Shown here: in pieces, positions 1-64,000 of the stretch | How positions within the stretch are numbered: the first letter of the stretch is position 1 | Layout of the letters: the number at the start of each line of letters is the position of its first letter | Assembly (NCBI RefSeq): GCF_988243305.1 | Contig: NZ_OZ547136.1 | Reading direction: 5' to 3' (one strand) | Length of the DNA: 64,000 bases | Notes under the pieces: generated by a model | The model's database searches: none | The model's input: only the letters and a program-made list of their open reading frames with translations | What the model was told of the DNA's origin: nothing | Translations under genes and position numbers: made by a program

Positions 1-682
1 CAACCATCAGTTCGCGGCGGGATGCATTGGCTCGATCGGCAGAAAGCTCCCAGTTGCTATATCCTTTCTCACCACTGGCGTAAGGGAAATCATCGGTATG
101 ACCCGAAAGGCTAATACGGTTGGGAATACCATTCAGAACGGGCGCGATGGCGCGCAGAATGTCGCGCATATAGGGTTCGACGTCGGCACTGCCGGTTCTG
201 AACATCGGGCGATTCTGGCTATCGATGATCTGAATACGTAGACCTTCCTGGACCAGATCGATTTTGAGATGTGGACGTAACGCCCGCAGTTTCGGATCGG
301 ATTCAATCAACTGGTCGAGATCGCCACGCAATTTCCGCAATCGACTTTGCTCCATGCGTTTTTTCAGCTCTTCGATGTTCGGCTGCTTATTCACTTCCCC
401 CTGGCTTTGGGTGTAATCATCACCCCCACCGGGAATTGGGCTTTCACTATTAGAAATGCGATCGCCGCCCGTAACCGCAGTCGCCAGTGGAGTCCGGAAG
501 TACTCCGCAATCTGAATCAGCTCTTTTGGGCTGGAGATGGAGATTAGCCACATCACCAGAAAAAAGGCCATCATCGCGGTCATAAAGTCGGCATAAGCAA
601 TCTTCCACGATCCATGTGCTGCCCCGTGGCTTTTGGCTTTGCGTCGTTTGACGACAATAATCGGATGCGCTTGATTCTTCAT
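1..682 (-). CDS. motB: flagellar stator protein MotB (5' portion; 3' end beyond window start)
   Basis: Minus frame open to position 1; N-terminus [16 protein letters not shown] read from revcomp of ~635-682; start overlaps motA stop (ATGA). Confidence 0.85.
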
Positions 683-1566
683 GCTTCCTCGGTTGTCGTC
701 TGTTGTTGCGGATTTTTCACCGCACGCACATGCTCTTCCAGTTCAATAAACGACGGACGTTCGCTGGAATAGAGCGTTTTGCGACCAAACTCAACGGCGA
801 TAGGCGGTGCGTAACCGTTCAGATTAGAAAGCAGTGTGACTTTGACGCATTGCATCATTTTGCTGGTTTCGGCGCTTTTCTGACGTAAAACACTCGCTAA
901 TGGGGAAATAAATCCGTAAGCCAATAAAATACCGAGGAAAGTCCCCACCATCGCATGTGCGATAAGCGCCCCCAGCTCGGCGGCAGGACGATCGGCTGAA
1001 CCTAACGCGTGAACGACCCCCATCACAGCCGCGACAATACCAAACGCCGGAAGTGAGTCCCCGACCAATGCCAGACTGTTCGCCGGGACTTCTGCTTCGC
1101 TTTCGTGCGTCTCAATCTCTTCATCCATCAGGGCTTCAATTTCGAAGGTATTCATGTGACCGCTGATAATCAGGCGCAGATAATCGACGATAAAATCAAG
1201 CATGACGCTATCCGCAAGGATGCGTGGGTAGCTGGCGAAGATCTCGCTCTCACGGGGATTTTCAATATCGCGTTCCAACGAAAACATCCCCATCTGCCGC
1301 GATTTCGCCATCAACCGATAAAGCAGAGCCAGCAGATCCATATACATTGCTTTGGTATATTTGGAGCGACGAAATAGCAACGGCAGCGCCTTCAGCGTGC
1401 CTTTAATCGCTTTGCCATTATTGCCGACGATAAACGACCCAATCCCTGCACCGGCAATAATCACCAGTTCAGCGGGTTGATAGAGTGCTCCAAGGCTTCC
1501 ACCGGTCATCAGATAACCGCCGAAAACTGTACCGAGAACAACCAGGTAACCTAATAAGATAAGCAC
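679..1566 (-). CDS. motA: flagellar stator protein MotA
   Basis: 295-aa ORF recognised as MotA ([20 protein letters not shown]...), 4-nt overlap with motB start. Confidence 0.95.
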
Positions 1567-1692
1567 GACATCATCCTTCCACTGTTGACCATGACAGGAT
1601 GTTCAGTCGTCAGACGTTAACGCGCGATTGGGGGAAAAAAAAGCAGCGGTACGTCGTTACCGCTGCTGGAATGTTTCGCCACACCGTATCAG

Positions 1693-2271
1693 TTAAACAG
1701 CCTGTACTCTCTGTTCATCCAGCAGTTGTGGGATAATATCGGCAGGATTCTGGGAAAGTTTACGTCTTTTTACTGCCCGGGATGGCGGCTGACATAAGCT
1801 GCAGGCAAAGCTGCCAACAGGCTGGTGAGCGTGGGTAATAAAATTGCCGCCGCAGCAGTTGCAGCTGGAAAGTTGCAGTAATCCACTTTCAACAAACCGT
1901 ACCAATGTCCAGGCACGGGTTAATGCCAGTAGCGGTCCTTCTTCTGCTTGCGGGCACTGTTCAAGGTATAAACGGTAGGCTTTGATTACCGCATCGACGC
2001 CATTACACAAGCCGGTTTTCAGTAAAAACTGCCATGCGTTACAGAACATCGAAGCATGAACGTTTTGTTCCCAGGTCATAAACCAGTCGGTTGAGAATGG
2101 CAGCATGCCTTTCGGCGGTGGGCTTCCGCGCAGTTCTTTATAGAGTTTTATCAGGCGTCCGCGACTTAACTGTGTTTCGCTTTCCAGCATCTGCAAACGA
2201 GCGCCCAGGGTGATCAATTCCATTGCCAGCTGAATATCCCGCGCTTCCTGAACAATGCTTTTTTCACTCAT
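1693..2271 (-). CDS. flhC: flagellar master regulator FlhC
   Basis: ORF contains [27 protein letters not shown]...; start taken at MSEK. Confidence 0.95.
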
Positions 2272-2273
2272 GA

Positions 2274-2624
2274 TCACGCCCTTTTCTTGCGCAGCGCTTC
2301 TTCAGGCTGATTAACATCATTCAGCAAGCGTGTTGAGAGCATGATGCCGGTATGAATTTGCTGGAGATCGTCAACGCGGGAATCTTGCGTCAACTGAGTA
2401 ATCGTCTGGTGGCTGTCAAAACGGAAGTGACAAACCAGTTGATTGGTTTCTGCCAGCTTAACCATTTGCGGAAGAGTCAGTGCCGCTAACGTTGTCGCCA
2501 TTTCTTCATTTATGCCGAGACGAAACATTGCGGACGCTTTGTCCTGAACAATCAGACGCTGTGCAAGTAGTAAATATGACAAGTTGATGTCATAAATGTG
2601 TTTCAGCAACTCGGAGGTATGCAT
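2274..2624 (-). CDS. flhD: flagellar master regulator FlhD
   Basis: [29 protein letters not shown]...; alternative upstream start at 2633. Confidence 0.9.
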
Positions 2625-2633
2625 TATTCCCAC

Positions 2634-3404
2634 CCAGAATAACCAACTTTATTTTTATGCGGTCTCACCGCACCCCGTGATGTCGCCGGGAAGCCCCGGT
2701 AAAAAATAATTAGCATTAGAATAGTTGCGATAAGCTGCAATAGGCAGAGCCCCTTTTTTGGATTTAATAAGTCCTTACAAATAGAAGGGGTTCTTTACAC
2801 TTATCTAAGATTTTTCCTAAATCGACGCAACTTTACTCGTCACTACACTCACATACAACGGAGGGGGGCTGCGATTTTCAATAATGTGTGATGCAGATCA
2901 CACAAAACGCTCAATTACTTAACATAAATGTATAAGTCATACTTTTGTTTTGGGTGTATTTCAATCTGTTAAAAAGTTTTTCGCTACGATAGCAAGTAAA
3001 AATGAAACAGGAATAATCGAAATGGGATGTTGCGCACAGTTAAAATAACTCACCGTAAATAATCATCTGCTATAAATAATTGCTTTAATGCAATACCCGA
3101 TAAGCTATTTTTAAACAGACACTTACCGCACAACAAACTAATTAAATACAAAGAAAGGCAACAATCAACTTAATGTTAATAAAATGTTTTACATATATTA
3201 ACCACTTGTTTGATATGGAGAATCAGTACATTATTTTCTTATAATTACAGTTGAAATCATATGATCACCGAGAGTGATTGATTAATTGTATTTACTAATA
3301 ATCACACTAATATTTACCTGTTTGACTGAGTTGGGATTGCGTCGATTCTCCATTAGGAGTAAAGCTTTAATGTCACCTGAAGTTCACAGAATAAGGAACA
3401 GGTT
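2634..3404 (-). promoter_or_regulatory. flhDC upstream control region (long AT-rich leader/promoter)
   Basis: ~770 bp AT-rich non-coding DNA between flhD start and divergent uspC; position matches the known flhDC regulatory region; individual sites not resolved. Confidence 0.5.
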
Positions 3405-3833
3405 ATGAGCTATAGCAATATTCTTGTCGCCGTTGCGGTTACACCGGAAAGTCAGCAACTGCTAGCAAAAGCGGTATCTATCGCCAGGCCAGTAAAGGGA
3501 CACATCAGTTTAATTACTCTCGCTTCCGACCCGGAAATGTACAATCAATTAGCCGCGCCGATGCTTGAAGATTTACGCAGCGTGATGCAGGAAGAAACGC
3601 AAAGCTTTCTTGATAAGTTAATTCAGGATGCGGGGTATCCCGTTGACGAGACGTTTATTGCCTACGGTGAGTTAAGCGAACATATTCTGGAGGTTTGTCG
3701 CAAACATCATTTCGATTTGGTGATTTGCGGTAATCACAATCACAGTTTCTTTTCGCGAGCATCCTGCTCGGCGAAAAGAGTGATTGCCTCAAGTGAGGTC
3801 GATGTGCTGTTAGTTCCACTTACGGGAGATTAA
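3405..3833 (+). CDS. uspC: universal stress protein C
   Basis: 142-aa ORF MSYSNILVAVAVTPESQQLLAKAV... Confidence 0.9.
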   Translation: MSYSNILVAVAVTPESQQLLAKAVSIARPVKGHISLITLASDPEMYNQLAAPMLEDLRSVMQEETQSFLDKLIQDAGYPVDETFIAYGELSEHILEVCRKHHFDLVICGNHNHSFFSRASCSAKRVIASSEVDVLLVPLTGD

Positions 3834-3839
3834 CCGCAC

Positions 3840-7195
<3,356 letters not shown>

Positions 7196-7206
7196 ACTCT
7201 CCTTAC

Positions 7207-8721
7207 TCAGGCAACTGCCTGGCTGACTTTAGGCATCGCAAGGCTTAATGCCTGACGCTCATCTGCCTGCTCGTGTAACAATTCACCGGCGATTTCGCCT
7301 TCGCGCATCACCACAATCCGGTCGGCAACGCCGAGGACTTCAGGTAAGTCGCTGGAGGCAAACAGCACCGCCACGCCCTGCGCTGCCAGCGCATAAATCA
7401 CGTTGTAAATTTCATGCTTAGCACCAACATCAATGCCGCGCGTAGGTTCATCCAGCAAAATGACCTTCATCTCTTCCGATAACCAGCGGCCCAGAATGGC
7501 TTTTTGCTGATTTCCGCCTGAAAGATTCATGATCAGTTGCTCTGCGCCCGGCGTTTTGATGTTGAGCGAACGAATGTGGTGATCGGCATTGTTTTCTTCC
7601 CAACCGTTGTTGATTACACAACCGCCGAGCACATGTTTGCGTCTGGCACTGATGTTGATATTGTCGCGAACGGAGTGCACAGGAATAATGCCTTCCGCTT
7701 TGCGATCTTCCGGGCAGAGCATCATGCCTGCGGCAATAGCGTGGCTCGGTTTACGAATATCAATCGGCCGTTGGTCGATATAAACCTGACCGGCGGTGAT
7801 TTGCGTACCGCCAAACATGCCTTTCATTAATTCGCTACGCCCTGCCCCGACCAGACCAAACAGACCGACAATTTCTCCACTGCGAACCGCCAGACTTATT
7901 GGCGTTCGCACGCCTGGTGCTTTCACAGCATCAAGACGCAGCCGCTCCTCGCCATAACTACGCGGTTGCCAGCCGTAGATATCGCCGATGTCGCGCCCGA
8001 CCATCGCCTGCACCAGCGCGTCATGATCAACCTGCTGCATATCGGTAAAGGTTTTGACATAACGCCCATCTTTAAAGACGGTGATGGCATCACTGAGGGC
8101 AAATATTTCTTCCATACGGTGAGAAACATATAAGATCACGCGCCCTTCTTTACGCAGTTCACGAATAACGCGGAAAAGATTGTCGATTTCACGGGCAGAA
8201 AGGGAACTGGTTGGCTCATCAAAGGCGATGATTTTGGCGTTACGCGCCAGCGCTTTGGCAATCTCAACCATCTGCCACTGACCAATAGAGAGATATTTCA
8301 GCGGCGTATCCGGGTCAATATCCATACCAAGATGTTTAAGTTGTAAACCCGCTTCATAATTCAGCAGTGAGCGATTCACTATGCCGCCTTTATGAGGAAG
8401 CTGGCCGAGATAGATGTTTTCCGCGACGGTCATTTCCGGCACGAGATGCAGTTCCTGATAAATAATCGCCACACCCGCGTTAAGTGCCGCGGTCGTGTCG
8501 GAAAAGGACATTTCTTGTCCATTAATCACTACAGAACCCGTGGTTGGCGCATAGTTGCCGCTGAGGATTTTTAAGAGAGTTGATTTTCCTGCGCCATTTT
8601 CACCCATCAACGCATGAACCTGACCGGCATAGCAGTCAAAACTAATATCCGTCAGCGCCTTAACGCCGGGAAACGTTTTACCGATGCCGCGAAATGAGAG
8701 ATACGGGGTAGACTGTTGCAT
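7207..8721 (-). CDS. araG: L-arabinose ABC transporter ATP-binding protein
   Basis: Duplicated ABC ATPase with Walker [10 protein letters not shown]; start taken at [15 protein letters not shown]. Confidence 0.9.
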
Positions 8722-8790
8722 AACGTCTCCGTGAATCACTGGTCGTTCACACCCCCTCTGCATCATGCAGAGGGGAATTTTTCCGGCAAA

Positions 8791-9780
8791 TTACTTACCG
8801 CCTAAACCTTTTTTCTCCAGTTCTTCTTTAAAGTTGTCACGCGTGATCAGTACCACGTCGGTAACTTCGGTAAATTTTGGCGGTTCAACGTCTTTTGCTA
8901 CCCAGTTGTAAAGCATTTCACTGGATTTATAGCCATGTACGTCCGGGCTTGGCAGCAGGGAACCGTAGAAGCCGGTTGCCTGTGCTTTAGACAGTTCGCT
9001 TACTGCATCCACACCGTTAATACCAATACCGATGATATCGGCTGCTTTAAAGCCCTGACCTTCGGTTGCACGTACGCCGCCAAGTACGGTGCTGTCGTTC
9101 ATACCGACGATCAGCCAATGTTTAACTTCCGGATGTTGAACCAGCATTGAGTTGGCAGCGTCAAATGCCCCCGGGATGTCGTTAGATTTGGTAGGTACCT
9201 GATAAATTTGTTTTTCCGGGAATCCGGCCGCTTTCAGCGCATCCATAGATCCCGTAGTACGGCGACGTGCCGTATCCAGTTCGTTGGCGGTAATCGCCAT
9301 CACCGCGCTTTCTTTGACATCCCAGCCACGTTTCTGCATCTCTTTATACAGTTCCTGGCCCTGACGTTCGCCAATTTTAGTCGCCGCCATCATCACCAGA
9401 GGAACGGTATCCATTGGCTTACCTTTGGCGTTAACAAACTGGTCATCCACGGCAATCACTTTCATATCGTAACCACGCGCTTTCGCCACAATGGCAGAGC
9501 CGAGCTTCGGGTCCGGAGTACAAATAACGAAACCTTTTGCGCCACTGGCTGCCAGGCTATCGATCGCGTTCAATGTTTTTTCGCCATCCGGCACGGCAAT
9601 CTTAATAACCTCAAACCCTAAATCCTTCCCGGCTTTATCGGCAAACTTCCATTCGGTCTGGAACCACGGCTCTTCCGGTTGCTTCACCAGGAAACCGAGC
9701 TTCAAGTTCTCCGCCATAGCGGATTGTGACATAACGGCTGCCAGACCAATGGCTGCCAGGGCTTTAGTAAATTTGTGCAT
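8791..9780 (-). CDS. araF: L-arabinose-binding periplasmic protein
   Basis: 329-aa ORF with signal peptide MHKFTKALAAIGLAAVMSQSAMA followed by ENLKLGFLVKQPEEPWFQTEW. Confidence 0.95.
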   Translation of the reverse strand: MHKFTKALAAIGLAAVMSQSAMAENLKLGFLVKQPEEPWFQTEWKFADKAGKDLGFEVIKIAVPDGEKTLNAIDSLAASGAKGFVICTPDPKLGSAIVAKARGYDMKVIAVDDQFVNAKGKPMDTVPLVMMAATKIGERQGQELYKEMQKRGWDVKESAVMAITANELDTARRRTTGSMDALKAAGFPEKQIYQVPTKSNDIPGAFDAANSMLVQHPEVKHWLIVGMNDSTVLGGVRATEGQGFKAADIIGIGINGVDAVSELSKAQATGFYGSLLPSPDVHGYKSSEMLYNWVAKDVEPPKFTEVTDVVLITRDNFKEELEKKGLGGK

Positions 9781-10576
9781 GGTTCTCTCCAGCTTTAGTG
9801 TCGTTTTGTGTAGGGCAAAAACGAATAACTCTCGTTAATTTAATCGGAAAACAAAGCATTACCTTTTAACTAAAAGATAAGTGACTGTGTTGACATAGTT
9901 TTAGCGAGAAATTAATTCTCCATAGGAGAGCAATATCACATCGCAGAATTACAGTGAGAACGTGCATAAATTTAGCGGGAAAAGACATAGAGAAAGACTC
10001 ATTTGTCAGACAAATCATCGAGTACACAGCAGATTAATCCATAAGATTAGCCTGGAAGTCCTTGTTGTGTTTTGTACCCATACGGAACGTCTTCTTTTTA
10101 ACCAGTCAATTGGCCACATTACCTGGCGTTGAGCTTTTGAAATGGTGTAATAACAGCAACTCAAAGATGTGGAAAATGAGCGTCATTCATTTCGCCATTA
10201 ATTATCACCGTGCTCATTAATTAACAGAACACGTATACTGAGAGCCATATCGCAAATATGAAAAAACGTTTTAAAAAATCATTGCTTCATCATGAATTCA
10301 AATCCCCCTATTAATATCAACAAGATACAAAAAGCATCATCATTAAAATTCATTGCAGTTACATTGATTTCATCAATGAAATGTAAAAATATATAAACTT
10401 GATGATTTAAGCATTTTCTTATACCCGTTCAGACGTTATTCTTATTTCAGATCATCGTCAGAATTGACTCCACGATCACATTTCGGACCGGCAGAAAGGA
10501 ATTATTCTGCAAACAGTAATTATGGTGTTTTGATTTATCTTGCACCTCTCCACTTCTGGATATAAGGATATTAGGT

Positions 10577-11080
10577 ATGGCAACCGCTGGAATGCTTCTC
10601 AAACTCAACTCTCAAATGAACCGCGAGTTTTACGCATCCAATCTCTACCTTCACCTGAGTAACTGGTGTTCTGAACAGAGTCTGAACGGCACCGCCACTT
10701 TCCTTCGCGCCCAGGCACAGAGTAATGTGACCCAAATGATGCGCATGTTTAACTTTATGAAGAGTGTCGGCGCTACCCCCATCGTTAAAGCCATTGATGT
10801 TCCCGGTGAAAAACTGAACTCTCTGGAAGAACTGTTCCAAAAAACGATGGAAGAATACGAGCAACGTTCAAGCACGCTGGCGCAGTTAGCCGATGAAGCT
10901 AAAGAACTGAATGATGATTCAACCGTCAATTTCCTGCGCGATCTGGAAAAAGAACAGCAGCATGATGGCCTGTTGCTGCAAACCATTCTTGATGAAGTGC
11001 GCAGTGCGAAACTTGCTGGTATGTGCCCTGTGCAGACCGACCAACATGTTCTGAATGTCGTGTCGCATCAGCTGCATTGA
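10577..11080 (+). CDS. ftnB: ferritin-like protein FtnB
   Basis: 167-aa ferritin-family [34 protein letters not shown]. Confidence 0.9.
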
Positions 11081-11084
11081 TCAT

Positions 11085-11120
11085 CATCGGCGCTAATGCA
11101 ATTGCGCCGATGAAGTTTTT
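11085..11120 (+). terminator. rho-independent terminator after ftnB
   Basis: Hairpin CATCGGCGC-loop-GCGCCGATG followed by AAGTTTTT, 5 nt after ftnB stop; a second hairpin plus T7 run follows at ~11125-11161. Confidence 0.55.
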
Positions 11121-11159
11121 GAGAAACCGCTGCCTCATCTTTTTGAAGCAGCGGTTTTT

Positions 11160-11411
11160 TTAATGGGATTCGCCCTGTGGGGTAAACTTGAGTTCAATCA
11201 GCGCGATGGCTTTTTGGATTGCCCGCATGGTGACCGGGTCTGCGGCGGCGGGATGGTTAGTAAAGTCGATATTCTTCAGCTGGCTGGACATTTTTTCACG
11301 AACTTCAACGGGCGCGATTACATCGAGAACATCCAGAATTTGTTTGATAACCAACTGGCAAGCAACCACATCAGAAACCAGTTCCTGATCGGCATTCAGC
11401 GGCTGGGACAT
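11160..11411 (-). CDS. yecJ: DUF2766 protein YecJ
   Basis: 83-aa [30 protein letters not shown]. Confidence 0.85.
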
Positions 11412-11496
11412 CGTAAACTCCTGATAGCATTTTGAAAGCCGTTATAGTAGCGGCTTCACATCTTCAGCGATAGTCACATCCACCGTCATCAGGACA

Positions 11497-11525
11497 CAAA
11501 AAAACCTGCCGGAGCAGGTTTTTTG
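11497..11525 (-). terminator. bidirectional rho-independent terminator downstream of azuC
   Basis: AAAAAAA-CCTGC-CGGA-GCAGG-TTTTTT: GC stem flanked by A-run and T-run, directly 3' of azuC stop. Confidence 0.55.
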
Positions 11526-11612
11526 TTATCGGAACATATTGCCTGGCGGTACGTCTTTGAACGTCTTGCAATAGTTATTGAACATACTTTTCAGGATCTT
11601 GCGCAGTTTCAT
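11526..11612 (-). CDS. azuC: small protein AzuC (28 aa)
   Basis: Revcomp reads ATGAAACTGCGCAAGATCCTGAAAAGTATGTTCAATAACTATTGCAAGACGTTCAAAGACGTACCGCCAGGCAATATGTTCCGATAA = MKLRKILKSMFNNYCKTFKDVPPGNMFR; below ORF-track size cutoff. Confidence 0.8.
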   Translation of the reverse strand: MKLRKILKSMFNNYCKTFKDVPPGNMFR

Positions 11613-11874
11613 CGCGGCACTCCGACTATTTGTTATGCAGGTGTTATTATCTTTGCGCTTATAATATGACAACCATCACAAAAATCAATCTTTATGTGAT
11701 GTAAATCACACAAATACCTCTTTAATGTTATAAAAATGATAATCAAAAAGCAGCCCCCCCCTTTCTGACACCTACAGATGGCAAGAAATAGCGCCTGCCA
11801 GGCGTCTTTTCCGGCCATTGTCGCAGCGCTGTAACGCGTAAAATAGTGCTTTCTTTTACTCTTCTGGCTGGACC

Positions 11875-12198
11875 ATGAGACTTCTGATTCTGACTCTTTC
11901 ATTAATAACGCTGGCGGGGTGCACAGTTACTCGCCAGGCTCATGTGGGCGAAGTTGACGCGGCAACAGGTATTGTTCGGTTGGTTTATGATCAGGCTTTT
12001 TTGCAGCATGCCCATACCGATCGTTATGTCAGTCGCGGGATCGCCGATCGCGCATGCCAGCAGGAAGGCTATACCCACGCGATCCCCTTTGGTCAGCCAG
12101 TAGGCAACTGTAGCCTCTTTGCGGGTTCCTTATGTTTGAATACGGAATTCACTTTGTCATATCAGTGCCATCATTCCGCCGTCCCTGTCTTTCTCTAA
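11875..12198 (+). CDS. yecR: lipoprotein YecR
   Basis: 107-aa ORF with lipobox LITLAGC. Confidence 0.85.
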   Translation: MRLLILTLSLITLAGCTVTRQAHVGEVDAATGIVRLVYDQAFLQHAHTDRYVSRGIADRACQQEGYTHAIPFGQPVGNCSLFAGSLCLNTEFTLSYQCHHSAVPVFL

Positions 12199-12369
12199 AT
12201 ATTTTAATCAGCGAGGGGGATCTTCGCTGATTAAATAAATAGCGGTAATGCGTTTTATTCCCATTCGTATTTTTAATAAATGAAGTTTATATTTTACCTT
12301 TTGCAAATAATTAAATAACAAATTATAGTGACGCCACAGCAACAAATATAACCTTTGTGGAGCACTATC

Positions 12370-12867
12370 ATGCTGAAACCAGAAATGATTGAAAAACTTA
12401 ATGAGCAGATGAACCTGGAACTGTACTCTTCACTGCTTTATCAGCAAATGAGCGCCTGGTGCAGCTATCATACCTTCGAAGGTGCTGCCGCGTTCCTGCG
12501 CCGTCACGCCCAGGAAGAGATGATGCATATGCAGCGTCTGTTTGATTATCTGACTGATACCGGCAATTTACCGCGTATTAATACCGTTGAATCTCCGTTT
12601 GCTGAATATTCCTCACTTGATGAATTATTCCAGGAAACCTATAAACACGAACAATTAATCACGCAGAAAATTAACGAACTGGCTCATGCTGCAATGACCA
12701 ATCAGGACTACCCAACATTTAATTTCCTGCAATGGTATGTTTCTGAGCAGCATGAAGAAGAGAAACTGTTCAAATCGATTATTGATAAATTAAGTCTGGC
12801 AGGCAAAAGCGGCGAAGGTTTGTATTTTATCGACAAAGAACTCTCCACCCTCGACACACAAAACTAA
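12370..12867 (+). CDS. ftnA: ferritin FtnA
   Basis: Start at [31 protein letters not shown] within the longer ORF; 165 aa. Confidence 0.95.
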
Positions 12868-12904
12868 TGTTCTCCGGCGGCAGGTTTACTGCCGCCGTTT
12901 CAAA

Positions 12905-13144
12905 TCAGTGACGGCAAATCTTACTCTGATCGGTCGAAAAACCTTCTTCCGAAGGTATAAATTTGCCTTTTGCTGCCAGAAACGCTACCAGCTCTCCCGC
13001 TGTCATCCCTTCTGCCGAGCAAGTGTGAAAACGTGCCTGTTCACCAAAACGCGCTTTAATCGCAGCTTCCAGACTGGCATGCGTATATTGCTCACCTGAT
13101 TCAATCATCATATTTAACACTTCATGACCGTGAATAGAGTCCAT
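12905..13144 (-). CDS. yecH: DUF2492 protein YecH
   Basis: 79-aa ORF MDSIHGHEVLNMMIESGEQYTHASLEAAIKARFG. Confidence 0.85.
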   Translation of the reverse strand: MDSIHGHEVLNMMIESGEQYTHASLEAAIKARFGEQARFHTCSAEGMTAGELVAFLAAKGKFIPSEEGFSTDQSKICRH

Positions 13145-13225
13145 CGTTCCTCCTCAAAAAAAAGCTAGCGTAGCGATTGCCGCTTACCAAGACTTTGCGC
13201 CAGCGCAGGACTGAACGCATTTTAT

Positions 13226-13243
13226 TGTACATTTATATTTACA
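13226..13243 (+). promoter_or_regulatory. TyrR box upstream of tyrP
   Basis: TGTACATTTATATTTACA matches TyrR box pattern TGTAAA-N6-TTTACA, ~90 bp upstream of tyrP start. Confidence 0.55.
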
Positions 13244-13334
13244 CCATATGTAACGCCGGTTTGACGAAGCAGCCGTTATGCCTTAACCTGCGCCGCAGAT
13301 ATCACTCATAAAGATCGTCAGGACAGAAGAAAGC

Positions 13335-14546
13335 GTGAAAAACAGAACTCTGGGAAGTGTTTTTATCGTGGCGGGAACCACAATTGGCGCAGGCATGCTG
13401 GCAATGCCGCTGGCTGCGGCAGGTGTTGGTTTTAGCGTCACGTTAATCTTGTTGATTGGGCTTTGGGGGTTGATGTGCTACACGGCGCTATTACTACTGG
13501 AGGTGTACCAGCATGTCCCGGCAGATACCGGTCTGGGCACGCTGGCAAAACGCTATCTGGGACGCTACGGTCAGTGGCTGACGGGCTTCAGTATGATGTT
13601 CTTAATGTATGCTCTGACTGCGGCATACATCAGCGGTGCTGGTGAATTGTTGGCCTCCAGCATCAGCGACTGGACAGGTATTTCAATGTCGGCAACCGCT
13701 GGCGTGCTGTTGTTCACTTTTGTTGCCGGTGGCGTGGTTTGTGTCGGAACTTCGCTGGTCGATTTATTTAACCGTTTTCTGTTCAGCGCCAAAATTATTT
13801 TTCTGGTGGTGATGCTGGTACTGCTACTTCCGCATATTCATAAGGTGAATCTTTTAACCCTGCCGTTGCAACAGGGGCTGGCACTGTCTGCAATCCCGGT
13901 GATTTTTACGTCGTTTGGTTTTCACGGTAGCGTGCCGAGCATTGTCAGTTATATGGATGGCAATATTCGTAAGCTACGCTGGGTGTTTATAACCGGTAGT
14001 GCGATCCCTCTGGTGGCATATATTTTCTGGCAGCTGGCGACGCTTGGCAGCATTGATTCAACAACCTTTATGGGATTGCTGGCTAATCATGCCGGATTAA
14101 ACGGGCTGTTACAGGCGTTACGCGAAATGGTGGCCTCTCCGCATGTTGAGCTGGCGGTGCATTTATTTGCTGATTTAGCCCTCGCCACGTCATTTCTCGG
14201 CGTTGCGTTAGGTTTATTTGATTATCTGGCAGATTTGTTTCAGCGTTCAAATACCGTTGGTGGACGATTGCAAACTGGTGCAATTACCTTTCTGCCGCCG
14301 TTAGCGTTTGCACTGTTTTATCCACGAGGATTTGTGATGGCGCTGGGTTACGCCGGTGTGGCGCTGGCGATACTGGCATTGATTATCCCTTCGCTGTTGA
14401 CCTGGCAAAGCAGAAAGCACAATCCTCAGGCGGGTTACCGGGTGAAAGGTGGTCGTCCGGCGCTGGTGGTGGTGTTTCTCTGTGGTATTGCTGTGATTGG
14501 CGTGCAATTTTTGATTGCGGCAGGCTTGTTACCAGAAGTGGGATGA
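13335..14546 (+). CDS. tyrP: tyrosine-specific transporter
   Basis: 403-aa polytopic ORF (GTG start) [33 protein letters not shown]. Confidence 0.95.
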
Positions 14547-14595
14547 TTAGATCTTATTGGGTGCCAGAATTAACGCTGACACCCAATTTGACCTC

Positions 14596-15261
14596 TTAAT
14601 GCAGGCAGCACTGCTTAAATTTCTTACCACTGCCGCACGGACAAGGATCGTTACGACCCGGTTTCTCTTCTGCTTTGATCGGTTGCTGAACAGCTTTTTC
14701 CTGCGGATGCGCCATCCAGTATGCATGTAAATCAAGCGCCGCCAGTCGAATGGCATCTACGCTCTCTTCAAACGCTTCTGGCGACATCTTCTCTACCCGC
14801 TCGAAGTTTTCCTCAGTACCGTGCAGCGCAATCGCCTCCAGCGCCGGTTTTAACGAATCGGGCAACGTTGACCAGTCAGAAAGTGCCACGCCCCGCATAT
14901 AGCCAAAGCACCATTCCTCAACAATCGTCAGCTCGCTGCCATCGACTTCTCGCAAACCGAATAACGGCTCAAACTGCTCCGGGAATTCGTTCAGACGCTC
15001 TGCGGTATCGGCCATATGTTGAAAGGCCAGGTTCATAAAGCGCGTCATCTCTTTCTCTGATGCCCAGCGCGGCACATAGTCAGCCCCACCCCACACGGCA
15101 ACCAGCCACTGTGCCGGTTCAATCTCTTGCGGAGAACTCAACACCGCCGTCAATAAACCGTCCAGCTCCGCCACATCAAGAATGGCGTGGTCAGTGTTGT
15201 ATTTGGTCAGAATATCGTCCAGCCATTCCAACTCACTTTCGTTTAACGGTCCCGTTTTCAT
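14596..15261 (-). CDS. yecA: SEC-C motif protein YecA
   Basis: 221-aa ORF ending [20 protein letters not shown] (SEC-C zinc motif). Confidence 0.9.
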
Positions 15262-15456
15262 ACGCTTTTCCTTGTGGATCTCAACTCGCCAGCACCTATC
15301 TTACATGTCGGTCCGTAACAGAGATACTTTTTGAGTGGCTTTGCCGGTGATTAAAAATTAAGGAGGGTGTAACGACAAGTTGCAGGCACAAAAAAACCAC
15401 CCGAAGGTGGTTTCACGACACTGCTTATTGCTTTGATTTTATTCTTATCTTTCCCA

Positions 15457-15543
15457 TGGTACCCGGAGCGGGACTTGAACCCGCACAGCGCGAACGCCGA
15501 GGGATTTTAAATCCCTTGTGTCTACCGATTCCACCATCCGGGC
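15457..15543 (-). tRNA. leuZ: tRNA-Leu (anticodon UAA)
   Basis: Revcomp reads GCCCGGATGGTGGAATCGGTAGACACAAGGGATTTAAAATCCCTCGGCGTTCGCGCTGTGCGGGTTCAAGTCCCGCTCCGGGTACCA. Confidence 0.9.
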
Positions 15544-15555
15544 TCGGGAAGAAAG

Positions 15556-15629
15556 TGGAGGCGCGTTCCGGAGTCGAACCGGACTAGACGGATTTGCAAT
15601 CCGCTACATAACCGCTTTGTTAACGCGCC
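15556..15629 (-). tRNA. cysT: tRNA-Cys (anticodon GCA)
   Basis: Revcomp reads GGCGCGTTAACAAAGCGGTTATGTAGCGGATTGCAAATCCGTCTAGTCCGGTTCGACTCCGGAACGCGCCTCCA. Confidence 0.9.
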
Positions 15630-15683
15630 AAATTCTTCAGGCCTTTCAGCCAGACATCCGCTTGACGCCGATGTCTTTTAAAC

Positions 15684-15759
<76 letters not shown>

Positions 15760-15910
15760 ATTCATCAAGCAATCAGTTAATCACTTGATTTTATTATCGT
15801 CTGGCAATCAGTGCCGCCGTTCGATGCGTTGCATTCTACTTACCTGGCGCGATGAGTCAACGATATTTTTCACCACTTTTGATCGTTTGCTGAAAATTGC
15901 GCCGAAACGA

Positions 15911-16459
15911 TCACTGATCAAGCAAATCTGCACGCGCAGCGCTCAAATATTGCAACATTGACCACAGAGTCAGTACCGCAGCCACAAAGAAAAGTGCAAT
16001 ACCGGCGTACTCAACCCAAATGTTCGGACGCCACAGCAGCCAGGCCAACGCCACCATCTGGGCAGTGGTTTTCACTTTCCCAATCCAGGAGACAGCCACG
16101 CTACTGCGTTTACCCAACTCCGCCATCCATTCACGTAGCGCAGAAATAATAATTTCACGGGCGATCATCGTTGCTGCCGGTAAGGTCACCCACCAGCTGT
16201 GATAATGCTCGGTTACCAGCACCATGGCGATAGCCACGAGAACTTTATCTGCCACAGGGTCAAGGAAAGCACCAAACCGGGTACTCTGGTTCCAGCGGCG
16301 TGCCAGAAAACCATCGAACCAGTCAGTCACCGCCGCGACGCAGAAAATGAGCGCGGCGGCAAACGGCGACCAGGTGACAGGCAGATAAAAGACCAATACA
16401 AAGAATGGGATAAGGATGACACGGAACAGTGTAAGCAACGTAGGGATATTAAATTGCAT
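15911..16459 (-). CDS. pgsA: phosphatidylglycerophosphate synthase
   Basis: 182-aa ORF with CDP-alcohol phosphatidyltransferase motif [11 protein letters not shown]...[10 protein letters not shown]. Confidence 0.95.
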
Positions 16460-16515
16460 AATGACGGGTAACTATCTGTTGTCAGTAAGATTACCCCTAT
16501 GTTGCTACAGAGACA

Positions 16516-18348
16516 TCAATGTTTCAACGACCAGAAGATCTTTTCTGCCAGACCTTGCGAAATACCCGGCACTTTTGCAATTTCCTCAACGCTGGCGTTA
16601 CGTAAACCTTGCAAACCGCCCATATATTTCAACAACATTTGCCGACGTTTTGGCCCGACGCCTTCAATGGTTTCCAGGGAACTGGTATTTTTGACCTTCG
16701 CCCGTTTCTTACGGTGCCCGCCAATCGCGTGATCGTGTGATTCATCGCGAATATGCTGGATAACATGCAGCGCGGGAGAATCTGGCGGCAAAATAAATCC
16801 CTCACCTTCCGGCTCAAAGAACAGCGTTTCCAGCCCAGCCTTACGATCTGCTCCTTTGGCAACGCCAAGAAGCAGCGGATGATTTTTATCCCATGAGACA
16901 TCCAGTTCGGCGAAGACATTTTTCGCCTGCGCAAGCTGGCCTTTGCCGCCGTCAATAAGGATCACATCCGGGATCTTACTGTCGTCGATGGCTTTACCAT
17001 AACGCCGACGCAGCACCTGATTCATCGCCGCATAATCATCGCCCGGCGTGATGCCAGTAATGTTATAGCGCCGATACTCCGCACGCAGCGGGCCGTTAGC
17101 ATCAAACACCACACAGGAAGCGACGGTTTGTTCACCCATGGTATGGCTGATGTCAAAGCACTCCATCCGCTTCACTTCCGGCAATTTCAACACGCTGGCA
17201 AGCGCGGTCAGTCGCTGGTGAACGGTAGATTGCTGCGAAAGTTTGCTGGTTAAGGCCGTCGCCGCATTGGTGCGCGCGAGTTTCAGATAACGCGCCCGAT
17301 CGCCGCGAGGTTTGGTTTGAACATTAATCTTGCGTCCCGCCAGTTCTGAAAGGGAATCGGCGAGCAGCGTTTTATCGCTAAGATTAAAATCGAGCAGGAT
17401 CTCACCCGGTAAGGTGCGCATCTGGCTGCCTTGTAAATAGAACTGACCTACGAAGGTTTCTACCACCTCGCTCAGTTCCGTACCGCCAGGCACTTTCGGG
17501 AAATAGCTGCGGCTGCCGAGCACTTTGCCCTGACGAATGAACAATACATGGACACAAGCCATTCCCGCATCGAACGCCACACCAATAACGTCGAGGTCGT
17601 CGCCGGTATTGGACACAAACTGTTTTTCGGTGACGCGTCGCACCGCCTGAATTTGGTCGCGAATACGTGCCGCTTCTTCAAACTCCAGATTCTGGCTGGC
17701 AGTTTCCATACGGCTAATGAGTTGCGTAAGCACCTGATCATCTTTGCCAGACAAAAACAGGCGCACATACTCGACCTGCTGAGCGTATTCTTCTTCACTC
17801 ACCAGTCCTTCAACGCACGGTCCCAGACAGCGCCCTATCTGATATTGCAGACACGGACGCGAGCGATTGCGATAAACACTATTTTCGCACTGGCGAATGG
17901 GGAATATCTTTTGCAGTAGCGCCAGTGTTTCACGTACGGCATAGCCATTCGGGAACGGGCCGAAATATTCACCTTTAGCATGCTTCGCACCACGATGCAT
18001 CGCCAGACGCGGATGGGTATCGCCACTCAGGAAGATAAAGGGATAAGATTTATCATCGCGTAGCAAAACGTTGTAACGCGGCTGATAGAGTTTGATGTAG
18101 TTGTGTTCCAGCAACAGCGCTTCGGTTTCTGTATGAGTAACCGTTACATCAATTTGCTGGATCTGGGCGACCAGCGCTTCGGTTTTGCGCGAAGCGAGGT
18201 TGCTACGGAAATAGCTGGAAAGCCGTTTTTTCAGGTCTTTCGCTTTGCCGACATAGATAACCGTACCACCAGCATCGTACATGCGATAAACGCCTGGCTG
18301 GCTGGTTACGGTTTTTAAAAACGCTTTTGCGTCAAACTGATCACTCAC
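16516..18348 (-). CDS. uvrC: excinuclease ABC subunit C
   Basis: 610-aa ORF with GIY-YIG N-terminus ([25 protein letters not shown]). Confidence 0.95.
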
Positions 18349-19001
18349 TGACTTGATAATGTCTCCGCATTACACAGACCATGGCGAATTGCCAGGTGAG
18401 TCAGCTCAACATCGCCATGAATGTTTAGTTTACTGAACATACGATAGCGGTAGCTGTTCACCGTTTTCGGACTGAGATTGAGCTGTTCTGAGATCTCATT
18501 GACCTTCTGGCCCTTGGTGATCATCAGCATAATCTGCAATTCACGTTCAGACAAACTGGCAAATGGGCTTTCTGTTTTTTCTGGTTCGATCTGGCTTAAC
18601 GCCATTTGTTGAGCGATGTCAGAAGCAATGTAACGCTGCCCTGAATAGACAGAACGGATCGCACTCACGACTTCCTGCGGAGCCGCGCCTTTGCTGAGGT
18701 AGCCAGCAGCACCGGCCTGCATGACTTTCGCTGGTAAAGGGTTTTCTGTATGGACGGTAAGCATGATGATTTTGACATCAGCTGTGGAACGCGCGATTTT
18801 ACGCGTCGCCTCAAGACCGCCAATGCCCGGCATACTCATGTCCATTAGCACCACGTCAACGGCATTTGCCCGGCACCACTTAACGGCGTCTTCACCGCAC
18901 GATGCCTCTCCGACGACTTTTATACCCTTTATATCTTCCAGAATGCGTCGTATCCCTGCGCGCACCAGTTCGTGGTCATCAACAAGTAGAACGTTGATCA
19001 A
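18345..19001 (-). CDS. uvrY: response regulator UvrY
   Basis: 218-aa [26 protein letters not shown] with C-terminal LuxR-type HTH; 4-nt overlap with uvrC. Confidence 0.95.
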
Positions 19002-19459
19002 AGGAATATCTCCAGAAATAGGGATAACGCTACTGATAGTTAGTCATTCGTATATTAGCGGTTTTTATTGCAACTTTGAAACGTTAAAAATGGTGGGTAT
19101 TCGATTTTTCTCTCGTTTTTGTAAATTCGATTGTCCACAGTTATGGTCACGCCCGTCACCAACGGCTTCTGGGATCGTTTCACAGTAAGCCCTACGATGA
19201 AATGTGACAAAAATTGACTTTATTCAGCAAAAATGAAAATCAGCCCGCTGAATATGTAACATTAATTAACCCGAACAATACGGGCAAAAAACATTCATGA
19301 TAAAAATATTTATTGGTCATTATATTAACGTATTTTATAGCACTGCCGATATCACGCTCAAAAAACAACCACTGCTATTTTTAGCAAAGCTTATGGTATA
19401 CTCCGCCGCCTTAACATTTTTCACCGCAAATTTTCATTGCAACATGACGAGGAAAATAA

Positions 19460-19684
19460 ATGAGTACGCCTGATTTTTCTACTGCCGAGAATAATCAAGA
19501 ACTGGCAAATGAAGTCTCCTGCCTGAAAGCGATGCTGACGCTGATGCTGCAGGCGATGGGACAAGCTGACGCGGGCCGCGTGATGTTAAAGATGGAAAAA
19601 CAGCTTGCGCTGATCGAAGACGAAACCCAGGCTGCAGTATTTTCCAAAACGGTTAAGCAAATTAAACAAGCCTACCGTCAGTAA
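19460..19684 (+). CDS. yecF: DUF2594 protein YecF
   Basis: 74-aa [29 protein letters not shown]. Confidence 0.85.
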
Positions 19685-19751
19685 TATAAAACCGGCTGAG
19701 AGCGTGCCTTTCAGCCGGTTTTTGCATCTGGCACGCAGAACAGAAAAGAGA

Positions 19752-20474
19752 TCAAATTAAGCCAGTAGCGGCCGCGTAACAGGCCACCTGGGTCTTATTT
19801 GGTGCATTGATTTTTTTCTGCATGTTTTTCTGATGGAAATTGACCGTATTCTCAGAGATTGACAAAATCATCGCTATCTCTGCTGATGTCTTCCCTTCCG
19901 CCGTCCATTTCAAAATTTCTTTTTCGCGCTTGCTGAAATTCATCTCTGGCGTCATCACTATTTCATCATTTAAACGCATCAGAGCCATCAGACTTTCGCG
20001 CACCAGTAACTGCATTTTTAATTGCAGTTCATCACTAAGAATGGGTATTTCGCGCGTGCTGCAACGGGAAAAGGACAAAAAGCCCAGCGCCCGATTTGGC
20101 AGCATTAAATACTGAGTGACACCGCGGCGTAAACCATGCGCGCGCGCGGCTTCCCATAACGGCTGAGCTTCGCTGAATAAGTCATCATTCCACATTAAAT
20201 GGCCCTGACTAAAGTTTTCAGGGTTCAGCACCGGATCAATTGCGAGAAAGTTTTTTGCCTGATAATAACTAACCCACGCCTCAGGGTAATTGGTGTAGAA
20301 AGCCACTTTAGGTCGCGTGAATGGTACCGGGTGGCGAACACATAACGAATAGTAGTCGTACTCCAGCTGCTGAGCCTGAAGCTCTATTTCATGGTAGACC
20401 TCTTCTGCGGCCTCCATCCTCTGAAAACGCAACAGCATCGTGCGACGCCAGCTGAAAAAATCCGTATCCTGCAT
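19752..20474 (-). CDS. sdiA: LuxR-family quorum-sensing regulator SdiA
   Basis: Start at MQDTDFFSWRRTMLLRFQRME inside the longer ORF; C-terminal LuxR HTH. Confidence 0.95.
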   Translation of the reverse strand: MQDTDFFSWRRTMLLRFQRMEAAEEVYHEIELQAQQLEYDYYSLCVRHPVPFTRPKVAFYTNYPEAWVSYYQAKNFLAIDPVLNPENFSQGHLMWNDDLFSEAQPLWEAARAHGLRRGVTQYLMLPNRALGFLSFSRCSTREIPILSDELQLKMQLLVRESLMALMRLNDEIVMTPEMNFSKREKEILKWTAEGKTSAEIAMILSISENTVNFHQKNMQKKINAPNKTQVACYAAATGLI

Positions 20475-20703
20475 AGTAAACCGCAACGCCCCTGAGAGTG
20501 AGTATCATTTATAATGATAATTCAAACTATCACATAAATAAGATTTATATATAATTTATATTATTCAGGCAATGAATTACTTTTGCAAGCCATCGCATTC
20601 TCTTATGTTATTAATGAGTTATGCTGATTTATTAAGCACTTTTATTACGCTTGAAATGGCGTCCCGCCCCGACAGGTGAATCGTCGGGGCTGATTTTTTC
20701 TTA

Positions 20704-21456
20704 TTATTGCAGCAGAAACTTCTCGAGGAACTGGCGGGTGCGAGGCTGCTCGGGATCTGCAAATAACGCTTTTGCGGCCCCCTGCTCGACTATCCGCCCC
20801 TGGTCCATAAAGATCGCCCGGTCCGCAACATCCCGGGCAAAGCTCATTTCGTGCGTCACAATCACCATCGTGCGCTTTTCCTGCGCCAGCTGGCGGATGG
20901 TGTTCAGGACTTCGCCCACCAGCTCTGGATCCAGCGCCGACGTTGGCTCGTCAAACAAAATCACTTCAGGACGCATAGCCAGCGCTCGCGCAATCGCGAC
21001 ACGCTGCTGTTGACCGCCAGACAAACGACGTGGATAGCTGGTTTCTTTACCTGCCAGCCCAACTTTCGCCAACAGCTCGCGAGCGCGCACCGTGGCCTCT
21101 TCTTTCGGTTCGCCTTTGACGATCACCGGCCCTTCAATAATGTTCTCCAGCACCGTACGATGCGGAAACAAATTAAAGTTCTGGAAGACAAACCCGACGT
21201 GCTGACGCAACTGGCGAATCAGCGATTTTTGCTGACTTAATGAACGTGCAGTATCAATAGTGATATCGCCAACGGTGATGGTTCCCGCTTCCGGTTGTTC
21301 CAGCAGATTTATGCTGCGTAGCAACGTGGTTTTGCCGGAACCACTCGGACCGATAATTGCCACTACTTCGCCAGGCTTTACCTCGAGGTCGATACCGTGC
21401 AGCACCGTCTGACCGTGAAATTTTTTCACCAGGTTCTTAACTTCAATGGCACTCAT
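20704..21456 (-). CDS. tcyN: L-cystine ABC transporter ATP-binding protein
   Basis: 250-aa ABC ATPase, Walker A GPSGSGKTT, signature LSGGQQQR. Confidence 0.9.
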   Translation of the reverse strand: MSAIEVKNLVKKFHGQTVLHGIDLEVKPGEVVAIIGPSGSGKTTLLRSINLLEQPEAGTITVGDITIDTARSLSQQKSLIRQLRQHVGFVFQNFNLFPHRTVLENIIEGPVIVKGEPKEEATVRARELLAKVGLAGKETSYPRRLSGGQQQRVAIARALAMRPEVILFDEPTSALDPELVGEVLNTIRQLAQEKRTMVIVTHEMSFARDVADRAIFMDQGRIVEQGAAKALFADPEQPRTRQFLEKFLLQ

Positions 21457-22121
21457 TTTGGTTCTCTCTCCTGGCGATTAAGTTGATTCTCAAAATGGTT
21501 CTGCAACGTCGATAACACTGTCGCCATGATCCAGTAGATGAGCGAAGCCGCCAGATACATGGTGAACACCTCCAGCGTACGCGAGGTAATCAACTGCGCC
21601 TGACGGAACAGCTCCGGCACCTGGATTGTCGCGGCCAGCGACGTATCTTTTACCAGGCTGATAAAGCTGTTCGACAGCGGCGGCAACGCCACCCGCGCCG
21701 CCTGTGGCAAAATCGCGCGACGCATGGTCTGCCATGGCGTCATACCAATACTGGCAGCAGCTTCCCACTGACCTTTATCAATAGAAGAAATGGCGGCGCG
21801 CAGCGTTTCGGCAGCATAGGCGGCAGTGTTTAGCGACAGACCAATCATTGCTGACGGAATGGGATCTAGTTCGATGCCAAACTGCGGCAGGCCGTAATAG
21901 ATCATAAACAGTTGTGCGATGAGTGGCGTACCACGAAAAATAGAGATATAAAAACGCGCCAGCCAGCGCACGGGCCAGATTGGTGAAAGGCGCATCAGCG
22001 CGAGAATAAACCCTAGCAGTAAGCCAAAAAACATGCCGCCGATACTGAGTTGCAGCGTATACCCAGCCCCTTTCAGCAGGAACGGCAAGGAATCAATAAC
22101 CAGTTGTATACTTTCTTGCAT
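21453..22121 (-). CDS. tcyL: L-cystine ABC transporter permease
   Basis: 222-aa polar amino-acid ABC permease; 4-nt overlap with tcyN. Confidence 0.9.
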   Translation of the reverse strand: MQESIQLVIDSLPFLLKGAGYTLQLSIGGMFFGLLLGFILALMRLSPIWPVRWLARFYISIFRGTPLIAQLFMIYYGLPQFGIELDPIPSAMIGLSLNTAAYAAETLRAAISSIDKGQWEAAASIGMTPWQTMRRAILPQAARVALPPLSNSFISLVKDTSLAATIQVPELFRQAQLITSRTLEVFTMYLAASLIYWIMATVLSTLQNHFENQLNRQEREPK

Positions 22122-22135
22122 GAGCGTTTCCGGAG

Positions 22136-23288
<1,153 letters not shown>

Positions 23289-23489
23289 GACAGGATTTCC
23301 TTGTGTATGTGGGGTGCTCTGTGGCGCTCTGAGATGTGATTTGATTGAGGGTTTTACAGCGCGGACATTTAACTTCCAGATAACTGAAGCTGGCTCGTGC
23401 CAGTAGCTTGTTACAATGTCGGCACCGTATGTTTCGATACATGGCCGCATAACCTCCTGCTTTGTTGTTGATATCTTTATCACTCAATC

Positions 23490-23506
23490 GATCGACAAAA
23501 ACGATC
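23490..23506 (-). promoter_or_regulatory. pair of GATC (Dam) sites upstream of com-mom
   Basis: Two GATC 13 bp apart within CAATCGATCGACAAAAACGATCGATT; by analogy to the Dam/OxyR-controlled Mu mom promoter. Confidence 0.3.
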
Positions 23507-23698
23507 GATTTGATTTATTTAATTGATACAACAAATAACACGAAATGTCATTAGCGAAAATTTATGAGTTTGATCACTAATTTTAAACGGTGCTGTAACG
23601 CATAAGTGCTGAATGATTGTACATTTGAATACCGCAAAGCAAACAAATCAACTAATTTATAGAAGTCAATTGGTTAATTGCCAGCGTAAGAGGCTGCT

Positions 23699-23992
23699 AT
23701 GGACAATCATGTAACGACGAGAAATCGAAAAATGATTGAAAATGCGGAAATCTATAATGATTATTTTTCCGATTATTCAGATGCCTGCAAATACAGTTCG
23801 AGTGCGGGAGAGTTCATATGCTTCAACTTTTTTATTAAATCTTATGTTTTTCCTCCACAGCAAGAAGATGGAGGTGTGCCACCTCCTGAAATCACTTTGC
23901 ACCGTATAGCCTCCGTCTCAATGATGGAGCAACAGGCTAATGAGCTGTATAGCATTCTGGGAACGATTCTACAAAAGCGTGAATCGGACTAA
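23699..23992 (+). CDS. hypothetical protein (97 aa), opposite-strand cargo gene
   Basis: ORF with AAGAGG SD 6 nt before ATG in an AT-rich segment; plus-strand hairpin plus T-rich tract at ~24128-24160. Confidence 0.45.
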   Translation: MDNHVTTRNRKMIENAEIYNDYFSDYSDACKYSSSAGEFICFNFFIKSYVFPPQQEDGGVPPPEITLHRIASVSMMEQQANELYSILGTILQKRESD

Positions 23993-24159
23993 TGATACCG
24001 GTTCATTTGCCTGCCCGGATGGGGAAGCAGGATTGACTGCTCCATAAGCAGCTATATTTCTGAATACGAAATACTATCCAGCGATTACATATGGCTGGAT
24101 AGCGGCAAAGATGTTTTCATTAGTGTCAAACCGGCAGAGGACACCACCGGTTTGTATTG

Positions 24160-24414
24160 TTACATCATGGTACTGTCAGTTCCGGGCTGAGCCGGGTCTG
24201 GTTGCTCTGGCTGCGCGTCGGTTTTCGGCTCATTATCAGCATCACTGGCCGCAACTGCTGGCCCAATAAGTTTTGCCAGCACTTCATCAACGTAAGTGTC
24301 GATTTGTGCCTCAAAATCCTTGCGGACCTGCGCTTTCAGCAACTTATTTACTTCACCGGAATACAGTGCCTGTTTTACCAGGTCTTCAGTGACGGTGCCT
24401 TTAATTTCTGGCAT
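24160..24414 (-). CDS. hypothetical protein (84 aa, acidic Pro-rich C-terminus)
   Basis: ORF MPEIKGTVTEDLVKQALYSGEVNKLLKAQVRKDF...; third gene of esterase block. Confidence 0.45.
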   Translation of the reverse strand: MPEIKGTVTEDLVKQALYSGEVNKLLKAQVRKDFEAQIDTYVDEVLAKLIGPAVAASDADNEPKTDAQPEQPDPAQPGTDSTMM

Positions 24415-24449
24415 GTATATCCTCCTTATGCGGGAATAAAGCCCTGCAA

Positions 24450-24632
24450 TCAGGGCTGGGTCGGGTCTTTTGGGAGCGGAGTTACCTGCGCTGTTTTACT
24501 GAGTTTTTCAGCTGCTGCGTCCTCAATTTTGCGGCGAACATAATTTCTGATGGCCTTATAACCACCACTCACCAGATATAACGCACATACTGCCGTGCAG
24601 AAATACAATAAAATAAGCTGTAAAAATGTCAT
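24450..24632 (-). CDS. small membrane protein (60 aa, one N-terminal TM helix)
   Basis: Start at second Met with GGGAGGG SD: MTFLQLILLYFCTAVCALYLVSGGYKAIRNYVRRK. Confidence 0.5.
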   Translation of the reverse strand: MTFLQLILLYFCTAVCALYLVSGGYKAIRNYVRRKIEDAAAEKLSKTAQVTPLPKDPTQP

Positions 24633-24776
24633 TATCCCTCCCAATTATTGACATGGTGTTGACACCGGTAATATCTGTTAGGTAAAAAGGTGCACTGCAT
24701 TTTTTGCTTTGGATATAACGATCTTTTTGCCGCCGGTTTCTTGTTTTCCCTTACCGGCGGCATTTTTTTATCCTGC

Positions 24777-26831
24777 TTACGCGTTATTCACTTCCACCAC
24801 GATACTGTCAATCAGTACCGGGTAAGTCGCATTTTTAGTGATATCGGTCACGCGCAACTTGTCTGCCGTAAACGTGCCGACCGGAGACTGCGACAGCATG
24901 AATGGTGTCCCGTCCTTACCATCAATGACCGGCGTCACCTCAATACTGTTGTTACCGGCAAAACGGAAGCCCAGCGTATGCCATTCGTTATTAAATGCGC
25001 CGAATGACCCCAGCTTCGTGTTCTGCGCCGTGTTTCCTTTGTGATACATCACGTTAAGGTCTGTGGCATCGCTCTGTACGTAGAACGATGCCAGCAGGTT
25101 ATGACCGGCATTTCCTTCCAGAGTAACCCCTTGCGGCAGGGCAGAAACCGGCCAGTACAGCGCCAGTGCGTACTGATTAGCCGTAAGCGCGCCATCGAGT
25201 TTAAAACGACAACTGACAAGACCACCTTTACCCAGCAGGTCCGCACCATTACCAGCATCATGCTCAAGGTACCAGGGGGCTCTTCCTGTTTCCTTGGTCA
25301 GTTTCATTGCCTTACCCCCGCTGGCTCCGGCATCATCCACGATTTGAGCCTTGCCACCTCCGGCAGCCCAACCCTGTGGTGTCAACCGTCCTTCAGACTC
25401 AGATGCCCGGTAAGCAAATAGCGTACTCATCGTCGTGGTGTCTGCGGGTGGCGTGGACGGTTTTGATGGTGTATCAGGTGACGGCTTCTCATCCGGTGGT
25501 GTCACGGTCTGCCCGCGCATCAGTTCAGCCGTGCGCCCTGCATGGAGCATAATAGCTGAGGCCAGACGGTCTGAAATGACGCCCCTGCGTGCCCATGAGC
25601 TGAAATGGCTGTCACGCTGTGTCGAAACAAAACTGCCCTGGGTTCGGGATGCTGCACCGTAATACCCGACAGCCACAATATCCGGGTCTTCCGCCGGAGC
25701 ATTCGTTGGCGTGCTCTGTCCATTCTCATCCGTCAGGAACGGTACAAAGAAAATTTTCTGTGCTTCCTTGCCTTTGTAGCCACCGTATACTGCCTCATAT
25801 TTATCGGTGCCAGCGTTTTTCCAGTAATACGTGGTATCACCGCAAATCCACGGCACCGTGGTGGCATTTCCACTCACGCACTGCGCAGCAAGCGGAGCCA
25901 GGTCAGTTCTGAACTGCTGAACCATGGCCGTGAATAAACTATTATGCTGCTGGCTTCCTGAGGCAAGGTCTGCCTCTCCCTGCATCCAGACCACAGCCAG
26001 AAGTTTGTTTTTCGGGTTTTTCGCCAGCGCGACTTTGGTGCGGCTTACCAGGTCCTGATACAGAGGTTTACCGGCCCCCCAGCGTGAAGAATCAGCGGAA
26101 GCACCGCTGGCCTCACTGAATGAGCCGTCGGCTCCAGTGGTGAATGCTGACCCGCCACGACAACAGGGCACCAGAAGTATCCCGGCATTCTGTGGGATAT
26201 AGGGAAGCAGTTTTTTGGCAATATGCAACCCCTGACCGACAGTCCCGTACTGGCCTTTTGCCAGATCAGCTTTCGGGTGGTTTATCCCGCTCATATCCTG
26301 AACATCATGCAGGCAGTGGTCTGCCGGAATGATGTCGTTGTATGTACACGACGTACCGTTGGGCGTTACCGCACTGCGGCGTGCCAGTTGCTTAATGCGT
26401 GGGTCCGGGCGGTCAAACGAATCCGGTAACGGCAGCCCCTCGCCGTAGGCCATGCCATTTGACTGACCCGCGAGAATGACAACAAAGTAATATTCCGGCT
26501 CTGAACTGCTGCCATTCGTGCTACCGGAAGGCCCGGCGTTATCCGGTGCATTCCAGTCGGAGGGCGTGAGCGTTCCGGCCACGTCAGATGTGATTGGAAT
26601 GATGCCAGTCACGCCTGAACTGGTGATTTCTGCACTGGGATTACCGGATACCGGCATTACCCATAATGGCTCTTTCGTGCTGAAGCGGATCACGCAGTCT
26701 GCGAAGGTGATCCCCCCTTTATTACCCGAAGGGCGGAAAGGGCTTTCAATAAATGCCACCGTGCCACCGGCAACCTTGACTGAAAACTCTCCGGGCATGG
26801 CGGAGAGCATTTTCCACTTGGAGTCTGACAT
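24777..26831 (-). CDS. prophage-encoded SGNH/SASA-family sialate O-acetylesterase-like protein (NanS-p-like) with C-terminal lectin-like domain
   Basis: 684-aa ORF; catalytic block YYFVVILAGQSNGMAYGEGLPLPD, VPCCRGGSAFT, AVVWMQGEADL, RDSHFS resembling E. coli NanS; Pro/Thr linker then ~190-aa beta-rich C-terminal domain. Confidence 0.75.
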   Translation of the reverse strand: MSDSKWKMLSAMPGEFSVKVAGGTVAFIESPFRPSGNKGGITFADCVIRFSTKEPLWVMPVSGNPSAEITSSGVTGIIPITSDVAGTLTPSDWNAPDNAGPSGSTNGSSSEPEYYFVVILAGQSNGMAYGEGLPLPDSFDRPDPRIKQLARRSAVTPNGTSCTYNDIIPADHCLHDVQDMSGINHPKADLAKGQYGTVGQGLHIAKKLLPYIPQNAGILLVPCCRGGSAFTTGADGSFSEASGASADSSRWGAGKPLYQDLVSRTKVALAKNPKNKLLAVVWMQGEADLASGSQQHNSLFTAMVQQFRTDLAPLAAQCVSGNATTVPWICGDTTYYWKNAGTDKYEAVYGGYKGKEAQKIFFVPFLTDENGQSTPTNAPAEDPDIVAVGYYGAASRTQGSFVSTQRDSHFSSWARRGVISDRLASAIMLHAGRTAELMRGQTVTPPDEKPSPDTPSKPSTPPADTTTMSTLFAYRASESEGRLTPQGWAAGGGKAQIVDDAGASGGKAMKLTKETGRAPWYLEHDAGNGADLLGKGGLVSCRFKLDGALTANQYALALYWPVSALPQGVTLEGNAGHNLLASFYVQSDATDLNVMYHKGNTAQNTKLGSFGAFNNEWHTLGFRFAGNNSIEVTPVIDGKDGTPFMLSQSPVGTFTADKLRVTDITKNATYPVLIDSIVVEVNNA

Positions 26832-26900
26832 CGTCTTTTCTGCCTGTTTCTGAATTAAACAGAGTCAGAATAGCGACCGCTGAAAAATATGTGTTTTGCG

Positions 26901-26937
26901 GAAATTCAAAAAAGCGTCACGGTACTTTTGGTGACGG
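26901..26937 (-). terminator. rho-independent terminator at gin 3' end
   Basis: Minus strand reads CCGTCACC-AAAAGTACC-GTGACG followed by CTTTTTTGAATTT; stem includes gin stop codon. Confidence 0.45.
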
Positions 26938-27489
26938 AGCTGGTGAGGCAGGAAAATAACGATAAAGGGTGGAAAGGCCAATATCAAATATCAGTGCGAT
27001 TTGTTTACGGGACTCGCCATTAGCCAGCAAACGGGCGATTTGCTCCCGCTCTTTCTCTGTCAGTTTCTGAGGTCTGCCGCCATGACGCCCCTGAGCACGG
27101 GCAGCAGCAAGACCCGCGCGTGTACGTTCAATAATGAGTTCCCGCTCCATTTCCGCCAGCGCGCCCATTATATGGAAAAAGAAACGTCCCATGGGAGTGG
27201 ATGTATCAATATTGTCCGTAATGCTGCGGAAGTTAACGCCGCGTTGCCGGAGTTCTTCTGTTAAAAGGACAAGGTGCTGCATACTGCGTCCAAGGCGATC
27301 CAGTTTCCAGACCAGCAGGGTATCCCCTGGCCGGAGTCGCTTTAATGCGCGTTTAAGTCCGGGACGCTCCCTTGTCTTACCGCTTATTCTATCTTCGAAA
27401 AACAGCTCACATCCTGCACATTCCAGCGCATTTCTTTGTAGCGCCGTATTCTGGTCATTTGTTGACACCCTGATATACCCAATCAGCAT
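26917..27489 (-). CDS. gin: Gin/Hin/Pin-family serine DNA invertase
   Basis: MLIGYIRVSTNDQNTALQRNALECAGCELFFEDRISGKTRERPGLKRALKRL... closely matches Mu Gin. Confidence 0.85.
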   Translation of the reverse strand: MLIGYIRVSTNDQNTALQRNALECAGCELFFEDRISGKTRERPGLKRALKRLRPGDTLLVWKLDRLGRSMQHLVLLTEELRQRGVNFRSITDNIDTSTPMGRFFFHIMGALAEMERELIIERTRAGLAAARAQGRHGGRPQKLTEKEREQIARLLANGESRKQIALIFDIGLSTLYRYFPASPAPSPKVP

Positions 27490-27554
27490 ACGATTTCCTT
27501 ATTATAAAAAGCCGGAATTGTCGCATGAGGAATAAAACAGAGTTAATCCTGGCT

Positions 27555-27580
27555 TTCCTGAAAACCTCGGTTTACGGGAA
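27555..27580. other. gix-like recombination site (left)
   Basis: TTCCTGAAAACC-TC-GGTTTACGGGAA resembles gix/hix consensus. Confidence 0.6.
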
Positions 27581-37586: not shown

Positions 37587-39089
37587 TCACAAAATGAAAC
37601 GGATCTGCGCGGCCATGAAGCGGAACTGGTTAACCAGATCCGGTGTACACATCACATCCAGACGGTTACGGTCTTTTGTGTTGCGCTCCACGAGCAGATT
37701 CTTTTTAAAGGTGTCCAGATTTTCGACCAGCCCGAGTTCCACCCATTCTTCCCCCAGTGCAATCAGCTGGAGCGTCATAATCTCCGGCGTCACGATATTC
37801 TGACCGGGCCGGACGGGAGTACCGTTATCGGCCAGTTTGTGGCGCGGGAAACGCTGCGTGATAAAGGTGCGCAGGGAATAACGCAGATATGACAGGGTGT
37901 AGATGGTTTCTACATCCAGATAGCTGGGATCGCTTTCGCCGTATGCATTCTGACGGTACATCGTCACCTGACGTTCAATCTGCACCACATCAGCGGCCGC
38001 AACGGTCACCGTGGACATGCCGGTATAAAGCAGGCTGTTTCGCTCTTCCCGCGTCAGACGAGCCGGTGCTTCAGGTGCCATACGGGCAGGCAGCGCCAGT
38101 GTCTGTAATGGTCGGGCCGGATCCGTTGACAGGGAGGGCGCACAGACCGCACAAATGGAGGCCGCCCAGACATAATCCGGCTCTGGTGCTTTAGGAATAG
38201 AAGTGCAGGTAAACAGGAAGTCATTACGGGATTCACCAAAACTGGTTGCCGTACCGAAGGTGCCGGTATGCGCCATCCAGACCATACCGTCCGACATTTT
38301 TACCGGTCCCCAGCGTTTCAGCAGTTCATCCGCCAGAATTTTGAGATTTGCCGCATCCTTATAGGGCATGACGATGTAGTTGTACTGACGATTCCCCATC
38401 CCTGAGACGCTACGGGTGATATCGGGGTTTGTTGCCTTCTGTGTTGGCGCGACGAGCTCCAGCGTAAGACCGGCCGGTGTAGTTTCACCGTCATAATAGT
38501 TCACCCGTAAATCATGAGCTGAGCATTCACCGATAAAGCGGGCGTTAACCCCCATGCTCCCTTTAAGTCCTTCAGCATTATCACCACTGACTTCAGCTGC
38601 GATAGCAGTGAATGGCGCATCAGTGTCAGCGTTAATGACCTTAGCCAGCTCTTCCACAAGCTCTTTACCTTTTTTCCCCTTACTGACGGGCAGGAGGTAA
38701 CGGCGACCGCCGATGTAAACACTTAACACCCCGTCTGCCAATGCTGTTCCAATGATATTCATCACGCATGCCCTGGACTGACCTGTTCCAGCCCCCTGTG
38801 CAATGGCATATAACTCTGTGTCAGGGTTAATGGCGATAAATTCCTCTACCATCAGTGCAATCATGGAACCTCGCCCCCAGAGTTCTCTTGCTTGTGAAGC
38901 TCGGGTAATACGTACTGGTACATCAAGCTGACCGCGCCCCTGAATGGTGGTGTCTTTCATTGCAGCCTGACCAAACAACAGTACCGCCTGACGCTGTGGT
39001 GGAGTGCCGGTCACGGCCATTGAATTATTGATTTCAATCTGTACCAGCGGAATGCGATTGTTATCGCCGATATAATCAAAGTTAATCAT
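37587..39089 (-). CDS. contractile tail sheath protein
   Basis: 500-aa ORF; size and position typical of myophage sheath. Confidence 0.75.
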   Translation of the reverse strand: MINFDYIGDNNRIPLVQIEINNSMAVTGTPPQRQAVLLFGQAAMKDTTIQGRGQLDVPVRITRASQARELWGRGSMIALMVEEFIAINPDTELYAIAQGAGTGQSRACVMNIIGTALADGVLSVYIGGRRYLLPVSKGKKGKELVEELAKVINADTDAPFTAIAAEVSGDNAEGLKGSMGVNARFIGECSAHDLRVNYYDGETTPAGLTLELVAPTQKATNPDITRSVSGMGNRQYNYIVMPYKDAANLKILADELLKRWGPVKMSDGMVWMAHTGTFGTATSFGESRNDFLFTCTSIPKAPEPDYVWAASICAVCAPSLSTDPARPLQTLALPARMAPEAPARLTREERNSLLYTGMSTVTVAAADVVQIERQVTMYRQNAYGESDPSYLDVETIYTLSYLRYSLRTFITQRFPRHKLADNGTPVRPGQNIVTPEIMTLQLIALGEEWVELGLVENLDTFKKNLLVERNTKDRNRLDVMCTPDLVNQFRFMAAQIRFIL

Positions 39090-39376
39090 CAGGACGTCCC
39101 CTTGTCTGATGCTGCGGGTTTTTCAGTCGCGGGTTTTTCAGTCGCAGGTTTTTCTGCTGCCGCTCCCGCGGGTTTTCCGGCGGCATCAGTCGTTGCAGAC
39201 GCTGCTGCCGGTGCTGCTTCAGCCGCTTTTTCCACCACCATGACGTCCCCGTCATTAAGACGGCGGCACCAGAACGGGGTGAAGGGTTTTTCCTCTCCCT
39301 CCTGCGCCAGCGGTTTCATGGTGTCCGGATCGCGGATCAGGCATCCCGGCGCGGGTTTGATAAAAATGGTTGTCAT
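39089..39376 (-). CDS. hypothetical head-tail joining region protein (Mu gp38 position)
   Basis: 95-aa ORF with Ala/Pro-rich low-complexity C-terminus. Confidence 0.4.
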   Translation of the reverse strand: MTTIFIKPAPGCLIRDPDTMKPLAQEGEEKPFTPFWCRRLNDGDVMVVEKAAEAAPAAASATTDAAGKPAGAAAEKPATEKPATEKPAASDKGTS

Positions 39377-39379
39377 CTG

Positions 39380-39943
39380 TTATTCCTCTGACGGTCCGGC
39401 TTTTTCACCGGCGGCGGTTGCACCTGGCAGGCTGATGTGCGCCTTAAATTCCGGTGTGCCTTCCGGTTCGGTGAAGGTTTCGTAATGGCGCAGGAAATCA
39501 TCCAGCGAGCTGATATCCGTCAGCGGGTCGATCATTTCCTCGCATGAGAAATAAAGGGCGTACATCACGGCTCCGCTGTCGGCCTGCGTTTCGGTGTAAC
39601 CGTTAACCGCCTTTTCAAAGTAAAGCGGTGAGGTTTTTTCGGTTCTGAAGCCGTTCAGTACGGCAATCAGGCGGGCCACAATCTGATAAAGTCCCGGACG
39701 GCTGACCTCACGGCCATTGAGCATGTCGCCGATGACGTAGAACACCCAGTGACTGACCAGACGCCCACGGGTACGCCCTTCACCGGCACCCAGCCAGGCA
39801 ACATAGATAGCCGGGGCGTTAATCAGCATGGTGCGCAGCACGCTGTCGCTCCAGTCGCCGGGATGGGTGTCAACAGACACCAGTTCATTCCCGAAATACT
39901 CACGGATGCGGGCGATATATGCCTGTTCGGTTTCCGTAATCAT
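39380..39943 (-). CDS. hypothetical virion protein (Mu gp37 position)
   Basis: 187-aa ORF; synteny only. Confidence 0.4.
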   Translation of the reverse strand: MITETEQAYIARIREYFGNELVSVDTHPGDWSDSVLRTMLINAPAIYVAWLGAGEGRTRGRLVSHWVFYVIGDMLNGREVSRPGLYQIVARLIAVLNGFRTEKTSPLYFEKAVNGYTETQADSGAVMYALYFSCEEMIDPLTDISSLDDFLRHYETFTEPEGTPEFKAHISLPGATAAGEKAGPSEE

Positions 39944-40359
39944 ATAAAGCCCTTCTGGTTGCGCCCGAACACCGCCGCATCAGACTGCACCTGCGGTAAA
40001 TCCCCGGATTCAGGGGCCGCACCGTCGGTATCCACGCCGACCGGCACATTGCCGTTCATGACGTCTTTCAGCCAGGCCAGCGCCTCACGGTAACGGTCAC
40101 GCGCCTGATCGGATGCCCGCTGATCGCACAGGTAATAAAAGGCAATCGTGCAGCAGTGCTGAACAAGAACCGCCGGAACCACCGCCAGCGGCAGCGTGTA
40201 ACGGGAAGACAGATAGCTGTCGATAAGGGCAGACGCGTCCGTCAGTGCCCGGTTCAGCTTGCGCGTGTCCGGTTCATCCGAACGGGGCACTGCCAGTAAT
40301 GGCCTGAGCAAATCCTCGCGGTAACGTGCCCGCATATCGGTTTCGGTGGCGTAATTCAT
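39940..40359 (-). CDS. hypothetical virion protein (Mu gp36 position)
   Basis: 139-aa ORF; synteny only. Confidence 0.4.
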   Translation of the reverse strand: MNYATETDMRARYREDLLRPLLAVPRSDEPDTRKLNRALTDASALIDSYLSSRYTLPLAVVPAVLVQHCCTIAFYYLCDQRASDQARDRYREALAWLKDVMNGNVPVGVDTDGAAPESGDLPQVQSDAAVFGRNQKGFI

Positions 40360-40709
40360 GCGCGCGCCTTTTTTGCCTGTCTGGCGTTATTGCCGGTCTT
40401 TTTCCGGGGAGCATCCTGTCCGGCTTCGGCTAAATCTGCACCGGTCTCTGCATGAACCACACCCGCCACGGCTCCCGCATCATCACCAGGCGTCTGTAGT
40501 ATTCGTACAGTGAGGCATGGCTCCGCTTCCAGTCGGGCAAGCTGCTCCGGGGTGACGTCAACCTGCTGGCGTCCCCGCATGAACAGGAACCCCGCACGAC
40601 GAAACTGCGCACGACTGCAACGCACTTCTGCCAGTACCGTGACAGGACTGTCACCACTGACCTGAAGGCCTGAATCATCTGTTGCTGCCACAGTGTGATG
40701 TTCATTCAT
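40356..40709 (-). CDS. hypothetical protein downstream of major head gene
   Basis: 117-aa ORF; synteny only. Confidence 0.35.
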   Translation of the reverse strand: MNEHHTVAATDDSGLQVSGDSPVTVLAEVRCSRAQFRRAGFLFMRGRQQVDVTPEQLARLEAEPCLTVRILQTPGDDAGAVAGVVHAETGADLAEAGQDAPRKKTGNNARQAKKARA

Positions 40710-40752
40710 ATTTGCCCTCCGCAGGGGCCGGGCCGTAAGCCCGGCTCACCGT

Positions 40753-41700
40753 TTACAGATAATCCGCGACAACCAGCTCCAGCTTGCCCTTCATCTCGTT
40801 AGAGACGGTGGTGTTACCGTCCGCGAACAGCTCGCGCTCCAGCAGCTGCACCGCCTGTTTTTCCAGCGAGGTGGGGACAACAATATGGGTGGGTTTGATG
40901 CCGAGTTTGCGGCCACCGTCAGCCTTAAAGTCACGCATGGCTGACCAGCCGTGCCACAGCGCATCCAGCGTCAGCGGTGACTGCATCATGTAGGCCATCT
41001 GCCAGAAGCCGTAGCCCACATTGCGACGGGCGGAAGCACCGAACACAAACTCGTTATCAGTAAACGCACGGCCTTCATCGACTTTTGTCTGGGCAACCAG
41101 TTCGGCCTTGCGGCGATCCTGATAAATCAGCGGTTTTACCGCGCGGGAGCAGTCAAGCAGATACCAGGCCGGGCCGCTGTAATCCGCCTGTGCACCGACA
41201 GAGCCGGTTTTTGCCACAAACATATTGCTGACCATCTGTGCATCACCGGAGCCATCCACTTTGGGGTAAACAGGGTGTTCGGTATCAAAGAAGTTCTGGC
41301 CGTCATAGCAGGCCGCATTCAGACCATCACGCAGTGCAGCAAAGACCAGTTCATCCGGTTGTGCCGCCGCAGCGCGCCCCATCTCCTGGAACAACGGGGA
41401 GTAGATGCCAAGATTGTCGTCTTCAAAGTCATCGCGGCTAATGGCAACGGTGCCTTCAAAGGTTTTGTTCACGATGGCGTAGCCATAGGCTTTCATCTTC
41501 TCGATGACGCGGGAGCCGATCCACTCACGGAACTGCGGGAACTGCCCCAGCCAGCCGTAGGTGTTGGATTTCGACGTGGACGGTACGGTCATCGCAATTT
41601 TCTGGTACTGAGACGGAGCCATGGACATCCCGGCCTGAAAATCAGAACGGTAGCCCGTCATCAGGGCGGTGATCATCGCCGGTGTGATCGGGGTAGGCAT
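40753..41700 (-). CDS. major head subunit (Mu T-like)
   Basis: 315-aa ORF immediately downstream of protease/scaffold gene. Confidence 0.7.
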   Translation of the reverse strand: MPTPITPAMITALMTGYRSDFQAGMSMAPSQYQKIAMTVPSTSKSNTYGWLGQFPQFREWIGSRVIEKMKAYGYAIVNKTFEGTVAISRDDFEDDNLGIYSPLFQEMGRAAAAQPDELVFAALRDGLNAACYDGQNFFDTEHPVYPKVDGSGDAQMVSNMFVAKTGSVGAQADYSGPAWYLLDCSRAVKPLIYQDRRKAELVAQTKVDEGRAFTDNEFVFGASARRNVGYGFWQMAYMMQSPLTLDALWHGWSAMRDFKADGGRKLGIKPTHIVVPTSLEKQAVQLLERELFADGNTTVSNEMKGKLELVVADYL

Positions 41701-42824
41701 TATTGCATTTCCTCTTTCATTTTCAGGAACTCGGCTTCGGTTTTACCCAGCAGATGGGCGGCGGCGATATCTTCAGCCGACAGCGCAGCGGTGGCGGTCT
41801 TTTTATCCGGCACGGTTACGGTGTCGGTCTGAAGAGTGGTCAGAGCCGCAACCGGCTGGCGGGCGTCAAGCTGTGCAGAAAGTGCCGCAACACCAATCTG
41901 TTGTCCGAGTCCTTCCATGTATCCGCGTTCGCTTTTGAAAATGCGTCCTTCGGACTCGGCCTTATCCAGCAACTGCTCCAGCGTGGTGCAGCCGTGTTGT
42001 GCCGACAACGCGACATATTCGGTACGCAGGGCGTTATACGTCTCAACGGGCACGTATTTCGTCAGATCAATAGTGCCGCCAGTTGGTGTGCCTTTTGCGG
42101 TTTCCAGCTCTGCCGACAGGCTGGCAACCTGCGTTTTCAGGGTGTCGTGCGCATCCGCACGGGTTTTGAGCCCGGTAAGGGCAGACAGCGCCGCCGTGCC
42201 CAGTTCCGGTGTAAATTCGTCACCGTCGGCCACGGTCAGACCGAGCGCCGTCAGCAACTGGCGTAATTGCTCATTCATGGAGGTGTCCTTTAAAGGAGGG
42301 TTTAAGGCGTTATAAAGGTCATCCGCCGACAGTGCGGCGACAGGATTCATGCCAGTCAGACCGGGGTCACCGGTAATAGCCAGCATCCGAAGCTCAACAG
42401 GTTCACCGGTGATTTCGTCATAACCAATCACCGGGGAAAACCAGGGAAATTCGTTATTGCGCAGGTGTTCAATGGCCGGAGGGTTCCAGTCCGGACGCAC
42501 TTCAAAACCCCGCTCTTCACTGAAGCGGAAGTTTTCCGGTGAGGCCATGACAAAACCGGCAGCCGGTGCCGGATGCCCCTTAATCAGGGTCTGGTGGTTG
42601 TAGTCAATTTTTACCGGCTGATTGAGCGCCACAACCCGGGATACCATGCGCTCAACGGCCGCATGGTTAATCAGCCAGCCTTCCGCCGGTTTTTCCGGGC
42701 GACCGTCACGGGCCTTTACCCGACCGGCTGGCATGATCTGACACCAGTCACCGTCCCCGTCTGCGGACAGGCTGATGGCATTCAGAATGGCATAAGCAAG
42801 TTTGGGCGTGTTTTTCGTCTTCAT
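41700..42824 (-). CDS. head maturation protease/scaffold (Mu I-like)
   Basis: 374-aa ORF with coiled-coil C-terminal half, upstream of major head gene. Confidence 0.65.
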   Translation of the reverse strand: MKTKNTPKLAYAILNAISLSADGDGDWCQIMPAGRVKARDGRPEKPAEGWLINHAAVERMVSRVVALNQPVKIDYNHQTLIKGHPAPAAGFVMASPENFRFSEERGFEVRPDWNPPAIEHLRNNEFPWFSPVIGYDEITGEPVELRMLAITGDPGLTGMNPVAALSADDLYNALNPPLKDTSMNEQLRQLLTALGLTVADGDEFTPELGTAALSALTGLKTRADAHDTLKTQVASLSAELETAKGTPTGGTIDLTKYVPVETYNALRTEYVALSAQHGCTTLEQLLDKAESEGRIFKSERGYMEGLGQQIGVAALSAQLDARQPVAALTTLQTDTVTVPDKKTATAALSAEDIAAAHLLGKTEAEFLKMKEEMQ

Positions 42825-43001
42825 TCCGGCAGCATAAGCCGGTGTTTTTCGGGGCCGGTTTTGCGGGACTTCAGAAAGTGCTGACAGGGGAAAAATGAGA
42901 AAGGCGCTTCACGCAGATTTTAAAGCCCGTTAAATACAGGTTAGAAAATCACGACACGCGCCTGAAGAGGGTAAGGTAATGCGTTTGTATACCTTAAACC
43001 A

Positions 43002-43475
43002 TTACGGCGTTTCTGTGGCCTTTTTAAAGCGTTTTCTGATTTCGTCCATGATCTCCTGTTCTGCCACCTGATCAAAGCCCATATACGGACGTGCGCCAAT
43101 GGCCGCCGGTCCCGGTGGCATACCAGGCAGGCCACCCCACTGATGAATGGCCGCATAAGGTTCATTTGATCCAATCAGCGCCCAGGTATCGCCATAATCC
43201 GTGGTCAGGCGGCGGGCCAGATCGCCGTTCAGTGTCAGGATTTTGCCGGGCGTGTATCCCTTACGGGTACGCCACTTGCGGTAAGGATCTGACCAGTCAT
43301 GCCAGCGTTCGCCGTCCGGCTCTTTTTCCTGTTCAAACGCCATTTCTGACGATGACAGAAGACTCTCCGCCACACTGCGGGCCAGGTCTTTTCCGCCGCC
43401 CACAAACTGAAGCCGGGCAAACACCCGCTGGAGACGCGTAACGTCAACAACGACAGTGGCATCAATGGATGACAT
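43002..43475 (-). CDS. virion morphogenesis protein (Mu G-like)
   Basis: 157-aa ORF between F-like and I-like genes. Confidence 0.55.
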   Translation of the reverse strand: MSSIDATVVVDVTRLQRVFARLQFVGGGKDLARSVAESLLSSSEMAFEQEKEPDGERWHDWSDPYRKWRTRKGYTPGKILTLNGDLARRLTTDYGDTWALIGSNEPYAAIHQWGGLPGMPPGPAAIGARPYMGFDQVAEQEIMDEIRKRFKKATETP

Positions 43476-43596
43476 ATTGCCTCCGCATAAAGGATGAATA
43501 TAAAATAAACAGGCGGTCAGTGTACGCTTAACTGGTAAAGTCGGTGCCTGCCTCCGGGTGGATCATGTATGCGGGTTCGACCCCCGCCACTGACCG

Positions 43597-44928
43597 TTAA
43601 TCAATTTGTCCTTCCAGCACCTCAAGCATTCCGCCCCGGATATCCGATTTCAGCTTATCCATATTGATAACCCGGTAAGCATTCACAATCACATCCAGTT
43701 TGTCGGGCTGATGTTTCAGACTGTACGGTGCATTAACGGCAATCTGCACACTGCCATCCTTATTTTCCACGATATACATCAGATTTTTGTGCCGTTTGTC
43801 CCACAGCACCGCTTTTGGCTTTGCCAGCATTGCCGGTAAGCGCCCGAAGTCCTCTGGCATCAGGGCGATGCCGTCATTCTGATGTTTCACACTGTCTGCA
43901 TGGAGCACATTTTTACCGCTCATCGCCAGCAGGCGGGCCGGTGGCGTTCCCGTCCGGCTTTCCACTGCCTGCGCAATGCTTTCAGTCATAAAGCCCAGCG
44001 TGCGGATATCGTTACCACCTCGCCGGGTCTGCATGATGTTTTTTGCCCAGATGCGGAACGCCAGCTGCCGCTCCGGGCTGTTGTTCATCTCCTGAACCAC
44101 CATTTCCCGTAACGCCGGGCTTTTCACCTCGATCAGTTTGCGGATCAGCGCCTGGTCTGTGCCGAACGCTGCCGAGCCGGGGTTATATGACCAGCCCACA
44201 TCCGGTGTCATGGTTCTGGTGCCATCTGAATATGTGGTCACCGGCATTTCTCTGACTTCTCCGGTCTGTTTATCCACGCCAGCCTCAACATTGCGGGTGG
44301 AGAGATGATCCTCACCGGATGAAACGGATAACCCCATTGCATCCAGACGAGCCTGAGACAATGGCCGCACACGGCAGCGGCAGTTCCAGCCATTAGGTGG
44401 GTAGTGTGTTTTCCAGAACGGATCGTCATAGCGGAATACCAGACCGTTAAGGGCGGAATGCGACGGGCGGGTACGGCTGTCCATGACCGCCACATACTGC
44501 CAGAACGGATGCGTGTCCGTGTTGTTCATCATCTGCGTGTAACGCCCGGCATTGTAAGCCACACGGGTGTTCACGTTGTAAATCAGCGCCAGACGACGGG
44601 GACTGCCCAGTTGCACTTCTTCCGCGTTACCGTCGCTGTCCACCACAATCTGCTTTCCCCACCATCCCAGCTTTTGCAGGCGTGGCGTCAGCGTGCGGAT
44701 AAATGCTTTCTGTGAAATTCCCTCATCAATGGCCCGCTGCACTTCGGCCTGTAACGTGGTCACCACATCCAGGCGTGCCGCTTTTGCTGCCGTGAATGAG
44801 CGGGCATGAACATCCGCGGCTGTTTCGAACCAGTTCCAGCTGATATGCGCCCCTTTGACACGGAAGTATGCTACCGCCTCTTTTGAGGGAAGCGTGGCGG
44901 CATAACCTAAATCAATCCCCTGTGTCAT
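43597..44928 (-). CDS. head morphogenesis protein (Mu F-like)
   Basis: 443-aa ORF containing NGWNCRCR motif typical of Mu F/SPP1 gp7 family. Confidence 0.7.
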   Translation of the reverse strand: MTQGIDLGYAATLPSKEAVAYFRVKGAHISWNWFETAADVHARSFTAAKAARLDVVTTLQAEVQRAIDEGISQKAFIRTLTPRLQKLGWWGKQIVVDSDGNAEEVQLGSPRRLALIYNVNTRVAYNAGRYTQMMNNTDTHPFWQYVAVMDSRTRPSHSALNGLVFRYDDPFWKTHYPPNGWNCRCRVRPLSQARLDAMGLSVSSGEDHLSTRNVEAGVDKQTGEVREMPVTTYSDGTRTMTPDVGWSYNPGSAAFGTDQALIRKLIEVKSPALREMVVQEMNNSPERQLAFRIWAKNIMQTRRGGNDIRTLGFMTESIAQAVESRTGTPPARLLAMSGKNVLHADSVKHQNDGIALMPEDFGRLPAMLAKPKAVLWDKRHKNLMYIVENKDGSVQIAVNAPYSLKHQPDKLDVIVNAYRVINMDKLKSDIRGGMLEVLEGQID

Positions 44929-46501
44929 CCAGCATCCCCTTCATTTCCGCAGCAAACATGGCATCACTGAGCAGCGTCATCAGGCGGGAATCATCCATTT
45001 CACGATAAAGGGCAGGCAGGTCTGCCAGCGCATCCGCCAGCCCCCGCGTTCTGATGGCATCAATGACCGGCTCCAGTACCGGGTCGATGGCCTCCTGTAA
45101 GCGGCGGGCAGGCACCGCGTCCCCCATATCATCCAGTTCATCACGCGGCGTGCTTTTCGCTTCCGGCAGTCTGGCTGACAGCGCCGTCTGCTCTGTTTTT
45201 TCCTGTTTTTCCGGTGGTGTTTCCCTGTCGGTCTGAGCCGGTTCATTGCCACTCTGACGGACACGGAATATGGCTTCACCGGGCGTGGGCTGCGGAATAC
45301 CGGTCTGCTCCCGTATCCAGGGATCAGAAATATCCATCCCCGTACTGAGCTGCATCACCGCACTGGTGATTTTGGTGATATCACCTGGTTCTTTGGTCTG
45401 GAAGCAGATACGTGGCAGACGGCGGATATCAATAGTGTGCGTGGTGTTCAGGGCGTACAGCGGATACACCAGATCGCGGTTCAGGGTTGCAGCCAGCTGC
45501 CGTAAATCAGAATCCCTGATTTCCCGGCGCACCTCGTTATGCACCTCACCCAGCGAGCGCGCGCCTTTGTCTCCGGCTTCCGTGGTCAGCGTGCCGCCGA
45601 GTATTGCTTTGGAGATGGAACGCTCCCCCCACGAAATCATGGTTTCAAATGGATCGGCCTGACCGTTTGCTGCCGCCTGAAATTCCAGCGACATCCCGGC
45701 CGGGATGATCCCGCCTGTACGTCGCCCGATATCCATCACCGCCCGCATCAGGGCGCTTTTCTGCTCCGGTGTTGCCCCGGACGGGTATTTCCCGACCTTC
45801 ATCGGCAGTCCGTACACCTCCAGAAATTCGGCCAGATCGCGCACGGAATAGTTTTTGAAAATGAACGGCCAGATAAGCGTCCTGACAAGCCCCGTTGCGC
45901 CACCGTAACCGGTCCGTGAACGTGACTGATGCACTATCCAGCCAAAAGGCTGAAACGCCACCCCGGCATGGCTGCCGTCACGCAGCCGCAGTTCGCTCAA
46001 ATCATCCGGGTTAAGGCAGAAATGCCCGCTGTCACGCCAGCGGATGGCGCGGATGATGTGCATTTTACCGAGCATCCCGTGCTCAATTTCCATGCAGGAA
46101 TAGCCCTTCAGGATGGCATCCGTGGCGTCAAACAGCATGGCATCAAACCAGTCTGCGGAATGCAGATATTCGTCGAGCATTTCCGCGTCCTTTTTCTCAT
46201 TCGCGCTGGCGTTCGGTGGCGGCTCAATACTCCATGGCACCCCCTGAATGGCAAGACGTCGCTTGCCCAGCTCCGCAAAAAGGTGGGTGTCCTTTTCTTC
46301 AATATCAGCGGCCAGATCGGACTGGGCAATCAGATCGCCACGTTCAGCCCCGCGAAGGCACTGCGCCGCCCGGTTCGGGGTGATACCCGAAGCCGGATGT
46401 TCAATATAACGGCTGGCAATCTGCGGAATATCCAGCGCGGCACTCTGCATCTCCGGGTCAAAGGAGAAAGGTTTTCCGTCAGTATCAATGATGCGTCCCA
46501 C
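44912..46501 (-). CDS. portal protein (Mu H-like)
   Basis: 529-aa ORF directly downstream of large terminase. Confidence 0.7.
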   Translation of the reverse strand: MGRIIDTDGKPFSFDPEMQSAALDIPQIASRYIEHPASGITPNRAAQCLRGAERGDLIAQSDLAADIEEKDTHLFAELGKRRLAIQGVPWSIEPPPNASANEKKDAEMLDEYLHSADWFDAMLFDATDAILKGYSCMEIEHGMLGKMHIIRAIRWRDSGHFCLNPDDLSELRLRDGSHAGVAFQPFGWIVHQSRSRTGYGGATGLVRTLIWPFIFKNYSVRDLAEFLEVYGLPMKVGKYPSGATPEQKSALMRAVMDIGRRTGGIIPAGMSLEFQAAANGQADPFETMISWGERSISKAILGGTLTTEAGDKGARSLGEVHNEVRREIRDSDLRQLAATLNRDLVYPLYALNTTHTIDIRRLPRICFQTKEPGDITKITSAVMQLSTGMDISDPWIREQTGIPQPTPGEAIFRVRQSGNEPAQTDRETPPEKQEKTEQTALSARLPEAKSTPRDELDDMGDAVPARRLQEAIDPVLEPVIDAIRTRGLADALADLPALYREMDDSRLMTLLSDAMFAAEMKGMLDDTGD

Positions 46502-48168
46502 TACCAGCCCCCCCGATCAAATTCATGATATGCCTCATCGTCATCACGATAACCGCCCTCCATTGCCCGCGACCGCTCCGGTAGCGCCTGACAGGCTGAT
46601 TCATCCAGGATGAAGCCCTCCATGTATGACGCCCGGTTTGCCATACAGAGCGCCACGGCAAAATCACCATGGCGGCGGGCGTTCGCAGCCGTTGCGTTCT
46701 GGTCCTTCGTGCGCCCCTTGTCGATTTGCGGGATACCATTCACTACCTTCACATGGCGCAAATCATCAAGCGTGGTCTGATGGCGGGCGACGAGGATATT
46801 CTGATCTTCAAACTCGGCTTTCAGTTTTGGCATCCACTCGCCGTACCACTTCGGCGACAACATCACGCAGTCGATGATATCCGGGCCAAAGGCCAGCAGT
46901 GCGGCCTCTGCCAGATAGCCGCCGTTACCGGTGGCGTCGAACGCCGCACCGACCAGCGCCGGAACGCGGGTCAGGATGTACATCATCACCTGTTCCTGCT
47001 GGGCATACGGCAGGTTGCGCAGCTCCACGCGAAACACCTCGCGCTTTGCCAGGGATTCGGTGATTTCCAGCAGCACAAAGCAGGACAGGTCACCGGTGCG
47101 GGCAAAGTCTTCCCCGAAGCTGAAGCGGGAACGGGGATTTAATTTCTCTAAAAGCGGTTTTAAATGTTCTTCACACCAGGTTAAAACTTCCGATTCACGC
47201 AGCCATGCGGCACGGCTGATGAAGTTGTCCGGGGCTTCAAACGTCAGAATCGGGATGTCGCGGATCATCGCCATTTCAATAAGCGCGTGGGGGATATAGG
47301 CACCGCCGGATTTTTTCGGGATACAGCCGTATTCCTCGTCGGCATCCTCACGGGTCGGGGCGTTTTTGTAGAGATCATCACGCCATTTCTGCTCGCTTTC
47401 CGGTGACCATTCCTGATCGGTGACGTAACAGATACGACGGTACAGCCCGTCCGCAATGGCATCATCCAGGGTTATGCGGTGGACGCTGTAATCCTTGCGC
47501 CCCTCGCGGGCTTCCTGAATGTACTGATTAAACAGATTATCGACGCCGTTATGCGTGGAGATAATACGCACGCGCGCGCCCCACATAGTGAGCGCCATTG
47601 CCGCCTTGAGAAGCTCATCCAGTGACTCGTGGAACGCGGCTTCATCAATCACCACATCCCCCTGAAGGCCGCGCAGGTTTGACGGACGGGAAGACAATGC
47701 CTGAATTTTGAATCCACTGTTCGGAAAGCGGATCATGTAGGTCAAAATTTCTTCTTTTTTATCCCGATCCCAGAATGTCTGCTCATACACATCAGCATCT
47801 GCCAGCTGGTTAAAGGCACGGGAGAACAGCGCGCAGGCAGAAATATATTCCAGCGCCATCTCCTGCTTTGATCCCACATAAAACACATTGCGGCCACCAC
47901 GACGCTTCGGTTTTGCAGCAGTAATGACGTTACGCCCGGCTTCCGCCCAGGTAAGACCGGTGCGGCGGGATTTCTCCGCGATGCAGACCTGACTTTCATC
48001 TGCAAACCAGCGGGCCTGATAATCCAGAAACACCGGCATATCACCGGGCAAATCAAGGCTGTCCGGCACATCCACGCCCAGCAGGGCTTTTTCACCTGAC
48101 AGATCAATTTTGCGGGGAGGCGTCATTTGCATCAGTGAAGGCGACGTTTCTCTGGCTTTGTTCATCAT
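46501..48168 (-). CDS. terminase large subunit
   Basis: 555-aa ORF; size and position upstream of portal. Confidence 0.75.
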   Translation of the reverse strand: MMNKARETSPSLMQMTPPRKIDLSGEKALLGVDVPDSLDLPGDMPVFLDYQARWFADESQVCIAEKSRRTGLTWAEAGRNVITAAKPKRRGGRNVFYVGSKQEMALEYISACALFSRAFNQLADADVYEQTFWDRDKKEEILTYMIRFPNSGFKIQALSSRPSNLRGLQGDVVIDEAAFHESLDELLKAAMALTMWGARVRIISTHNGVDNLFNQYIQEAREGRKDYSVHRITLDDAIADGLYRRICYVTDQEWSPESEQKWRDDLYKNAPTREDADEEYGCIPKKSGGAYIPHALIEMAMIRDIPILTFEAPDNFISRAAWLRESEVLTWCEEHLKPLLEKLNPRSRFSFGEDFARTGDLSCFVLLEITESLAKREVFRVELRNLPYAQQEQVMMYILTRVPALVGAAFDATGNGGYLAEAALLAFGPDIIDCVMLSPKWYGEWMPKLKAEFEDQNILVARHQTTLDDLRHVKVVNGIPQIDKGRTKDQNATAANARRHGDFAVALCMANRASYMEGFILDESACQALPERSRAMEGGYRDDDEAYHEFDRGGW

Positions 48169-48413
48169 GCTTTACCTGTCAGAATGCTTTTGATTCGGGA
48201 CTCAAGCTCTTCAGTCATCACGTCCACGCCGCTCAACTCATCAGTGGCAGCCTCTGCCAGCAGCGAATGCAGTTGTTCCAGGGATATTTCCCCGGCAATG
48301 CTGAGTTCAGTCAACTCACGACATACCTTTATGGTTTCAGGAGGTAACTGTGTTGCAAGACTGAATGCTTTCTGATGGGCACTGCTCATCAGTGAGCGGT
48401 TATCTGTTGCCAT
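48165..48413 (-). CDS. hypothetical protein, paralogue of C-terminal segment of the upstream gp27-like protein
   Basis: C-terminus AATDELSGVDVMTEELESRIKSILTGKA aligns with AVTDELRGVDGMSEQIEFRIRQMLLGKA of ORF 48424..49005. Confidence 0.4.
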   Translation of the reverse strand: MATDNRSLMSSAHQKAFSLATQLPPETIKVCRELTELSIAGEISLEQLHSLLAEAATDELSGVDVMTEELESRIKSILTGKA

Positions 48414-48423
48414 GATTCACCTC

Positions 48424-49005
48424 CTACGCCTTACCCAGCAGCATCTGCCTGATACGGAATTCGATCTGCTCGCTCATGCCATCCACGCCGCGCAACTCAT
48501 CGGTGACCGCATTCGCCATCTCTTCAGCAAATGCGGCCCGGATTTCTTTTTCACGCTTAATGCTGCGCTCGGCGGCACTTTCTGCACGCTGTGCCGACAG
48601 GAGGATGTCCTTAATAAGGCGCATATCCACATCGCTGTCGCTGTTCAGGGATTCGGTGGCGGCACGCAGACGGCGGTACATCAGGGCACGGGACATCTCC
48701 AGAATCAGTGCCGTGGTTTCACCGGTCGGCTTATCCCCCAGTTCGGCCATCATGGCTTTTGTCTGCTCGCGTAAATCACGCAGATTACGGGCAATCAGCT
48801 CATTACGGGAGGCTTCCCGGCTGATGGCCGCCGGTGAGAGCTGCTGCTCTTCCGGCAGACCTGCTTCACGGATCAGACGGTTGATTTCCTCGCGGATCTG
48901 GACCTGCGTCAGACGTTTTTCACGCAGCATTTCCAGCAGCGGCTTACGGATGCTGTCGGGGAGCAAATCCACCTTGCGTACACGGCCACGCGTCGGCTTA
49001 TCCAT
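48424..49005 (-). CDS. terminase small subunit-like protein (Mu D/gp27 position)
   Basis: 193-aa ORF upstream of large terminase; synteny. Confidence 0.55.
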   Translation of the reverse strand: MDKPTRGRVRKVDLLPDSIRKPLLEMLREKRLTQVQIREEINRLIREAGLPEEQQLSPAAISREASRNELIARNLRDLREQTKAMMAELGDKPTGETTALILEMSRALMYRRLRAATESLNSDSDVDMRLIKDILLSAQRAESAAERSIKREKEIRAAFAEEMANAVTDELRGVDGMSEQIEFRIRQMLLGKA

Positions 49006-49007
49006 CG

Positions 49008-49298
49008 TTACCCCCTTGCGCGTGGTTTCTTCACACCCGGAACAGTGGCACGACCTTCCGCCACATCCTGACCCCGGCCGGTCAGTTCAGCGATGAAATA
49101 ACCGTTAACAAGCGTGCGCTTACGCACCAGTCCCTGCTCAGCAAGCCAGGCAATGTGGGTGTGAACGGTGTCGCGGGACACGCGGTGGCCGTAATCATCC
49201 AGGCAGTCCTGAAGCACGGATTCGCCCAGTTCGCCGTTGTAATCCGCCAGCGACCGCAGAATGACAAGACGCTGATCTTCAGTAATGAAATCACTCAT
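49008..49298 (-). CDS. hypothetical protein (Mu gp26 position)
   Basis: 96-aa ORF; synteny only. Confidence 0.4.
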   Translation of the reverse strand: MSDFITEDQRLVILRSLADYNGELGESVLQDCLDDYGHRVSRDTVHTHIAWLAEQGLVRKRTLVNGYFIAELTGRGQDVAEGRATVPGVKKPRARG

Positions 49299-49602
49299 TG
49301 TGTTTTTTCCTTACAGCCTGCTCCAGCAGCAGTTCGTTCTGGTGGGAGACGGATTTCAGGGTGGCATTGGTGGCCTTAAGCTCACCGCGCAGGGTGGTGA
49401 TTTCGATATTGAGTCTGTTCACCTCCTGCTGCGTGGGCAGGCCGGAAATCCGGCTCTCCACCCGCTCAACCCGGTCGGAGAGTTTTTCAAAGGCCTCGCG
49501 GGGGACAAAGGTTTTGCGCATCAGCGCCATAAAGATCCCCCCGGCCGTGGCTGTTGCCGACAGGATCGGCACGACATAATCTTTAACGATGCTGACCCAC
49601 AT
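49291..49602 (-). CDS. hypothetical membrane protein (single TM helix; Mu gp25 position)
   Basis: N-terminal hydrophobic segment VVPILSATATAGGIFMALM then coiled coil. Confidence 0.4.
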   Translation of the reverse strand: MWVSIVKDYVVPILSATATAGGIFMALMRKTFVPREAFEKLSDRVERVESRISGLPTQQEVNRLNIEITTLRGELKATNATLKSVSHQNELLLEQAVRKKHNE

Positions 49603-49810
49603 GACCGGCCTCCATGATGCTCTGGCAGTTCACACAACGGATGGCATCCGGCACGGCAACCAGACGGGCGGCCGGAATGTCACCCCCGCAGTCTGCGCAT
49701 ACACGCCTGCCCGGAGTCTCCTCCACCCGGCACTTACGTGTCAGCCGGTCACAAAGGGCGCGTTCTGTTGCCCGCTCCACGACTGCCTGAGCACAATCTG
49801 AATCATCCAT
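49583..49810 (-). CDS. TraR/DksA-family C4 zinc-finger protein
   Basis: Start at MDDSDCAQAVVER within longer ORF; CADCGGDIPAARLVAVPDAIRCVNCQ four-Cys motif. Confidence 0.6.
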   Translation of the reverse strand: MDDSDCAQAVVERATERALCDRLTRKCRVEETPGRRVCADCGGDIPAARLVAVPDAIRCVNCQSIMEAGHVGQHR

Positions 49811-49820
49811 ACCTTTTTCC

Positions 49821-50192
49821 TTACTTCGTCTTTCCTGCCGGAACAGCAGTCGTTCCGGCCATATCAGTAAATTCATGCTGTCGCTGTGCCTCCAGACGGC
49901 GGATGCTGGCCTTGTCCACGTTGCAGTTCTTAATCACCGCCAGCAGTTGCAGGTTGTAAGTGACCGATGCGCCAAACGTGAACGGCTGCGGCACAGGAGG
50001 AACCAGACAGTCAGCCAGCCATTCAGCGGGGATCGGCACCGGCTTCACCGGCACGTATTTCACAGACGGCCCGCCGCACCCGGTCAGCCACATCATCAGG
50101 CACAGGAACAGAGGCCGCAGGCACCGTTGCCAGCGACCGGCGGACAATGCTCTGCTGTTCCTCGCTGTGCTGCATGTTCTGCTGTTTTTCAT
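49821..50192 (-). CDS. putative outer-membrane spanin lipoprotein (o-spanin)
   Basis: Lipobox LTGC after hydrophobic stretch, Pro-rich periplasmic part; begins inside i-spanin frame. Confidence 0.45.
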   Translation of the reverse strand: MKNSRTCSTARNSRALSAGRWQRCLRPLFLCLMMWLTGCGGPSVKYVPVKPVPIPAEWLADCLVPPVPQPFTFGASVTYNLQLLAVIKNCNVDKASIRRLEAQRQHEFTDMAGTTAVPAGKTK

Positions 50193-50523
50193 TCGTGGCC
50201 GCCTTACTGATTTGTGAAATGAGTTGCAGGGTACGTTGCTGGTTTGCCAGCACCAGACGGGCTTCGTCCCGTTCACGCACAAGCACATGATTATTGTCTT
50301 CAAGACGCTGTGTCTTCTGGTGCATTCCCCATACCACGGCAGCCAGCACGCTCATCACCCCCAGCGCCGCCATACACCCTCCGGCAATCAGGGCCGGTAA
50401 GGGATTATTCACCGCAGCCACAGCACACCCCGGAGCACCACAACGACACACAACAGCGCAATCATGAGTGGTCGCCAGAAGCGGTTCAGACTTTCGGCAA
50501 ATCGTAGCGACATAACCATTCAT
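50023..50523 (-). CDS. putative inner-membrane spanin (i-spanin)
   Basis: TM segment ALIAGGCMAALGVMSVLAAVVWGM followed by coiled coil; immediately downstream of endolysin; start uncertain. Confidence 0.4.
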   Translation of the reverse strand: MNGYVATICRKSEPLLATTHDCAVVCRCGAPGCAVAAVNNPLPALIAGGCMAALGVMSVLAAVVWGMHQKTQRLEDNNHVLVRERDEARLVLANQQRTLQLISQISKAATNEKQQNMQHSEEQQSIVRRSLATVPAASVPVPDDVADRVRRAVCEIRAGEAGADPR

Positions 50524-50986
50524 CCGCCGAACGGCGGGCCTCAAGACCGGGGAGTTTTACCCCCTTTGAATAAATCCAGCGGATATACTGCTTACAGGAC
50601 GCGGGCATCTGCCCGGCATTGATCAGGCGCAGAAGCGTGGAGTTGCGAAAGTTCGTTTCACCGGCCCAGAAGATCCACGAAGCCAGCGCCACCGTCTGAC
50701 CACGGGTAAGCGGCACCTGAACATGACGATCGATAGCCGCAAAGGCCCATTTCATGTCCTTTTCCAGCAGTTCCAGACATTCTTCATCGGTTTTTGTCAT
50801 ACCCGGTTTCACATCCGGGCCGGTATGGCCGTGGCAGATGGTGGGGGTGCCGGTGGGGTCGAGATACGTGGTGTTTTCTTTCCCTTCCCAGTAGCCGGTG
50901 TAGTGCGTGGCAATAGTGAACGTCCCGGCTCCGGCCAGAACAAGGGCAATCAGCTTTTTACGCAGTGGCGCGGGGAGTTTTGGCAT
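50486..50986 (-). CDS. endolysin (GH24 lysozyme) with N-terminal signal-anchor-release-like segment
   Basis: E...D...T catalytic pattern (YWEGKENTTYLDPTGTPTICHGHTG) after hydrophobic Gly/Ala-rich N-terminus KLIALVLAGAGTFTIA. Confidence 0.8.
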   Translation of the reverse strand: MPKLPAPLRKKLIALVLAGAGTFTIATHYTGYWEGKENTTYLDPTGTPTICHGHTGPDVKPGMTKTDEECLELLEKDMKWAFAAIDRHVQVPLTRGQTVALASWIFWAGETNFRNSTLLRLINAGQMPASCKQYIRWIYSKGVKLPGLEARRSADEWLCRYDLPKV

Positions 50987-51057
50987 TGTTACGCTGTCTC
51001 ATGGTGTTCTCTGAGCCAGCGTAACCGTGGGAAAAAGGGGGCAGGATTTGCGGAATA

Positions 51058-51480
51058 TCAGAAAAGCCGGGGCTGCGTGCGCTCCTGATGCAGGCGACGC
51101 TGGTTGCGGATAACGGAGTAAATCTGCGTCTCTGACATCTGGTAATGGCGGCGCAGGGTTTCAATTTTTTCGCCCTGGCTCCAGCGGGAAAAAATTTCAT
51201 TATTGCGCAGTTCGGTGAAAAGGGATTCACCGACCGGGAGATAATAACCACGCCCGCCCATGTACCCGGCCTGTGCGGCTGCAACCTTACGGGCAAGCAT
51301 TCCCGCCTGAGCAGGTTCAATCCCCTGACGGTGCAGTTCAGCACTGATCACATCAACCAGGTCCCGCAGCGTGCCGGGCCAGTTCTTTTTCAGCTCATCA
51401 TCAGGAATATCATCCAGACGGTCAATCAGCGCGTGCAGCTGTTCGCTGTCACCAAACATGCTCATCTGTGTTTCAGCCAT
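51058..51480 (-). CDS. Mor/C-family transcriptional activator
   Basis: 140-aa ORF with C-terminal HTH LRRHYQMSETQIYSVIRNQRR resembling Mu Mor/C. Confidence 0.7.
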   Translation of the reverse strand: MAETQMSMFGDSEQLHALIDRLDDIPDDELKKNWPGTLRDLVDVISAELHRQGIEPAQAGMLARKVAAAQAGYMGGRGYYLPVGESLFTELRNNEIFSRWSQGEKIETLRRHYQMSETQIYSVIRNQRRLHQERTQPRLF

Positions 51481-51550
51481 ACCCGCCTCCGGTCATCATT
51501 ACACAGGGCAAGTTTAAAATAAAAATCCCGCGCTGTGGCGGGATTTGGGG

Positions 51551-52063
51551 TTAAAAGGGGGAGGATTCTTCATACAGCCTGCAAACGCGCTCATAACTCA
51601 TCACTGTACGCGCTGACATCCCCAGCACATCCAGCATCTTGCGGCGGTGCCAGCGTTTGAGACGCTCCAGCACATCAGAGGCCAGCGCGGGGTGTTGTTC
51701 CAGCCACTGCCAGTTAGCCACACCTTCGCCGCCGTTCTGAGCGACCGTCTGCGATTTCACCCAGCGGTTAAGGGCTGTTTCCCCGCCATCAGAGATAAAG
51801 CCCTGCCGGTGCATCACCTTCCAGATGGCGCGAATTTTGGCGGTCACCGTACCCGGTTTTAAGGCCCGGTTAACCGGCTTCTGACGCACTTTAAAACCGC
51901 GTTTTTTGAAAACATCCAGCACGCGGGATAACTCATCCGGTGACATATCCCGGCAACTGGGTTTACCGGTGGCTGCCAGTAGTACGGATGTGTAGGTCTC
52001 ATGGTCAAGCTGTAGATCGCGTTTTGCGACATGTATTAAGGTAATCAGGGAAGCGCGATTCAT
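51551..52063 (-). CDS. GemA/gp16-like protein
   Basis: N-terminus MNRASLITLIHVAKRDLQLDHETYTSVLLAATGKPSCRDMSPDELSRVL resembles Mu-like gp16 (GemA) family as I remember it. Confidence 0.6.
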   Translation of the reverse strand: MNRASLITLIHVAKRDLQLDHETYTSVLLAATGKPSCRDMSPDELSRVLDVFKKRGFKVRQKPVNRALKPGTVTAKIRAIWKVMHRQGFISDGGETALNRWVKSQTVAQNGGEGVANWQWLEQHPALASDVLERLKRWHRRKMLDVLGMSARTVMSYERVCRLYEESSPF

Positions 52064-52127
52064 TATCGTGTCTCCGTAACAACAGGCGGCATGGCAACGC
52101 CGCCCGGATAAAACTAAAGGTATCGAT

Positions 52128-52475
52128 ATGAAAATAGATTACGATGAAGTATTAAGTATTCTCACAACTTTTCAGGATGCTGAAACACCTTTCCTTACAC
52201 TACAGGATCTGGGCATGGCTGAGGCAGAAGGAGAGGAAAAGGATAAAAAAGTTTTTCATCTTATGCTTCTCGCTGATAATGGCTCAATTGTTAATGGTGA
52301 TATGCAGTCAGAAACACCCAAATATATTGGTTTCTTTTTCCATTCTCTGGGCGTTGGTTTCAGAAACACGCCCATTATGCTTACCCAGCAGGGGCATGAT
52401 TTAGCTAACGCCCTGAGAAAAAACCAATCCTTGAAAGAATCAAAAAGGAGTTTACAGACGCACCATTTGATCTAA
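52128..52475 (+). CDS. hypothetical protein (115 aa) on opposite strand within early operon, low GC
   Basis: AAAGG SD 7 nt upstream of ATG; AT-rich; only plus-strand gene in this otherwise minus-strand early region. Confidence 0.5.
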   Translation: MKIDYDEVLSILTTFQDAETPFLTLQDLGMAEAEGEEKDKKVFHLMLLADNGSIVNGDMQSETPKYIGFFFHSLGVGFRNTPIMLTQQGHDLANALRKNQSLKESKRSLQTHHLI

Positions 52476-52498
52476 TTAAAGAAGTTACCAAATCAATG

Positions 52499-52807
52499 TT
52501 AACCAGGTTCGTCAAAGAACGTATTGGGATTGACTGAACAACTTAATTCAGCCAGTAATCGCAGGGCGGCGACAGCCGCCTGCTTGTCACTTCTTTTAGC
52601 TATTTCCGCAAGAGTATGCACAATCCATAACGGACTTAACGCCACGGCTGAATCCAGAATCATGTCATCCATAATAATTTCTGGCATATCCCGCTTGTCA
52701 CATTCTTTATCCATAAAAGAAACGAATTTCTCTGCATCTTCCGGTTTCATGCCTCCGGCGATAAGGATTTTGCGATATTCATAAGACGATCTTAATTCAA
52801 TACTCAT
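52499..52807 (-). CDS. hypothetical protein (102 aa)
   Basis: ORF in low-GC island. Confidence 0.4.
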   Translation of the reverse strand: MSIELRSSYEYRKILIAGGMKPEDAEKFVSFMDKECDKRDMPEIIMDDMILDSAVALSPLWIVHTLAEIAKRSDKQAAVAALRLLAELSCSVNPNTFFDEPG

Positions 52808-52822
52808 TATTCACCTGCCTGC

Positions 52823-53215
52823 TTAATCTGTTTCCAGTGCTTTGCTACGGGCTATAGCCTCACATTCAAAAAATACCGACTCCGGCACGCGCTCTTTTAA
52901 TTCACGAACAAGGAAATCATTAACGCGTTCATGACGTCTTATATTTCTTTCCTTTTCCTCCTGGCGCAATACAGCAAGGCGGTATTCAACAGCCCGGCGT
53001 TGTTTCTGAAAGACAGCCAGTGCTTTTCTGGCAGCATTACGCCATGCATCATCGCCACATGGTGCGTATTCAAGCTGAAATTTAATCTCTTCAATAGTTT
53101 CTTTGATTTTTGCCAGCAAGCTAAGACAGTCGCTTATTGTCTCCAGCTTTTCATTATCAATATAACTTCTCACGCATTCACCTCCCGTAATTCCGGTAAA
53201 GCCGAAATATGACAC
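52823..53215 (-). CDS. hypothetical coiled-coil protein (start probably internal)
   Basis: ORF overlaps upstream gene by 46 nt; Lys/Glu/Arg-rich. Confidence 0.4.
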   Translation of the reverse strand: MSYFGFTGITGGECVRSYIDNEKLETISDCLSLLAKIKETIEEIKFQLEYAPCGDDAWRNAARKALAVFQKQRRAVEYRLAVLRQEEKERNIRRHERVNDFLVRELKERVPESVFFECEAIARSKALETD

Positions 53216-53499
53216 CAGTGCGTCACCTGTCCGTCTTCATCTTCAAGGCAGGCTCCGGTTTCTTCATCAACAAAAAAGCCTTCATACCCCATATGGCCGA
53301 TGCGCAGCTCCTGACGGTGACCATACTGAACAATCAGCACGACAGCCTCCATATCAGGTGGGAAAGTATCATTCAGTGAATGCCAGGGATAACCGCGTAA
53401 ATCCCCGAAATAAACACCGGTCAGCGTTCCGCCACAGAGCGGCATTCCGGCGGCACACACAAGAGGTTCATCTGATTCAACAAATAAGGTCGTTATCAT
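53170..53499 (-). CDS. hypothetical protein (109 aa)
   Basis: ORF, 4-nt overlap with upstream gene. Confidence 0.4.
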   Translation of the reverse strand: MITTLFVESDEPLVCAAGMPLCGGTLTGVYFGDLRGYPWHSLNDTFPPDMEAVVLIVQYGHRQELRIGHMGYEGFFVDEETGACLEDEDGQVTHWCHISALPELREVNA

Positions 53500-54047
53500 G
53501 GCGTTAACTCCCGTAATACAGCGTCCTCGGCAGTCCGGCGACGGTAATAAACTGCGTGAGCAGAATGTTCAGATATTCCAAACTTTTCGCCAATTTCCCG
53601 GAATGACAGACGGCGTGGGTAATCGGAATCACGCAGCGCACGTATAAGACGTACATCATCATCAGATATGCGCGTGCCGGGGCGTAACTCTCCGCACTTT
53701 GTTAATCCAGCACCAATCATTCCTGCCCGACATCTGACAGAATCTTTATTACGTCCGAGATATTCTCCCATTTGCTGGCAGGTCATTGTTCTGGCATTTT
53801 TTCGAATAAACTTATCTTCATCAGGTGTAAATCTTGGGTGTTTATATTTCAGTAACTCCGGGTATGAACTGCGCAATACACCAGTCCGGTTATATACAGC
53901 CCAGACAGTTCTTTTTATTCTGGCAGCAATATCCTTAACCGGGGTGGATGAATAAAGCGCAATCAGCAGCGCATCTTCTTCAGGTGTCCACGGACGGACA
54001 TGAGCGGGGGCGCGACCTTTTAGTCCCATGGGTTGTAATTTCATCAT
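53496..54047 (-). CDS. hypothetical DNA-binding protein with repeated HTH-like modules
   Basis: Three similar segments WTPEEDALLIALY...IKRTVWAVYNR / FTPDEDKFIRKNAR...MGEYLGRNKDSVR / ISDDDVRLIRALR...FREIGEKFGISEHSAHAVYYRR. Confidence 0.45.
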   Translation of the reverse strand: MMKLQPMGLKGRAPAHVRPWTPEEDALLIALYSSTPVKDIAARIKRTVWAVYNRTGVLRSSYPELLKYKHPRFTPDEDKFIRKNARTMTCQQMGEYLGRNKDSVRCRAGMIGAGLTKCGELRPGTRISDDDVRLIRALRDSDYPRRLSFREIGEKFGISEHSAHAVYYRRRTAEDAVLRELTP

Positions 54048-54050
54048 GCA

Positions 54051-54566
54051 TCACCCCCTGACTCGCTTTTCAGCAGCATAAAACTCATCAGACAGTATTT
54101 CGGTCATTTTCTGTTTTGCGGGTTTTACGCCGCACTGAAGGTAAATCACATCGTCAACGCAGAACCACTTCACAGGGCCAAACAGGATTGCCGAGAAATC
54201 AATACCCAGCCAGAACAACAGCGCATCGGTTCTGGCATACGTGACGGGCGAATATTCACGCCACAGACTGTTCAGTTCATCAGAGGCAACACGCAGGGTT
54301 TTAGGGATACGTGATGTGCGCGGTGTGCAGCTCCAGCCATTCGACGCAGTCGGTTTTCGCCATAAGTCGCGATGAAAAGGATATTTGTCCTCCGTAAAAC
54401 GCAGTCCCTTAAAGCAAAATCCACTGATACCGGATACAAATACCGACCGGCACGCAACATTCAGCACGGCCTCAAGGCGTTTTGCCTCATCCTTAACTTT
54501 CTGGCAGTCCTGCTGGTATTTTTGCCACGCAGCCAGCGCGGAAGGGTTTGATGTTTTAAAGAACAT
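54051..54566 (-). CDS. hypothetical protein (171 aa)
   Basis: ORF translationally coupled to neighbours. Confidence 0.4.
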   Translation of the reverse strand: MFFKTSNPSALAAWQKYQQDCQKVKDEAKRLEAVLNVACRSVFVSGISGFCFKGLRFTEDKYPFHRDLWRKPTASNGWSCTPRTSRIPKTLRVASDELNSLWREYSPVTYARTDALLFWLGIDFSAILFGPVKWFCVDDVIYLQCGVKPAKQKMTEILSDEFYAAEKRVRG

Positions 54567-55099
54567 TACGCCACCTCCGCAGATATCCCGGCAGGCGCTG
54601 CTGTCCGGTCAACAATCAGGTAGCGCAGAACATGTTCAGTGATATTCCAGCCGCTTAAACCGCAGATAATGACGCCCAGGCGTATGTCGATATACGCCAT
54701 CACAAACTGGGGCACGCCTTCTTTCATGGCCTGCTCATCAACTTCAGCCACCACATAAACGGTTTCACAGGTCAGAACGCCCTGAGCAAATTCCCACGCC
54801 ATCGACGGAATATCATGCCCCTCAATCCATGGCAGGGATTTTCTGAAGCCGCACCACTGAACATCATCAGCCGCAGATTCCTGGCTGCATTTGCGACGAA
54901 CCGGCTGCACCGGGCGGGGGCGCGGAATATCATAAAAACCGTTACATTCCGTCAGCACGCCTGCATCAACCGCATCACGCAGAAAATAAACCATGGAGGA
55001 TGGCGGCATATTCATTTTTTCAGCCAGTACACCGCAGGTCAGGCGGCCATAAATACGCAGCCAGTTTTTAACCCCTTCAAGCACTTTTGCATCAATCAT
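54566..55099 (-). CDS. hypothetical protein (177 aa), possible N-terminal winged helix
   Basis: ORF downstream of gam. Confidence 0.4.
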   Translation of the reverse strand: MIDAKVLEGVKNWLRIYGRLTCGVLAEKMNMPPSSMVYFLRDAVDAGVLTECNGFYDIPRPRPVQPVRRKCSQESAADDVQWCGFRKSLPWIEGHDIPSMAWEFAQGVLTCETVYVVAEVDEQAMKEGVPQFVMAYIDIRLGVIICGLSGWNITEHVLRYLIVDRTAAPAGISAEVA

Positions 55100-55244
55100 G
55101 ATTTATTTCCCCACCACATTATTAATGACGATATAAACGTATTTCATATTTCTTAACCCTTATTTTCTGTTTTCAGGCGCAAGCAGTCCCCTGACGCGAG
55201 CGCCATAATTAAAATGAAGTGATATTTAATTGATTAATGCGGTG

Positions 55245-55775
55245 TTATTTATTCAGTCCGGCGTCCTGTTCAAAAGGCTCGACATAAAAACTTTCAGCGC
55301 CTTTATTCACCTTGATACCGGCAATGCCTTTCACCGCATCCGGCTCCGCCAGGACGGCTTCCTTGTTCACTTCCTCTTTCGTGCGGATGAAACGCTCAAG
55401 CCCCATACGGCGCAGCATTTCAATCACACCTTCCACATCACGGCTGACGCTGCATGATGGCGTTCCCAGCCGCCATGACACCGTTCCGGTGGTCAGATTG
55501 GCTGTTTTGGTTTTGCCGCCGTTCGTCAGCTCATCACGGTTGGTTTTGCACCAGTCCTGAATCCCTTTAAAAAGCACTTTGATTTGCTTTTTAAGATTTT
55601 CAATCTGCGGCGTATAACGGGCGGTGATTTCTGCCACTTCGTCATTCATCGCCGTTTCCAGGCGCAGCGCCTCTCGCTGAATATCTCCCAGGGTGCGGAT
55701 ATCACGGCTGACTTCTTCCCGGGTCTGCGGTGCCGCCTCGGCTGCGGCCTTTAATTTTGTAACGCGTTTAGCCAT
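55245..55775 (-). CDS. gam: Gam-like host-nuclease inhibitor (DNA-end binding, Ku-like)
   Basis: MAKRVTKLKAAAEAAPQTREEVSRDIRTLGDIQREALRLETAMNDEVAEIT...ELTNGGKTKTANLTTGTVSWR closely resembles Mu Gam. Confidence 0.8.
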   Translation of the reverse strand: MAKRVTKLKAAAEAAPQTREEVSRDIRTLGDIQREALRLETAMNDEVAEITARYTPQIENLKKQIKVLFKGIQDWCKTNRDELTNGGKTKTANLTTGTVSWRLGTPSCSVSRDVEGVIEMLRRMGLERFIRTKEEVNKEAVLAEPDAVKGIAGIKVNKGAESFYVEPFEQDAGLNK

Positions 55776-55786
55776 TTTGTTTTTCC

Positions 55787-56107
55787 TTATTGCAGTGTGC
55801 CTGATGCTTTATGCACGCGGTGGCGTTTAATGATGGCATCCGCTCCAAAAGACTGTGCAGATGCCTGAAATTCCGCTGAGAGAAACTGAATAATTGCAGG
55901 ACTGTGATACTGGAGAATACTTGCATAAACGTCACAGAGTGACGTCGGCCTGTTATCCGTATCACGTTCTGTTTTCACATCCACTCCAATCTTTTCATGC
56001 ACTTCAACACAGTCATTGCCTGCCAACTTTTCGTCATGCGAAACATGATTAAATTCAAAAATAACGCGTACTTTGCTCATGGAATTACCCCTGTTGATTA
56101 AATTCAT
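55787..56107 (-). CDS. hypothetical protein (106 aa), tandem paralogue A
   Basis: Starts MSKVRVIFEFNHVSHDEK; N-terminus similar to adjacent ORF. Confidence 0.4.
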   Translation of the reverse strand: MNLINRGNSMSKVRVIFEFNHVSHDEKLAGNDCVEVHEKIGVDVKTERDTDNRPTSLCDVYASILQYHSPAIIQFLSAEFQASAQSFGADAIIKRHRVHKASGTLQ

Positions 56108-56357
56108 TACCGTTAATAACCCCGGAAGCCATGCCTCTGTCTTTCATGAATGCACTGGCTTTCATTGCCACAAGCTCTGCGAAGTTTCTGCTTTCCGCGA
56201 GCATAACCACCCCAAAAATCATGGCGGGTCCATCACCTTTCTGCTTTATCCCGGTTGAACGTATGTCCAGACTTACCCCCATGCGCACTGTTCCATCAGC
56301 GTTTTTATGGATAACGTGCTCCTTATATTCGAAAATAATGTGTACGACTTTACTCAT
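56085..56357 (-). CDS. hypothetical protein (90 aa), tandem paralogue B
   Basis: Starts MSKVVHIIFEYKEHVIHKNADG. Confidence 0.4.
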   Translation of the reverse strand: MSKVVHIIFEYKEHVIHKNADGTVRMGVSLDIRSTGIKQKGDGPAMIFGVVMLAESRNFAELVAMKASAFMKDRGMASGVINGNEFNQQG

Positions 56358-56635
56358 CCTCTGGTCCTCGTTCTGTTTGGATAACTGACCCGGCGTCTGA
56401 CCTCACGGCAGAACCGAATCATGGCATTAAAGGCTTCTTCCTCCGTCACCGCTTCCGGTATCCCCGGAACCAGTAACTGCTCCTGTTCATCACGTCCATG
56501 ACGCGCCATAACCTCAATCACATGCCGTACCGTGGCAGGCTTTCCGGCAACTATCGGCAATGCACCTTCCGGCAGGACGTAACCAAACTCAATAAGACCA
56601 CTCGACCACGCCCATGCAATGAGATTTTTTTTCAC
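56354..56635 (-). CDS. hypothetical protein (93 aa)
   Basis: ORF, coupled to neighbours. Confidence 0.4.
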   Translation of the reverse strand: MKKNLIAWAWSSGLIEFGYVLPEGALPIVAGKPATVRHVIEVMARHGRDEQEQLLVPGIPEAVTEEEAFNAMIRFCREVRRRVSYPNRTRTRG

Positions 56636-56636
56636 C

Positions 56637-56903
56637 TCACACCTCCCAGTAAACCGTGCAGCCGCTGATGCGGGTGGCCTTCACACGGCGGCGCAGGCCG
56701 TTGGTCTGTATGGTGATTTCAATTTCACCGGTTCCCTGCACGTTGCCTACCGGCGGCGTGGTTTTCAGTGCAAAACGTTGCGGATAGCGCTTACTGCGTT
56801 CCAGTACCGCACCGGCAAGTTCGGTCAGACGGCGCGCGCTGTTCAGGGAGTCGAATAAATTCATTTTGTTACCGCAGGATTGCATATTCATATAACACCT
56901 CAT
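56637..56903 (-). CDS. hypothetical protein (88 aa)
   Basis: ORF. Confidence 0.35.
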   Translation of the reverse strand: MRCYMNMQSCGNKMNLFDSLNSARRLTELAGAVLERSKRYPQRFALKTTPPVGNVQGTGEIEITIQTNGLRRRVKATRISGCTVYWEV

Positions 56904-57131
56904 TTAGCTGACTTGTTTCGCACCAACAGAACGGCATATTCCGCTGTAAACTTCTGTCGCACCTTCGCGATCAAGTCCGGCAGATATCACCATTCGTGTG
57001 CGGTCATTAAATTCAAAAAGTAAATCGCCACATTCTTTATTTTCGGCCAGTGAAATCACCTTCACGTTATCGAAATTAACCAGGTAAAAGCGTCCGTAAA
57101 TATCAGGAATATTAAATACCGCCATAATCAC
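56904..57131 (-). CDS. hypothetical small protein at the kil position (directly downstream of B)
   Basis: 75-aa ORF overlapping B stop by 4 nt; in Mu the gene at this position is kil; assignment by position only. Confidence 0.35.
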   Translation of the reverse strand: MIMAVFNIPDIYGRFYLVNFDNVKVISLAENKECGDLLFEFNDRTRMVISAGLDREGATEVYSGICRSVGAKQVS

Positions 57132-58069
57132 ACCTGTGAGAGTAATTCAGGGTTGGTATAAACCTCTTTAAAGGCCGCATTAATATGTTTTTCTGTCAGC
57201 GCCGCGCCTTCACCGCTGGCGGTGAGCCACGCCTGGTTAAGCGTATGTGTCAGAACGCGTAACGCTCCCGGCTTTTCAGCGATAGCCTGCATGACGGCCA
57301 GCTCAGCCTCACCACTGATCCCCCACGCCATGGCAATGGCCAGCACATCCGCCTTTTTGGCCTTGCGAAGTTGTTTTGTACGGGCAAGACGGCTGAACAG
57401 GCGCGATAAATCATCAAAGGCGCGGCGTCCACCTTTAAACAATCCGCGCGGGTTACCAATAAGCACCATCCCGATCCCCGTGGCGTCCTGAATTGCCCGG
57501 AGTTGCTCCAGACCGTCAATACCAAGATGATCCGCCTCATCCACAATCACCAGTCCACGCGTTCCCATCAGGCGACGGCGGATGGCGCGGGATAATGCCC
57601 CTTTGTTCGCGCGGGTGTAATCAATCCCCAGCGCATCGGCCAGCTCCAGCAGACACTCCGTGACGCTGGAGTGCGCGGGTGACAGGGTGATCATCCAGGT
57701 GTTTGGTTGCTCCTGGCAGTAATTACGGGCAGTGGCCGTTTTACCCACACCCGGTACGCCCACAATAACGTTAATACAGCCCATCAGGCGAACCGCCTGA
57801 AACAGTGCGCGCAGCTCCTGGACTGTCTGAGTTTCCACAAACTGCGGCGGTTCCGGCAGTGCGCTTTGTTTATTCCAGTTCTCATACCAGGAGCGCAGGG
57901 AAGCAGCCACAGCAGCGTTATCGCCTTTATATTTTCCCTTACGGAAAGCCGATAATGTGCCGTCGGAAATTCCCGCCTCTCTGGCGATGGCATACTGCGT
58001 CAGTACGCCGCCATCAATAAGTTCATCAATGGTCTTGATTACATCGTTAATATCGGTCATATTATTCAC
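57128..58069 (-). CDS. B: transposition ATPase / target DNA activator B (AAA+)
   Basis: 313-aa ORF, Walker A GVPGVGKT, N-terminal HTH; directly downstream of transposase. Confidence 0.85.
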   Translation of the reverse strand: MNNMTDINDVIKTIDELIDGGVLTQYAIAREAGISDGTLSAFRKGKYKGDNAAVAASLRSWYENWNKQSALPEPPQFVETQTVQELRALFQAVRLMGCINVIVGVPGVGKTATARNYCQEQPNTWMITLSPAHSSVTECLLELADALGIDYTRANKGALSRAIRRRLMGTRGLVIVDEADHLGIDGLEQLRAIQDATGIGMVLIGNPRGLFKGGRRAFDDLSRLFSRLARTKQLRKAKKADVLAIAMAWGISGEAELAVMQAIAEKPGALRVLTHTLNQAWLTASGEGAALTEKHINAAFKEVYTNPELLSQV

Positions 58070-58142
58070 CTCGCTTGAGACAGCATTCTCCGAGACTGAA
58101 ACCTCAAATAACCTGAGTCACTCCTCGGGTTATTTTTTTATT

Positions 58143-60233
58143 TCAGGCCAGCGGATCACTTTCTTTTAATTTCGCTTCGAGCAACTGCAATCCCCGCTGG
58201 AAATTACGCTCGTATTCTTCATCAGGTTCATCGTCAGCGACCGGTTGCTGAACGATCACCGTATTACCCACAGGGCGGTATATATTTTCCAGCCACGGCT
58301 CCTGTGGCTTGTGCTCCAGCACGTTGACAATCTCATCCTCGGCATCACGGATTTTTTCCTCTGCGCGTTTACGCATGCCTTTAAGGCGCTGCTGCTGTTT
58401 GTGGTATTCCGCGCTGACCGGGAAGGCTTCGCGTTTATTGCCGTCCCATACCGCCTCGCAAATCACGCTGCCATCCAGGCGACGTACGGTAATTCGTTCG
58501 GCATCATGAATGTCATAGCTGATAAGCACCTTACGACCATGCTCGTCACGCAGCTCGGGCGCGTAGTAAATATTATTCAGCCAGCGTATTTCACAGCGTC
58601 TTACAGGGCGCTCCACCATCGGCCGGAACATATCCCGCAGTTCAACATCGGACAGCCATTCAATTTCCGTGTCCTCTTCCGCCAGGCGTTTTTTTCTGAA
58701 CTCCGCCGGGCTGTAATGTTTACCGTTCGGCTTCATGGGTAATTCATCGTGCGGCCGGTTGTTGTACCACTCAACACCATCACGAATGGCATCAATCAGT
58801 TCAGCCCAGGACGGTGAATCACGCATCGCTGACTGCTGCCGGGCGTTCAGCCGTTTGCCCTGTTGCAGGGCAGTAAATGCCGAGCGTAAATCGCGGTTGG
58901 TTTTGCGTAACGTCTCGCGATCTGCACCTTTCCCGAAATAGGTGCGGTATTTACGGGCTATGCGCATCGGTAATGTGCGGTTAAGCCGTTCGATAATGCC
59001 TCGTCCCTGCGGATTACCGGCAATCCCGGTCGGGTGATTAATCCCCAGTCGCGGCAGTATCCCCACAACCTCCTTATCCAGGATGTCGGCGGTTTCCCCG
59101 GAGCCGTTATCCGAGTAATACAGAAACGGTTTGCCGTGATGGCGAATGCCGTGCTGTATGGCACCGGCTACGGCGAAAACATTTTCAGCCAGGTCAAGGC
59201 TCCAGCCCACCACAAAGCGCGTGCCACCGTCGATAACAAAGGTCACTTCCGGTGCAAATGGCCGACCGTGAACCGGGTGTGCGCATTTCAGCTTCATGCC
59301 GTGACCGTCACCAATCCAGACATAATTCACCGGCATTTTTGACCAGTCGCGGCGCGTGAATCCCTCAAGCTGGCGGTATTCACTGCCGGTCACCCGGCCT
59401 TTTTGTTTCACCACTTCCGGCAGTTTCTTCATTGCGCGGCGAATGGTGTCATAAGACGGCATGATATCGAGCATATAAGGCTCATCAGCGTGCCGGTGCT
59501 GCCATTCAGCGACAAAATCCTCGTAAGCCTCGGTCATTGGTCGGCCGTTTGACTGGCGATACTGCGCCAGAAATTCGGGCAGCCAGTTAATATCTTCGGC
59601 TTTTATTTCCTGGCGCTTACCCGGTGCCAGTAAAAGCAGGCGTTCAGCGGCGTTCTGCGCCTTGTTAAAGGCCGCAATCCAGCGTTTCAGCGTGATTTCA
59701 CTTAACGCGCGGCTGTTTCCCTTTTTGGCGTTCGCCGTCTCAACCATTGCCACAATGCGCTCGTCCAGCTGCGAACGTGCCAGGTTGTCAACGATAAACC
59801 GGATAGCCTTCGCACAGCTGAAACCAGGTTGTTGCGCGACTTTCAGAACTTCGCTGACGATCGCGATTCGTGCATCAGCCACCTGGCGCTGGTTTTCAGT
59901 CAGGGCATTAAGGCGTTCGACCATCAGTTGTGGTGATCCGCGATATGCCTCCACCGCATCAACCACGGCAGGCGAGCGTCTGGCCTTTGTCACCACTGGA
60001 GCCGGTGATTCATCGACTTTTTGAGTCATCAGTTGCAGGGCGTAGCGTTCACGTAATGCCTGCTGCGTCACTTCAGGTAAACAGTCGATGCTGTATTCAG
60101 TTGCTTTAGAGCCTGAGCGACGACGGGAACAACAGCTTTTCCCTTGTACGTAACGTTGTAATGCCTGGCGAATACCTTTTGTTGTAGCAGGCATTCCGGG
60201 CGCACCAATCAGTTCTTTTGCAATGACATACAT
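58143..60233 (-). CDS. A: Mu-type DDE transposase A
   Basis: 696-aa ORF directly downstream of ner; N-terminal DNA-binding domain and central catalytic region of Mu A size. Confidence 0.85.
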   Translation of the reverse strand: MYVIAKELIGAPGMPATTKGIRQALQRYVQGKSCCSRRRSGSKATEYSIDCLPEVTQQALRERYALQLMTQKVDESPAPVVTKARRSPAVVDAVEAYRGSPQLMVERLNALTENQRQVADARIAIVSEVLKVAQQPGFSCAKAIRFIVDNLARSQLDERIVAMVETANAKKGNSRALSEITLKRWIAAFNKAQNAAERLLLLAPGKRQEIKAEDINWLPEFLAQYRQSNGRPMTEAYEDFVAEWQHRHADEPYMLDIMPSYDTIRRAMKKLPEVVKQKGRVTGSEYRQLEGFTRRDWSKMPVNYVWIGDGHGMKLKCAHPVHGRPFAPEVTFVIDGGTRFVVGWSLDLAENVFAVAGAIQHGIRHHGKPFLYYSDNGSGETADILDKEVVGILPRLGINHPTGIAGNPQGRGIIERLNRTLPMRIARKYRTYFGKGADRETLRKTNRDLRSAFTALQQGKRLNARQQSAMRDSPSWAELIDAIRDGVEWYNNRPHDELPMKPNGKHYSPAEFRKKRLAEEDTEIEWLSDVELRDMFRPMVERPVRRCEIRWLNNIYYAPELRDEHGRKVLISYDIHDAERITVRRLDGSVICEAVWDGNKREAFPVSAEYHKQQQRLKGMRKRAEEKIRDAEDEIVNVLEHKPQEPWLENIYRPVGNTVIVQQPVADDEPDEEYERNFQRGLQLLEAKLKESDPLA

Positions 60234-60234
60234 A

Positions 60235-60483
60235 TCATGACGCCTTTCTCATATAGCTCTTAACCTGGTATCGACTGGGCCAGATTTCTTCAGGCGATAC
60301 CCCAAGAGCATCAGCAATTATTTGCTGATACGGTCGGCAAGGAGTACGTAATACGCTTTTCAGCGAATCCCTGCTGTAACCAGCCTTTAAAGATAAAGAG
60401 CGCAGTGATAAGCCAGCCATGTGTAAGCGCGCCTTGATGATTTCAGGCGGCCAATCGTGATCTGAAACTTCTCTTCTACTCAT
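60235..60483 (-). CDS. ner: Ner-like DNA-binding regulator
   Basis: 82-aa ORF with ...QIIADALGVSPEEIWPSRY resembling Mu Ner/Nlp family. Confidence 0.8.
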   Translation of the reverse strand: MSRREVSDHDWPPEIIKARLHMAGLSLRSLSLKAGYSRDSLKSVLRTPCRPYQQIIADALGVSPEEIWPSRYQVKSYMRKAS

Positions 60484-60650
60484 ACTTCCTCTATTCTAAA
60501 AAGTTACCCGCGCGGATATTCGTGCGGATATCTGTACGGGTAAATAATAGAACAAACAAAAGAACCAAATCAAGGTATTTTGTTCTTTTTATTCTTTGCG
60601 GTGTTTTTGTTATTAATATCAATAAGATAAATAAAAAGGAACCTGAGAGC
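60484..60650. promoter_or_regulatory. c-ner divergent promoter/operator region
   Basis: 167-bp intergenic region between divergent c and ner; contains IR TTACCCG...CGGGTAA (60504..60543) around direct repeats GCGGATATT/GCGGATATC. Confidence 0.5.
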
Positions 60651-61235
60651 ATGAACATGAAAAACAGTTCTTTTCTCGACGAAGGAAAAGAACCAGTGAT
60701 CGAACGGATTTTTCGTCTTGCAGAGCGTTACAAATCGAGAAGTGAGGCGGCTAGAGCATGGGGAATAAACGTTCAGACATTGCAGAACTACTACAAAAGG
60801 AGAAACAATCAGCCGCCACCACAACCAAGAAAGCACCATCTCCAGAACATTGCAGAAAGAGAACATGTATCTATGGAGTGGCTGGTCAATGGTTATGGTG
60901 ATGAGCCAAGCATGAAAAAAGAACCAATTGAACAAACAAAAAGAACAAAAAAACAAAGAATTGATGATAGTGATTCCATCATCATGAGGGCGTGGGACTC
61001 GCTAACTTCATCTGAACAAGAGATTTTGTCCAACTTATTGATCAGAAAAGGGGCCGAACTACTAACCGTTTTGCTTGATACAGATATTCAAAAACTGCAC
61101 TCATTGAGCGGAGTCAAAAGAGCACTAGCATTGAGTCTACAAGAGTTACCCGATGATACTGTAAGAGAGATTTATGAAGAATGTGAAGCTAAGGTTAATC
61201 ATTTAAATGTAACCCAGAAAAAGGCTGGTGCGTAA
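60651..61235 (+). CDS. c: prophage repressor c (Mu c-like)
   Basis: Start at internal MNMKNSSFLDEGKEPVIERI; HTH-like EAARAWGINVQTLQNYYKR; divergent from ner; ORF-track start 60522 would leave no room for operators. Confidence 0.7.
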   Translation: MNMKNSSFLDEGKEPVIERIFRLAERYKSRSEAARAWGINVQTLQNYYKRRNNQPPPQPRKHHLQNIAEREHVSMEWLVNGYGDEPSMKKEPIEQTKRTKKQRIDDSDSIIMRAWDSLTSSEQEILSNLLIRKGAELLTVLLDTDIQKLHSLSGVKRALALSLQELPDDTVREIYEECEAKVNHLNVTQKKAGA

Positions 61236-61321
61236 GGGAGTGGTGCAATTTTTGTGCTGTAGTACACTCCTTTAAAGACAATCTGGAGAAAAACGTTTTA
61301 AGCCTTTTTAAGCGTCAATCC

Positions 61322-63105
<1,784 letters not shown>

Positions 63106-63192
63106 ATTCACCCCGAATGTTGTTATGTCTGTTTGCAGTGTAGAGCCATTGTTTGTAAACACAAAAACAACTCCGCTACATCTTATTCTTAT

Positions 63193-63744
63193 TTAATATA
63201 TATCAGAAGCAGGCAGGCTGGAGGATTTCTGCACAAGTCCGGTACACGTTTGACGCTGATAGTGTTGATACTTCCGTAACGCAATGCGGTAATTGTTGGT
63301 GCTGGTGGTGGGCAGCCACGGGGCGAGGATTTCATCAAGGAAACCGTCCTGCAGCTGATCGAGGGAAATATTTTGCTCGTGTAGATGATTACCCAAACGG
63401 CGCAGACGAACGACATATTCACGCACCGTACCTGGGCTCATTTCAGTTTGTTCAAAAAGAAATTGCTTAAAGCCGATAATATCGAAAAAATCACTTTGCG
63501 TTTTGCAATGTAAATCACCGCAGAATCGGCACAATGCCGCCCATGATTTTTGTTCCACTTGCCAGCCATTTTCATCAAGCAGCATGTCCAGGCGGGAAAT
63601 CTCGATTTTATTCACTATTTTGCCGTCGCGAACGAGGGTAATGCGGTCGAGTAATTTACGGCAATGCGCGCAATGAGTCTGGCTGTGTTTAAAGTCTTTA
63701 AGATAGCGGCTTAATGGCCGTCTTTTCAGGTGCTGCACCATCAT
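63193..63744 (-). CDS. fliZ: flagellar regulator FliZ
   Basis: Start at MMVQHLKRRPLSRYLKDFKHSQTHCAHCRKLLDRI. Confidence 0.9.
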   Translation of the reverse strand: MMVQHLKRRPLSRYLKDFKHSQTHCAHCRKLLDRITLVRDGKIVNKIEISRLDMLLDENGWQVEQKSWAALCRFCGDLHCKTQSDFFDIIGFKQFLFEQTEMSPGTVREYVVRLRRLGNHLHEQNISLDQLQDGFLDEILAPWLPTTSTNNYRIALRKYQHYQRQTCTGLVQKSSSLPASDIY

Positions 63745-63790
63745 TAAGAACTCCTGGTAGTCAAAATTAAAGTGCGGCATTTACTGACGT

Positions 63791-64000
63791 TATAACTTAC
63801 CCAGTTTAGTGCGTAACCGTTTAATGGCCTGGCTGTGTAACTGACTGACCCGCGATTCCCCGACCTCCAGCACCGCGCCAATCTCTTTGAGATTCAGCTC
63901 TTCCTGGTAATAGAGGGTTAATACCAGTTTTTCGCGCTCCGGCAACGTTTCGATAGCTTCCATCACCCGCTGGCGCAGATTACTGTCCAGCAGCTGTTGT
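63791..64000 (-). CDS. fliA: flagellar sigma factor FliA (3' portion; 5' end beyond window)
   Basis: Revcomp reads ...[37 protein letters not shown] stop. Confidence 0.85.

What the first reader, a model, noticed from the sequence alone, without database searches (positions are those of the whole stretch)
2634..3404. flhDC upstream region is uninterrupted
This AT-rich region is a known hotspot for IS insertions that raise motility in E. coli. Here no IS-like ORF or terminal repeat is present, so the strain carries the ancestral configuration.
Basis: partly seen in the sequence, partly recalled or inferred. Interest (0 to 1): 0.15.

Follow-up and report, generated by a model that had tools for sequence, protein, structure and literature searches.

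The report
Intact native flhDC control region
The DNA between the E. coli flagellar master-regulator genes flhDC and the neighbouring gene uspC carries no inserted mobile element here, which is the normal, ancestral state seen in over 95% of sequenced E. coli and is ordinary.

Summary

- **What it is:** window 2625-3404 (780 bp) is the flhD-uspC intergenic region.
- **AT-rich:** 34.5% GC overall and 28% at 2900-3300, against about 49% for the flanking chromosome.
- **No insertion:** against MG1655 with its IS1H removed there are 33 substitutions and one 1-bp indel. The MG1655 IS1 target and three IS5 target sites I mapped are each present once. No IS1 or IS5 homology, terminal repeats or IS-like ORF occur.
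- **Normal state:** the region is contiguous in about 5250-5270 of 5426 complete E. coli genomes. Roughly 3-4% are interrupted, and 77 of those carry the MG1655-type IS1.
- **Ancestral:** E. albertii (779 bp), divergent Escherichia lineages and Salmonella diarizonae (786 bp) share the same length and order.
- **Sequence allele:** this is a minority allele, about 96% identical to most strains. Its core promoter is identical in 262 genomes. The differences fall at naturally variable positions, and the CRP site is consensus.

Elsewhere in the window, a 39-kb Mu-like prophage interrupts dcyD.

The parts
1693..2271 (-). flhC coding sequence
   Evidence: ORF. RefSeq annotation of an identical sequence. 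98.45% identical to MG1655.
2274..2624 (-). flhD coding sequence (116 aa, ATG at 2624; the GTG at 2633 is only an ORF-caller extension)
   Evidence: 99.15% identical to MG1655.
2625..2822 (-). flhD 5' untranslated leader (~198 nt); transcription start at about 2822
   Evidence: The transcription start is placed by two published markers. The MG1655 AsflhD annotation maps to 2603-2822. The CAP site lies at -72 from the flhD start site (PMC9600491) and maps to 2887-2902. The first ~45 nt and last ~100 nt are conserved across Escherichia and Salmonella. The middle (2745-2800) is variable.
2603..2822 (+). Equivalent of the antisense RNA AsflhD
   Evidence: MG1655 feature b4839 mapped by ungapped offset. 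Its start site is 22 nt inside flhD (PMC9600491). The promoter stretch 2560-2602 is identical to MG1655. Expression was not tested here.
2830..2858 (-). flhD core promoter: -35 TTGTAT (2858-2853), 17-nt spacer, -10 TAAAGT (2835-2830)
   Evidence: Read from the sequence relative to the mapped start site. The block CCGTTGTATGTG...GACGAGTAnAGTTGCGTCGA is conserved in all Escherichia and in Salmonella. The generic sigma-70 scan did not pick it up, so the hexamer assignment is an inference.
2887..2902 (.). CRP (CAP) binding site TGTGATCTGCATCACA, centred near -72
   Evidence: The sequence is a full consensus palindrome. [quoted passage not shown] Of the nine E. coli alleles compared, only MG1655 has TCACG in the second half-site.
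2903..3300 (.). AT-rich upstream silencer and IS-hotspot zone, uninterrupted. Known IS target sites are each present once: TTAA 2919-2922, CATAAATG 2923-2930, CTAA 3138-3141, and the TTAA-type IS5 site at about 3169-3173
   Evidence: GC is 28%. The MG1655 IS1H target duplication CATAAATG was mapped. IS5 sites at -96 to -99 and about -319 come from PMC1174868. Repressor binding in this zone (H-NS, LrhA, OmpR, Fur, IHF and others) is from the literature only (PMC5493358, PMC5425062).
3216..3245 (+). Candidate uspC promoter (TGGAGA-18-TATAAT)
   Evidence: Consensus pattern match only. The number of such matches in the region is no higher than in shuffled sequence.
3405..3833 (+). uspC coding sequence, transcribed divergently from flhDC
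   Evidence: 97.67% identical to MG1655.

Best explanation
Window 2625-3404 is the native, uninterrupted flhDC-uspC regulatory region of an E. coli strain.

On the minus strand it holds:
- the flhD leader of about 198 nt, the published target of CsrA and several small RNAs and the template of the antisense RNA AsflhD;
- a weak sigma-70 promoter that depends on a consensus CRP site near -72;
- an AT-rich upstream stretch of about 500 bp, which published work describes as bound by H-NS and other repressors.

The uspC promoter faces the other way.

No insertion sequence separates the promoter from the upstream repressing DNA. The inferred consequence is that flhDC transcription stays under normal environmental control, rather than being raised constitutively as in MG1655 (IS1) or IS5-carrying K-12 variants.

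Shown here: the architecture, colinearity, absence of any IS, and conservation. Inferred from the literature: regulator binding and the expression level.
For: - Gene order and coordinates.
- Colinear with MG1655 minus IS1H, with 33 substitutions and one 1-bp indel.
- The 780-bp query is found as one place covering at least 80% in 5271 of 5426 complete genomes. The central 400 bp is contiguous in 5247 of 5426.
- Only 77 genomes have the MG1655-type IS1 arrangement.
- Outgroups have the same length and order, at 779, 777 and 786 bp.
- No IS1 or IS5 homology or terminal repeats.
- Known IS target sites are present once each.
- The region is single-copy in genomes (median one place per genome), so it is not itself a repeat element.
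- The consensus CRP site and the promoter block are conserved to Salmonella.
- Literature for the hotspot and its effect on motility: PMC1174868, PMC5493358, PMC8652233, PMC11237407.
- Literature for AsflhD and the CAP site at -72: PMC9600491.
Against: Nothing contradicts the structural claim.

The functional half is untested. The allele differs from K-12 at 34 positions, including the third base of the -10 hexamer, one spacer base and nine positions in the leader. Its actual promoter strength is therefore unknown.

The generic promoter scan did not detect the flhD promoter.

The genome-wide counts are approximate. BLAST pieces up to 890 bp apart are joined into one place, and insertions in the outer 20% of a query still score at least 80% coverage.
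Confidence: 0.95

Rival explanations
1. The region is structurally intact, but its lineage-specific substitutions change the flhDC expression set-point. These are the -10 hexamer TACAGT>TAAAGT, a spacer base, a cluster of leader changes, and a CRP site that matches consensus better than K-12's. On this reading 'ancestral configuration' would be misleading about phenotype.
For: There are 34 differences from MG1655, with a cluster of nine at 2743-2791 and changes at -11 and -27. The 92-bp core promoter is identical in only 262 of 5426 genomes. The CRP half-site is TCACA here against TCACG in K-12.
Against: The variable promoter position carries all four bases among Escherichia lineages (A, C, G, T), and the count of consensus matches is unchanged at 4 of 6. 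The leader cluster lies in the segment that is least conserved between species. The consensus CRP site is the common state and K-12 is the exception. No expression data exist.
Confidence: 0.15
2. An IS was once present and later excised, or an old IS or MITE remnant is hidden in the AT-rich DNA, so the state is secondarily restored rather than ancestral.
For: Weak imperfect inverted repeats exist, for example 2751-2772 with 3137-3158 at 82% complementarity.
Against: No extra copy of any known target duplication is present. The only indel against K-12 is one A in an A-run, shared with the O102:H6 allele. The region is single-copy in genomes. It is colinear with E. albertii and Salmonella. A precise excision would leave no trace, so it cannot be formally excluded.
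Confidence: 0.02
3. The uninterrupted sequence reflects the assembly or a majority subpopulation. Some cells of the strain carry an IS here, as in mixed MG1655 and Keio stocks.
For: Mixed stocks with and without IS5 at this locus are documented for K-12 (PMC1174868, PMC11237407).
Against: The window is one contiguous sequence with no break or ambiguity at the locus. No IS1 or IS5 copy lies anywhere in the 64 kb. Reads are not available to test heterogeneity.
Confidence: 0.03

Closest known systems
IS-free flhDC-uspC (yecG) intergenic region of E. coli, as in K-12 strains such as JM109, DH5alpha and MG1655 isolate 'B', and in most natural isolates
   Same: Same flanking genes, same length (777-780 bp), same order of leader, promoter, CRP site and AT-rich upstream DNA. 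95-100% identical in sequence.
   Different: This is a minority sequence allele. It is 100% identical in three complete genomes and at least 99% identical in about 15. The 92-bp core promoter is identical in 262 of 5426 genomes.
MG1655 flhDC regulatory region carrying IS1H (b1893/b1894), and IS5-carrying K-12 variants
   Same: Same backbone sequence on both sides of the insertion.
   Different: MG1655 has a 768-bp IS1 with an 8-bp CATAAATG duplication at the position equal to window 2923-2930. T159A has a 1195-bp IS5 at about 3169-3173. The window has neither.
flhDC upstream regions of E. albertii and Salmonella enterica subsp. diarizonae
   Same: Divergent uspC, intergenic length of 779 and 786 bp, and a conserved CRP site, promoter block, start of the leader and ribosome-proximal leader.
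   Different: Only 75% and 55% identical overall. The AT-rich upstream part is largely unalignable in Salmonella.

Membership tests
IS-activated flhDC regulatory region (MG1655 IS1 type or K-12 IS5 type) | A transposase ORF lies between flhD and uspC | tested here: not met
   No ORF of at least 40 aa lies inside 2625-3285. The only one touching the region is a 40-aa ORF running into uspC.
IS-activated flhDC regulatory region (MG1655 IS1 type or K-12 IS5 type) | IS terminal inverted repeats are present | tested here: not met
   No match to IS1 or IS5 ends within 4 mismatches in 2400-3700, and no significant IS1 or IS5 homology in the whole window. Other IS families were not searched by sequence, but colinearity excludes any insertion.
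IS-activated flhDC regulatory region (MG1655 IS1 type or K-12 IS5 type) | Target-site duplication at a hotspot site | tested here: not met
   The four mapped target sites (2919-2922, 2923-2930, 3138-3141 and about 3169-3173) each occur once at their position.
IS-activated flhDC regulatory region (MG1655 IS1 type or K-12 IS5 type) | Intergenic distance enlarged by at least about 0.77 kb (1555 bp in MG1655) | tested here: not met
   780 bp here against 1555 bp in MG1655.
Native Escherichia flhDC-uspC regulatory region | Flanked by divergently transcribed flhD and uspC, about 777-780 bp apart | tested here: met
Native Escherichia flhDC-uspC regulatory region | Colinear with reference and outgroup sequences | tested here: met
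   One 1-bp indel against MG1655 minus IS1. At most 10 gap columns against E. albertii and divergent Escherichia over 830 nt.
Native Escherichia flhDC-uspC regulatory region | CRP site near -72 and a conserved core promoter and leader start | tested here: met
   TGTGATCTGCATCACA at 2887-2902. The promoter-to-+45 block is conserved to Salmonella. The position agrees with PMC9600491.
Native Escherichia flhDC-uspC regulatory region | Repressed, environmentally regulated flhDC transcription (H-NS, LrhA, OmpR, RcsAB and others) | not testable with these tools
   Literature only (PMC5493358, PMC5425062). No expression or binding data for this allele.

The most novel reading that the evidence does not exclude
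The minority flhDC promoter and leader allele carried here sets a different basal level or responsiveness of flhDC than the common allele. Its core promoter is identical in about 5% of complete genomes. It is distinguished by the -11 and -27 substitutions and a cluster of leader changes. If so, some lineages would tune motility by point variation rather than by IS capture.
Probability: 0.1. Interest if true: 0.2.

Novelty: already known. Interest (0 to 1): 0.05.

Why it matters
It matters little. It confirms that this strain has the usual, intact control region for the flagellar master operon. Any unusual motility would therefore have to come from point variation or from other loci, not from an IS upstream of flhDC. 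The useful by-product is a population figure: only about 3-4% of 5426 complete E. coli genomes are interrupted at this well-known hotspot. A large share of those carry the MG1655-type IS1 arrangement, and the examples listed are K-12 laboratory strains.

Tried and rejected
- **Rfam, whole window at gathering thresholds:** only three tRNAs, and nothing in the region.
- **Generic sigma-70 and terminator scan of 2500-3500:** three promoter-like sites, no more than in shuffled sequence, and the flhD promoter was missed.
- **Repeat search:** only short imperfect repeats.
- **Assumed source strain:** I assumed the window came from strain 2020CK-00188, whose intergenic region is 100% identical. That was wrong. 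Only the first 9558 nt are identical, and that strain lacks the prophage.
- **-10 hexamer substitution:** I considered it a possible activating mutation. I rejected it as notable because that position carries all four bases across Escherichia.
- **Papers not held:** four key papers could not be read (Barker 2004, Zhang 2017, Fahrner & Berg 2015, Wang & Wood 2011). Their content is cited only through papers that quote them.
- **Known activating point mutations:** these could not be compared for the same reason.
- **Prophage target duplication:** I tried to define a clean 5-bp duplication for the Mu-like prophage. Only TGTA is shared at both junctions.

Full report
**What is at the coordinates.** Window 1-6000 carries motB' (partial), motA (679-1566, -), flhC (1693-2271, -), flhD (2274-2624, -), a non-coding gap, uspC (3405-3833, +), otsA and otsB. 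RefSeq annotation of a genome identical over this stretch gives the same genes. The intergenic region is 2625-3404, 780 bp. The annotated FlhD starts at the ATG at 2624.

**The observation.**
- The region is AT-rich: 34.5% GC overall, 28.2% at 2900-3300, and down to 25.5% in a 200-bp window. The window without its prophage is 48.6% GC.
- Only one ORF of at least 40 aa touches the region (3286-3408, 40 aa), and it runs into the uspC start.
- Repeats are short and imperfect.
- BLAST of MG1655 IS1H and of an IS5 copy against the whole window gives only chance-level short matches, none inside 2625-3404. Neither element's terminal repeats match within 4 mismatches in 2400-3700.

In MG1655 the same gap is 1555 bp because of IS1H, which is 768 bp with an 8-bp CATAAATG duplication. 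With IS1H and one duplicate copy removed, MG1655 aligns end to end with the window. There are 33 substitutions and one 1-bp indel, giving 95.6% identity. The IS1H site corresponds to window 2923-2930, where CATAAATG occurs once.

Published IS5 sites at -96 to -99 and at about -319 from the transcription start (PMC1174868) map to TTAA 2919-2922 and CTAA 3138-3141. The IS5 of strain T159A maps to about 3169-3173. Each of these is a single, unduplicated site here.

**Population context.**
- Against 5426 complete E. coli genomes, the 780-bp region is found as one place covering at least 80% in 5271 genomes. It is single-copy, with a median of one place per genome.
- Pieces up to 890 bp apart are joined by that search, so I repeated it with the central 400 bp (2825-3224). 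That stretch is contiguous in 5247 genomes and split into two places in 163.
- The full MG1655 arrangement with IS1 is found in 77 genomes.
- Interrupted examples include K-12 derivatives with IS5. They also include a urine isolate in which an IS1 sits next to uspC and flhDC-motAB-cheAW and part of tar are deleted.
- Overall about 3-4% of complete genomes are interrupted, and a large share carry the MG1655-type IS1 arrangement, whose listed examples are K-12 laboratory strains. An uninterrupted region is the expected state.

**Is it ancestral?** A scan of species-representative genomes with a degenerate flhD start pattern returned outgroups. The flhD-to-uspC distance is 779 bp in E. albertii, 777 bp in a divergent 'E. 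coli' species representative and 786 bp in Salmonella enterica subsp. diarizonae. Escherichia sequences align colinearly over 830 nt with at most 10 gap columns. The architecture therefore predates E. coli.

**Anatomy and likely function.**
- The MG1655 AsflhD annotation maps to 2603-2822. Its start is 22 nt inside flhD, and the CAP site lies at -72 from the flhD start (PMC9600491).
- This places the flhD transcription start at about 2822 and the leader at 2625-2822.
- The CRP site TGTGATCTGCATCACA is at 2887-2902.
- The inferred promoter is TTGTAT-17-TAAAGT at 2858-2830.
- The promoter block, the first ~45 nt of the leader and the last ~100 nt are conserved to Salmonella. The middle of the leader and the far upstream DNA vary.
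- Regulator binding (H-NS, LrhA, OmpR, RcsAB, Fur, IHF, MatA, CRP) and post-transcriptional control (CsrA, McaS, OmrA/B, ArcZ, OxyS) are taken from the literature (PMC5493358, PMC5425062, PMC9600491).
- The inference is that flhDC here is under normal control, not derepressed by an IS.

**Sequence allele.**
- The window's region is 100% identical in three complete genomes and at least 99% identical in about 15. It is 95-97% identical in most.
- The 92-bp core promoter is identical in 262 of 5426 genomes. The usual difference is two bases, at 2833 and 2849.
- Position 2833 is the third base of the -10 hexamer. It is A here, C in K-12, G in E. albertii and Salmonella, and T in another lineage, so it looks free to vary.
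- K-12, not the window, is the odd one at the CRP site, with TCACG against TCACA.
- I found no reason to think the allele is functionally special, but this was not tested.

**Verdict.** The feature is already known and is the common state, so interest is very low.

**Outside the finding.** The window matches strain 2020CK-00188 exactly for 9558 nt and then diverges. It carries a 39-kb insertion at about 22419-61496 inside dcyD. The insertion encodes MuA, MuB, Mu portal, MuF and Mom homologues. It is 92% identical to Mu-like inserts in Stx-converting phages.

Noticed in passing
window 22419-61496: A Mu-like transposable prophage of about 39.1 kb interrupts dcyD (D-cysteine desulfhydrase), just downstream of the tcyJ-fliZ-fliA cluster. 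It encodes a MuA-like transposase (58143-60233 -), MuB (57128-58069 -), Mu portal (44912-46501 -), MuF (43597-44928 -) and Mom (22551-23483 -). It is absent from the otherwise colinear strain 2020CK-00188. It is 92% identical, over 86-89% of 25 kb, to 'Mu-like phage' inserts inside Stx-converting phages LC727881 and LC727895. Its ends read TGTA...TACA. Only TGTA, not a clean 5-bp duplication, is shared at the junctions.
   Followed up: partly
window 24777-26831 (-): The prophage encodes a 684-aa SASA-family carbohydrate (sialate O-acetyl) esterase with a DUF6645 C-terminus. It is 57% identical over 578 aa to the only SASA esterase listed in the 50 kb of prophage phi4 of ST131 strain EC958 that I fetched. 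PMC5425062 reports that over-expressing a phi4 esterase-like gene (EC958_1546) raises flhDC transcription and motility. That the two EC958 genes are the same is my inference. No effect on flhDC is shown here.
   Followed up: partly
window 2887 (CRP site 2887-2902): Of nine E. coli alleles and the outgroups compared, only K-12 MG1655 has a non-consensus second CRP half-site (TCACG). The window and all the others have TCACA. The standard laboratory reference is therefore the atypical one at this site.
   Followed up: partly
window 1-22420 vs NZ_ABACVG020000001.1: The window is identical to strain 2020CK-00188 for its first 9558 nt. From 9559 onward the two differ by SNPs and small indels (99.35% identity over 1-22420). 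This pattern is consistent with a recombination mosaic, and the source strain is a different one.
   Followed up: partly
L005 (NZ_CM143908.1, strain E05, human urine): In this natural isolate an IS1 sits about 220 bp upstream of uspC, and flhDC, motAB, cheAW and the start of tar are missing. It is an IS1-associated deletion that should abolish motility, the opposite outcome to IS-mediated activation.
   Followed up: partly
E. coli genome collection: Two copies of the flhD-uspC intergenic sequence are reported on records classed as plasmids, and five to seven genomes have no match at all. Neither was examined.
   Followed up: no
window 15460-15759 (-): A cluster of three tRNA genes (Leu, Cys, Gly) between yecA and pgsA, as in other E. 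coli. It is ordinary.
   Followed up: no

Follow-up and report, generated by a model that had tools for sequence, protein, structure and literature searches.

The window, a stretch of 64,000 nucleotides from contig NZ_OZ547136.1 (NCBI RefSeq assembly GCF_988243305.1), contained a Mu-like prophage within an E. coli chromosome, as shown by its open reading frames, Pfam matches and RefSeq annotation. The prophage genes in the window included those for Mor, Gam, Kil, a MuB-like ATPase, the gpT head protein, a Mu-type baseplate, a Gin-like invertase, Com and Mom. The prophage abutted a truncated host gene beside an ABC-transporter pair. On the minus strand, gin was followed by an 85-nt gap, an esterase gene, a 144-nt gap, a gene of the DUF1378 family, a 35-nt gap and a gene of the DUF826 family. 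Two hairpins, a convergent orphan ORF of 97 aa, and com and mom came next. The features of this region were as follows.

27489 to 26917, minus strand: gin, an open reading frame.
26831 to 24777, minus strand: esterase gene, 684 aa, NanS-p type, with a SASA catalytic domain and a DUF6645 C-terminal domain (Pfam).
24659 to 24769, plus strand: putative convergent small-RNA (sRNA) gene in the gap between the esterase and DUF1378 genes (sequence, fold, covariation and position).
24659 to 24664, plus strand: candidate -35 element TTGACA of the sRNA gene (sequence).
24683 to 24688, plus strand: TAAAAA of the sRNA gene (sequence).
About 24695 to 24769, plus strand: predicted sRNA transcript (sequence).
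24729 to 24737 and 24753 to 24761, plus strand: arms of a GC-rich terminator stem of 10 bp, followed by T7 (sequence).
24636 to 24642, minus strand: Shine-Dalgarno sequence GGGAGGG of the DUF1378 gene, 3 nt from the ATG (read from the sequence).
24632 to 24450, minus strand: DUF1378 coding sequence, 60 aa, ATG at 24632 and stop at 24450 (open reading frame; RefSeq WP_000143468.1, "DUF1378 family protein").
24420 to 24427, minus strand: Shine-Dalgarno sequence AAGGAGGA of the DUF826 gene (read from the sequence).
24414 to 24160, minus strand: DUF826 coding sequence, 84 aa, ATG at 24414 and stop at 24160 (open reading frame; RefSeq WP_001114100.1).
24061 to 24154, minus strand: two hairpins 3' of the DUF826 stop codon (ViennaRNA folds).

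The preliminary description had reported a 60-aa reading frame directly 3' of the esterase on the same strand, a GGGAGGG ribosome-binding site in front of it and an 84-aa acidic protein downstream. All three were present, and RefSeq annotated the same two coding sequences. GGGAGGG or GGAG was retained in most of 28 intergenic variants. However, the statement that neither protein could be recognised was incorrect. Both belonged to Pfam families, and both families also occurred in phage 933W. The 60-aa protein matched DUF1378 (PF07125) with an E value of 9e-32 and 109.4 bits, exceeding the gathering cut-off of 25, and its residues 1-58 aligned with profile positions 1-58 of 59. It also matched phrog_494 of the PHROGs (E 1e-32). 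The 84-aa protein matched DUF826 (PF05696) over residues 1-57 with an E value of 6e-16 and 58.7 bits (cut-off 25), and phrog_311 with an E value of 5e-28. The family membership and identity of both proteins were near certain. Both are already catalogued as conserved hypothetical families, and the feature as such is already known.

The DUF1378 protein was hydrophobic from residue 2 to 24 and had no N-terminal charge. Residues 26-60 were basic (pI 10.0, net charge +3.8). In an AlphaFold2 model of the two proteins fused by a linker, DUF1378 formed one helix from residue 2 to 48. The protein was predicted to be a bitopic inner-membrane protein. Since no charge preceded the helix and five basic residues followed it, the N-terminus should be periplasmic. 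The predicted topology is N-out and C-in. The earlier description of a single-pass protein with an N-terminal transmembrane segment was supported. The cytoplasmic part should consist of a basic amphipathic helix and a Pro-rich tail. The transmembrane segment was strongly conserved, with the motif LYFCT..C.LYL.SGGY followed by the basic segment. Among 12 diverse members, M1, F3, L9, Y10, F11, V15, L18, Y19, L20, S22, G23, G24, Y25 and R29 were invariant. Such near-invariant transmembrane residues point to specific helix-helix contacts and not to a passive anchor.

The DUF826 protein was acidic (pI 4.2, net charge −8.5), and neither a signal peptide nor a transmembrane segment was found in it. 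Its predicted location was cytoplasmic. AlphaFold2 with a 22-sequence alignment gave helices at residues 10-17 and 20-50, and residues 56-84 had a pLDDT below 50. The prediction was a helical N-domain spanning roughly the first 55 residues; the remainder would be a disordered, acidic tail with much Pro, Glu and Gln and a hydrophobic tip, ..STMM. The same plan was seen in the family. The N-domain was conserved, and the acidic Pro/Glu/Gln-rich tail varied from 0 to about 90 residues, usually ending in hydrophobic residues (MM, MML, TML or TLL). The identical DUF826 protein was found on at least 1000 contigs. A search of 1.84 billion representative proteins with the DUF826 profile returned only 52 small proteins of the family type. 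The K-12 proteins YbcW and YnfO were considered as DUF826 members and rejected, as the annotation assigned YnfO to DUF3950 and gave YbcW no family. An apparent fusion of the DUF826 N-domain to the esterase C-terminal domain in four loci was also rejected, because the two parts were in different reading frames and represented a recombination scar.

Both genes were under purifying selection, also in the Mu-like phages. The median pairwise dN/dS was 0.19 for DUF1378 (28 distinct alleles) and 0.26 for DUF826 (33 distinct alleles). Between the two Mu-like lineages, dN/dS was 0.24 at a dS of 0.63 for DUF1378 and 0.21 at a dS of 0.80 for DUF826. These values bear on the explanation that the two ORFs are non-functional hitch-hikers which moved into the Mu-like phage along with the esterase block. 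The ORFs are short and dispensable in related phages, and their neighbour is a gene of known selective value, as such an explanation would have it. However, dN/dS was well below 1 in both comparisons, and nearly all Mu-like loci with sequence coverage retained both genes intact. In addition, the Shine-Dalgarno sequences were strong, the transmembrane residues were highly conserved, and the families persisted in at least six different genomic arrangements. Hitch-hiking was very improbable, and the selection signal refuted it for practical purposes. These results established DUF1378 and DUF826 as bona fide phage genes of uncharacterised families. In two loci, DUF826 had an altered tail.

In phage Mu, com and mom directly follow gin. 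For this reason the esterase, DUF1378 and DUF826 genes and the orphan ORF were regarded as cargo. The two small genes had been placed in an accessory region of a phage, and this was borne out: they were genuine genes on the esterase strand in a prophage cargo slot that extends from gin to com/mom. The same prophage right end was found in about 17 complete E. coli genomes. In the one genome checked, it lay at another chromosomal site, adjoining cmoM, which is consistent with a transposable phage.

The transcription unit was read from the gaps between the genes. No hairpin was found in the 85-nt gap between gin and the esterase. On the sense strand after the esterase stop codon there was no terminator; the hairpin there was followed by CAAAAAG, and the T-run lay on the plus strand. 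No convincing sense promoter was found in the gap between the esterase and DUF1378 genes. Because neither a sense terminator nor a credible sense promoter was present in this gap, the simplest reading was that the esterase, DUF1378 and DUF826 genes are co-transcribed, which is plausible. Downstream of DUF826, the second of the two hairpins (about 24103 to 24073, −15 kcal/mol in ViennaRNA) was followed by UAUUUCGUAUUC. The loops of both hairpins were longer than the terminator scan allows, and hence the scan did not list them. This region is likely to be the 3' end of the transcription unit.

The 144-nt gap contained a further element on the opposite strand, a putative convergent sRNA gene, which the preliminary description had left out. 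Its fold in the window had a free energy of −23 kcal/mol with a z-score of −4.2. For comparison, the antisense strands of 28 distinct esterase/DUF1378 gaps and of three units of EPEC E2348/69 were collected. The same layout was seen in 30 of these 31 intergenic sequences, including PasA and PasC: TTGAC, a spacing of 17-18 nt, an A-rich hexamer, 50-85 nt, a hairpin and a U-run. In the terminator helix, four of the nine pairs changed on both sides. The covariation score was 0.251 compared to a shuffled mean of 0.158; none of 500 shuffles reached this score, and slid controls gave 0.03-0.14. PasA and PasC are Hfq-dependent, Northern-verified sRNAs of EPEC, with the EHEC homologues EcOnc51 and EcOnc52 (PMC8550237 table S6; bioRxiv 10.64898/2026.05.13.724894); their coordinates and strand were taken from table S6 of PMC8550237.

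To judge from sequence and layout, the plus-strand element is the positional counterpart of EPEC PasA/PasC. Like PasA and PasC of E2348/69, it lay directly after the esterase stop codon in antisense orientation and ended in an intrinsic terminator. The TTGAC −35 element, the A-rich −10 element, the GC-rich terminator with its U-run and the length of 75-85 nt were also shared. In contrast, the 5' half had little sequence similarity to PasA/PasC. The E2348/69 units also differed from the window in that the DUF1378 and DUF826 genes were missing downstream. The Rfam family Esr41 (RF02676) was rejected for the window element, since its score of 22.2 bits fell far short of the gathering threshold of 102, as did the 28.1 bits obtained at the corresponding position in phage PA28. 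The convergent sRNA would be fully complementary to the bicistronic transcript. We infer that it could uncouple the expression of the esterase from that of the pair.

The trio of esterase, DUF1378 and DUF826 was also found outside the Mu-like prophage. Phage records numbered 309 for DUF1378 (by tblastn), 306 for DUF826 of the 933W type and 347 for the esterase. Almost all of the 309 were Shiga-toxin phages. The pair was absent from about 38 of the 347 esterase-bearing records. In the lambdoid Shiga-toxin phages, the trio lay immediately upstream of the holin gene, as in phage PA28, where the order was stx, esterase, DUF1378, DUF826, holin and lysozyme. In all 80 viral loci fetched via DUF1378, the esterase preceded DUF1378 and DUF826 came after it wherever the available sequence was long enough. 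Their backbone was either Mu-like (gin to com/mom) or lambdoid (class II holin and lysozyme). In two of the most divergent DUF826 representatives, taken from the profile search of 1.84 billion proteins, the trio lay beside holin genes of two other Pfam families, PF16080 and PF04971. The region has been described before, and that paper mentions the DUF1378 and DUF826 ORFs without saying anything further on them (PMC10462455). Literature searches on DUF1378, DUF826, PF07125 and PF05696 returned no functional study and no experiment on either family.

The window cassette had the gene order of the NanS-p region of Stx phages, with a SASA/DUF6645 esterase, DUF1378 and DUF826 on one strand. It shared with 933W (orf25/orf26, Y10775) and PA28 the protein families, their order and the intergenic layout, including the candidate antisense sRNA promoter and terminator. 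Unlike in 933W and PA28, it lay in a Mu-like prophage between gin and com/mom and not between Q/stx and the holin. Its esterase also had a different N-terminal domain. No DUF1737 match was found by Pfam, and the N-terminal part of about 100 aa was not DUF1737. From residue 94 onward the esterase was about 66% identical to that of PA28. For the small proteins, identity to the PA28/933W type was about 53% in DUF1378 and about 42% in DUF826. The DUF826 N-domains of the two Mu-like lineages shared 83% identity with each other and at most 65% with any lambdoid copy compared. The esterase body of the window was 87-91% identical to some lambdoid copies whose DUF1378 was only 57% identical, which meant that recombination moves the esterase separately from DUF1378 and DUF826. 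These data established a mobile cassette composed of the esterase, DUF1378 and DUF826 genes together with an antisense, putative PasA/PasC-like sRNA gene.

Each small gene was also found in other contexts. In dam-type Mu-like phages, a tail fibre gene and a tail-fibre assembly gene were followed by DUF1378 and a Dam methylase gene. In some of these phages an opposite-strand O-acetyltransferase gene (hexapeptide or Acyl_transf_3-like) lay in between, and in three such loci DUF826 preceded DUF1378. In 23 loci of another phage group, DUF1378 followed an S21-like holin, a SAR endolysin and Rz/Rz1, and its ATG overlapped the stop codon of Rz (ATGA); this group had neither the esterase nor DUF826. 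Of 63 loci with a short-tailed DUF826 on its own, about 38 had it immediately behind the lysis genes, with the terminase genes further on. In these, the nearest large ORF upstream was Rz in 22 and a SAR lysozyme in 16. One of them was Salmonella phage Fels-1, in which DUF826 was unannotated and the endolysin was soluble and not of the SAR type. In one further locus DUF826 followed a LydA-like holin. Conversely, the E2348/69 prophages PP2 and PP5 had the esterase and a holin without DUF1378 or DUF826.

DUF1378 and DUF826 were thus separable and did not depend on the esterase. Adjacent copies came in three arrangements, with either gene first. In all contexts found they were co-oriented with late operons, and in non-Mu phages they abutted lysis cassettes. 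In the DUF1378-bearing phages whose endolysin was read, the N-termini were of the SAR type. In the Mu-like phages, including the one in the window, the genes lay about 28 kb from the lysis genes. The lysis genes of the Mu-like prophage in the window were a SAR-type endolysin gene, an Rz-like gene and an Rz1-like gene.

These contexts also bear on the explanation that the two proteins serve the esterase, or phage glycan O-acetyl and sialic-acid enzymes more generally, in membrane targeting, release or assembly. The phage-record counts of DUF1378 and DUF826 were close to that of the esterase, and the linkage was kept on two unrelated backbones and at a protein divergence of 40-66%. DUF826 or DUF1378 also lay beside a hexapeptide acetyltransferase, an Acyl_transf_3-like acetylase, a PHROG "sialyltransferase" and GT25/GT2 transferases. 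The NanS-p esterase of phi24B is part of the virion, where it serves as a capsid decoration protein (bioRxiv 10.64898/2026.04.10.717836). However, it is hard to see what a protein anchored in the membrane would contribute to a decoration step that takes place in the cytoplasm. Both proteins occurred without the esterase in several phage groups, the esterase occurred without the pair in PP2 and PP5, and it recombined separately (87-91% for its body against 57% for DUF1378). A link of DUF826 to sialic-acid or glycan enzymes was downgraded, because most DUF826-alone loci, including Fels-1, had no such neighbour and only a minority had glycan enzymes adjoining. An accessory role for the esterase or related enzymes was quite unlikely.

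Another explanation is that the genes are autonomous cargo that serves the lysogen ("moron"). The membrane protein, either by itself or jointly with the cytoplasmic one, would then keep other phages from entering or abort their infection, in the manner of superinfection-exclusion proteins or of two-part systems made up of a membrane protein and a sensor. All positions observed were known cargo slots, namely Q to S, Rz to terminase and the Mu-like right end after the tail-fibre genes. As is typical of cargo, each gene can occur by itself and neither is indispensable. In dam-type Mu-like phages, DUF1378 adjoined O-acetyltransferases of the serotype-conversion type. In the window, the cassette followed gin without an intervening terminator, so that expression in the lysogen would be possible. 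However, the lambdoid copies lay inside the Q-dependent late transcript, and the overlap of the DUF1378 start with the Rz stop in one phage group would be unusual for a lysogen-expressed gene. A promoter of its own was not evident, and no match was obtained with PADLOC at a meaningful threshold. DUF1378 gave no PADLOC match at all, and DUF826 matched only a coiled stretch of PbeC (12.9 bits, E 0.008). NCBIfam searches of both proteins returned only noise. We considered a lysogen-serving function unlikely. Superinfection exclusion or modification of the host envelope, which the preliminary description had suggested, was not supported by these sequence comparisons.

A role in lysis was our best guess, as it fitted most of the contexts, such as the overlap of DUF1378 with Rz, a location immediately upstream of the holin or immediately downstream of Rz, and endolysins of the SAR type. 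We tentatively propose that the pair is a late-expressed accessory at the inner membrane that tunes lysis. The two genes would be expressed together with the phage late genes. Expression of nanS-p rises by 1-2.4 log on induction with mitomycin C (PMC10462455). Late expression is suggested by this induction and by the holin and endolysin genes downstream of the pair, since these downstream genes mean that the lambdoid trio must be on the late transcript. DUF1378 would insert into the inner membrane and make helix-helix contacts with a larger membrane protein, as AcrZ-like bitopic regulators do. In phages with both proteins, DUF826 may act with it or regulate it from the cytoplasm. Most likely, the pair would modulate the step of host lysis that takes place at the membrane, namely when the pinholin or SAR endolysin acts. 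Modulation of esterase function or of phage exclusion was less likely.

Several observations weaken the lysis reading. Adjacency to lysis genes is weak evidence, because the Q-S and Rz-terminase intervals are classical cargo slots. The Mu-like phages carry the pair at a long distance from their lysis genes, the close relatives PP2/PP5 and about 38 of the 347 esterase-bearing records do without it, and Fels-1 has DUF826 alone with a soluble endolysin. No match to a holin, antiholin or spanin was found for the proteins in Pfam, PHROGs or NCBIfam at E values up to 0.1. Both family profiles returned nothing below an E value of 0.29 among PDB sequences, and a Foldseek search of the PDB with the DUF826 model gave no match. 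In addition, the linker-fused DUF1378-DUF826 model, made with a paired alignment in AlphaFold2, had a pTM of 0.22 without a gain in confidence for either part. A direct complex of the two proteins was not supported by this model.

The predicted architecture resembled two known systems. AcrZ is a small bitopic inner-membrane regulator and a host protein, and it has no dedicated soluble partner. DUF1378 is similar to it in length (about 50-60 aa), in its transmembrane helix starting at residues 2-5, in the N-out/C-in topology and in the cytoplasmic helix followed by a Pro/Gln-rich tail. Its conserved transmembrane residues suggest a larger membrane partner as in AcrZ. However, there was no sequence similarity between the two. 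The RI/RIII lysis-inhibition pair of phage T4 consists of a small membrane-tethered antiholin and a small cytoplasmic helical protein. DUF1378 and DUF826 show the same division into a small protein with a membrane segment at its N-terminus and a small helical protein of the cytoplasm, and in non-Mu phages they are associated with lysis genes. In contrast, no homology was detected, and RI works through its periplasmic domain, whereas almost nothing of DUF1378 would lie in the periplasm.

A wider formulation is that DUF1378 and DUF826 form a separable, late, two-protein module of the inner membrane, for example a new class of lysis-timing regulators for phages with pinholins and SAR endolysins. 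Such a module would be exchanged between lambdoid and Mu-like phages, in many cases along with glycan O-acetyl enzymes, and its expression would be uncoupled from that of the esterase by a PasA/PasC-type sRNA. In this full form the proposal is doubtful. The probability left over by the lysis, exclusion and esterase-accessory readings was assigned to an explanation beyond these.

The window copy represented a cassette that moved into a Mu-like phage and was kept there under purifying selection. The wider survey revealed that its two small proteins are separable and independent of the esterase. A putative sRNA gene of the PasA/PasC type accompanies the esterase, as indicated by the layout shared among nearly all distinct intergenic sequences. 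About 300 sequenced Shiga-toxin phages carry DUF1378 and DUF826 next to their lysis genes, and toxin release depends on lysis. If the pair tunes the timing of lysis or the release of esterase or toxin, it would be relevant to STEC pathogenesis and to phage biology.

At its right end, the prophage adjoined host sequence.
22136-22558 and 20704-22121, junction of the prophage with the host (the stop codon of mom is at 22551)
The right end was located next to a truncated host ORF, which was itself beside an ABC-transporter pair; the host translations presumably correspond to dcyD and tcyN/tcyL. In the one other complete genome that was checked, the same prophage end was found beside cmoM. Because the end was located at a different chromosomal site in that genome, the result was consistent with Mu-type transposition.

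Inside this end, an orphan ORF converged on the gene of the acidic protein DUF826.
23699-23992 (+), orphan ORF of 97 aa (86 aa in the RefSeq version)
The 97-aa product gave no match in Pfam, PHROGs, NCBIfam, or PADLOC. The ORF was found in only a subset of the cassette-bearing Mu-like prophages and was absent from the lineage represented by L003. At the end of the membrane-protein gene DUF1378, a short hairpin was noted.
24437-24457 (-), 7-bp hairpin AGCCCUG AUUG CAGGGCU across the DUF1378 stop codon
It was located just 5' of the Shine-Dalgarno sequence of DUF826, and it was absent in the copy of the Stx phage PA28.

The esterase was examined by domain.
26532-26831 (-), esterase residues 1-100, N-terminal domain outside DUF1737
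DUF1737 is the capsid-binding domain in phi24B gp84. [quoted passage not shown] The remainder of the protein showed 87-91% identity to some lambdoid copies. This looks like an exchange of the virion-attachment domain, which would fit a Mu-like particle. A hybrid arrangement was observed across the whole of the IMG/VR contig L068, in which gin and a window-type esterase (99% identity) were followed by DUF1378, DUF826, holin, and lysozyme genes of the lambdoid type. This contig is either a true recombinant of Mu-like and lambdoid prophages via the common esterase gene or an assembly chimera.

DUF1378 and DUF826 were also found in other phage settings.
L161, L162/L165 (about 2640-3700) and L166 (5001-6366), reversed pair or lone DUF1378 in dam-type Mu-like phages
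L172 (4474-5153) and 22 similar loci (L173-L194), DUF1378 start overlapping the Rz stop (ATGA)
L101 (about 5000-5160; NC_010391 about 15790-15950), unannotated DUF826-family ORF of Salmonella phage Fels-1
In the dam-type phages, DUF826 preceded DUF1378 or DUF1378 was alone. The site was directly 3' of the tail-fibre assembly gene, and O-acetyltransferase cargo genes adjoined it on the opposite strand. In the L172-type loci, the overlap was located at the 3' end of a cassette comprising the holin, SAR endolysin, and Rz/Rz1 genes, with an 804-aa tailspike-like ORF downstream. In Fels-1, an Rz-like gene was located on one side of the ORF, and the small terminase was encoded on the other.

A convergent candidate small-RNA gene was read in the gap between the esterase and DUF1378.
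24659-24769 (+), predicted small-RNA gene
In it, TTGACA and TAAAAA were separated by an 18-nt spacer, and the RNA, ~75 nt in length, ended in a GC stem of 10 bp with a run of U7. This layout was kept in 30 of the 31 distinct intergenic sequences, across which covariation was present in the terminator stem. In position, the predicted gene is homologous to PasA and PasC, two sRNAs of EPEC. In prophage PP2 of E. coli E2348/69 (L084 2367-2813), the antisense unit was present in two tandem copies between the esterase and holin genes, the second being PasA, and both DUF1378 and DUF826 were absent from this interval. Since PP2 has the sRNA copies without the two proteins, this shows that the sRNA is the more constant companion of the esterase, and DUF1378 and DUF826 less so.

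Follow-up and report, generated by a model that had tools for sequence, protein, structure and literature searches.

A NanS-p-type sialate O-acetylesterase gene with its own N-terminal domain in Sp18-type Mu-like prophages of Escherichia coli

A 684-amino-acid (aa) open reading frame (ORF) near the right end of a Mu-like prophage is, judged by its motifs and profile matches, a true phage-type sialic acid O-acetylesterase, a variant of NanS-p. The prophage, of Sp18 type and 39 kb in length, lies in dcyD within the window, which is the whole 64,000-nucleotide stretch of DNA analysed here (Table 1). In the explanation that we favor, three domains, namely a Mu-lineage-specific N-terminal domain, a SASA esterase domain and a DUF6645 lectin-like domain, are joined by flexible linkers, and the enzyme would be expressed late, released at lysis and active on mucin sialic acids. 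We put the probability of this explanation as a whole at about 0.72.

Table 1. Features of the nanS-p module and of the prophage that carries it, in window coordinates.
Feature	Position	Strand	Basis or remark
nanS-p-type sialate O-acetylesterase CDS, 684 aa	24777..26831 (with stop codon)	-	ORF, Pfam, PDB, phrog_143
Mu-type N-terminal domain, residues 1-93, predicted all-beta, not DUF1737	26553..26831	-	no Pfam match; AF2
Linker 1, residues 94-110, Ser/Gly/Pro-rich	26502..26552	-	pLDDT <50 over residues 81-109
SASA/NanS esterase domain, residues 111-432	25536..26501	-	3pt5 alignment; 20-sequence invariance
Linker 2, residues 433-466, Pro/Thr/Ser-rich	25434..25535	-	sequence; pLDDT <50 over 433-466
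C-terminal lectin-like jelly-roll domain (DUF6645)	24780..25433	-	Pfam; 6yp6
Mu-like (Sp18-type) prophage in dcyD, 39 kb	22419..61496	-	K-12 host homology stops at 22422, restarts at 61497
GCTTTTTTGAATTTCCGCAAA, candidate late-promoter (Mor/C-type activator) element	26895..26915	-	starts 2 nt past gin stop
Motif copy 2	51047..51067	-	overlaps late-activator gene stop; upstream of endolysin gene
Motif copy 3, related site CTTTCTGAAGTCCCGCAAAACC	about 42858..42879	-	upstream of head maturation protease gene
10-bp GC-rich hairpin, 15 nt past nanS-p stop	24728..24762	-	T-run on + strand only; fold z -3.5, -3.8
Hairpin past DUF826 stop, possible end of module transcript	24127..24154	-	fold z -2.75
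gin DNA invertase	26917-27489	-	phrog_125, E 2e-94
com-mom, right prophage end	22551-23487	-	phrog_6417/13819, phrog_1384; RefSeq annotation
DUF1378 small membrane protein gene, 60 aa, module gene 2	24450-24632	-	phrog_494; RefSeq name
DUF826 gene, 84 aa, module gene 3	24160-24414	-	phrog_311; RefSeq name
97-aa ORF between DUF826 and com-mom	23699-23992	+	

The ORF was found where the original prediction had placed it, and RefSeq lists this CDS, as WP_001284083.1, for prophages identical to the one in the window. All four strings on which that prediction was built are present, with AGQSNGMAYGEGLPLPD at residue 121, VPCCRGGSAFT at 221, WMQGEADL at 282 and DSHF at 407, and the likeness to NanS and NanS-p was borne out by significant profile and structure matches. 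The protein matched phrog_143 (E = 1e-295), and Pfam assigned residues 117-312 to SASA (E = 1.8e-12) and residues 533-650 to DUF6645 (E = 2.9e-67). Among PDB entries, NanS (3pt5) aligned with residues 110-428 (E = 1.8e-117) and the NanS-p C-terminal domain (6yp6) with residues 469-683 (E = 7.2e-98). The lectin-like C-terminal domain that had been anticipated is therefore there, as is the Pro/Thr linker ahead of it. The full-length AF2 model was mediocre (pLDDT 65). A weak Shine-Dalgarno sequence precedes the ATG, and on direct reading the N-terminus, MSDSKWKMLSAMPGEF, holds no hydrophobic stretch of the kind expected for a signal peptide.

To describe the active site we used the SASA block definitions of PMC9487903, naming the catalytic residues by motif and not by published numbers. 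The blocks correspond to G122-Q-S124-N (I), R225-G-G-S (II), Q284-G-E (III) and H409 (V), and GQSN, RGGS, QGE and His409 were invariant in 20 diverse sequences with identities down to about 51-53%. Block I supplies the Ser nucleophile and, next to it, a Gln of the oxyanion hole (PMC9487903), and G122-Q-S-N125 also aligned to 3pt5. Block III reads W-M-Q284-G-E286, in which Met, as in NanS, and not His precedes QGE. In Block V the catalytic His is required and the Asp is optional, being absent in EcNanS (PMC9487903). D407 varied, NanS having Ser at this position and copies of the Sp18 and 933W types Ala; because of this variation among relatives, the Asp of DSHF is not a catalytic-triad residue, and a catalytic Asp-His pair in DSH was ruled out, His409 alone being invariant. 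The prediction had rested on the GQSN serine and the DSH histidine; both are kept, but the Asp of DSH is not conserved. The best explanation is a predicted Ser124/His409 dyad with an oxyanion hole formed by Gln123 and QGE, as in E. coli NanS.

E. coli NanS (YjhS, 3pt5) resembles the 684-aa protein across the whole esterase domain, with GQSN, QGE and the Block V His identical, and the conserved Block V Asp is missing from both, which leaves a Ser-His dyad. The two differ in that NanS has one domain only, is encoded on the chromosome and belongs to the nan regulon, whereas the 684-aa protein is phage borne and has additional domains at either end. Specificity for sialates is inferred from an identity of ~65% to NanS over the esterase domain, and SASA enzymes can act on further acetylated glycans, e.g., acetylxylan (PMC9487903). 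All the NanS-p alleles tested, which are lambdoid, were active esterases and supported growth on Neu5,9Ac2 (PMC8065619); our search of the searchable literature found no assayed enzyme from a Mu-like prophage.

The N-terminus sets the protein apart from known NanS-p, a feature that the original prediction had overlooked. Pfam gave no match to DUF1737 (PF08410), the N-terminal domain of NanS-p, in residues 1-110, and identity to DUF1737-type N-termini was 13-23%. A domain of about 93 aa, for which AF2 predicted five strands (pLDDT 74), stands in the place of DUF1737 and appears to be all-beta. DUF1737 consists of a helix and three strands, and the possibility of a diverged DUF1737 was ruled out by sequence and by predicted secondary structure.

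This domain was seen in one setting only, behind the tail-fibre/gin region of Mu-like prophages. All 34 IMG/VR loci have it there, their genes running U-(gin)-N-domain-body-DUF1378-DUF826-com-mom, and tblastn against phages returned Mu-like inserts only. An exhaustive search of representatives gave one true distant relative, from Salmonella (30% identity), and one spurious low-complexity match; a word-indexed search gave fragments only, the genome_contigs scan gave no homologue, and no paralogue was found in the 64-kb window or in the fetched loci. Fold searches went no further than generic matches, to cupin-like folds or small beta-barrels. The fold also occurs in afdb50 as stand-alone proteins of 75-83 aa, and P0005 matched phrog_4772 (E = 8e-6), with stand-alone proteins of about 80 aa; A0A633DL65, A0AA40NH31 and A0A2U3ERC9 are further relatives of this stand-alone kind.

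The gene lies between gin and com-mom, as had been proposed, but it does not lie there alone, since the DUF1378 and DUF826 genes and a 97-aa ORF share the interval. Phage Mu has homologous gin, com and mom genes in the same order, but there gin and com are 94 bp apart (35673 to 35768), against about 3.4 kb with four ORFs in the window prophage. As com-mom follows gin directly in Mu, the stretch represents additional DNA relative to that phage, in agreement with the original prediction. Together, nanS-p, DUF1378 and DUF826 form a three-gene module headed by nanS-p: DUF1378 and DUF826 genes also follow nanS-p in lambdoid and Stx phages, PA28 included, where they precede the holin gene. PADLOC gave no credible match that would assign the module or the neighbouring ORF a role in defence.

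The lambdoid and Stx-phage NanS-p proteins share with the window protein the SASA and DUF6645 domains on similar linkers and the lack of a signal peptide. Identity to Stx-phage copies is 62-66%, and in the esterase-lectin body it reaches 88-91% for some non-Stx lambdoid copies. The two groups differ in the N-terminal domain and in setting: the lambdoid gene is located in the late region between Q/stx and the holin gene S, whereas the window copy belongs to a transposable Mu-like myovirus, has no adjacent lysis cassette, and is presumably driven by a Mor/C-type activator instead of Q antitermination. At the DNA level, ~87% identity to lambdoid nanS-p copies is confined to 26499-24498, with an onset at 26499-26501 (codon 111), just past linker 1. 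Identities diverge from domain to domain (N-domain 99%, esterase 88% and C-terminal domain 34% in one pair; N-domain 100% and esterase 81% in another). These sequence patterns show that the esterase and lectin parts have repeatedly been swapped by recombination with lambdoid copies, while the N-domain stays with the Mu backbone. A protein of an O157:H7 Mu-like prophage, WP_010917876.1 (a "DUF6645 domain-containing protein" in RefSeq), has the same position, architecture, module and Mu-type N-domain, and its identity to the window protein runs from only 62% (N-domain) through 69% (esterase) to 73% (lectin domain); the body of the window protein is nearer to lambdoid copies than to this one.

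The prophage itself is Mu-like in possessing MuA/MuB, a Mor/C-type activator, an invertible tail-fibre segment with gin, com-mom and varied insertion sites; the genes identified in it include those for the transposase, the late activator (51058-51480), the endolysin, the protease and the major head protein (40753-41700). At its ends a clean 5-bp Mu target duplication was not found, only a 4-bp TGTA overlap. MuA of this lineage (at least 95% identity) occurs in about 232 of 5,426 complete E. coli genomes, O157:H7 prophages among them, and the Mu-type nanS-p, by N-domain subtype, in 27 and 205 of the same set. Insertion sites include bcsA, flgL, a molybdopterin-oxidoreductase gene next to torY, gsiA and dcyD. 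In strain JKHS016 the prophage copy is rearranged. The module was present throughout the E. coli Sp18-type Mu-like prophages that were examined. The description of the gene as unusual inserted cargo is thus apt with regard to phage Mu, from which it is absent, but not with regard to this widespread lineage, every examined copy of which carries it. That the gene is an inactive relic, passively carried, is very improbable: the JKHS016 copy aside, nothing specific speaks for it, and it is opposed by an intact ORF, by catalytic blocks that do not vary even in the most distant copies compared, and by the survival of the gene across about 232 genomes, with many different sites of insertion.

A motif shared by three sites in the prophage bears on the time of expression. 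The 21-nt motif that begins just past the gin stop is identical in its 18 specified bases to a second copy upstream of the endolysin gene, and a related third site stands upstream of the head maturation protease gene (Table 1). In the Sp18-type prophage the motif is conserved at each of these positions, and its core resembles the TCCCGCA upstream of the lys and I genes of phage Mu; no copy was found ahead of the tail genes or com. With three sites in one genome and their conservation in a related lineage, the shared motif suggests that nanS-p may be expressed in the late phase. Lambdoid nanS-p is induced by mitomycin C together with late genes (PMC10462455; PMC8065619). Sp18 does not respond to induction with mitomycin (PMC2669165).

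These signals bear on the idea, raised in the original prediction, of a lysogenic-conversion gene, in which a sigma-70 promoter of its own would act in the repressed prophage and provide each lysogen with private, extra NanS activity. The 85-bp spacer between gin and nanS-p is AT-rich, as claimed (39% GC versus 55% in the CDS), the site by the prophage end is a common place for morons, and a weak sigma-70-like match lies within the gin 3' end (26987-26959). Against this, the promoter scan was generic and uninformative (6 sites versus 7.8 expected in shuffles), the protein has no export signal although its substrate lies outside the cell or in the periplasm, the lysis and head operons share the conserved upstream element, and the lambdoid homologues are late genes. 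The supposed terminator at the gin stop did not materialize, since the terminator scan found none and the spacer folded no better than shuffles (z -0.75). We consider lysogenic conversion improbable, the shared motif favoring late expression by the phage.

In the explanation that we favor, a promoter recognized by the phage's single Mor/C-family activator would drive late-phase transcription of nanS-p, and because it has no signal peptide, the 684-aa enzyme would leave the cell only through phage lysis. Outside the cell it would take 9-O-acetyl groups off mucin sialic acids, whereupon sialidases, and the Nan catabolic pathway of sibling lysogens that survive, would gain access to these sugars. 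The enzyme might also act at the phage particle.

This last step connects with a reading in which the enzyme is displayed on the virion. NanS-p of phi24B, gp84, is a capsid decoration protein whose DUF1737 hexamer binds hexon centres (bioRxiv 10.64898/2026.04.10.717836). With this precedent, the Mu-type N-domain may, by analogy, be a particle anchor, the counterpart of DUF1737 in gp84, that carries the esterase-lectin unit on the Mu-like head or another virion surface, where it would serve in binding to O-acetylated sialomucin or moving through it, until cleavage of the linker sheds it. We hold this reading, which is compatible with lysis release, only tentatively. It is consistent with a domain, found only in Mu-like prophages, that takes the DUF1737 position before the same linker-esterase-lectin body, that keeps to the phage backbone and takes no part in the exchange of the other two domains, and whose fold, like DUF1737, is also known as stand-alone proteins of about 80 aa; with the presence of the gene in every lineage copy examined, as for structural genes; and with a late-promoter-like motif common to nanS-p and the head operon. 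On the other hand, DUF1737 copies span phages with differing heads (podoviral Stx, lambda-like and P2-like), so that a capsid-specific anchor is not obviously needed, and identity between the two N-domain subtypes of E. coli is only 62%, although the DNA of the structural regions reaches about 85%. A wider proposal, which we regard as possible but doubtful, is that anchor, esterase and lectin form a portable decoration, of which podoviral Stx, lambdoid, P2-like and Mu-like phages would swap only the anchor domain.

An aid to adsorption, by which removal of O-acetyl groups from the O-antigen or a polysialic (K1) capsule would expose a receptor, is less probable still than lysogenic conversion. 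The idea has already been raised for NanS-p (PMC8065619), the gene adjoins the host-range G segment and the tail-fibre genes, and the protein showed a weak match to tail protein phrog_25867 (E = 1e-6). However, there is no likeness to the N-terminal anchor domains of tail fibres or tailspikes, the phi24B protein sits on the capsid and not on the tail (bioRxiv 10.64898/2026.04.10.717836), and the identical module occurs in phages with unrelated tails.

NanS-p esterases have so far been discussed almost solely as accessories of Stx and lambdoid prophages. Here, a Mu-like transposable lineage that occurs in some 4% of complete E. coli genomes, O157:H7 among them, was found to carry nanS-p in all copies examined; new are the variant with a Mu-type N-domain and the exchange of its catalytic and lectin domains with lambdoid versions. 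With DUF1737 reported as a capsid anchor in a 2026 preprint, whether such an enzyme is a virion component or a public good released at lysis becomes a testable question, and if displayed, Mu-like transposable phages of gut E. coli would bear a mucin-sialic-acid-modifying enzyme on their surface. The lineage also adds hitherto uncounted nanS-p alleles in strains whose growth on mucus sugars has been linked to the dosage of sialic acid esterase.

The minus-strand ORF at 24777-26831, encoding a 684-aa protein, was confirmed, and every sequence string quoted for it in the original prediction was recovered in place. Its proposed likeness to SASA/NanS proteins was upheld by Pfam, PDB and PHROGs searches alike: Pfam assigned residues 117-312 to SASA (E 1.8e-12) and residues 533-650 to DUF6645 (E 2.9e-67), the solved E. 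coli NanS/YjhS esterase (3pt5) aligned end to end with residues 110-428 (E 1.8e-117), the solved NanS-p C-terminal domain (6yp6) aligned with residues 469-683 (E 7e-98), and the PHROGs family was phrog_143 (E 1e-295); NCBIfam held no model for the protein. SASA enzymes are recognised by GQSN in Block I, whose Gln belongs to the oxyanion hole, by (H)QGE in Block III and by the His of Block V; the Block V Asp is missing in EcNanS (PMC9487903). All these defining features were found in the window protein, in which G122, Q123, S124, N125, G226, Q284, G285, E286 and H409 are unchanged across 20 aligned relatives, down to 53% identity. Thus, of the catalytic motifs singled out earlier, the GQSN Ser and H409 are kept, but the Asp of 'DSHF' varies among relatives and was ruled out as a conserved residue, so that the enzyme is best read from its sequence as a NanS-like Ser-His dyad esterase. 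Together, the Pfam, 3pt5 and 6yp6 matches and the invariant SASA blocks make a NanS-p-type sialate O-acetylesterase a well-supported predicted function.

Known NanS-p proteins open with DUF1737 (residues 3-53 in 933W) (PMC10462455), a helix plus three strands according to a phi24B preprint (10.64898/2026.04.10.717836). Residues 1-93 of the window protein, by comparison, gave no Pfam match, were only 13-23% identical to DUF1737-type N-termini, and had a predicted five-stranded, all-beta fold (pLDDT 74), a topology also obtained in the full-length model. Hence, the protein lacks DUF1737 and carries a lineage-specific N-domain in its place. Downstream of this domain the picture is different: DNA homology with lambdoid copies, at 87%, runs from 26499-26501 (codon 111, just past linker 1) to 24498 inside DUF1378, and identity over the esterase and lectin domains reaches 84-93% with DUF1737-type lambdoid proteins versus only 69-73% with the Sp18-type Mu copy. 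The Mu-type copy of E. coli STEC299 from marmot (L005 6172-8304) matches the window protein at 99% over the N-domain and 88% over the esterase but at only 34% over the C-domain; this C-domain may give the shared N-domain and esterase another carbohydrate-binding specificity. At other loci, an Sp18-type N-domain is joined to a body just 51% identical to that of the window. These domain-wise identities point to independent domain swapping; judging from the mosaic, the N-domain is the part kept with the Mu backbone, and the remainder of the protein is exchanged by recombination with copies in co-resident prophages.

The gene resides in a 39-kb Mu-like prophage (~22419-61496), both flanks of which are E. 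coli dcyD, split by the insertion. At the junctions (22415-22425 and 61492-61501), comparison with uninterrupted K-12 revealed only a 4-bp TGTA overlap and no clean 5-bp Mu-type duplication; a 4-bp duplication is likewise annotated at the Mu-like insert of LC727881. As predicted, nanS-p lies between gin and com-mom, but it shares the interval with DUF1378, DUF826 and a 97-aa ORF. The last had no match in PHROG, NCBIfam or PADLOC, and a different, 154-aa ORF fills its slot in Sp18-type prophages, indicative of a variable moron position between DUF826 and com.

Features of the Mu-like prophage around and beyond the nanS-p gene
Feature	Position	Strand	Remark
com-mom			right end of prophage
97-aa ORF, no family	23699-23992	+	between DUF826 and com
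Hairpin	24127-24154		after DUF826
DUF826 gene, 84 aa	24160-24414		after DUF1378
DUF1378 membrane protein gene, 60 aa	24450-24632		3' of nanS-p
10-bp GC hairpin	24728-24762		after nanS-p stop
Motif copy 1, GCTTTTTTGAATTTCCGCAAA	26895-26915		starts 2 nt past gin stop
gin	26917-27489		with invertible tail-fibre segment
Motif copy 2, same 18 specified bases	51047-51067		overlaps late-activator stop, just upstream of endolysin gene
Mor/C-family late activator	51058-51480	-	Mu-like prophage gene
Motif version 3, CTTTCTGAAGTCCCGCAAAACC			upstream of head-protease gene
Transposase	58143-60233		Mu-like prophage gene
Endolysin, head protease, major head protein			Mu-like prophage genes

The G-segment region (27555-27929, 27980-29414) holds a tail-fibre assembly gene (+), a tail-fibre gene (-) and a partial tail-fibre fragment adjoining gin; the assembly gene points in different directions in related loci, which fits a segment that still inverts. 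Directly upstream of com, a palindrome with two GATC sites (23486-23510, AATCGATCG-N7-CGATCGATT) resembles the GATC cluster upstream of Mu com (AATCGATCGG...GATCGATT), where mom is controlled by Dam methylation and OxyR.

The esterase-DUF1378-DUF826 trio is also present in Stx phage PA28 and in non-Stx lambdoid prophages, flanked there by stx/Q and the holin gene, which identifies it as a three-gene module. In phage Mu, com starts at 35768, right after gin ends at 35673, and the module is absent; in SfMu, the gin-mom amplification product measures 1.5 kb (PMC4406740). Relative to both, the module is additional DNA. DUF1737-type nanS-p genes stand right after the lysis cassette in the P2-like phages vB_EcoM-569R5 (L007 1-1251) and P88-like PV468777 (L054 1-1464), where both copies run off the record end; these Peduoviridae copies bring the unrelated phage architectures in which the module occurs to at least three.

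The gene had been regarded as unusual cargo for Mu. This holds against Mu and SfMu, but the gene is universal among the examined copies of a common E. coli Mu-like lineage. Module DNA including gin was present at ≥99% identity in 20 complete E. coli genomes, and further genomes lack gin with the module at the same place. Insertions at bcsA, flgL, a molybdopterin-oxidoreductase gene next to torY, gsiA and dcyD are as varied as expected of a transposable phage. The transposase gene (≥95% identity) was detected in 232 of 5,426 complete genomes, and the two N-domain subtypes, window-type (N-terminal coding segment, 27 genomes) and Sp18-type, as in O157:H7 Mu-like prophages (205 genomes), also sum to 232. 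All 34 N-domain contigs in IMG/VR share the order tail-fibre assembly gene, (gin), N-domain, esterase body, DUF1378, DUF826, com, mom, an arrangement repeated in the Mu-like phage inside an Stx2c phage. These counts and the conserved order indicated that nanS-p is a constant part of the lineage among the copies examined. A Mu-like prophage of Salmonella enterica has, after gin and two small ORFs, a GQSN esterase fused to an N-domain of 30% identity. RefSeq names the gene 'DUF6645 domain-containing protein' or 'sialate O-acetylesterase', and our literature search found no paper treating NanS-p jointly with Mu-like prophages.

Two related prophages differ in other respects. In the Mu-like phage inside Stx2c phage LC727881 (L002 9221-10472), a 350-aa ORF bearing the C5-cytosine methyltransferase motif GTPCQAFS takes the place of mom after com, which looks like a swapped DNA-modification gene under com control. 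The otherwise 99.9%-identical prophage of E. coli JKHS016 has undergone internal rearrangement: its head and tail genes are split and inverted, several of its CDSs are partial, and it is probably no longer functional.

A terminator had been placed at the gin stop, but neither the terminator scan nor the fold comparison supported one there. The strong hairpin after nanS-p has its T-run solely on the plus strand and hence looks less like a nanS-p terminator than like a terminator acting on antisense transcripts or a stem that stabilises the mRNA. The 18 specified bases of motif copy 1 have a single further occurrence in the 64-kb window; the diverged Sp18-type prophage has the motif at all three positions, gin-less variants retain it upstream of nanS-p, and no such site turned up ahead of the tail genes or com. 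The corresponding Mu regions lie upstream of lys and of I, and both contain TCCCGCA; Margolin et al. reportedly placed C-dependent late promoters of Mu at these two sites in 1989. From these few sites, we infer that nanS-p has a late promoter driven by the single Mor/C-type activator of the phage, whose gene lies between a gemA-like gene and the endolysin gene. Mu has two such activators, Mor and C, and transcription in the lineage may proceed in two tiers instead of three. Late expression fits lambdoid nanS-p, a late gene induced with stx (PMC8065619, PMC10462455), and the absence of a signal peptide from the window protein, since the enzyme would then reach an extracellular substrate through lysis only, free or on particles.

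NanS-p of phi24B (gp84) is, according to a 2026 preprint, an abundant virion protein whose DUF1737 forms a hexamer at the centre of capsid hexons, the enzyme portion being clipped later at the linkers (10.64898/2026.04.10.717836). By analogy, the Mu-type N-domain invites the reading of a virion anchor, a counterpart of DUF1737, on evidence that is mixed. The fidelity of the domain to its lineage and the constant presence of the gene favor such a role, as do stand-alone relatives of ~80 aa, known also for DUF1737: P0005 hits phrog_4772 (E 8e-6), and afdb50 matches to the fold are 75-83 aa long, from Salmonella, Citrobacter, Morganella and Pantoea. However, phages whose heads differ greatly, P2-like ones included, carry DUF1737-type copies, and identity between the two N-domain subtypes of E. 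coli is just 62%, versus ~85% (DNA) for structural regions.

Taken together, the analysis adds three new points: a lineage-specific N-domain stands in for DUF1737, the protein is a domain-by-domain mosaic with lambdoid copies, and its gene is probably controlled by a late promoter. The finding would gain in interest should the N-domain turn out to serve as a virion anchor.

Follow-up and report, generated by a model that had tools for sequence, protein, structure and literature searches.

The gene-free G-I interval of an Sp18-type Mu-like prophage of Escherichia coli probably combines a predicted strong gyrase site, a terminator-like hairpin and a putative late promoter

The 177-bp interval between the G-like virion morphogenesis gene and the I protease/scaffold gene of an Escherichia coli Mu-like prophage corresponds to the control region that phage Mu has between G and I, with which it shares the same locus and not merely the same relative position. 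We give a probability of about 0.78 to the reading that this interval is a non-coding composite, in which a predicted strong gyrase site (SGS), a terminator-like hairpin and the late promoter P_I follow one another end to end on the minus strand (Table 1). The interval was delimited in a 64,000-nucleotide stretch of DNA, hereafter the window, where it occupies positions 42825-43001 and is flanked by two minus-strand ORFs. A preliminary description of the same DNA had placed a gap of about 177 bp between a G-like gene and a protease gene; the length proves exact, and Pfam assigns the neighbours to the corresponding families. The element is already known biology for Mu and for the Sp18-type phage. 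Mildly new are the activator box of its putative promoter, the possibly leaderless transcript of I and the breadth over which the predicted gyrase site is conserved in its right arm.

Table 1. Positions of the predicted and putative elements of the G-I gap and of the two flanking genes, in window coordinates.
Feature	Position	Strand	Details
G-like virion morphogenesis gene	43002..43475	-	157 aa; Pfam PF05069 (family including Mu G), E=2.9e-34
Predicted strong gyrase site	about 42919..43048	.	130-bp footprint, from -63 to +66 relative to the predicted stagger
Predicted 4-bp cleavage stagger (AACG, minus strand)	42982..42985	.	position only, from the Mu distance from the G stop codon
Predicted SGS right arm, phased T(n)A(n) tracts	42918..42965	.	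TTTTCTAA 42941-42948; TTTAA 42930-42934; TTTAAAA 42918-42924
Terminator-like RNA hairpin (42904-42959) and U-rich run CUUUCUCAUUUUU (42891-42903)	42891..42959	-	RNAfold
Putative C-like activator site TTTCTGAAGTCCCGCAAA	42860..42877	-	about -53 to -36 of P_I; aligns with the Mu P_I box GCATAACCCC
Inverted repeat CCGGC 42838-42842 / GCCGG 42826-42830	42826..42842	.	brackets the putative -10
Putative -10 hexamer TATGCT	42831..42836	-	23 nt past the activator site, 6 nt before the I start codon
I protease/scaffold gene	41700..42824	-	374 aa; Pfam PF10123 (Mu-like prophage I protein), E=5e-75

The host DNA is E. coli chromosome, and the prophage, of the Sp18 type, is inserted in dcyD; in 5375 E. 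coli genomes the two flanking sequences adjoin each other, and they lie in that gene. The prophage limits, drawn from a comparison with Sp18 (E. coli O157:H7 Sakai) and from the appearance of the termini, are 22419..61496 on the minus strand (39.08 kb), with the left end (TGTAACC...) at 61496. Neighbouring prophage genes encode homologues of Mu F, of the major head protein T, of transposase A and of B, together with an activator of the Mor/C family (Pfam), and the G-like gene retains about 70% DNA identity to G of Mu and D108. The segment is present in 227 of 5426 complete E. coli genomes (about 4%), O157:H7 among them, and the gap is 99.8% identical to that of E. coli strain FORC_069.

Several features of the surroundings are recorded here for completeness. 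The prophage junctions (22419-22422 and 61497-61500) carry a direct repeat of 4 bp, which reads TGTA in the plus-strand sense, where Mu typically leaves a 5-bp duplication; Sp18 is bordered by TAAA on both sides, and record LC727881 annotates a 4-bp duplication. If the 4-bp repeat is the target duplication, the right end of the prophage finishes ...GCGCTATA, not ...CA. A host cluster of three tRNA genes (15460-15759, minus strand; Rfam 54-69 bits) lies about 6.7 kb beyond that end. Within the late region, F and G are separated by a 121-bp spacer (43476-43596), whereas in Mu the two genes overlap and no spacer exists. The spacer holds a tRNA-like sequence at 43516-43595 on the plus strand, antisense to the late genes, which scores 31 bits against Rfam RF00005 (gathering score 29), with acceptor and T arms intact and an aberrant anticodon arm. 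This sequence is not called by ARAGORN, is absent from the gathering scan of the whole window and folds with z=-0.66.

The position of the gap corresponds closely to that of the Mu gyrase site, as had been suggested. Measured from the prophage left end, the gap lies at 18.50-18.67 kb, in agreement with the earlier estimate of about 18.5 kb, that is at 47.6% of the 39.08 kb, which puts it roughly 1 kb to the left of the true midpoint. In the curated Mu record, the 196-bp interval from the end of G (17859) to the start of I (18056) carries an annotated gyrase cut site at 17879/80, a terminator predicted by TransTermHP at 17908-17953 and the late promoter P_I at 17977-18043. The Mu cut site falls at 17,879 of 36,717 bp, or 48.7%, in the same G-I locus, and the Mu interval, too, is a boundary between two late operons.

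Sequence similarity to Mu is concentrated in one part of this interval. When the gap is compared by blastn with the whole 36.7-kb Mu genome, the best match is Mu 17901-17970 (E=6.7e-5). In an ungapped alignment registered on the G stop codon, 21 of 24 positions of the right arm (positions 52-75) are identical, while the cleavage core (positions 1-39) agrees at only 9 of 39, the level expected by chance; the core is thus unrelated to that of Mu, and no conserved core is found. This division fits reports that the Mu SGS has an essential right arm and a dispensable left arm (PMC10052514; PMC13284261), and because the essential determinant is reported to lie in the right arm, the lack of a conserved core does not exclude function. 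The right-arm tracts of the window are centred 57.5, 70 and 81 bp past the G stop codon, with spacings of 12.5 and 11 bp. Those at 57.5 and 70 bp share their distance from the stop codon with Mu, whereas the tract at 81 bp is an extra one, a helical turn further right, and the first tract of Mu, T6A4, is missing from the window.

The footprint given in Table 1 takes its register from Mu, in which the stagger occupies positions 17-20 after the G stop codon. In that register gyrase would cut some 17-20 bp past the G stop codon of the prophage, and the right arm would wrap on a GyrA C-terminal domain. The footprint reaches about 47 bp into the 3' end of G, which would supply the dispensable left arm, and the gap itself holds the centre and the right arm only. 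For Topo-Seq, a Mu SGS fragment of 133 bp was used (Sutormin et al., 2018, supplement); it corresponds to Mu 17813-17945, and when it is aligned on the palindromic centre of the consensus, the stagger fits the annotated Mu cut. With the register so fixed, the pattern of strong and weak bases (S/W) in the right arm of the window follows the Topo-Seq consensus with z=2.98, within the top 0.2% of placements; the Mu right arm gives z=3.38 in the same test (top 0.04%). The left arms of the window and of Mu yield no signal in this test, so that the phasing is confined to the right arm in both.

Scans made without a preset register are less informative. When the 133-bp consensus is turned into a crude, unguided scan for strong and weak bases, the known Mu SGS does not come out first in Mu, and the S/W consensus was dropped as a de novo detector and applied only with the register preset by homology. 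A scan for AT periodicity of 10-11 bp places the Mu right arm at rank 46 of 36,676 placements and the window gap at rank 414 of 39,038 (top 1%), a result that is suggestive but not discriminating. The gyrase sites of pSC101 and pBR322 and the Topo-Seq motif resemble the predicted site in their 130-bp footprint and in having arms of periodic AT/GC content that are wrapped on the GyrA C-terminal domain, although the two plasmid sites have no sequence homology to it. Its near-central placement between the same flanking genes and its homologous, phased right arm support the prediction of a Mu-type SGS.

The consequences of such a site can be outlined by carrying over to this prophage the loop-extrusion mechanism developed from work on Mu. 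At induction, gyrase at the near-central site would supercoil the DNA processively, and the 39-kb prophage would be pushed out into a plectonemic loop whose apex is the site. Extrusion of this loop would draw the left and right prophage ends to each other for assembly of the transpososome.

A close known counterpart of the element is that of Sp18, the Mu-like prophage of Sakai, annotated as 'Mu-like phage' at 5040971-5079729 of NC_002695; it is of the same phage type but is inserted in sorM and not in dcyD. From a citation in the review literature, we take its central gyrase site to be the one studied by Oram and Pato in 2004. That site is reportedly cleaved by E. coli gyrase and is said to support enhanced processive supercoiling. 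The gap of the window and that of Sp18 are 91% identical, with 15 substitutions and one indel, none of which falls in 42900-42967, so that the right arm and the hairpin are 100% identical. Four of the differences (43000, 42988, 42983 and 42968) lie in the core, that at 42983 within the predicted stagger, and the remaining 11 substitutions and the indel lie in the promoter part of the gap. In a review (PMC10052514), the SGS of the Sakai Mu-like prophage is the only foreign site described as promoting Mu replication, whereas other known strong gyrase sites placed at the Mu centre are described there as failing to do so. The interpretation as a gyrase site is supported by this comparison, because the right arm equals that of Sp18, whose site reportedly replaces the Mu SGS.

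Comparison of the gap among related prophages, which the preliminary description had proposed, bears this pattern out. Across 14 distinct Sp18-type sequences, 5 of 68 positions vary in the block of right arm and hairpin, while G and I together vary at 75 of their 291 third-codon positions (Fisher p=6e-4). In these sequences, core and promoter spacers vary at the level of synonymous sites, and the constrained blocks of the gap at the level of non-synonymous codon positions. Phased tracts (at least two T(n)A(n) tracts 9.5-13 bp apart) are found in 42 of 49 distinct G-downstream segments of IMG/VR relatives, and the tract-bearing relatives extend to those whose G proteins are only 41% identical. 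In these relatives the tracts usually lie about 36, 57 and 68-70 bp past the G stop codon; Sp18-type phages lack the first, at about 36 bp, which is found in most other sampled lineages.

Where the start of I can be called, the G-I gap is free of ORFs and 135-238 bp long in all lineages but one. The exception among the relatives is L037 (same contig as L074), with the only long gap, of 676 bp. It contains an AT-rich cassette with an antisense 117-aa ORF (2159-2512, minus strand), whose N-terminus is hydrophobic and for which PHROG gives no match; the cassette sits between the phased tracts and I, as a moron in the slot where Pseudomonas phages keep anti-CRISPR genes. In seven further relatives (L006, L012, L014, L019, L021, L027 and L002), the G protein is 98-100% identical to that of the window but I only 69-79%, which indicates a mosaic junction at or near the gap.

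A terminator-like hairpin overlaps the predicted right arm. The RNA of 42885-42960 on the minus strand folds at -16.8 kcal/mol with z=-2.55 (RNAfold), and the equivalent hairpin of Mu, an annotated terminator, has z=-3.71. The U-run of the window is interrupted, and a simple terminator scan makes no minus-strand call at the hairpin. In the L030 and L036 lineages, other hairpins followed by a T-run occupy the same place. This segment is the probable end of the lys-to-G late transcript, and hairpin and U-run together would bring that transcript to a close. In both Mu and the window, the conserved tracts make up the hairpin's 5' half and pair, in different registers, with 3' halves that are unrelated; the terminator hairpin of L030 is situated downstream of its tracts. 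The tracts are thus kept as DNA sequence and the hairpin as structure, which argues for two overlapping functions. Since the conserved block overlaps the hairpin, part of its conservation could serve termination and not gyrase.

The I-proximal 53 bp of the gap (42825-42877) look like a C-dependent late promoter, the putative P_I of this prophage. Mu possesses four annotated C-dependent late promoters, namely Plys, P_I, P_P and Pmom, which share a ccATAAcCcC motif about 28 nt upstream of a TAnnnT -10. Like Mu P_I, the candidate promoter of the window lies directly upstream of I and has a TAnnnT-type -10 and no -35; its activator box recurs at the lys promoter of the same phage, and the prophage encodes a C homologue. 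In a multiple alignment, the box and the -10 (CAAACT) of Mu P_I align with CCGCAAAACC and TATGCT of the window, and TATGCT aligns also with TAAGCT of the L030-type lineage and CACACT of L036. The C box of Mu (ccATAAcCcC; TTAT-N6-ATAA in Pmom) is nevertheless absent from CCGCAAAACC, the aligned window sequence, and the box of the window instead reads TTTCTG-N6-CGCAAA. A diverged box is plausible, given that the C homologue of the prophage (51058-51480) is only 40% identical to Mu C. A scan for sigma-70 consensus promoters finds none in the gap, as expected for an activator-dependent promoter without a -35. In the proposed arrangement, a C-like (Mor-family) activator would bind the box and drive I from the TATGCT -10.

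The distribution of the box is consistent with this assignment. Exact matches to TTTCTG-N6-CGCAAA occur only twice on the two strands of the 64 kb, at 42860-42877(-) in the gap and at 51047-51064(-) upstream of lys; with up to two mismatches, 15 matches are obtained against 8.9 expected from shuffles. A third copy, with one mismatch, comes right after the gin-like invertase gene (26917-27489) and occupies 26895-26912(-), the place taken by Pmom in Mu. All three boxes are followed, 22-23 nt on, by TATGCT, TACGCT or TATTCT (TAnnCT). The third, with TATTCT 22 nt downstream, precedes a 684-aa ORF (24777-26831) that is absent from Mu. No convincing site for a P_P-like promoter is found within the N gene, and 8-mers that the gap has in common with other parts of the prophage gave no useful information. 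Among the Sp18-type sequences, 2 of the 18 positions of the activator box vary and 1 of the 13 in the segment from the -10 to the ATG. The inverted repeat that surrounds the -10 forms a plus-strand terminator-like site, followed by TGTTTTT, and similar CCG...CGG repeats stand at the same place in the L030-type and L036 lineages.

The putative promoter lies close to the gene that it would serve. Between the end of its -10 and the ATG of I there are 6 nt in the window, and 6-7 nt in the L030-type and L036 lineages. The sequence upstream of I, CTTATGCTGCCGGA-ATG, contains no Shine-Dalgarno motif; most other late genes have GGAGG-like motifs. We consider the start codon of I to be correct because the N-terminus is conserved with that of Mu I. 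From the closeness of the -10 to the AUG, we infer that the I transcript probably starts at the AUG or within a base or two of it, and the I mRNA of the window prophage may be leaderless. Mu I, in contrast, would have a leader that carries a Shine-Dalgarno motif and measures about 26 nt, as derived from the Mu record, in which the promoter features are uniformly 67 nt long and a ribosome-binding site is annotated. In six relatives (L030-L035, same contigs as L066-L071) and in L072, a stop-free frame is continuous with I and has an ATG in the terminator-like hairpin, 81 nt past the G stop (80 nt in L034/L070); this ATG precedes the conserved start of I by 32 codons, and the frame may be due to chance or may represent an N-terminally extended I.

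The putative P_I lies about 80 bp from the gyrase right arm, and expression of the head genes could therefore couple to local supercoiling. A wider proposal, in which P_I is fused to I, the leaderless mRNA is translated only from P_I and expression is coupled to supercoiling set by gyrase, is a speculation that we put forward with considerable doubt. It covers the Sp18-type phages and two related enterobacterial Mu-like lineages, but not Mu.

The gap could instead be a transcription boundary only, consisting of the lys-to-G terminator and P_I, with the block conserved for its hairpin and with no special tie to gyrase. This alternative draws on the overlap of the hairpin and U-rich run with the conserved block, on the Mu terminator annotated at the same place, on the unconserved core and on the unguided motif and periodicity scans, which do not single the site out. 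It does not explain, however, why tract sequence and helical phasing are conserved across lineages while the pairing is not, as seen in Mu, the window and L030, nor why the tracts keep a constant spacing from the G stop codon and coincide with those phases of the Topo-Seq right arm that prefer AT. Moreover, the Sp18 site, identical in the block, is reported in the review cited above (PMC10052514) to replace the Mu SGS. On this evidence we regard a boundary without a gyrase site as unlikely, and we retain the composite that includes one.

Two further alternatives concern the content of the gap, and both are far less probable. According to one, the gap is an empty slot for morons or anti-CRISPR genes, a functionless spacer between recombining head-gene modules. 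Pseudomonas Mu-like phages do have anti-CRISPR genes in the interval that separates G from the protease/scaffold gene (PMC3993853), as the preliminary description had pointed out, and both the 676-bp gap of L037 with its antisense ORF and the mosaic junction implied by near-identical G and divergent I genes would suit such a slot. The gap of the window, however, shares the slot of the JBD30/D3112-group Pseudomonas phages without their cargo, being gene-free and holding cis elements only: no acr or aca small ORFs, nor other accessory ones, are found between G and the protease gene, where the longest gap ORF has 18 aa. A neutral spacer would also differ from what is observed, since blocks of the gap are constrained and recognisable from Mu to relatives with 41% identical G, which means that this DNA is not mere spacer; L037 itself retains the phased tracts upstream of its cargo. 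We therefore consider an empty slot very improbable. The other alternative, that the gap encodes a small protein or a small RNA, appears the least probable of all. Its main attraction is D108 (L040), in which a 42-aa CDS, '31.5', is annotated at 615-743 across the D108 gyrase site in the G-I gap, in a frame that is also open in Mu. This CDS begins with ATC, belongs to no PHROG family and lies in a frame that is closed in the window, where all three sense frames are closed across the gap; it was rejected as a small-protein counterpart and is probably not a gene. The longest ORFs wholly inside the gap have 13 aa (sense) and 18 aa (antisense), Rfam gives no family match in the gap at E<=1, and the substitutions among relatives show no codon pattern and cluster in the spacers.

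These results also settle what had been said earlier of the coding capacity and nature of the gap. The absence of any ORF of at least 60 aa is confirmed; the longer ORFs, 42941..43174(-) with 77 aa and 42573..42884(+) with 103 aa, only intrude from the neighbours and are frame-shifted or antisense. A conserved small ORF, named in advance as a finding that would speak against a cis-acting element, is not found in the gap by comparison of ORFs and frames. The proposal of a purely cis-acting element holds insofar as the gap is non-coding and the cis reading is supported, but it requires amendment in that the element is composite and the predicted gyrase footprint extends beyond the gap into G.

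The comparisons described above illustrate that a functional non-coding element can be recognised from its position together with the absence of ORFs. In this element the cleavage core appears free to vary, while the right arm with its phased tracts is recognisable across 42 of 49 junctions. The predicted gyrase site, terminator-like hairpin and putative P_I thus provide testable annotations for a type of prophage carried by about 4% of complete E. coli genomes.

Follow-up and report, generated by a model that had tools for sequence, protein, structure and literature searches.

The spacer between the head genes F and G of a Mu-like prophage contains a gene for a non-decoding RNA which passes the Rfam threshold for tRNA yet fails in the anticodon-arm feature. 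Substitutions among its homologues indicate that purifying selection maintains the fold of the element in many Mu-like prophages as well as in small integrative islands. We lean slightly towards the explanation that it is a stand-alone, separately transcribed, non-decoding tRNA mimic which acts via its tRNA-shaped body, likely as a decoy or competitor. Throughout, the window means the whole stretch of DNA analysed (64,000 nt), and loci used for comparison are given by their L numbers.

The prophage occupies approximately 24.1–61.5 kb of the window. Nearly all of its genes, including F, G, the protease and the major head protein gpT, lie on the minus strand. The tRNA-like gene is on the plus strand inside the 121-nt F-G spacer, sharing its strand with the repressor-like ORF and opposite in strand to the lytic genes (Table 1). 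The F stop codon is 1 nt from its 3' end, and the TTA of the 3' flank is the complement of that codon. Over its full length, the window F protein shares 59% identity with Mu F. The prophage is collinear with the FORC_069 prophage (L310) and 94–97% identical to it outside the repressor side. The sole long early-end (repressor) stretch without similarity between them is 60522–61324 of the window and 37218–37919 of L310; the two prophages are probably hetero-immune. Their insertion sites differ: the window prophage is beside a dcyD-like gene and the FORC_069 prophage is in a fimbrial usher gene.

Table 1. Features of the F-G junction and its surroundings in the window (nt positions; tRNA-type numbering for U8 and A9).
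Feature	Position	Strand	Detail
G, virion morphogenesis protein	43002–43475	-	Phage_tail_S family
Predicted sigma-70-like promoter	43477–43506	+	TTGCCT-N18-TAAAAT; ends 8 nt before the stem
tRNA-like RNA gene, 81 nt	43515–43595	+	Rfam tRNA match 43516–43595; family model R1 43515–43595; RefSeq 'tRNA-OTHER'
Terminal (acceptor-like) stem, 5' strand	43515–43522	+	GGTCAGTG; 8 bp with 43588–43595
U8-A9 linker and D-arm	43523–43543	+	CGCTT / AACTGGTA / AAG(T)CG, T43541 bulged; D-arm itself 43525–43543
Central stub hairpin in anticodon-arm position	43544–43564	+	5-bp stem, 43548–43552 with 43557–43561; loop UCCG
Variable-loop equivalent	43565–43570	+	ATGTAT; (A/G)TGT(N)TAT in most variants
T-arm	43571–43587	+	GCGGG-TTCGACC-CCCGC; abuts 3' strand of terminal stem
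Terminal stem, 3' strand	43588–43595	+	CACTGACC; GTTAA next, no CCA
F, minor head / head morphogenesis protein	43597–44928	-	Phage_Mu_F + MuF_C
Repressor-like ORF	60522–61235	+	

The first-pass annotation, made from the letters of the window, had described a tRNA-like 3' half. This label is too narrow, as all of the tRNA body, the 5' strand and the D-arm included, is there apart from the anticodon loop. The acceptor-like stem it gave, GTCAGTG (43516–43522) with CACTGAC (43588–43594), does pair, but it is 8 bp long and not 7. The T-arm adjoining the 3' acceptor strand is present as described. The D-arm with GG, which had been called plausible, is also present and follows U8 and A9. That no convincing anticodon arm could be folded is confirmed: the 7-nt anticodon loop is absent and only a 5-bp stem with a UCCG loop stands in its place. 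It was also right that CCA is not encoded after the terminal stem of the window sequence. As a single sequence the window element folds ordinarily (z = -1.1), so the support for the structure comes from comparative data and not from folding energy.

The Rfam tRNA model (RF00005) gives the element 31.0 bits (E 1.3e-4), above the gathering score of 29. The alignment consists of the acceptor, D and T arms; the anticodon arm is skipped, leaving a 24-nt insert. Rfam and ARAGORN searches had been proposed as checks at first pass, with the lack of any hit in tRNA or RNA family searches counting against a tRNA-like element. Rfam gave a match above its gathering score and RefSeq annotation agrees with it, while ARAGORN left the F-G element uncalled: its only calls in the window are the chromosomal tRNA-Leu, tRNA-Cys and tRNA-Gly at 15.4–15.8 kb. 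These belong to a minus-strand operon at 15457–15759 with tRNA-Gly(GCC), tRNA-Cys(GCA) and tRNA-Leu(UAA), arranged as in the E. coli glyW-cysT-leuZ operon. They are unrelated to the F-G element and were used as an internal control for a family covariance model, R1, built from 25 variants. R1 scores the window element at 92.8 bits (E 4e-23), the tRNA-Gly at 30 and the tRNA-Cys at 21.7 bits. R1 searches of Mu and of loci without an F-G gap gave no match.

RefSeq places the label 'tRNA-OTHER' on the same 80 nt, on the strand opposite F and G, in many E. coli genomes. The F-G junction region is found in 174 of 5426 complete E. coli genomes, many of them with this label. The O157 allele differs by one base, G57 to A57, which keeps the purine, and is unannotated among the records listed. 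The family signature consists of a terminal stem of at least 8 bp, a UA linker, a C+NCUU D-stem with a 3' bulge, a stub hairpin, (A/G)UGUNUAU and the T-arm. The window copy belongs to this family by its R1 score, its F-G position, its antisense strand and its predicted promoter. No description of the family was found in the literature or in Rfam, its public trace being the automatic 'tRNA-OTHER' label only. The family accounts for the recurrence of that label and for a 'tRNA-Tyr' call in E. coli genomes that is apparently false, and it could seed a new RNA family model.

Homologues were retrieved by DNA-pattern scans of viral, genome and metagenome collections, and by a protein-guided retrieval of 80 loci encoding F homologues, 76 of which have both F and G. 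A homologous element is present in the F-G gap of 60 of these 76 loci, always antisense. The F proteins of the carriers range from 100% down to about 42% identity with the window F, and the carriers extend from prophages of the E. coli type to those of the Shewanella type, L198 coming from Shewanella sp. PS-2. In the 16 non-carriers, F and G overlap or lie no more than 17 nt apart. The element is absent from phage Mu, whose F stop overlaps the G start; L302 and L307–L309 also lack it although their F is about 80% identical to the Shewanella-type F. As it is missing from Mu and from close relatives of carriers, the element is accessory. The phage collection contained no isolated phage with the element, except two Stx-phage records with an inserted Mu-like phage, and a scan of one genome per species gave only two matches.

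The junction itself has been rearranged in some lineages. In L206 (1100–1775, minus strand) the whole junction is present twice in tandem (G 5' fragment, promoter, tRNA-like gene, F 3' fragment), with different stub hairpins, and in L075 G is 98% identical but F only 81%. The duplication and these identities show that the element marks a mosaic recombination joint between head-gene modules.

Covariation was analysed in an alignment of 29 distinct sequences, from which the unalignable centre was cut out and to which artificial end anchors were added to hold MAFFT in register. Standard pairs are formed in 96.6% of the cells, and 11 of the 18 pairs have changes on both sides. None of 500 shuffled controls reached any of the measures, and pairing fell to 36–59% when the partner columns were slid. 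A model-fitted alignment of 64 distinct sequences, which includes a few genuine tRNAs and leans to the modelled structure, has double changes at 16 of 18 pairs. The terminal stem is compensated in 7 of its 8 pairs among the 29 variants and in all 8 in the wider set, the distal pairs taking 4–6 pair types each. Its first pair occurs as GC (about half of the variants), UA, AU, CG and GU; across variants the stem is 8–13 bp long and the base after it varies. The D-stem and the T-stem are each 97.9% paired. In the former the second pair occurs as G:C, U:G or U:A and the fifth as U:A or C:G, and in the latter pairs 2 and 3 switch from C:G to U:A and from G:C to A:U.

The loops evolve differently. 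The D-loop GG is invariant across variants, and the nucleotides of the elbow and core (U8, A9, A14, G18G19, T54-Psi55-C56 and R57, with TTCRA in the T-loop) are fixed or nearly so. The central region is hypervariable: each family variant folded gave one hairpin of 3–10 bp and unrelated sequence. The stub loops are mostly 3–5 nt long (UUCG, UCCG, UCAA, UAAC), often of the UUCG tetraloop type, and some have 10–14 nt. In two related loci (L249, L250) the element is 94–95% identical to the window copy, as against 71–73% for the adjacent 400 nt of F and G. A recurrent allele, TTCGACC to TTCGCCC (A58 to C, equivalent to window position 43581), removes the T54-A58 contact. It is carried by prophage and island copies alike (L050, L089–L093, L230, L232, L235, L236, L251, L028c, L221) and hints that constraint is relaxed in some lineages of E. 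coli.

The readings offered at first pass can be sorted on these data. Coincidence is excluded by the Rfam score, the synteny in 60 of 76 loci and the covariation in three stems. A degenerate remnant is contradicted by the compensatory changes, the retained tertiary nucleotides, the 94–95% identity against 71–73% in the flanks and the promoter-like boxes that lineages have of their own. The reading backed by the evidence is the third, a tRNA-mimicking RNA element.

A related scenario, in which the element is a decaying tRNA pseudogene or neutral relic of a functional phage tRNA, kept by linkage and as a conserved recombination joint, would account for the missing anticodon loop and CCA, the commonness of the A58C allele, the loss of the element in several lineages and the mosaic breakpoints at the junction (the L075 identities and the tandem junction of L206). 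It is also in keeping with the 42–51 bits that some genuine phage tRNAs with the same 8-bp stem and UAC linker reach with the family model. A relic would not be expected to show compensatory changes in 11–16 of 18 pairs and 96.6% pairing, nor to keep canonical loops and a stub which is always a hairpin. Nor would it be expected to have a promoter-like box at the right distance in each lineage, to be more conserved than its coding flanks, and to persist from E. coli-type to Shewanella-type prophages. We consider this scenario very unlikely. The narrower idea of a tRNA pseudogene left by integration was rejected: the body is full-length, the stems are compensated, and there is no integrase or att context in the transposable prophage.

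The predicted promoter is the sole promoter-like site in 42800–44400. Its TAAAAT box is invariant in diverged E. coli-type loci, in which the spacer sequence varies; the conservation of the -35 hexamer is ambiguous because it overlaps the complement of the G ribosome-binding site. The -10-like boxes of other lineages are TATACT, TATAAT, TATGCT and TATAGT, some with an extended TG, and the distance from the box to the first stem base is usually 7–9 nt (range about 4–12). Nearly all variants with readable upstream sequence have a -10-like box of their own, two lineages having a weak box only; one lineage was outside this assessment, its upstream sequence being within G. L282, L284 and L298 have an intrinsic terminator after the element, and the E. 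coli type has none. Because of this, the E. coli-type transcript could continue antisense into F, and with the F stop 1 nt from the stem its 3' end would need tRNA-type processing. With its predicted promoter and RNA ends, the element looks like its own transcription unit.

Since the gene is always opposite the late operon and at the same junction, it might instead encode an antisense regulator. Acting in cis or trans, it would pair with the F-G late mRNA (of its own phage, a related superinfecting phage or a helper) and lead to RNase III cleavage or altered G expression, the tRNA shape serving stability and processing only. Lambda OOP RNA is a precedent for antisense action of that kind. Satellite-like islands carry one copy of each of three prophage subtypes, and these copies would complement helper junctions over conserved 25–30-nt blocks. 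We nevertheless judge this unlikely. A cis-antisense RNA is complementary whatever its sequence and so needs neither covariation nor tRNA tertiary nucleotides, yet both are kept. The G ribosome-binding site would not be covered, as the predicted RNA start is about 30 nt upstream of it, and a tight tRNA body pairs poorly. Homologues are also found in places without an F-G junction, and Mu and other relatives have working F and G genes although they lack the element. An anti-Shine-Dalgarno loop was considered separately: the CCUCC of the window stub is complementary to the G ribosome-binding site, but relatives have UUCG, UCAA, UAAC and other loops, and the idea was dropped.

Compared with known RNA classes, the element has the cloverleaf parts of a tRNA (acceptor, D and T arms and tertiary nucleotides), as seen from the RF00005 score and the covariation. 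The anticodon arm of a decoding tRNA, a stem of about 5 bp with a 7-nt loop, U33 and an anticodon, is not there. The resemblance to canonical tRNA (RF00005) covers the acceptor stem, U8-A9, the D-arm with G18G19, the 5–6-nt variable loop and the TTCRA T-arm with its 5-bp stem. Unlike canonical tRNA, the element has a 5-bp stem with a 4-nt loop for an anticodon arm (3–10 bp with any loop in relatives), a terminal stem of at least 8 bp and a 5-bp D-stem with a bulge; it does not encode CCA and is rejected by ARAGORN. Several more specific classes were tried and rejected. tRNA-Sec shares the 8/5 acceptor/T arrangement, but the element has neither a long variable arm nor a UCA loop; the Rfam tRNA-Sec match was below threshold (25.9 bits against 47) and found only in the distant variant L304. 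No tmRNA was called by ARAGORN and Rfam gave no tmRNA match in the window region, a 17-nt fragment match of 14.8 bits being seen in one relative. For the C4 / P4 CI antisense immunity RNAs, Rfam searches at E up to 10 gave only tRNA and a weak STnc480 match in the region.

Another possibility is a chargeable, unusual tRNA-like RNA, to which CCA is added and which is aminoacylated via acceptor or core identity (e.g. His, through G-1:C73) and donates the amino acid outside translation. The core is intact, and the 8-bp stem of the window copy has G-1:C73, G1:C72 and U2:A71, the arrangement of E. coli tRNA-His. The same first stem pairs are not conserved in the family, GC, UA, AU, CG and GU all occurring at the first pair; the base after the stem varies, the stems are 8–13 bp long and CCA is not encoded. 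We regard charging as extremely improbable. His identity through G-1:C73 in particular was rejected, as only about half of the variants have GC as their first pair.

The explanation we lean towards, a tRNA mimic acting via its body, would work as follows. The RNA would be transcribed from its own sigma-70-type promoter, with a start predicted within a few nt of the stem. Intrinsic terminators would end the transcript in some lineages, whereas E. coli-type transcripts would depend on the 3' processing of host tRNAs for their 3' end, to which CCA might then be added. The product would fold as a tRNA body with an 8-bp terminal stem, a D-arm with G18G19, a 5–6-nt variable loop and a TTCRA T-arm. 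It could not decode, because a generic stub hairpin replaces the anticodon arm. Such an RNA may occupy or titrate a protein which recognises tRNA shape, as a decoy or competitive ligand. The partner might be an immune or toxin nuclease that targets tRNA, an enzyme of tRNA processing or the trans-translation system. Action via the elbow and body is the most likely, since the loops and tertiary nucleotides are conserved while the terminal stem and stub drift with compensation. Decoding, a specific aminoacylation identity and antisense pairing all appear unlikely as the mode of action, and the 4–6 pair types at the distal acceptor pairs disfavour a specific acceptor identity.

We infer the decoy mechanism from the conservation pattern alone. 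A decoy role does not account for the constant F-G position, and the element is dispensable in relatives; both points weigh against this explanation. One specific target, a toxin fused to MuF against which the RNA would give immunity, was rejected: Mu F has the same architecture (Phage_Mu_F + MuF_C) and Mu lacks the RNA. A broader proposal is that Mu-like prophages and islands share an undescribed family of anticodon-less tRNA mimics, encoded on the lysogenic-side strand, which bind a tRNA-shape-recognising protein of the host or of a rival phage. We put this forward tentatively and hold it to be doubtful. The RNA could, for example, be an uncleavable decoy for tRNA-targeting immune nucleases or toxins, or a competitor of tmRNA/SmpB. 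If true, the family would amount to an accessory module made of RNA only, serving defence, counter-defence or lysogeny control.

Known non-decoding tRNA mimics are a few scattered cases, and a conserved, covarying family with predicted promoters of its own, confined to mobile elements, is unusual. That only the anticodon loop has been given up suggests an RNA-only module which exploits the recognition of tRNA shape by proteins. If so, it bears on phage-host conflicts over tRNA (anticodon nucleases, acceptor-end toxins, trans-translation).

The nearest concept is the tRNA-Other of Bacillus cereus (Rogers et al. 2012, PMC3399842), a pseudo-tRNA outside translation, proposed to have been recruited to a regulatory role. 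It is likewise a tRNA-like gene tied to a mobile element, but it flanks a pathogenicity island, is part of larger regulatory transcripts and is a single locus in one organism. It has no sequence relation to the F-G element, which represents a multi-lineage family with covariation and a predicted promoter of its own.

The tRNA-like domain of tmRNA also combines the top half of a tRNA (acceptor and T-arm) with the lack of an anticodon arm. Unlike tmRNA, the F-G element has no mRNA-like domain and no G3:U70, and it has a full D-arm. The tRNA function of tmRNA reportedly affects the repression of the Mu prophage. The P4 CI RNA and the C4 RNA of P1/P7, both immunity RNAs processed by RNase P, are small phage or satellite RNAs with tRNA-like features, and the islands with arrays of the element also encode Icd-like and Ash-family proteins. 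The P4 CI and C4 RNAs act via conserved antisense loops, whereas the F-G element has no free loops other than the canonical D and T loops and one variable tetraloop. The eukaryotic mascRNA/menRNA and the bacterial YrlA RNAs likewise imitate the elbow of a tRNA without decoding, and tRNA enzymes act on them. mascRNA is released by cleavage from the 3' end of a longer transcript. In YrlA, the tRNA-like module has a closed acceptor end and is attached to a stem that binds Ro. The F-G element differs from both in that its 5' and 3' ends form the acceptor-like stem and in its own predicted promoter.

Beyond the F-G junction, tRNA-like copies are found in integrative islands of about 8.4 kb (L002 2777–3078; L025 13646–21639; L028 1191–9078; also L201, L202, L218 and L221). 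Each has 2–3 copies in tandem, with T-rich spacers and a promoter before the first copy only, a layout resembling a tRNA operon. The gene order is integrase, HTH, Ash-family, Icd-like, DUF4222, RepA helicase, SSB, PerC, Mor/C-family activator, iteron-like GTGAAA repeats and the tRNA-like copies. Where there are three copies, these are three subtypes, each seen in different prophage lineages. The islands may be satellites of Mu-like phages. The same island is inserted in mdtP in one strain and at tRNA-Ile in another, with different integrases; the tRNA-like element was therefore rejected as the attachment site of the islands. The third island copy (L002 2997–3078; L028 8997–9078) is labelled 'tRNA-Tyr' by RefSeq. 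It has a 6-bp palindromic stem with a 4-nt GUAC loop in the stub, ARAGORN finds no tRNA in it, and the isotype appears to be an artefact of the annotation.

Cargo accompanies the tRNA-like gene in a second group of Mu-related elements (L051 1–9180; L070 1–6300; L222 1–3675). The tRNA-like gene lies 59–217 nt upstream of a co-oriented variable ORF, and the cassette of both is convergent with the Mor operon. Genes for a MuB-like ATPase, one or more defence-like proteins, Mor, a gpT-like capsid protein and a protein of about 185 aa follow one another in this order; in L222 the gpT-like gene is missing between Mor and the last of these. The cargo ORFs encode a DUF2971 protein (393 aa), an unknown protein of 164 aa and a putative membrane protein of 287 aa. 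This arrangement raises the idea of a 5' leader or promoter module for 'moron' genes, which marks, stabilises or processes the 5' end of the cargo transcript, the cargo being absent at F-G. We find this quite unlikely, as the RNA is conserved at 60 F-G loci without cargo, a terminator follows some variants and the island arrays have no downstream ORF. The defence-like gene of L051 codes for an AAA_13 protein of 786 aa that contains a CPFC motif and may be RloC-like, and those of L070 encode a DUF4238 protein and a 144-aa protein. Coupling of the element to the RloC-like protein was rejected because the sister element L070 has the DUF4238 protein at that place.

Some genuine phage tRNAs resemble the family. 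An 8-bp stem and the UAC linker are shared with a tRNA of L212 (1979–2053, minus strand) and with the tRNA-Val of L039, and some phage tRNAs with these two features score 42–51 bits with the family model. The L212 tRNA (69.6 bits) has the anticodon UUA, which reads the UAA stop, and lies in a phage tRNA cluster beside four tRNA-Leu genes. Descent of the family from a suppressor tRNA was considered and is not claimed, the L212 and L039 genes being ordinary phage tRNAs in unrelated contexts. In large-phage tRNA clusters, a 93-nt tRNA-Ile(UAU) (L007 7197–7289; L009 3775–3867) has a T-arm identical to that of the family and a long extra arm, which is unusual for tRNA-Ile.

Follow-up and report, generated by a model that had tools for sequence, protein, structure and literature searches.

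Accessory ORFs ('morons') and mosaic junctions are an established concept for the genomes of temperate phages. Phage parasites are known to encode small proteins that target the terminase: the satellite protein PLE Gpi binds and blocks the large terminase, TerL (PMC11417361), and PICI Rpp is reported to redirect helper phage packaging (PMC6739421). The terminase of phage Mu is poorly characterised, and no structure of a relative of its gp27 has been solved. The small terminase (TerS) of P22, gp3, resembles gp27 in having a flexible C-terminal moiety after the oligomerisation region, and an analogy in partner binding may be drawn from this likeness, although the two proteins show no sequence or structural relationship.

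Here we analysed a window of 64,000 nucleotides (contig NZ_OZ547136.1 of RefSeq assembly GCF_988243305.1) in which a small ORF, orf82, lies between the gene of a gp27-family small terminase and that of TerL. Gpi and Rpp are parasite-encoded and were shown experimentally to act as they do, whereas orf82 is the phage's own and sits inside the packaging operon; the two proteins provide a model for orf82 if it acts by mimicry, and no sequence similarity to them is claimed. Like a moron, orf82 is small, apparently dispensable and patchily distributed, and is placed at a boundary of conserved genes with sharp breaks in identity. Unlike morons, it lacks a dedicated promoter and terminator and is in part derived from a neighbouring essential gene. 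Ordinary phage mosaicism that left a dispensable chimeric ORF is most likely what this locus represents.

Location and expression signals of orf82

orf82 (48165..48413; this and all features below are on the minus strand) consists of 82 codons and a stop and begins with ATG. The upstream gene (48424..49005) encodes a 193-aa protein that matches Pfam PF11985 (Phage_Mu_Gp27) at E 3.1e-33 and PHROG 426, 'terminase small subunit', while the downstream gene (46501..48168) encodes TerL, a 555-aa homologue of Mu gp28 in PHROG 2. In the closest genome orf82 is annotated as 'hypothetical protein' (RefSeq WP_000179787.1). Its own family is PHROG 30922, which matches as a full-length profile (E 6.9e-52, residues 2-82 on positions 2-82 of 82) and has no assigned function; a link to the gp27 tail is absent from the annotations examined. 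Pfam, NCBIfam and PHROGs give no function for orf82 or for the other small ORFs of this slot. The PF11985 model, whose gathering score is 28 bits, does not match orf82 at E<=1, whereas the neighbouring gp27 reaches 116 bits, and annotation of orf82 as a terminase subunit should be avoided. Weak family matches to HIGH_NTase1 and the VapB15 antitoxin fall far under the cut-offs and were rejected.

Read from the sequence, the Shine-Dalgarno (SD) element of orf82 is AGGAGGTG (48418..48425), 4 nt 5' of the ATG and overlapping the TAG stop codon of gp27 (48424-48426). This SD is a consensus one, stronger than those of the neighbouring genes, and the same type is kept in the related loci L007 and L012; some orf82 alleles use GTG as the start codon. 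Between 47800 and 49400, a consensus scan (a weak test) found no sigma-70-like promoter, and terminator-like sites showed no excess over chance. Rfam gave a single sub-threshold match in the orf82 region, at 17 bits where the gathering score is 45, and RNA folding compared with shuffled sequence was not unusual (z-scores +0.59, -0.30 and +0.62). Fusion of gp27 and orf82 by read-through or frameshifting was ruled out, the frames being offset (13 nt from stop to ATG) with a strong SD between them.

The C-terminus of orf82 resembles the gp27 tail

The earlier note had described a stand-alone 82-aa ORF with a C-terminus homologous to that of gp27 and had proposed an alignment of the two proteins, which bears the description out. 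Residues 52-82 of orf82 (48168..48260) align without gaps with residues 163-193 of the resident gp27 (48427..48519; the paralogous 'tail A', ...GVDGMSEQIEFRIRQMLLGKA), with 18/31 residues identical (58%) and 24/31 similar (BLASTP E 3e-10, single comparison), and 27-31 residues are shared, in line with the ~28 given in that note. Independent support comes from gp27 residues 162-193, which match phrog_30922 at E 6.3e-8. Using a profile of 45 distinct gp27 tails in a six-frame search of 92 loci, we obtained 27-32 bits for the orf82 tail (E about 1e-6 to 3e-8), about half of the 51-61 bits of genuine gp27 tails. The similarity of the two tails is real and well above chance. Both have one orientation, with a spacing of 259 nt, and they are identical at 62/93 nucleotides (67%), a divergence too high for the DNA repeat finder, which did not report the pair.

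The tail ranks among the best-conserved segments of the gp27 family, with G176, I185 and G191 invariant and L190 near-invariant in 48 sequences that reach down to 33% identity. In the structure model of gp27, the tail is a terminal helix behind a 7-residue loop, comparable to the flexible 'C-terminal moiety' that other small terminases have. The PDB contains no sequence relative of gp27, and Foldseek with the gp27 model found nothing there at E<=0.001, which leaves the small-terminase fold without structural confirmation. The orf82 tail is likewise modelled as the end of a helix, a 7-residue loop and a terminal amphipathic helix. Its likeness to Mu gp27 and the PF11985 proteins covers the last 27-31 residues (pattern ...T-[DE]-E-L-x-G-x-D-x-M-[ST]-E-x-L-E-x-R-I-x-x-I-L-x-G-K-A-stop). 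The tail residues I23, G29, L19, I26 and L27 are kept, whereas two of the four most conserved positions are changed in all alleles: G14 to V (gp27 G176) and L28 to T (gp27 L190). The orf82 protein has in common with the PF11985 family the predicted loop and terminal helix, as well as a stop codon over the TerL start, and differs from it in having neither an HTH-containing N-terminal region nor long central helices (82 versus 193 aa).

To the gp27 tail of relatives that do not carry the ORF (hereafter ORF-less), the orf82 tail shows 77% identity at the DNA level and 71% at the amino-acid level, as against 67% and 58% for the resident gp27 tail. Its dS is 0.6 to the ORF-less tail (dN/dS 0.31) and about 1.6, which is saturated, to the resident one.

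The N-terminal domain is shared with tail-less ORFs of the same slot

Residues 1-51 of orf82 (48261..48413), with homology extending to about residue 55, make up an N-domain predicted to be a three-helix unit (5-22, 25-39 and 45-60). Residues 1-55 show no similarity to gp27, as BLASTP finds the tail alone. The orf82 sequence has no similarity to gp27 1-162. Its model is a three-helix unit plus the tail helix, and the N-terminal DNA-binding HTH and central helical oligomerisation core of the small-terminase class are not in it. A Foldseek search of viral models with this structure returned no match at E<=0.001.

Homologues of the N-domain are encoded in the same gp27/TerL slot of other Mu-like prophages and lack the tail. 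The closest, P0012 (67 aa), is 54-57% identical over residues 1-56 and matches orf82 at E 2.2e-7 when 1.8 billion representatives are scanned in full with HMMER; its upstream SD and first codons are identical to those of orf82. The locus that encodes it, L007, agrees with the orf82 locus in N-domain, SD and gp27 tail but has no second tail. Tail-less homologues also include the 65-aa ORFs of L033/L036, a weak link (35% over 40 aa for L036, E 2e-5 pairwise; phrog_30922 at E 0.007), and the N-domain homology to these ORFs is to be read with that caution. All of these ORFs have L8, A12, C31, R32 and I39 in common with orf82, along with their position, and differ from it in ending 8-10 residues past the N-domain without a terminase tail. 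By its location between gp27 and TerL and its N-domain of ~55 aa, orf82 belongs to this slot-ORF family. A comparison with related phages, which the earlier note had also proposed, turned up homologues in the slot (P0012, L033/L036) and no tail-bearing copy elsewhere: the tail-profile search detected no other second tail in ~80 further gp27 loci or in Mu. The tail-bearing ORF appears, from these sequences, to have had a single origin. Wider searches (5.8 billion proteins through a word index, 1.8 billion representatives with HMMER) returned only E. coli relatives and P0012. Two long repetitive proteins that match the tail region, P0013 and P0014, were taken as chance. Coupling to TerL is not universal among slot ORFs, as P0012 stops 120 nt before TerL in L007.

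orf82 lies in a variable cassette at the gp27/TerL boundary

A variable cassette (about 48118..48481) begins midway through the gp27 tail and ends at about TerL codon 17. Relatives are at least 93% identical on both flanks, whereas inside they are 62-83% identical or unalignable; the ORF-less prophage CI5 compared with the window likewise shows at least 93% identity outside the cassette and 62-83% inside. The first ~17 codons of TerL (about 48118-48168) are hypervariable among relatives, and conservation is back from PRKIDL on. Whether the TerL N-terminus varies along with tail type was also looked at. No usable signal emerged, as this N-terminus is hypervariable everywhere and tail A pairs with two different versions of it, that of the window and that of L007/L012.

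In Mu, gp27 and TerL abut with a 7-nt gap, and they abut in most relatives too, mostly with a stop/start overlap. Here the overlap (48163..48168, ATGATG) is formed by the orf82 stop, TGA at 48165-48167, and the TerL start, and the same TGATG junction joins the gp27 stop to TerL in ORF-less relatives. Elsewhere the slot holds unrelated small ORFs (L035, L071/75/78 and L083/84/89). Small ORFs are captured repeatedly at the gp27/TerL boundary, a hotspot of recombination.

Among ~230 E. coli genomes with this gp27 region, 24 carry orf82-specific DNA, which is lacking in ~90% of close relatives; orf82 is also absent from phage Mu. In one sister lineage, L012/L021, most of it has been deleted; its SD and first 4 codons are left in a mini-ORF of 9 codons, the end of which still overlaps the TerL ATG. 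ORF-less and ORF-bearing prophages coexist in some genomes, which gives an opportunity for recombination. Among the lysogens, E. coli JE86-ST05 has three copies.

Constraint on the orf82 reading frame

Variable sites are distributed over the three codon positions as 11:13:18 in orf82, with no significant departure from uniform, versus 1:0:42 in gp27. Pairwise dN/dS is mostly 0.1-0.6 for orf82, 0 for gp27 and 0.02-0.13 for TerL, and the dN/dS test on the most divergent orf82 pair is not significant (Fisher p 0.18). orf82 is weakly constrained, its substitutions being nearly neutral with respect to codon position. Across 7 distinct alleles, in which 17% of sites vary, the frame stays open; it is intact and annotated as a CDS in 24/24 complete genomes, and the length variants of 79 and 80 aa are in-frame deletions of 2-3 codons. 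Draft data contain truncated or frameshifted versions (P0010, P0011 and P0008/9). A dN/dS below 1 in most divergent pairs, together with the intact frames and the in-frame deletions, suggests some selection on the product or on the open frame.

Origin and possible role of orf82

We favour, with a probability of roughly 55%, the interpretation that orf82 is a chimeric accessory ORF, generated by recombination in the variable gp27/TerL cassette of one E. coli Mu-like prophage lineage, which is dispensable and whose tail is kept with the coupling to TerL. Its first ~55 residues would come from the slot-ORF family that is found tail-less at the same place elsewhere, and its last ~30 residues would correspond in position to the C-terminal tail that the small terminase has in ORF-less relatives. 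This tail would have arrived fused in frame, bringing its native stop/start overlap onto TerL. If orf82 is translated in the late operon, ribosomes would be delivered to the TerL start, and the tail-coding segment may persist mainly because the ancestral coupling junction was carried there. The protein itself would be non-essential, and at most a weak mimic of the terminal helix of the small terminase. As to direction, the reverse may hold instead: the two tails of an orf82-type ancestor could have recombined, with the ORF-less type as the resulting deletion product. In its 5' half, the ORF-less gp27 tail is 91% like tail A, and its 3' half is nearer the orf82 tail.

An N-domain from tail-less slot ORFs and a tail nearer to ORF-less gp27 tails together point to a chimera and not to a tandem copy of the gp27 3' end. 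The earlier note had suggested a duplication remnant of the resident gp27, that is, an intragenomic tandem duplicate of its 3' end whose upstream part has decayed past recognition. Two tails in the same orientation 259 nt apart, and a length of 82 codons, are compatible with such a duplicated segment, but the resident tail is only 67% identical in DNA, with a dS of about 1.6, and foreign gp27 tails are nearer. In addition, the N-terminal two-thirds are unrelated to gp27 (residues 1-55 by BLASTP; no PF11985 match at E<=1) and match tail-less slot ORFs, and L007 shares the N-domain, SD and gp27 tail and is without the second tail. We therefore regard this suggestion as highly improbable. The idea that orf82 is not a gene, but an untranslated spacer or leader of TerL that is open by chance, draws on the 11:13:18 pattern that is not distinguishable from uniform, the Fisher p of 0.18 for dN/dS, the truncated or frameshifted draft versions (P0010, P0011, P0008/9) and the lack of a match to any family of known function. 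It is hard to reconcile with a consensus SD (AGGAGGTG, 4 nt from the start) that is kept even where orf82 is deleted, with GTG starts in some alleles, and with a frame that is open in 7 alleles at 17% variable sites, a CDS in 24/24 complete genomes and altered in length only in frame. The stop lies exactly over the TerL start, and divergent slot ORFs have conserved the N-domain. The mere untranslated leader, which the earlier note had named as the refuting case, is unlikely.

A role for the protein would follow if orf82 were a trans-acting terminase modulator that works by tail mimicry, docking on the partner of the gp27 tail and either competing with gp27 or tethering its N-domain to the motor. 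By analogy with other phages this partner is assumed to be TerL, or alternatively the gp27 oligomer, and docking would tune holoenzyme assembly or packaging initiation. We see such a role as possible but doubtful. It is consistent with the strong conservation of the gp27 tail and its loop-set terminal helix in the model, with the loss of TerL association in P22 when the C-terminal tail of the small terminase is deleted (PMC9611059), and with the satellites' small packaging modulators that bind TerL or TerS, such as PLE Gpi (PMC11417361). orf82 keeps the loop and amphipathic helix with I23, G29, L19, I26 and L27, is co-transcribed behind an SD stronger than its neighbours', and its tail has a dN/dS of 0.31 against the ORF-less gp27 tail. 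However, every allele carries the G-to-V and L-to-T changes, which affect two of the tail's four best-conserved positions, with a profile score about half that of genuine tails; moreover, orf82 is missing from ~90% of near-identical prophages and from Mu, is deleted in L012/L021, and as a tail-bearing ORF has one origin only. The near-neutral substitution pattern, the two lost tail residues and the ~90% absence lean against a finely tuned regulator. A more specific version, also built on analogy, in which orf82 is a self-encoded stand-alone mimic of the partner-binding helix of TerS, joined to an unrelated three-helix domain and tuning terminase assembly or packaging initiation as it competes for, or piggy-backs on, the binding site of the gp27 tail (on TerL or the gp27 ring), seems rather unlikely. 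If true, it would be a self-encoded counterpart of the terminase-targeting satellite proteins and a natural 'tail-only' probe of the Mu TerS-TerL interface.

The locus marks the C-terminal loop-helix of gp27 as a highly conserved, modular part, and orf82, with the tail and without the rest of TerS, is a natural construct for asking which partner the tail has. In reference records, TerL still carries labels such as 'hypothetical' and even 'portal'.

orf82 lies between the two terminase genes of a Mu-like prophage

The window contains a complete Mu-like prophage on its minus strand, with transposase A (58143-60233), MuB (57128-58069), and then Mor, lysozyme, homologues of gp25 and gp26, the small terminase gp27 (48424-49005, minus strand; PF11985, 116 bits; PHROG 426, "terminase small subunit"), the large terminase TerL (46501-48168, minus strand; PHROG 2), the portal (44912-46501), MuF, the major head protein, the sheath and, at the tail-fibre end, a Gin-like invertase (26917-27489). 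An 82-aa ORF (orf82; 48165-48413, minus strand) sits in the late operon with gp27 on one side and TerL on the other. As the earlier note had proposed, its C-terminal segment is homologous to the C-terminus of gp27: its residues 52-82 and gp27 residues 163-193 form an ungapped alignment (58% identity, E 3e-10). gp27 also matches phrog_30922, the family of orf82 itself, at E 6.3e-8, and the orf82 tail scores 27-32 bits on a profile of 45 distinct gp27 tails.

A consensus Shine-Dalgarno sequence (SD), AGGAGGTG (48418-48425), has the gp27 stop codon TAG embedded in it and lies 4 nt upstream of the orf82 ATG. The orf82 TGA overlaps the TerL start (ATGATG), a TGATG-type junction matching that between gp27 and TerL in relatives without the ORF. 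Scans of the orf82 region gave no promoter and no convincing terminator, and neither an Rfam family nor an RNA fold of unusual stability, which makes orf82 an internal cistron of the operon.

Using AlphaFold with alignments of 48 (gp27) and 12 (orf82) sequences, we obtained models with mean pLDDT of 76 and 72. In the gp27 model, a pair of N-terminal helices precedes three long ones, and a 7-residue loop (RGVDGMS) leads into the terminal helix (179-192). The orf82 model shows helices 5-22, 25-39 and 45-60, followed by a loop predicted at low confidence (SGVDVMT) and by helix 68-79 at the end. In these models, the two proteins share a helix end, a loop and a terminal amphipathic helix. Fold searches with both models were uninformative, and gp27 has no relative with a solved structure.

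orf82 is a rare chimera in a variable slot

DNA of the gp27 region is present in 230 of 5426 complete E. coli genomes, while ORF-specific DNA (48262-48423) occurs in only 24 of them (28 places), each time under an annotated "hypothetical protein". In the remaining genomes, such as CI5, and in the Mu-like inserts of two Stx phages, gp27 directly adjoins TerL; phage Mu has a 7-nt gap between gp27 and gp28, with no ORF. In two protein searches, one covering 5.8 billion sequences and the other 1.8 billion, the family appeared only in E. coli, apart from a divergent 67-aa relative, P0012.

We surveyed the gp27/TerL gap in eighty IMG/VR loci with gp27 relatives (30-100% identity). By default the gp27 stop overlaps the TerL start, but in several lineages small ORFs of differing kinds fill the junction: 65 aa in L033 and L036, 87 aa in L035, 63-68 aa in L071, L075 and L078 (PHROG 1761/5120), and 50-55 aa and hydrophobic in L083, L084 and L089. 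The junction (~48118-48481 in the window) is a variable cassette in Mu-like phages that repeatedly holds unrelated small ORFs. The ORFs of 65-87 aa (L033, L035, L036) are soluble, and the first ~17 codons of TerL, ahead of a conserved PRKIDL, are hypervariable.

Two slot ORFs resemble the N-terminal domain of orf82. P0012 belongs to L007, which shares its gp27 tail, SD and first ORF codons with the window. It is homologous to orf82 residues 1-56 but lacks a tail, terminating in QSSRRGKT; the TerL that starts 120 nt further on has a different N-terminus again. The 65-aa L036 ORF shares 35% identity with orf82 residues 7-46 (pairwise E 2e-5) and matches phrog_30922 at E 0.007; L8, A12, C31, R32 and I39 are conserved in a joint alignment of orf82 and the slot ORFs. 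Together with the gp27-like tail, these matches show that orf82 joins the N-domain of a slot ORF to a gp27 tail. The most fitting class for this member of PHROG 30922 is a mosaic accessory ORF located where phage modules meet. The tail profile finds a second tail copy only in orf82-bearing loci, and in neither the other gp27 loci nor Mu, which points to a single origin.

The deletion derivatives L012 and L021 retain the SD and ATGGCAACAGAC in a mini-ORF of 9 codons, with its stop overlapping the TerL ATG. In L012 (3582-3650; equivalent in L021) it reads MATDWFSYE*, with the strong SD and the first 4 slot-ORF codons retained, which suggests selection to keep ribosome delivery to TerL. gp27 itself is broken by a premature stop or frameshift in L021 (~1895-2086) and L042 (~3045-3323), both decaying prophages; an 85-aa C-terminal ORF left over in L042 superficially resembles a stand-alone tail protein but is a pseudogene fragment.

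The orf82 tail is closer to the gp27 tail of ORF-less relatives

Identity between the window and ORF-less CI5 is at least 93% on both sides of a stretch that starts midway through the gp27 tail (~48481) and closes at TerL codon ~17 (~48118); within it, identity falls to 62-83% or sequence is absent. In pairwise comparisons over the 93-nt tails, the orf82 tail matches the resident gp27 tail at 62/93 positions and the ORF-less gp27 tail at 72/93; the two gp27 tails match at 75/93 (5' half 41/45, 3' half 34/48), and over the 3' half the ORF-less and orf82 tails match at 37/48. Synonymous divergence from the orf82 tail is ~1.6 for the resident tail and ~0.6 for the ORF-less tail, against 0.1-0.2 in flanking genes. 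The interpretation in the earlier note is partly right: the feature is real, but the orf82 tail, closer to that of ORF-less gp27, is no recent copy of the resident one. Instead, the orf82 tail together with the TerL 5' end corresponds in position to the junction of gp27 tail and TerL in a different, more distant Mu-like phage.

Two histories are plausible alternatives: a slot ORF may have been fused to a foreign junction, giving the ORF-bearing type, or a deletion between the two tails may have given the ORF-less type. TOE17 (NZ_CP069093.1; a 1.5-kb query in 2 places, the ORF-specific query in 1) and strain 48 (NZ_CP166879.1; 4 and 2 places) each hold ORF-bearing and ORF-less Mu-like prophages, so that recombination between co-resident prophages is plausible. 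JE86-ST05 (NZ_AP022815.1) carries the orf82-bearing region three times. Such multiple or mixed copies suggest recent transposition and a chance for inter-prophage recombination.

orf82 evolves under weak constraint

Seven alleles from the same loci were compared. gp27 is under extreme purifying selection, with variable sites by codon position of 1:0:42 and zero nonsynonymous changes versus up to 29 synonymous, whereas the adjoining orf82 varies almost evenly (11:13:18). Pairwise dN/dS is mostly 0.1-0.6 for orf82 and 0.02-0.13 for TerL; the most divergent orf82 pair did not reach significance in a Fisher test (p 0.18). orf82 is open in all seven alleles, some with a GTG start codon, and two metagenomic variants (79 and 80 aa) have in-frame 2-3-codon deletions at the domain/tail joint; frameshifted and truncated versions also exist. 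Among the 45 distinct gp27 tails, G14, I23 and G29 never change and L28 is near-invariant, while all orf82 alleles have V14 and T28.

Few parts of the gp27 family are as conserved as the tail, and in P22 deletion of the small terminase tail abolishes TerL association (PMC9611059). By analogy, the gp27 tail is a good candidate partner-binding element. orf82 could then act in trans as a tail mimic, analogous in principle to the satellite protein PLE Gpi, which binds TerL (PMC11417361). We consider this role unlikely: dispensability, single origin, near-neutral evolution and altered key tail residues point away from a tuned regulator. We favour a reading in which orf82 would be an expressed, non-essential recombination product, its tail-coding part surviving chiefly because the ancestral stop/start junction would feed ribosomes into TerL; the 9-codon remnant of L012 and L021 has exactly this stop-over-start arrangement. 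orf82 is chiefly of value as a pointer to functional modularity of the Mu small-terminase tail, and also to a recombination hotspot at the TerS/TerL boundary.

Other features of the prophage

The closest phage-database matches of the gp27 region are Mu-like phages inserted within Stx phages. Annotation of this TerL family is weak: TerL of the window (46501-48168) has no Pfam-A match and is a PGAP "hypothetical protein", and the Mu record NC_000929.1 names the TerL homologue gp28 (Mup28) "putative portal protein", the portal being gp29. Upstream of gp27, a 96-aa gene (49008-49298; NCBIfam VpaChn25_0724 family; PHROG 436) is the positional counterpart of Mu gp26; its product has weak winged-helix/ArsR-like matches and may bind DNA as a partner within the packaging module. 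At the tail-fibre end (24777-26831, 26917-27489 and 27980-28501) lie the Gin-like serine invertase and, in opposite orientation, a tail-fibre assembly gene, which form a probable invertible host-range segment; adjoining it is a 684-aa SASA/DUF6645 sialate-esterase-like protein of a kind found in lambdoid prophages.

Follow-up and report, generated by a model that had tools for sequence, protein, structure and literature searches.

Gene content of the lysis locus

The window analyzed here, a 64,000-nucleotide stretch of DNA, contains a Mu-like prophage of roughly 39 kb. Within it, the interval from 49821 to 50986 extends exactly from the stop codon of an o-spanin ORF to the ATG of an endolysin gene. 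Every gene is on the minus strand, and the gene order is endolysin (lys), a micro-ORF, i-spanin, o-spanin, a TraR-type zinc-finger gene, and a DUF2730 gene. The identities, domains, motifs, and topology features of these genes were established, along with their homology to phage Mu, the predicted fold of the endolysin, and the lack of any recognizable holin.

The first gene (50486 to 50986, minus strand) encodes a GH24 muramidase of 166 amino acids. Residues 33 to 154 matched the Pfam family Phage_lysozyme (PF00959; E = 6.8e-36), and the protein was also assigned to the endolysin family phrog_7 (E = 3.6e-51); these E values, like those of the spanin profiles given below (phrog_214, PF23793, and phrog_3001), are far beyond chance. 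The catalytic triad is E34-X8-D43-X5-T49, and all three residues are invariant in 18 diverse homologs. A MAFFT alignment offered E37 as the catalytic Glu, but E34 was favored by two others, an ungapped alignment to R21 made with HMMER and that of the 18 homologs.

On the basis of composition and hydropathy, codons 1 to 33 (50888 to 50986, minus strand) comprise a cytoplasmic tail and a signal-anchor-release (SAR) segment. The tail, residues 1 to 11 (MPKLPAPLRKK), carries R9, K10, and K11 and is followed by LIALVLAGAGTFTIATHYTGY, in which Gly, Ala, Ser, and Thr make up 52% of the residues. A hydrophobic, Gly/Ala-rich N terminus ahead of the GH24 region had already been noted in the sequence-only reading. 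The SAR core (L12 to A26; 50909 to 50953) is weakly hydrophobic, and the Kyte-Doolittle mean of the segment over 19 residues (1.39) lies under the usual transmembrane threshold. Its summed insertion energy on the Hessa scale (+2 to +3 kcal/mol) falls between the values obtained on the same scale for two experimentally proven SAR domains, those of phage 21 R (+0.2 to +0.8 kcal/mol) and Mu gp22 (+4.5 to +7.5 kcal/mol), which supports the SAR reading of the endolysin. Both the RKK cluster and an AGAGT motif of the N terminus are retained in the Escherichia coli and Citrobacter lineages.

Over residues 1 to 155, the endolysin and Mu gp22 share 40% identity. Its best sequence match in the PDB was 3HDE from phage 21 (E = 4.3e-26), with an alignment (residues 5 to 161) that includes the SAR region. 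An AlphaFold2 model (pLDDT, 94) superimposed on the full-length SAR endolysins 4ZPU and 3HDE with TM scores of 0.86 to 0.88 (163 of 166 columns) but reached only 0.61 against 3HDF, the truncated form that lacks the SAR domain. Helices 6 to 17 and 22 to 34 are packed on the catalytic body in this model, which predicts that the N-terminal segment is retained as part of the folded active enzyme. The earlier proposal of a SAR-type GH24 endolysin was thus borne out by the closest structures, both by sequence and by predicted fold (3HDE and 4ZPU).

The i-spanin gene (Rz/LysB-like; 50023 to 50421, minus strand) encodes 132 amino acids from a GTG at 50421, with an alternative GTG start at 50412. The protein belongs to the Rz-like spanin family phrog_214 (E = 5.3e-30) and is collinear with Mu gp23. 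The summed insertion energy of its N-terminal transmembrane domain (TMD) is near zero (+0.1 kcal/mol over 19 residues), and the AlphaFold model (pLDDT, 84) consists of a helix at residues 5 to 96, a Pro-rich linker, and a helix at residues 106 to 125. The start was set by comparing five lineages, all of which have NTG-GCN at this point and a stop codon, and from the absence of coding constraint on the sequence farther upstream in this frame. Longer forms starting from TTG 50544 or ATG 50523 were rejected, because the frame is unconstrained upstream of 50421 (pN/pS, 3.2) and in lineages L077 and L078 is interrupted there by stop codons. The ATG at 50373 called by PGAP in strain DLI.5a was also rejected; it would cut into the TMD.

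The o-spanin gene (Rz1/LysC-like; 49821 to 50192, minus strand) encodes an outer-membrane lipoprotein precursor of 123 amino acids, with matches to Pfam LysC (PF23793; E = 8.8e-17) and phrog_3001 (E = 1.1e-40). The lipobox L-T-G-C (50076 to 50087) places the lipidated residue at Cys39, counted from the conserved ATG at 50192. This ATG and the lipobox Cys are kept in all lineages, with LIGC, LSGC, and LTAC as lipobox variants, and the signal motif LCLPLLLT[GA]C is common to Mu gp23.1. Residue +2 is Gly here rather than Asp, and it is Gly or Ala across the homologs. The mature protein has 85 residues, 10 of them Pro (12%). PGAP starts for lysC at 50039 and equivalent positions were discarded, as the invariant lipobox Cys is encoded upstream of them. 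As had been noted from the sequence, the lipobox ORF begins inside the ORF with a TMD and a coiled coil, here the phrog_214 i-spanin gene. However, the two genes overlap by 170 nt and the o-spanin continues for 202 nt past the i-spanin stop, so that the pair is of the overlapped class, as in P2 and Mu, and not embedded as first described and as in lambda.

Three flanking genes complete the locus. A gene directly upstream of the endolysin (51058 to 51480, minus strand) encodes a Mor/C-family transcription activator (Pfam Mor, PF08765; E = 6.7e-31) that is 40% identical to the Mu late activator C and 28% identical to Mu Mor. It is the sole Mor-family gene in homologous RefSeq annotations and is likely the activator of the late (lysis) promoter. 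Downstream of the o-spanin, at the position of Mu gp24, a 75-amino-acid TraR/DksA-type C4 zinc-finger protein is encoded (49583 to 49810, minus strand; PF01258, E = 2.2e-11). This form was preferred to a longer ORF from 49876, because it spans both TIGR02419 (65 bits against a cutoff of 59.7 bits, full length) and phrog_54 (E = 7.5e-17) from end to end. We know of no lysis role for this protein.

The last gene (49291 to 49602, minus strand) encodes a DUF2730 protein of 103 amino acids (PF10805; E = 1.2e-22). The Pfam match (80.4 bits against a cutoff of 24.9 bits) aligned residues 6 to 97 with positions 3 to 101 of the 102-position profile, and the protein shares 33% identity with Mu gp25 (E = 4e-17). 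An N-terminal TMD (about Y9 to M28), identical between the E. coli and Citrobacter lineages, precedes a helical cytoplasmic domain of 75 residues. The RK pair at the junction (...FMALM-RK-TFVPRE) fits the features described for releasins (PMC9239132). The cytoplasmic domain holds 14 basic and 11 acidic residues (11 and 12, respectively, in gp25 by the same count) and in this respect departs from the description of the gp25 domain as "predominantly anionic" (PMC9239132), a point that we counted against a Mu-type reading, along with the modest identities to gp22 (40%) and gp25 (33%).

Relationship to phage Mu and other lysis systems

The cassette has the gene order and late-operon position of Mu gp22, gp23/gp23.1, gp24, and gp25 (PMC9239132). 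Synteny with Mu runs from GemA and Mor/C through the endolysin, spanins, zinc-finger protein, and DUF2730 protein to gp26, gp27, and TerL, with 25% to 72% identity between counterparts over the whole stretch and 25% to 40% for the lysis proteins. Both endolysins are GH24 enzymes that have the E-X8-D-X5-T triad and basic residues next to a SAR segment rich in Gly and Ala; both spanin pairs are overlapped and share the signal motif; both systems place a zinc-finger protein between the spanins and the releasin gene; and both DUF2730 proteins have an N-terminal TMD with an RR or RK junction. Mu has no holin, and none was recognizable in the prophage. The window differs from Mu in the shorter stretch that joins the SAR segment to the catalytic Glu, in the number of Gly residues in that segment (3, versus 5 to 6 reported for gp22), and in an additional 34-codon TMD-encoding ORF before the i-spanin gene, whereas Mu gp23 overlaps gp22 directly. 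It also lacks the gp18-gp20 membrane-protein region and a second Mor/C paralog.

No holin-family match was found by TMD scanning, Pfam, or PHROG searches among the cassette proteins or any TMD-bearing ORF of the prophage, and NCBIfam searches added nothing for the lysis proteins. As a positive control, the same approach detected P21-S-type pinholins immediately upstream of homologous SAR endolysins in non-Mu phage contigs. The suggestion that no classical holin lies nearby can accordingly be extended to the whole prophage. It had also been suggested that the ORF at 49291 to 49602 might fill the holin role; a membrane function is supported by its DUF2730 assignment and its 33% identity to gp25, but by homology this protein is a putative releasin and not a holin. 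In holin-less Mu, gp25 is the releasin that frees the SAR endolysin (Chamblee 2022, mBio, PMC9239132). It does not behave as a holin, in that dinitrophenol (DNP) causes no lethal triggering, and dependence on it is conferred by K6 and K7 of gp22, for which Arg can substitute (PMC9239132). The RKK cluster beside the SAR segment of the window endolysin provides the corresponding prerequisite for releasin dependence.

By homology with Mu, we infer the tethering of the endolysin, its dependence on the releasin, and the following order of events. The Mor/C-family activator would turn on a promoter ahead of the endolysin gene. The endolysin would be exported by Sec yet remain tethered to the inner membrane in an inactive state through its uncleaved, weakly hydrophobic SAR segment, with the R9-K10-K11 cluster on the cytoplasmic side. 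The DUF2730 protein, for which a single TMD, an N-out/C-in topology, and a helical domain in the cytoplasm are predicted, would then take the place of a holin or pinholin by helping the SAR segment to leave the bilayer. The freed N terminus would presumably fold back, in the manner of phage 21 R, onto the catalytic domain, and murein would be degraded. Disulfide-caged activation of the P1 Lyz type was set aside because the SAR segment contains no Cys, so that activation by refolding is expected. Loss of murein would finally allow the complex of the inner-membrane i-spanin and the outer-membrane lipoprotein o-spanin to disrupt the outer membrane. Overall, we are confident that the interval 49821 to 50986 holds the late-operon lysis genes of a transposable, Mu-like prophage, which most likely work as in phage Mu. 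Every substantive claim of the sequence-only reading of the cassette held, with overlapped rather than embedded spanins and a releasin instead of a holin as the two corrections.

Other systems share parts of this arrangement. The endolysins of phage 21 (R) and DLP12 (RrrD), represented by 3HDE, 3HDF, and 4ZPU, are the best sequence and fold matches of the window endolysin, SAR region included, and their SAR segments likewise contain no Cys. Those endolysins, however, are released by a pinholin (S21) whose gene is immediately upstream, whereas the window has a Mor/C activator upstream and the releasin gene downstream. Phage P2 lysB/lysC resembles the window in having an overlapped pair with a Pfam LysC o-spanin. 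Furthermore, P2 lysA, a membrane-protein gene, lies between the endolysin gene and lysB, the position held by the micro-ORF in the window. P2 nevertheless relies on a holin (Y) and a soluble endolysin, and LysA is far larger and multispanning; no sequence similarity between LysA and the micro-ORF product was detected.

A conserved micro-ORF between endolysin and i-spanin

The one new element of the cassette is the 34-codon micro-ORF at 50409 to 50513 (minus strand; 36 codons if read from the ATG at 50519); the remaining design has already been published. The ORF is unannotated and encodes a peptide with a single TMD, MSLRFAESLNRFWRPLMIALLCVVVVLRGVLWLR, the most hydrophobic TMD of the cassette. 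It lies between the endolysin and i-spanin genes, overlapping the 3' end of the former and the 5' end of the latter, and is a candidate fifth gene of the cassette. Its Shine-Dalgarno sequence is weak or absent. A programmed frameshift joining it to the i-spanin was rejected; there is no slippery site, and the resulting topology would be wrong.

Substitutions in the micro-ORF follow a coding pattern. Among 22 distinct sequences, pN/pS in this region was 0.33 in the frame of the micro-ORF and 3.2 in that of the i-spanin. A tally by codon type gave equal numbers of synonymous and nonsynonymous changes (26:26) in this frame; the two remaining frames gave 10:46 (Fisher P = 5e-4) and 9:47 (P = 2e-4). 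Homologs of the micro-ORF were found in lineages L076, L077, and L078 and in Citrobacter braakii, which together with E. coli makes five Mu-like prophage lineages, and the endolysins of these lineages are only 48% to 83% identical to one another. Mu and lineages L080 and L121 do not have it. The peptide has no Pfam, PHROG, or NCBIfam match and is essentially unannotated, with a single called protein among 15 billion. When genome contigs were scanned with the micro-ORF alignment, 30 pattern matches emerged, but tblastn could confirm none of them. With a degenerate DNA pattern, C. braakii was the sole match among species representatives, and IMG/VR yielded no contigs beyond those already found via the endolysin. 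Comparison by hhalign with Mu gp20, a TMD protein of 39 amino acids, gave no match.

The cassette is a diverged member of the holin-less design described in 2022, ordinary except for a conserved, unannotated membrane-peptide gene. Because this TMD-encoding ORF is conserved, is absent from Mu, and could act in the membrane, the term "holin-less" is tentative for this lineage. We consider it possible, though rather doubtful, that a sub-clade of Mu-like prophages (the E. coli "Sp18-like" lineage, Citrobacter, and three more lineages) has a fifth lysis gene, whose translationally coupled, single-TMD peptide of 34 to 37 amino acids times or modulates SAR-endolysin release from within the inner membrane. 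Such a peptide could depolarize the membrane in the manner of a minimal pinholin, or it could cooperate with the releasin or antagonize it. If so, it would be the smallest lysis-control protein known and a new component for a releasin-type system, and "holin-less" Mu-type lysis would have an extra membrane component in some lineages.

Alternative readings, distribution, and annotation

SAR domains and signal peptides are difficult to separate by sequence. An ordinary cleavable Sec signal peptide, yielding a soluble periplasmic enzyme, would agree with the n-region with three basic residues, the h-region of 12 to 15 residues, and a formally possible signal-peptidase-I site (T24-I25-A26|T27). 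Cleavage after residue 26, however, would delete helix 6 to 17 and most of helix 22 to 34, two helices that the model places against the catalytic domain, exactly as they lie in full-length R21 and RrrD. Moreover, position -1 is Thr in one natural variant (L028), experiments have proven the homologous Mu gp22 and phage 21 R to be SAR proteins, and the paired releasin gene would be left without a role; we regard a cleaved signal peptide as highly improbable. Equally little probability attaches to the cassette being a decaying remnant of a cryptic prophage that no longer functions in lysis. Decay has occurred among relatives: a deletion in DLI.5a extends from gp26 as far as the tail genes, the DUF2730 gene is truncated in L008, and the o-spanin ends are altered in L021 and L022. 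In the window, by contrast, all cassette ORFs and the transposase, repressor, and structural genes are intact, and the cassette genes are under purifying selection. Relatives also occupy different chromosomal insertion sites, which implies recent transposition.

The micro-ORF raises the further question of whether the system is truly holin-less. Its peptide could act in the inner membrane as a minimal pinholin-like or depolarizing trigger, or it could regulate SAR release in an anti-releasin or antiholin-like manner; together with the releasin it would then set the timing of lysis. Consistent with this are the location of the ORF within the cassette, its coupling to both neighbors through the endolysin stop and the i-spanin start, its coding-type substitutions, its retention in five lineages despite endolysin identities of 48% to 83%, and a TMD more hydrophobic than any other in the cassette. 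In addition, the phage 21 pinholin is able to release Mu gp22 (PMC9239132), and Lcc6 of the Shewanella phage LambdaSo, a small accessory protein of 65 amino acids that likewise has a single TMD, is needed for SAR-endolysin lysis (bioRxiv 10.1101/2024.01.23.576932). Lcc6 provides a precedent for membrane factors that assist lysis in addition to the holin, endolysin, and spanin (bioRxiv 10.1101/2024.01.23.576932), although its gene is distant from the lysis genes, it works with a pinholin, and it has no homology to the micro-ORF product or DUF2730. Several observations weigh on the other side: the peptide matches no holin or any other family, its Shine-Dalgarno sequence is weak or absent, and Mu, L080, and L121 do without it. 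The smallest established holins are about twice the size of this 34-residue peptide. Part of the conservation can also be explained by the overlap with the endolysin C terminus and with the ribosome-binding site and start of the i-spanin; the codons for "LRG," for example, read CTGCGGGG. We therefore judge a trigger or regulator of this kind unlikely.

The cassette was intact in 230 of 5,426 complete E. coli genomes (approximately 4%), O157:H7 strains among them. The published survey of such systems covered 34 active phages and did not extend to the Sp18-like prophage lineage (PMC9239132). The releasin-based, holin-less design described for Mu in 2022 is conserved in a diverged yet common E. 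coli prophage lineage. RefSeq annotations of the cassette begin lysC downstream of the lipobox, are inconsistent in the start of the i-spanin, and miss the micro-ORF. Within the cassette, conservation was highest in the basic residues flanking the SAR segment and in the TMD of the putative releasin, which provides independent evidence for the releasin model.

Setting within a Mu-like prophage

The lysis genes of the window (49821-50986, minus strand) lie within a Mu-like prophage of ~39 kb, marked by Mom (22551-23483) and transposase A (58143-60233), with its left end near 61497. Arranged 5' to 3' on the minus strand are GemA (51551-52063), a Mor/C-family activator (51058-51480), the endolysin (50486-50986), an unannotated 34-codon ORF (the micro-ORF; 50409-50513), the i-spanin (50023-50421), the o-spanin (49821-50192), a TraR-type zinc finger protein (49583-49810), a DUF2730 protein (49291-49602), homologues of gp26 (49008-49298) and gp27 (48424-49005), and the large terminase (46501-48168). 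Mu has the same local gene order from GemA through the large terminase, with protein identities to the window of 47% (GemA), 40% (C), 40% (gp22), 25% (gp23), 33% (gp25), 63% (gp26), 57% (gp27), and 72% (gp28). The sequence-only reading is correct except in the "embedded" label and in the distinction between holin and releasin. The system belongs, as a diverged member, to the published class of Mu-type holin-less cassettes, and the arrangement described in that reading is therefore ordinary; within the cassette, only the micro-ORF is possibly novel.

Of 5,426 complete genomes of E. coli, 230 carry near-identical DNA, and many of these are O157:H7; such DNA also occurs within two Stx-phage records, where the annotation describes a Mu-like phage insertion. 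On its two sides, the prophage borders a gene for an ABC-transporter permease and an ORF for a 270-aa PLP-dependent enzyme (21453-22121 and 61484-62296); the latter stops ~14 nt within the prophage end, apparently cut short by the insertion. In strain TOE17, a 98.6% identical prophage is located in the che operon instead (L004, 35438-36699), and these different insertion sites are consistent with random transposition. GemA and the only Mor/C-family gene are separated by a strong terminator-like hairpin (9 bp, then a T-run; 51523-51546, minus strand). Neither the gp18-gp20 region of Mu nor a second Mor/C paralogue is present, and at 50987-51057 the window lineage has a deletion of the hairpin found after the C gene in both Mu and Citrobacter braakii. 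Between gp27 and the large terminase is an 82-aa ORF (phrog_30922; 48165-48413, minus strand) without a Mu counterpart; over its last 30 residues it shares 53% identity with the gp27 C terminus, which suggests a partial duplication. Near the right end, a 684-aa protein with SASA carbohydrate-esterase and DUF6645 domains adjoins a Gin-like invertase (24777-26831 and 26917-27489, minus strand) and may have a tail-fibre or cargo function.

Endolysin and spanins

The endolysin is a GH24 lysozyme (PF00959, E = 6.8e-36; phrog_7, E = 3.6e-51) with the triad E34-X8-D43-X5-T49, all three residues being invariant in an 18-sequence alignment (37-83% identity range). Its N terminus comprises an 11-residue tail ending in R9, K10, and K11, a hydrophobic core (L12-A26), and THYTGYW leading up to the catalytic Glu. 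Gly, Ala, Ser, and Thr make up 52% of the N-terminal segment, which has a mean Kyte-Doolittle value of 1.39 (19 residues). Its insertion energy by a simple Hessa-scale sum (+2 to +3 kcal/mol) falls between those of phage 21 R (+0.2 to +0.8) and Mu gp22 (+4.5 to +7.5), whose signal-anchor-release (SAR) domains have both been proven by experiment (PMC9239132). The top PDB sequence match was full-length phage 21 R (3HDE; E = 4.3e-26), in an alignment that starts at endolysin residue 5 and thus includes the SAR region.

In an AlphaFold model built from the 18-sequence alignment (pLDDT, 94; pTM, 0.88), residues 6-17 and 22-34 form two helices packed against the body of the enzyme. Foldseek ranked full-length RrrD (4ZPU) and R21 (3HDE) highest (TM, 0.86-0.88; 163 columns), with a TM of 0.61 for the SAR-less, inactive 3HDF. 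Cleavage of the N terminus by signal peptidase I at T-I-A|T is formally possible, but it would delete structure that belongs to the enzyme according to both the model and the homologous crystal structures. The family match, the triad, the N-terminal alignment, and the closest structures all agree with the SAR-type endolysin proposed from the sequence alone. Because its SAR segment contains no Cys, activation should, judging from the sequence, follow the R21 refolding type and not the P1 Lyz disulfide type.

The i-spanin matched phrog_214 ("Rz-like spanin"; E = 5.3e-30) and aligned with Mu gp23 over its whole length, the C-terminal VP...ADR[VL]R...E.R motif included. Its model (pLDDT, 84) has a TMD plus a long helix (5-96), joined by a Pro-rich linker to a second helix (106-125). 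The o-spanin matched Pfam LysC (E = 8.8e-17) and phrog_3001 (E = 1.1e-40) and has the h-region motif LCLPLLLT[GA]C in common with Mu gp23.1. Its ATG (50192) and lipobox Cys were kept in all lineages examined, the lipobox being LTGC here and LIGC, LSGC, or LTAC elsewhere. As residue +2 is Gly or Ala, outer-membrane sorting is predicted for the mature protein (85 aa, 10 Pro). A lipobox ORF does start inside the TM ORF, as had been noted; however, the pair is overlapped, as in P2 and Mu, and not "embedded," because the o-spanin gene begins 170 nt ahead of the i-spanin stop and runs 202 nt past it. In five RefSeq/PGAP-annotated loci corresponding to 49821-50544 (L003, L004, L005, L006, and L007), the lysC start was placed 3' of the lipobox Cys (products of 72-80 aa), the i-spanin was given three different starts (116, 132, and 142 aa; one labelled "endopeptidase"), and the micro-ORF was never called.

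Holin search and releasin homologue

No holin family member was detected in the prophage by a hydropathy scan covering all ORFs of 30 aa or more, combined with Pfam and PHROG searches that took in the cassette proteins and the nonoverlapping TMD-bearing ORFs, in line with the earlier impression that a classical holin was lacking. In non-Mu phage contigs, homologous SAR endolysins (40-46% identity) were directly preceded by a P21-S type or other class II holin (PF04971, PF16082, or PF10746), indicating that the scan was able to find holins. In the window, that position is occupied by the Mor/C activator.

Mu itself has no holin, and its gp25 is a "releasin" needed to release the SAR endolysin gp22, a dependence due to the adjacent basic residues K6 and K7, for which Arg is equally effective (Chamblee et al., PMC9239132). 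Releasin traits are a TMD with N-out/C-in topology, RR or RK at the junction, and a location at most five genes downstream of the endolysin (Chamblee et al., PMC9239132). The protein at 49291-49602, singled out earlier as a candidate for the missing membrane function, is a full-length member of DUF2730, the family of gp25 (E = 1.2e-22); it has an N-terminal TMD and is, by homology, a releasin and not a holin. Every sequence-level feature of a releasin system is present: RKK beside the SAR core, the N-terminal TMD, the RK junction, and the position. The cassette parts best conserved between the lineages of E. coli and Citrobacter are the TMD of the releasin and the N terminus of the endolysin; i-spanin identity is only ~47%. 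In the releasin, the TMD region reads SIVKDY.VPILSATATAGGIFMALMRKTFVPREAF in both (window versus L031/L044), the only difference being V or A at the dot, and this TMD is weakly hydrophobic and Ala/Thr/Gly-rich, resembling a SAR segment.

The micro-ORF between the endolysin and i-spanin genes

The micro-ORF (50409-50513) uses a third reading frame, between the stop of the endolysin gene and the start of the i-spanin gene, and encodes a single-TMD peptide, MSLRFAESLNRFWRPLMIALLCVVVVLRGVLWLR. In three more distantly related Mu-like lineages (L076, L077, and L078), a homologue bearing the LRG[VI]L motif stands at the same position; each has a full cassette, and their endolysins are 68%, 55%, and 48% identical to that of the window, respectively. 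Citrobacter braakii has homologues too, which, with the window lineage, makes five Mu-like lineages in all; none was present in L080, L121, or Mu. The i-spanin start codon is 10 nt ahead of the micro-ORF stop in every lineage, and this spacing, together with upstream stop codons in the i-spanin frame of L077 and L078, fixes the window i-spanin start at GTG 50421. The peptide had no match in Pfam, PHROG, or NCBIfam and no profile similarity to Mu gp20, and in a set of 15 billion sequences there was a single instance of it as a called protein.

Substitution patterns argue for translation. For 22 distinct sequences drawn from two lineages, the micro-ORF frame had a pN/pS of 0.33, compared with 0.86 for the second frame and 3.2 for that of the i-spanin. 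Among 16 distinct sequences from four lineages, the micro-ORF frame had 26 synonymous and 26 nonsynonymous codon types, versus 10:46 and 9:47 in the other two frames (Fisher P = 5e-4 and 2e-4). All amino acid changes were confined to small or hydrophobic residues. The first 9-10 codons are shared with the endolysin gene, and the last 7 overlap the region where i-spanin translation begins (ribosome-binding site and start; LRG codons, CTGCGGGG). The overlap-free part covers only ~15 codons, with a pN/pS of 0.64 across five lineages, and no convincing Shine-Dalgarno sequence was found for the micro-ORF. Taken together, we consider the micro-ORF to be probably a translated gene; that it acts in lysis control seems rather doubtful. 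In one relative, L030 (~2990-3080; IMG/VR UViG_2526164665_000023), an extra A in an AAA run just 5' of the endolysin stop makes a single continuous frame of the endolysin and the micro-ORF peptide, yielding a 192-aa product that could reflect a sequencing error or a real variant.
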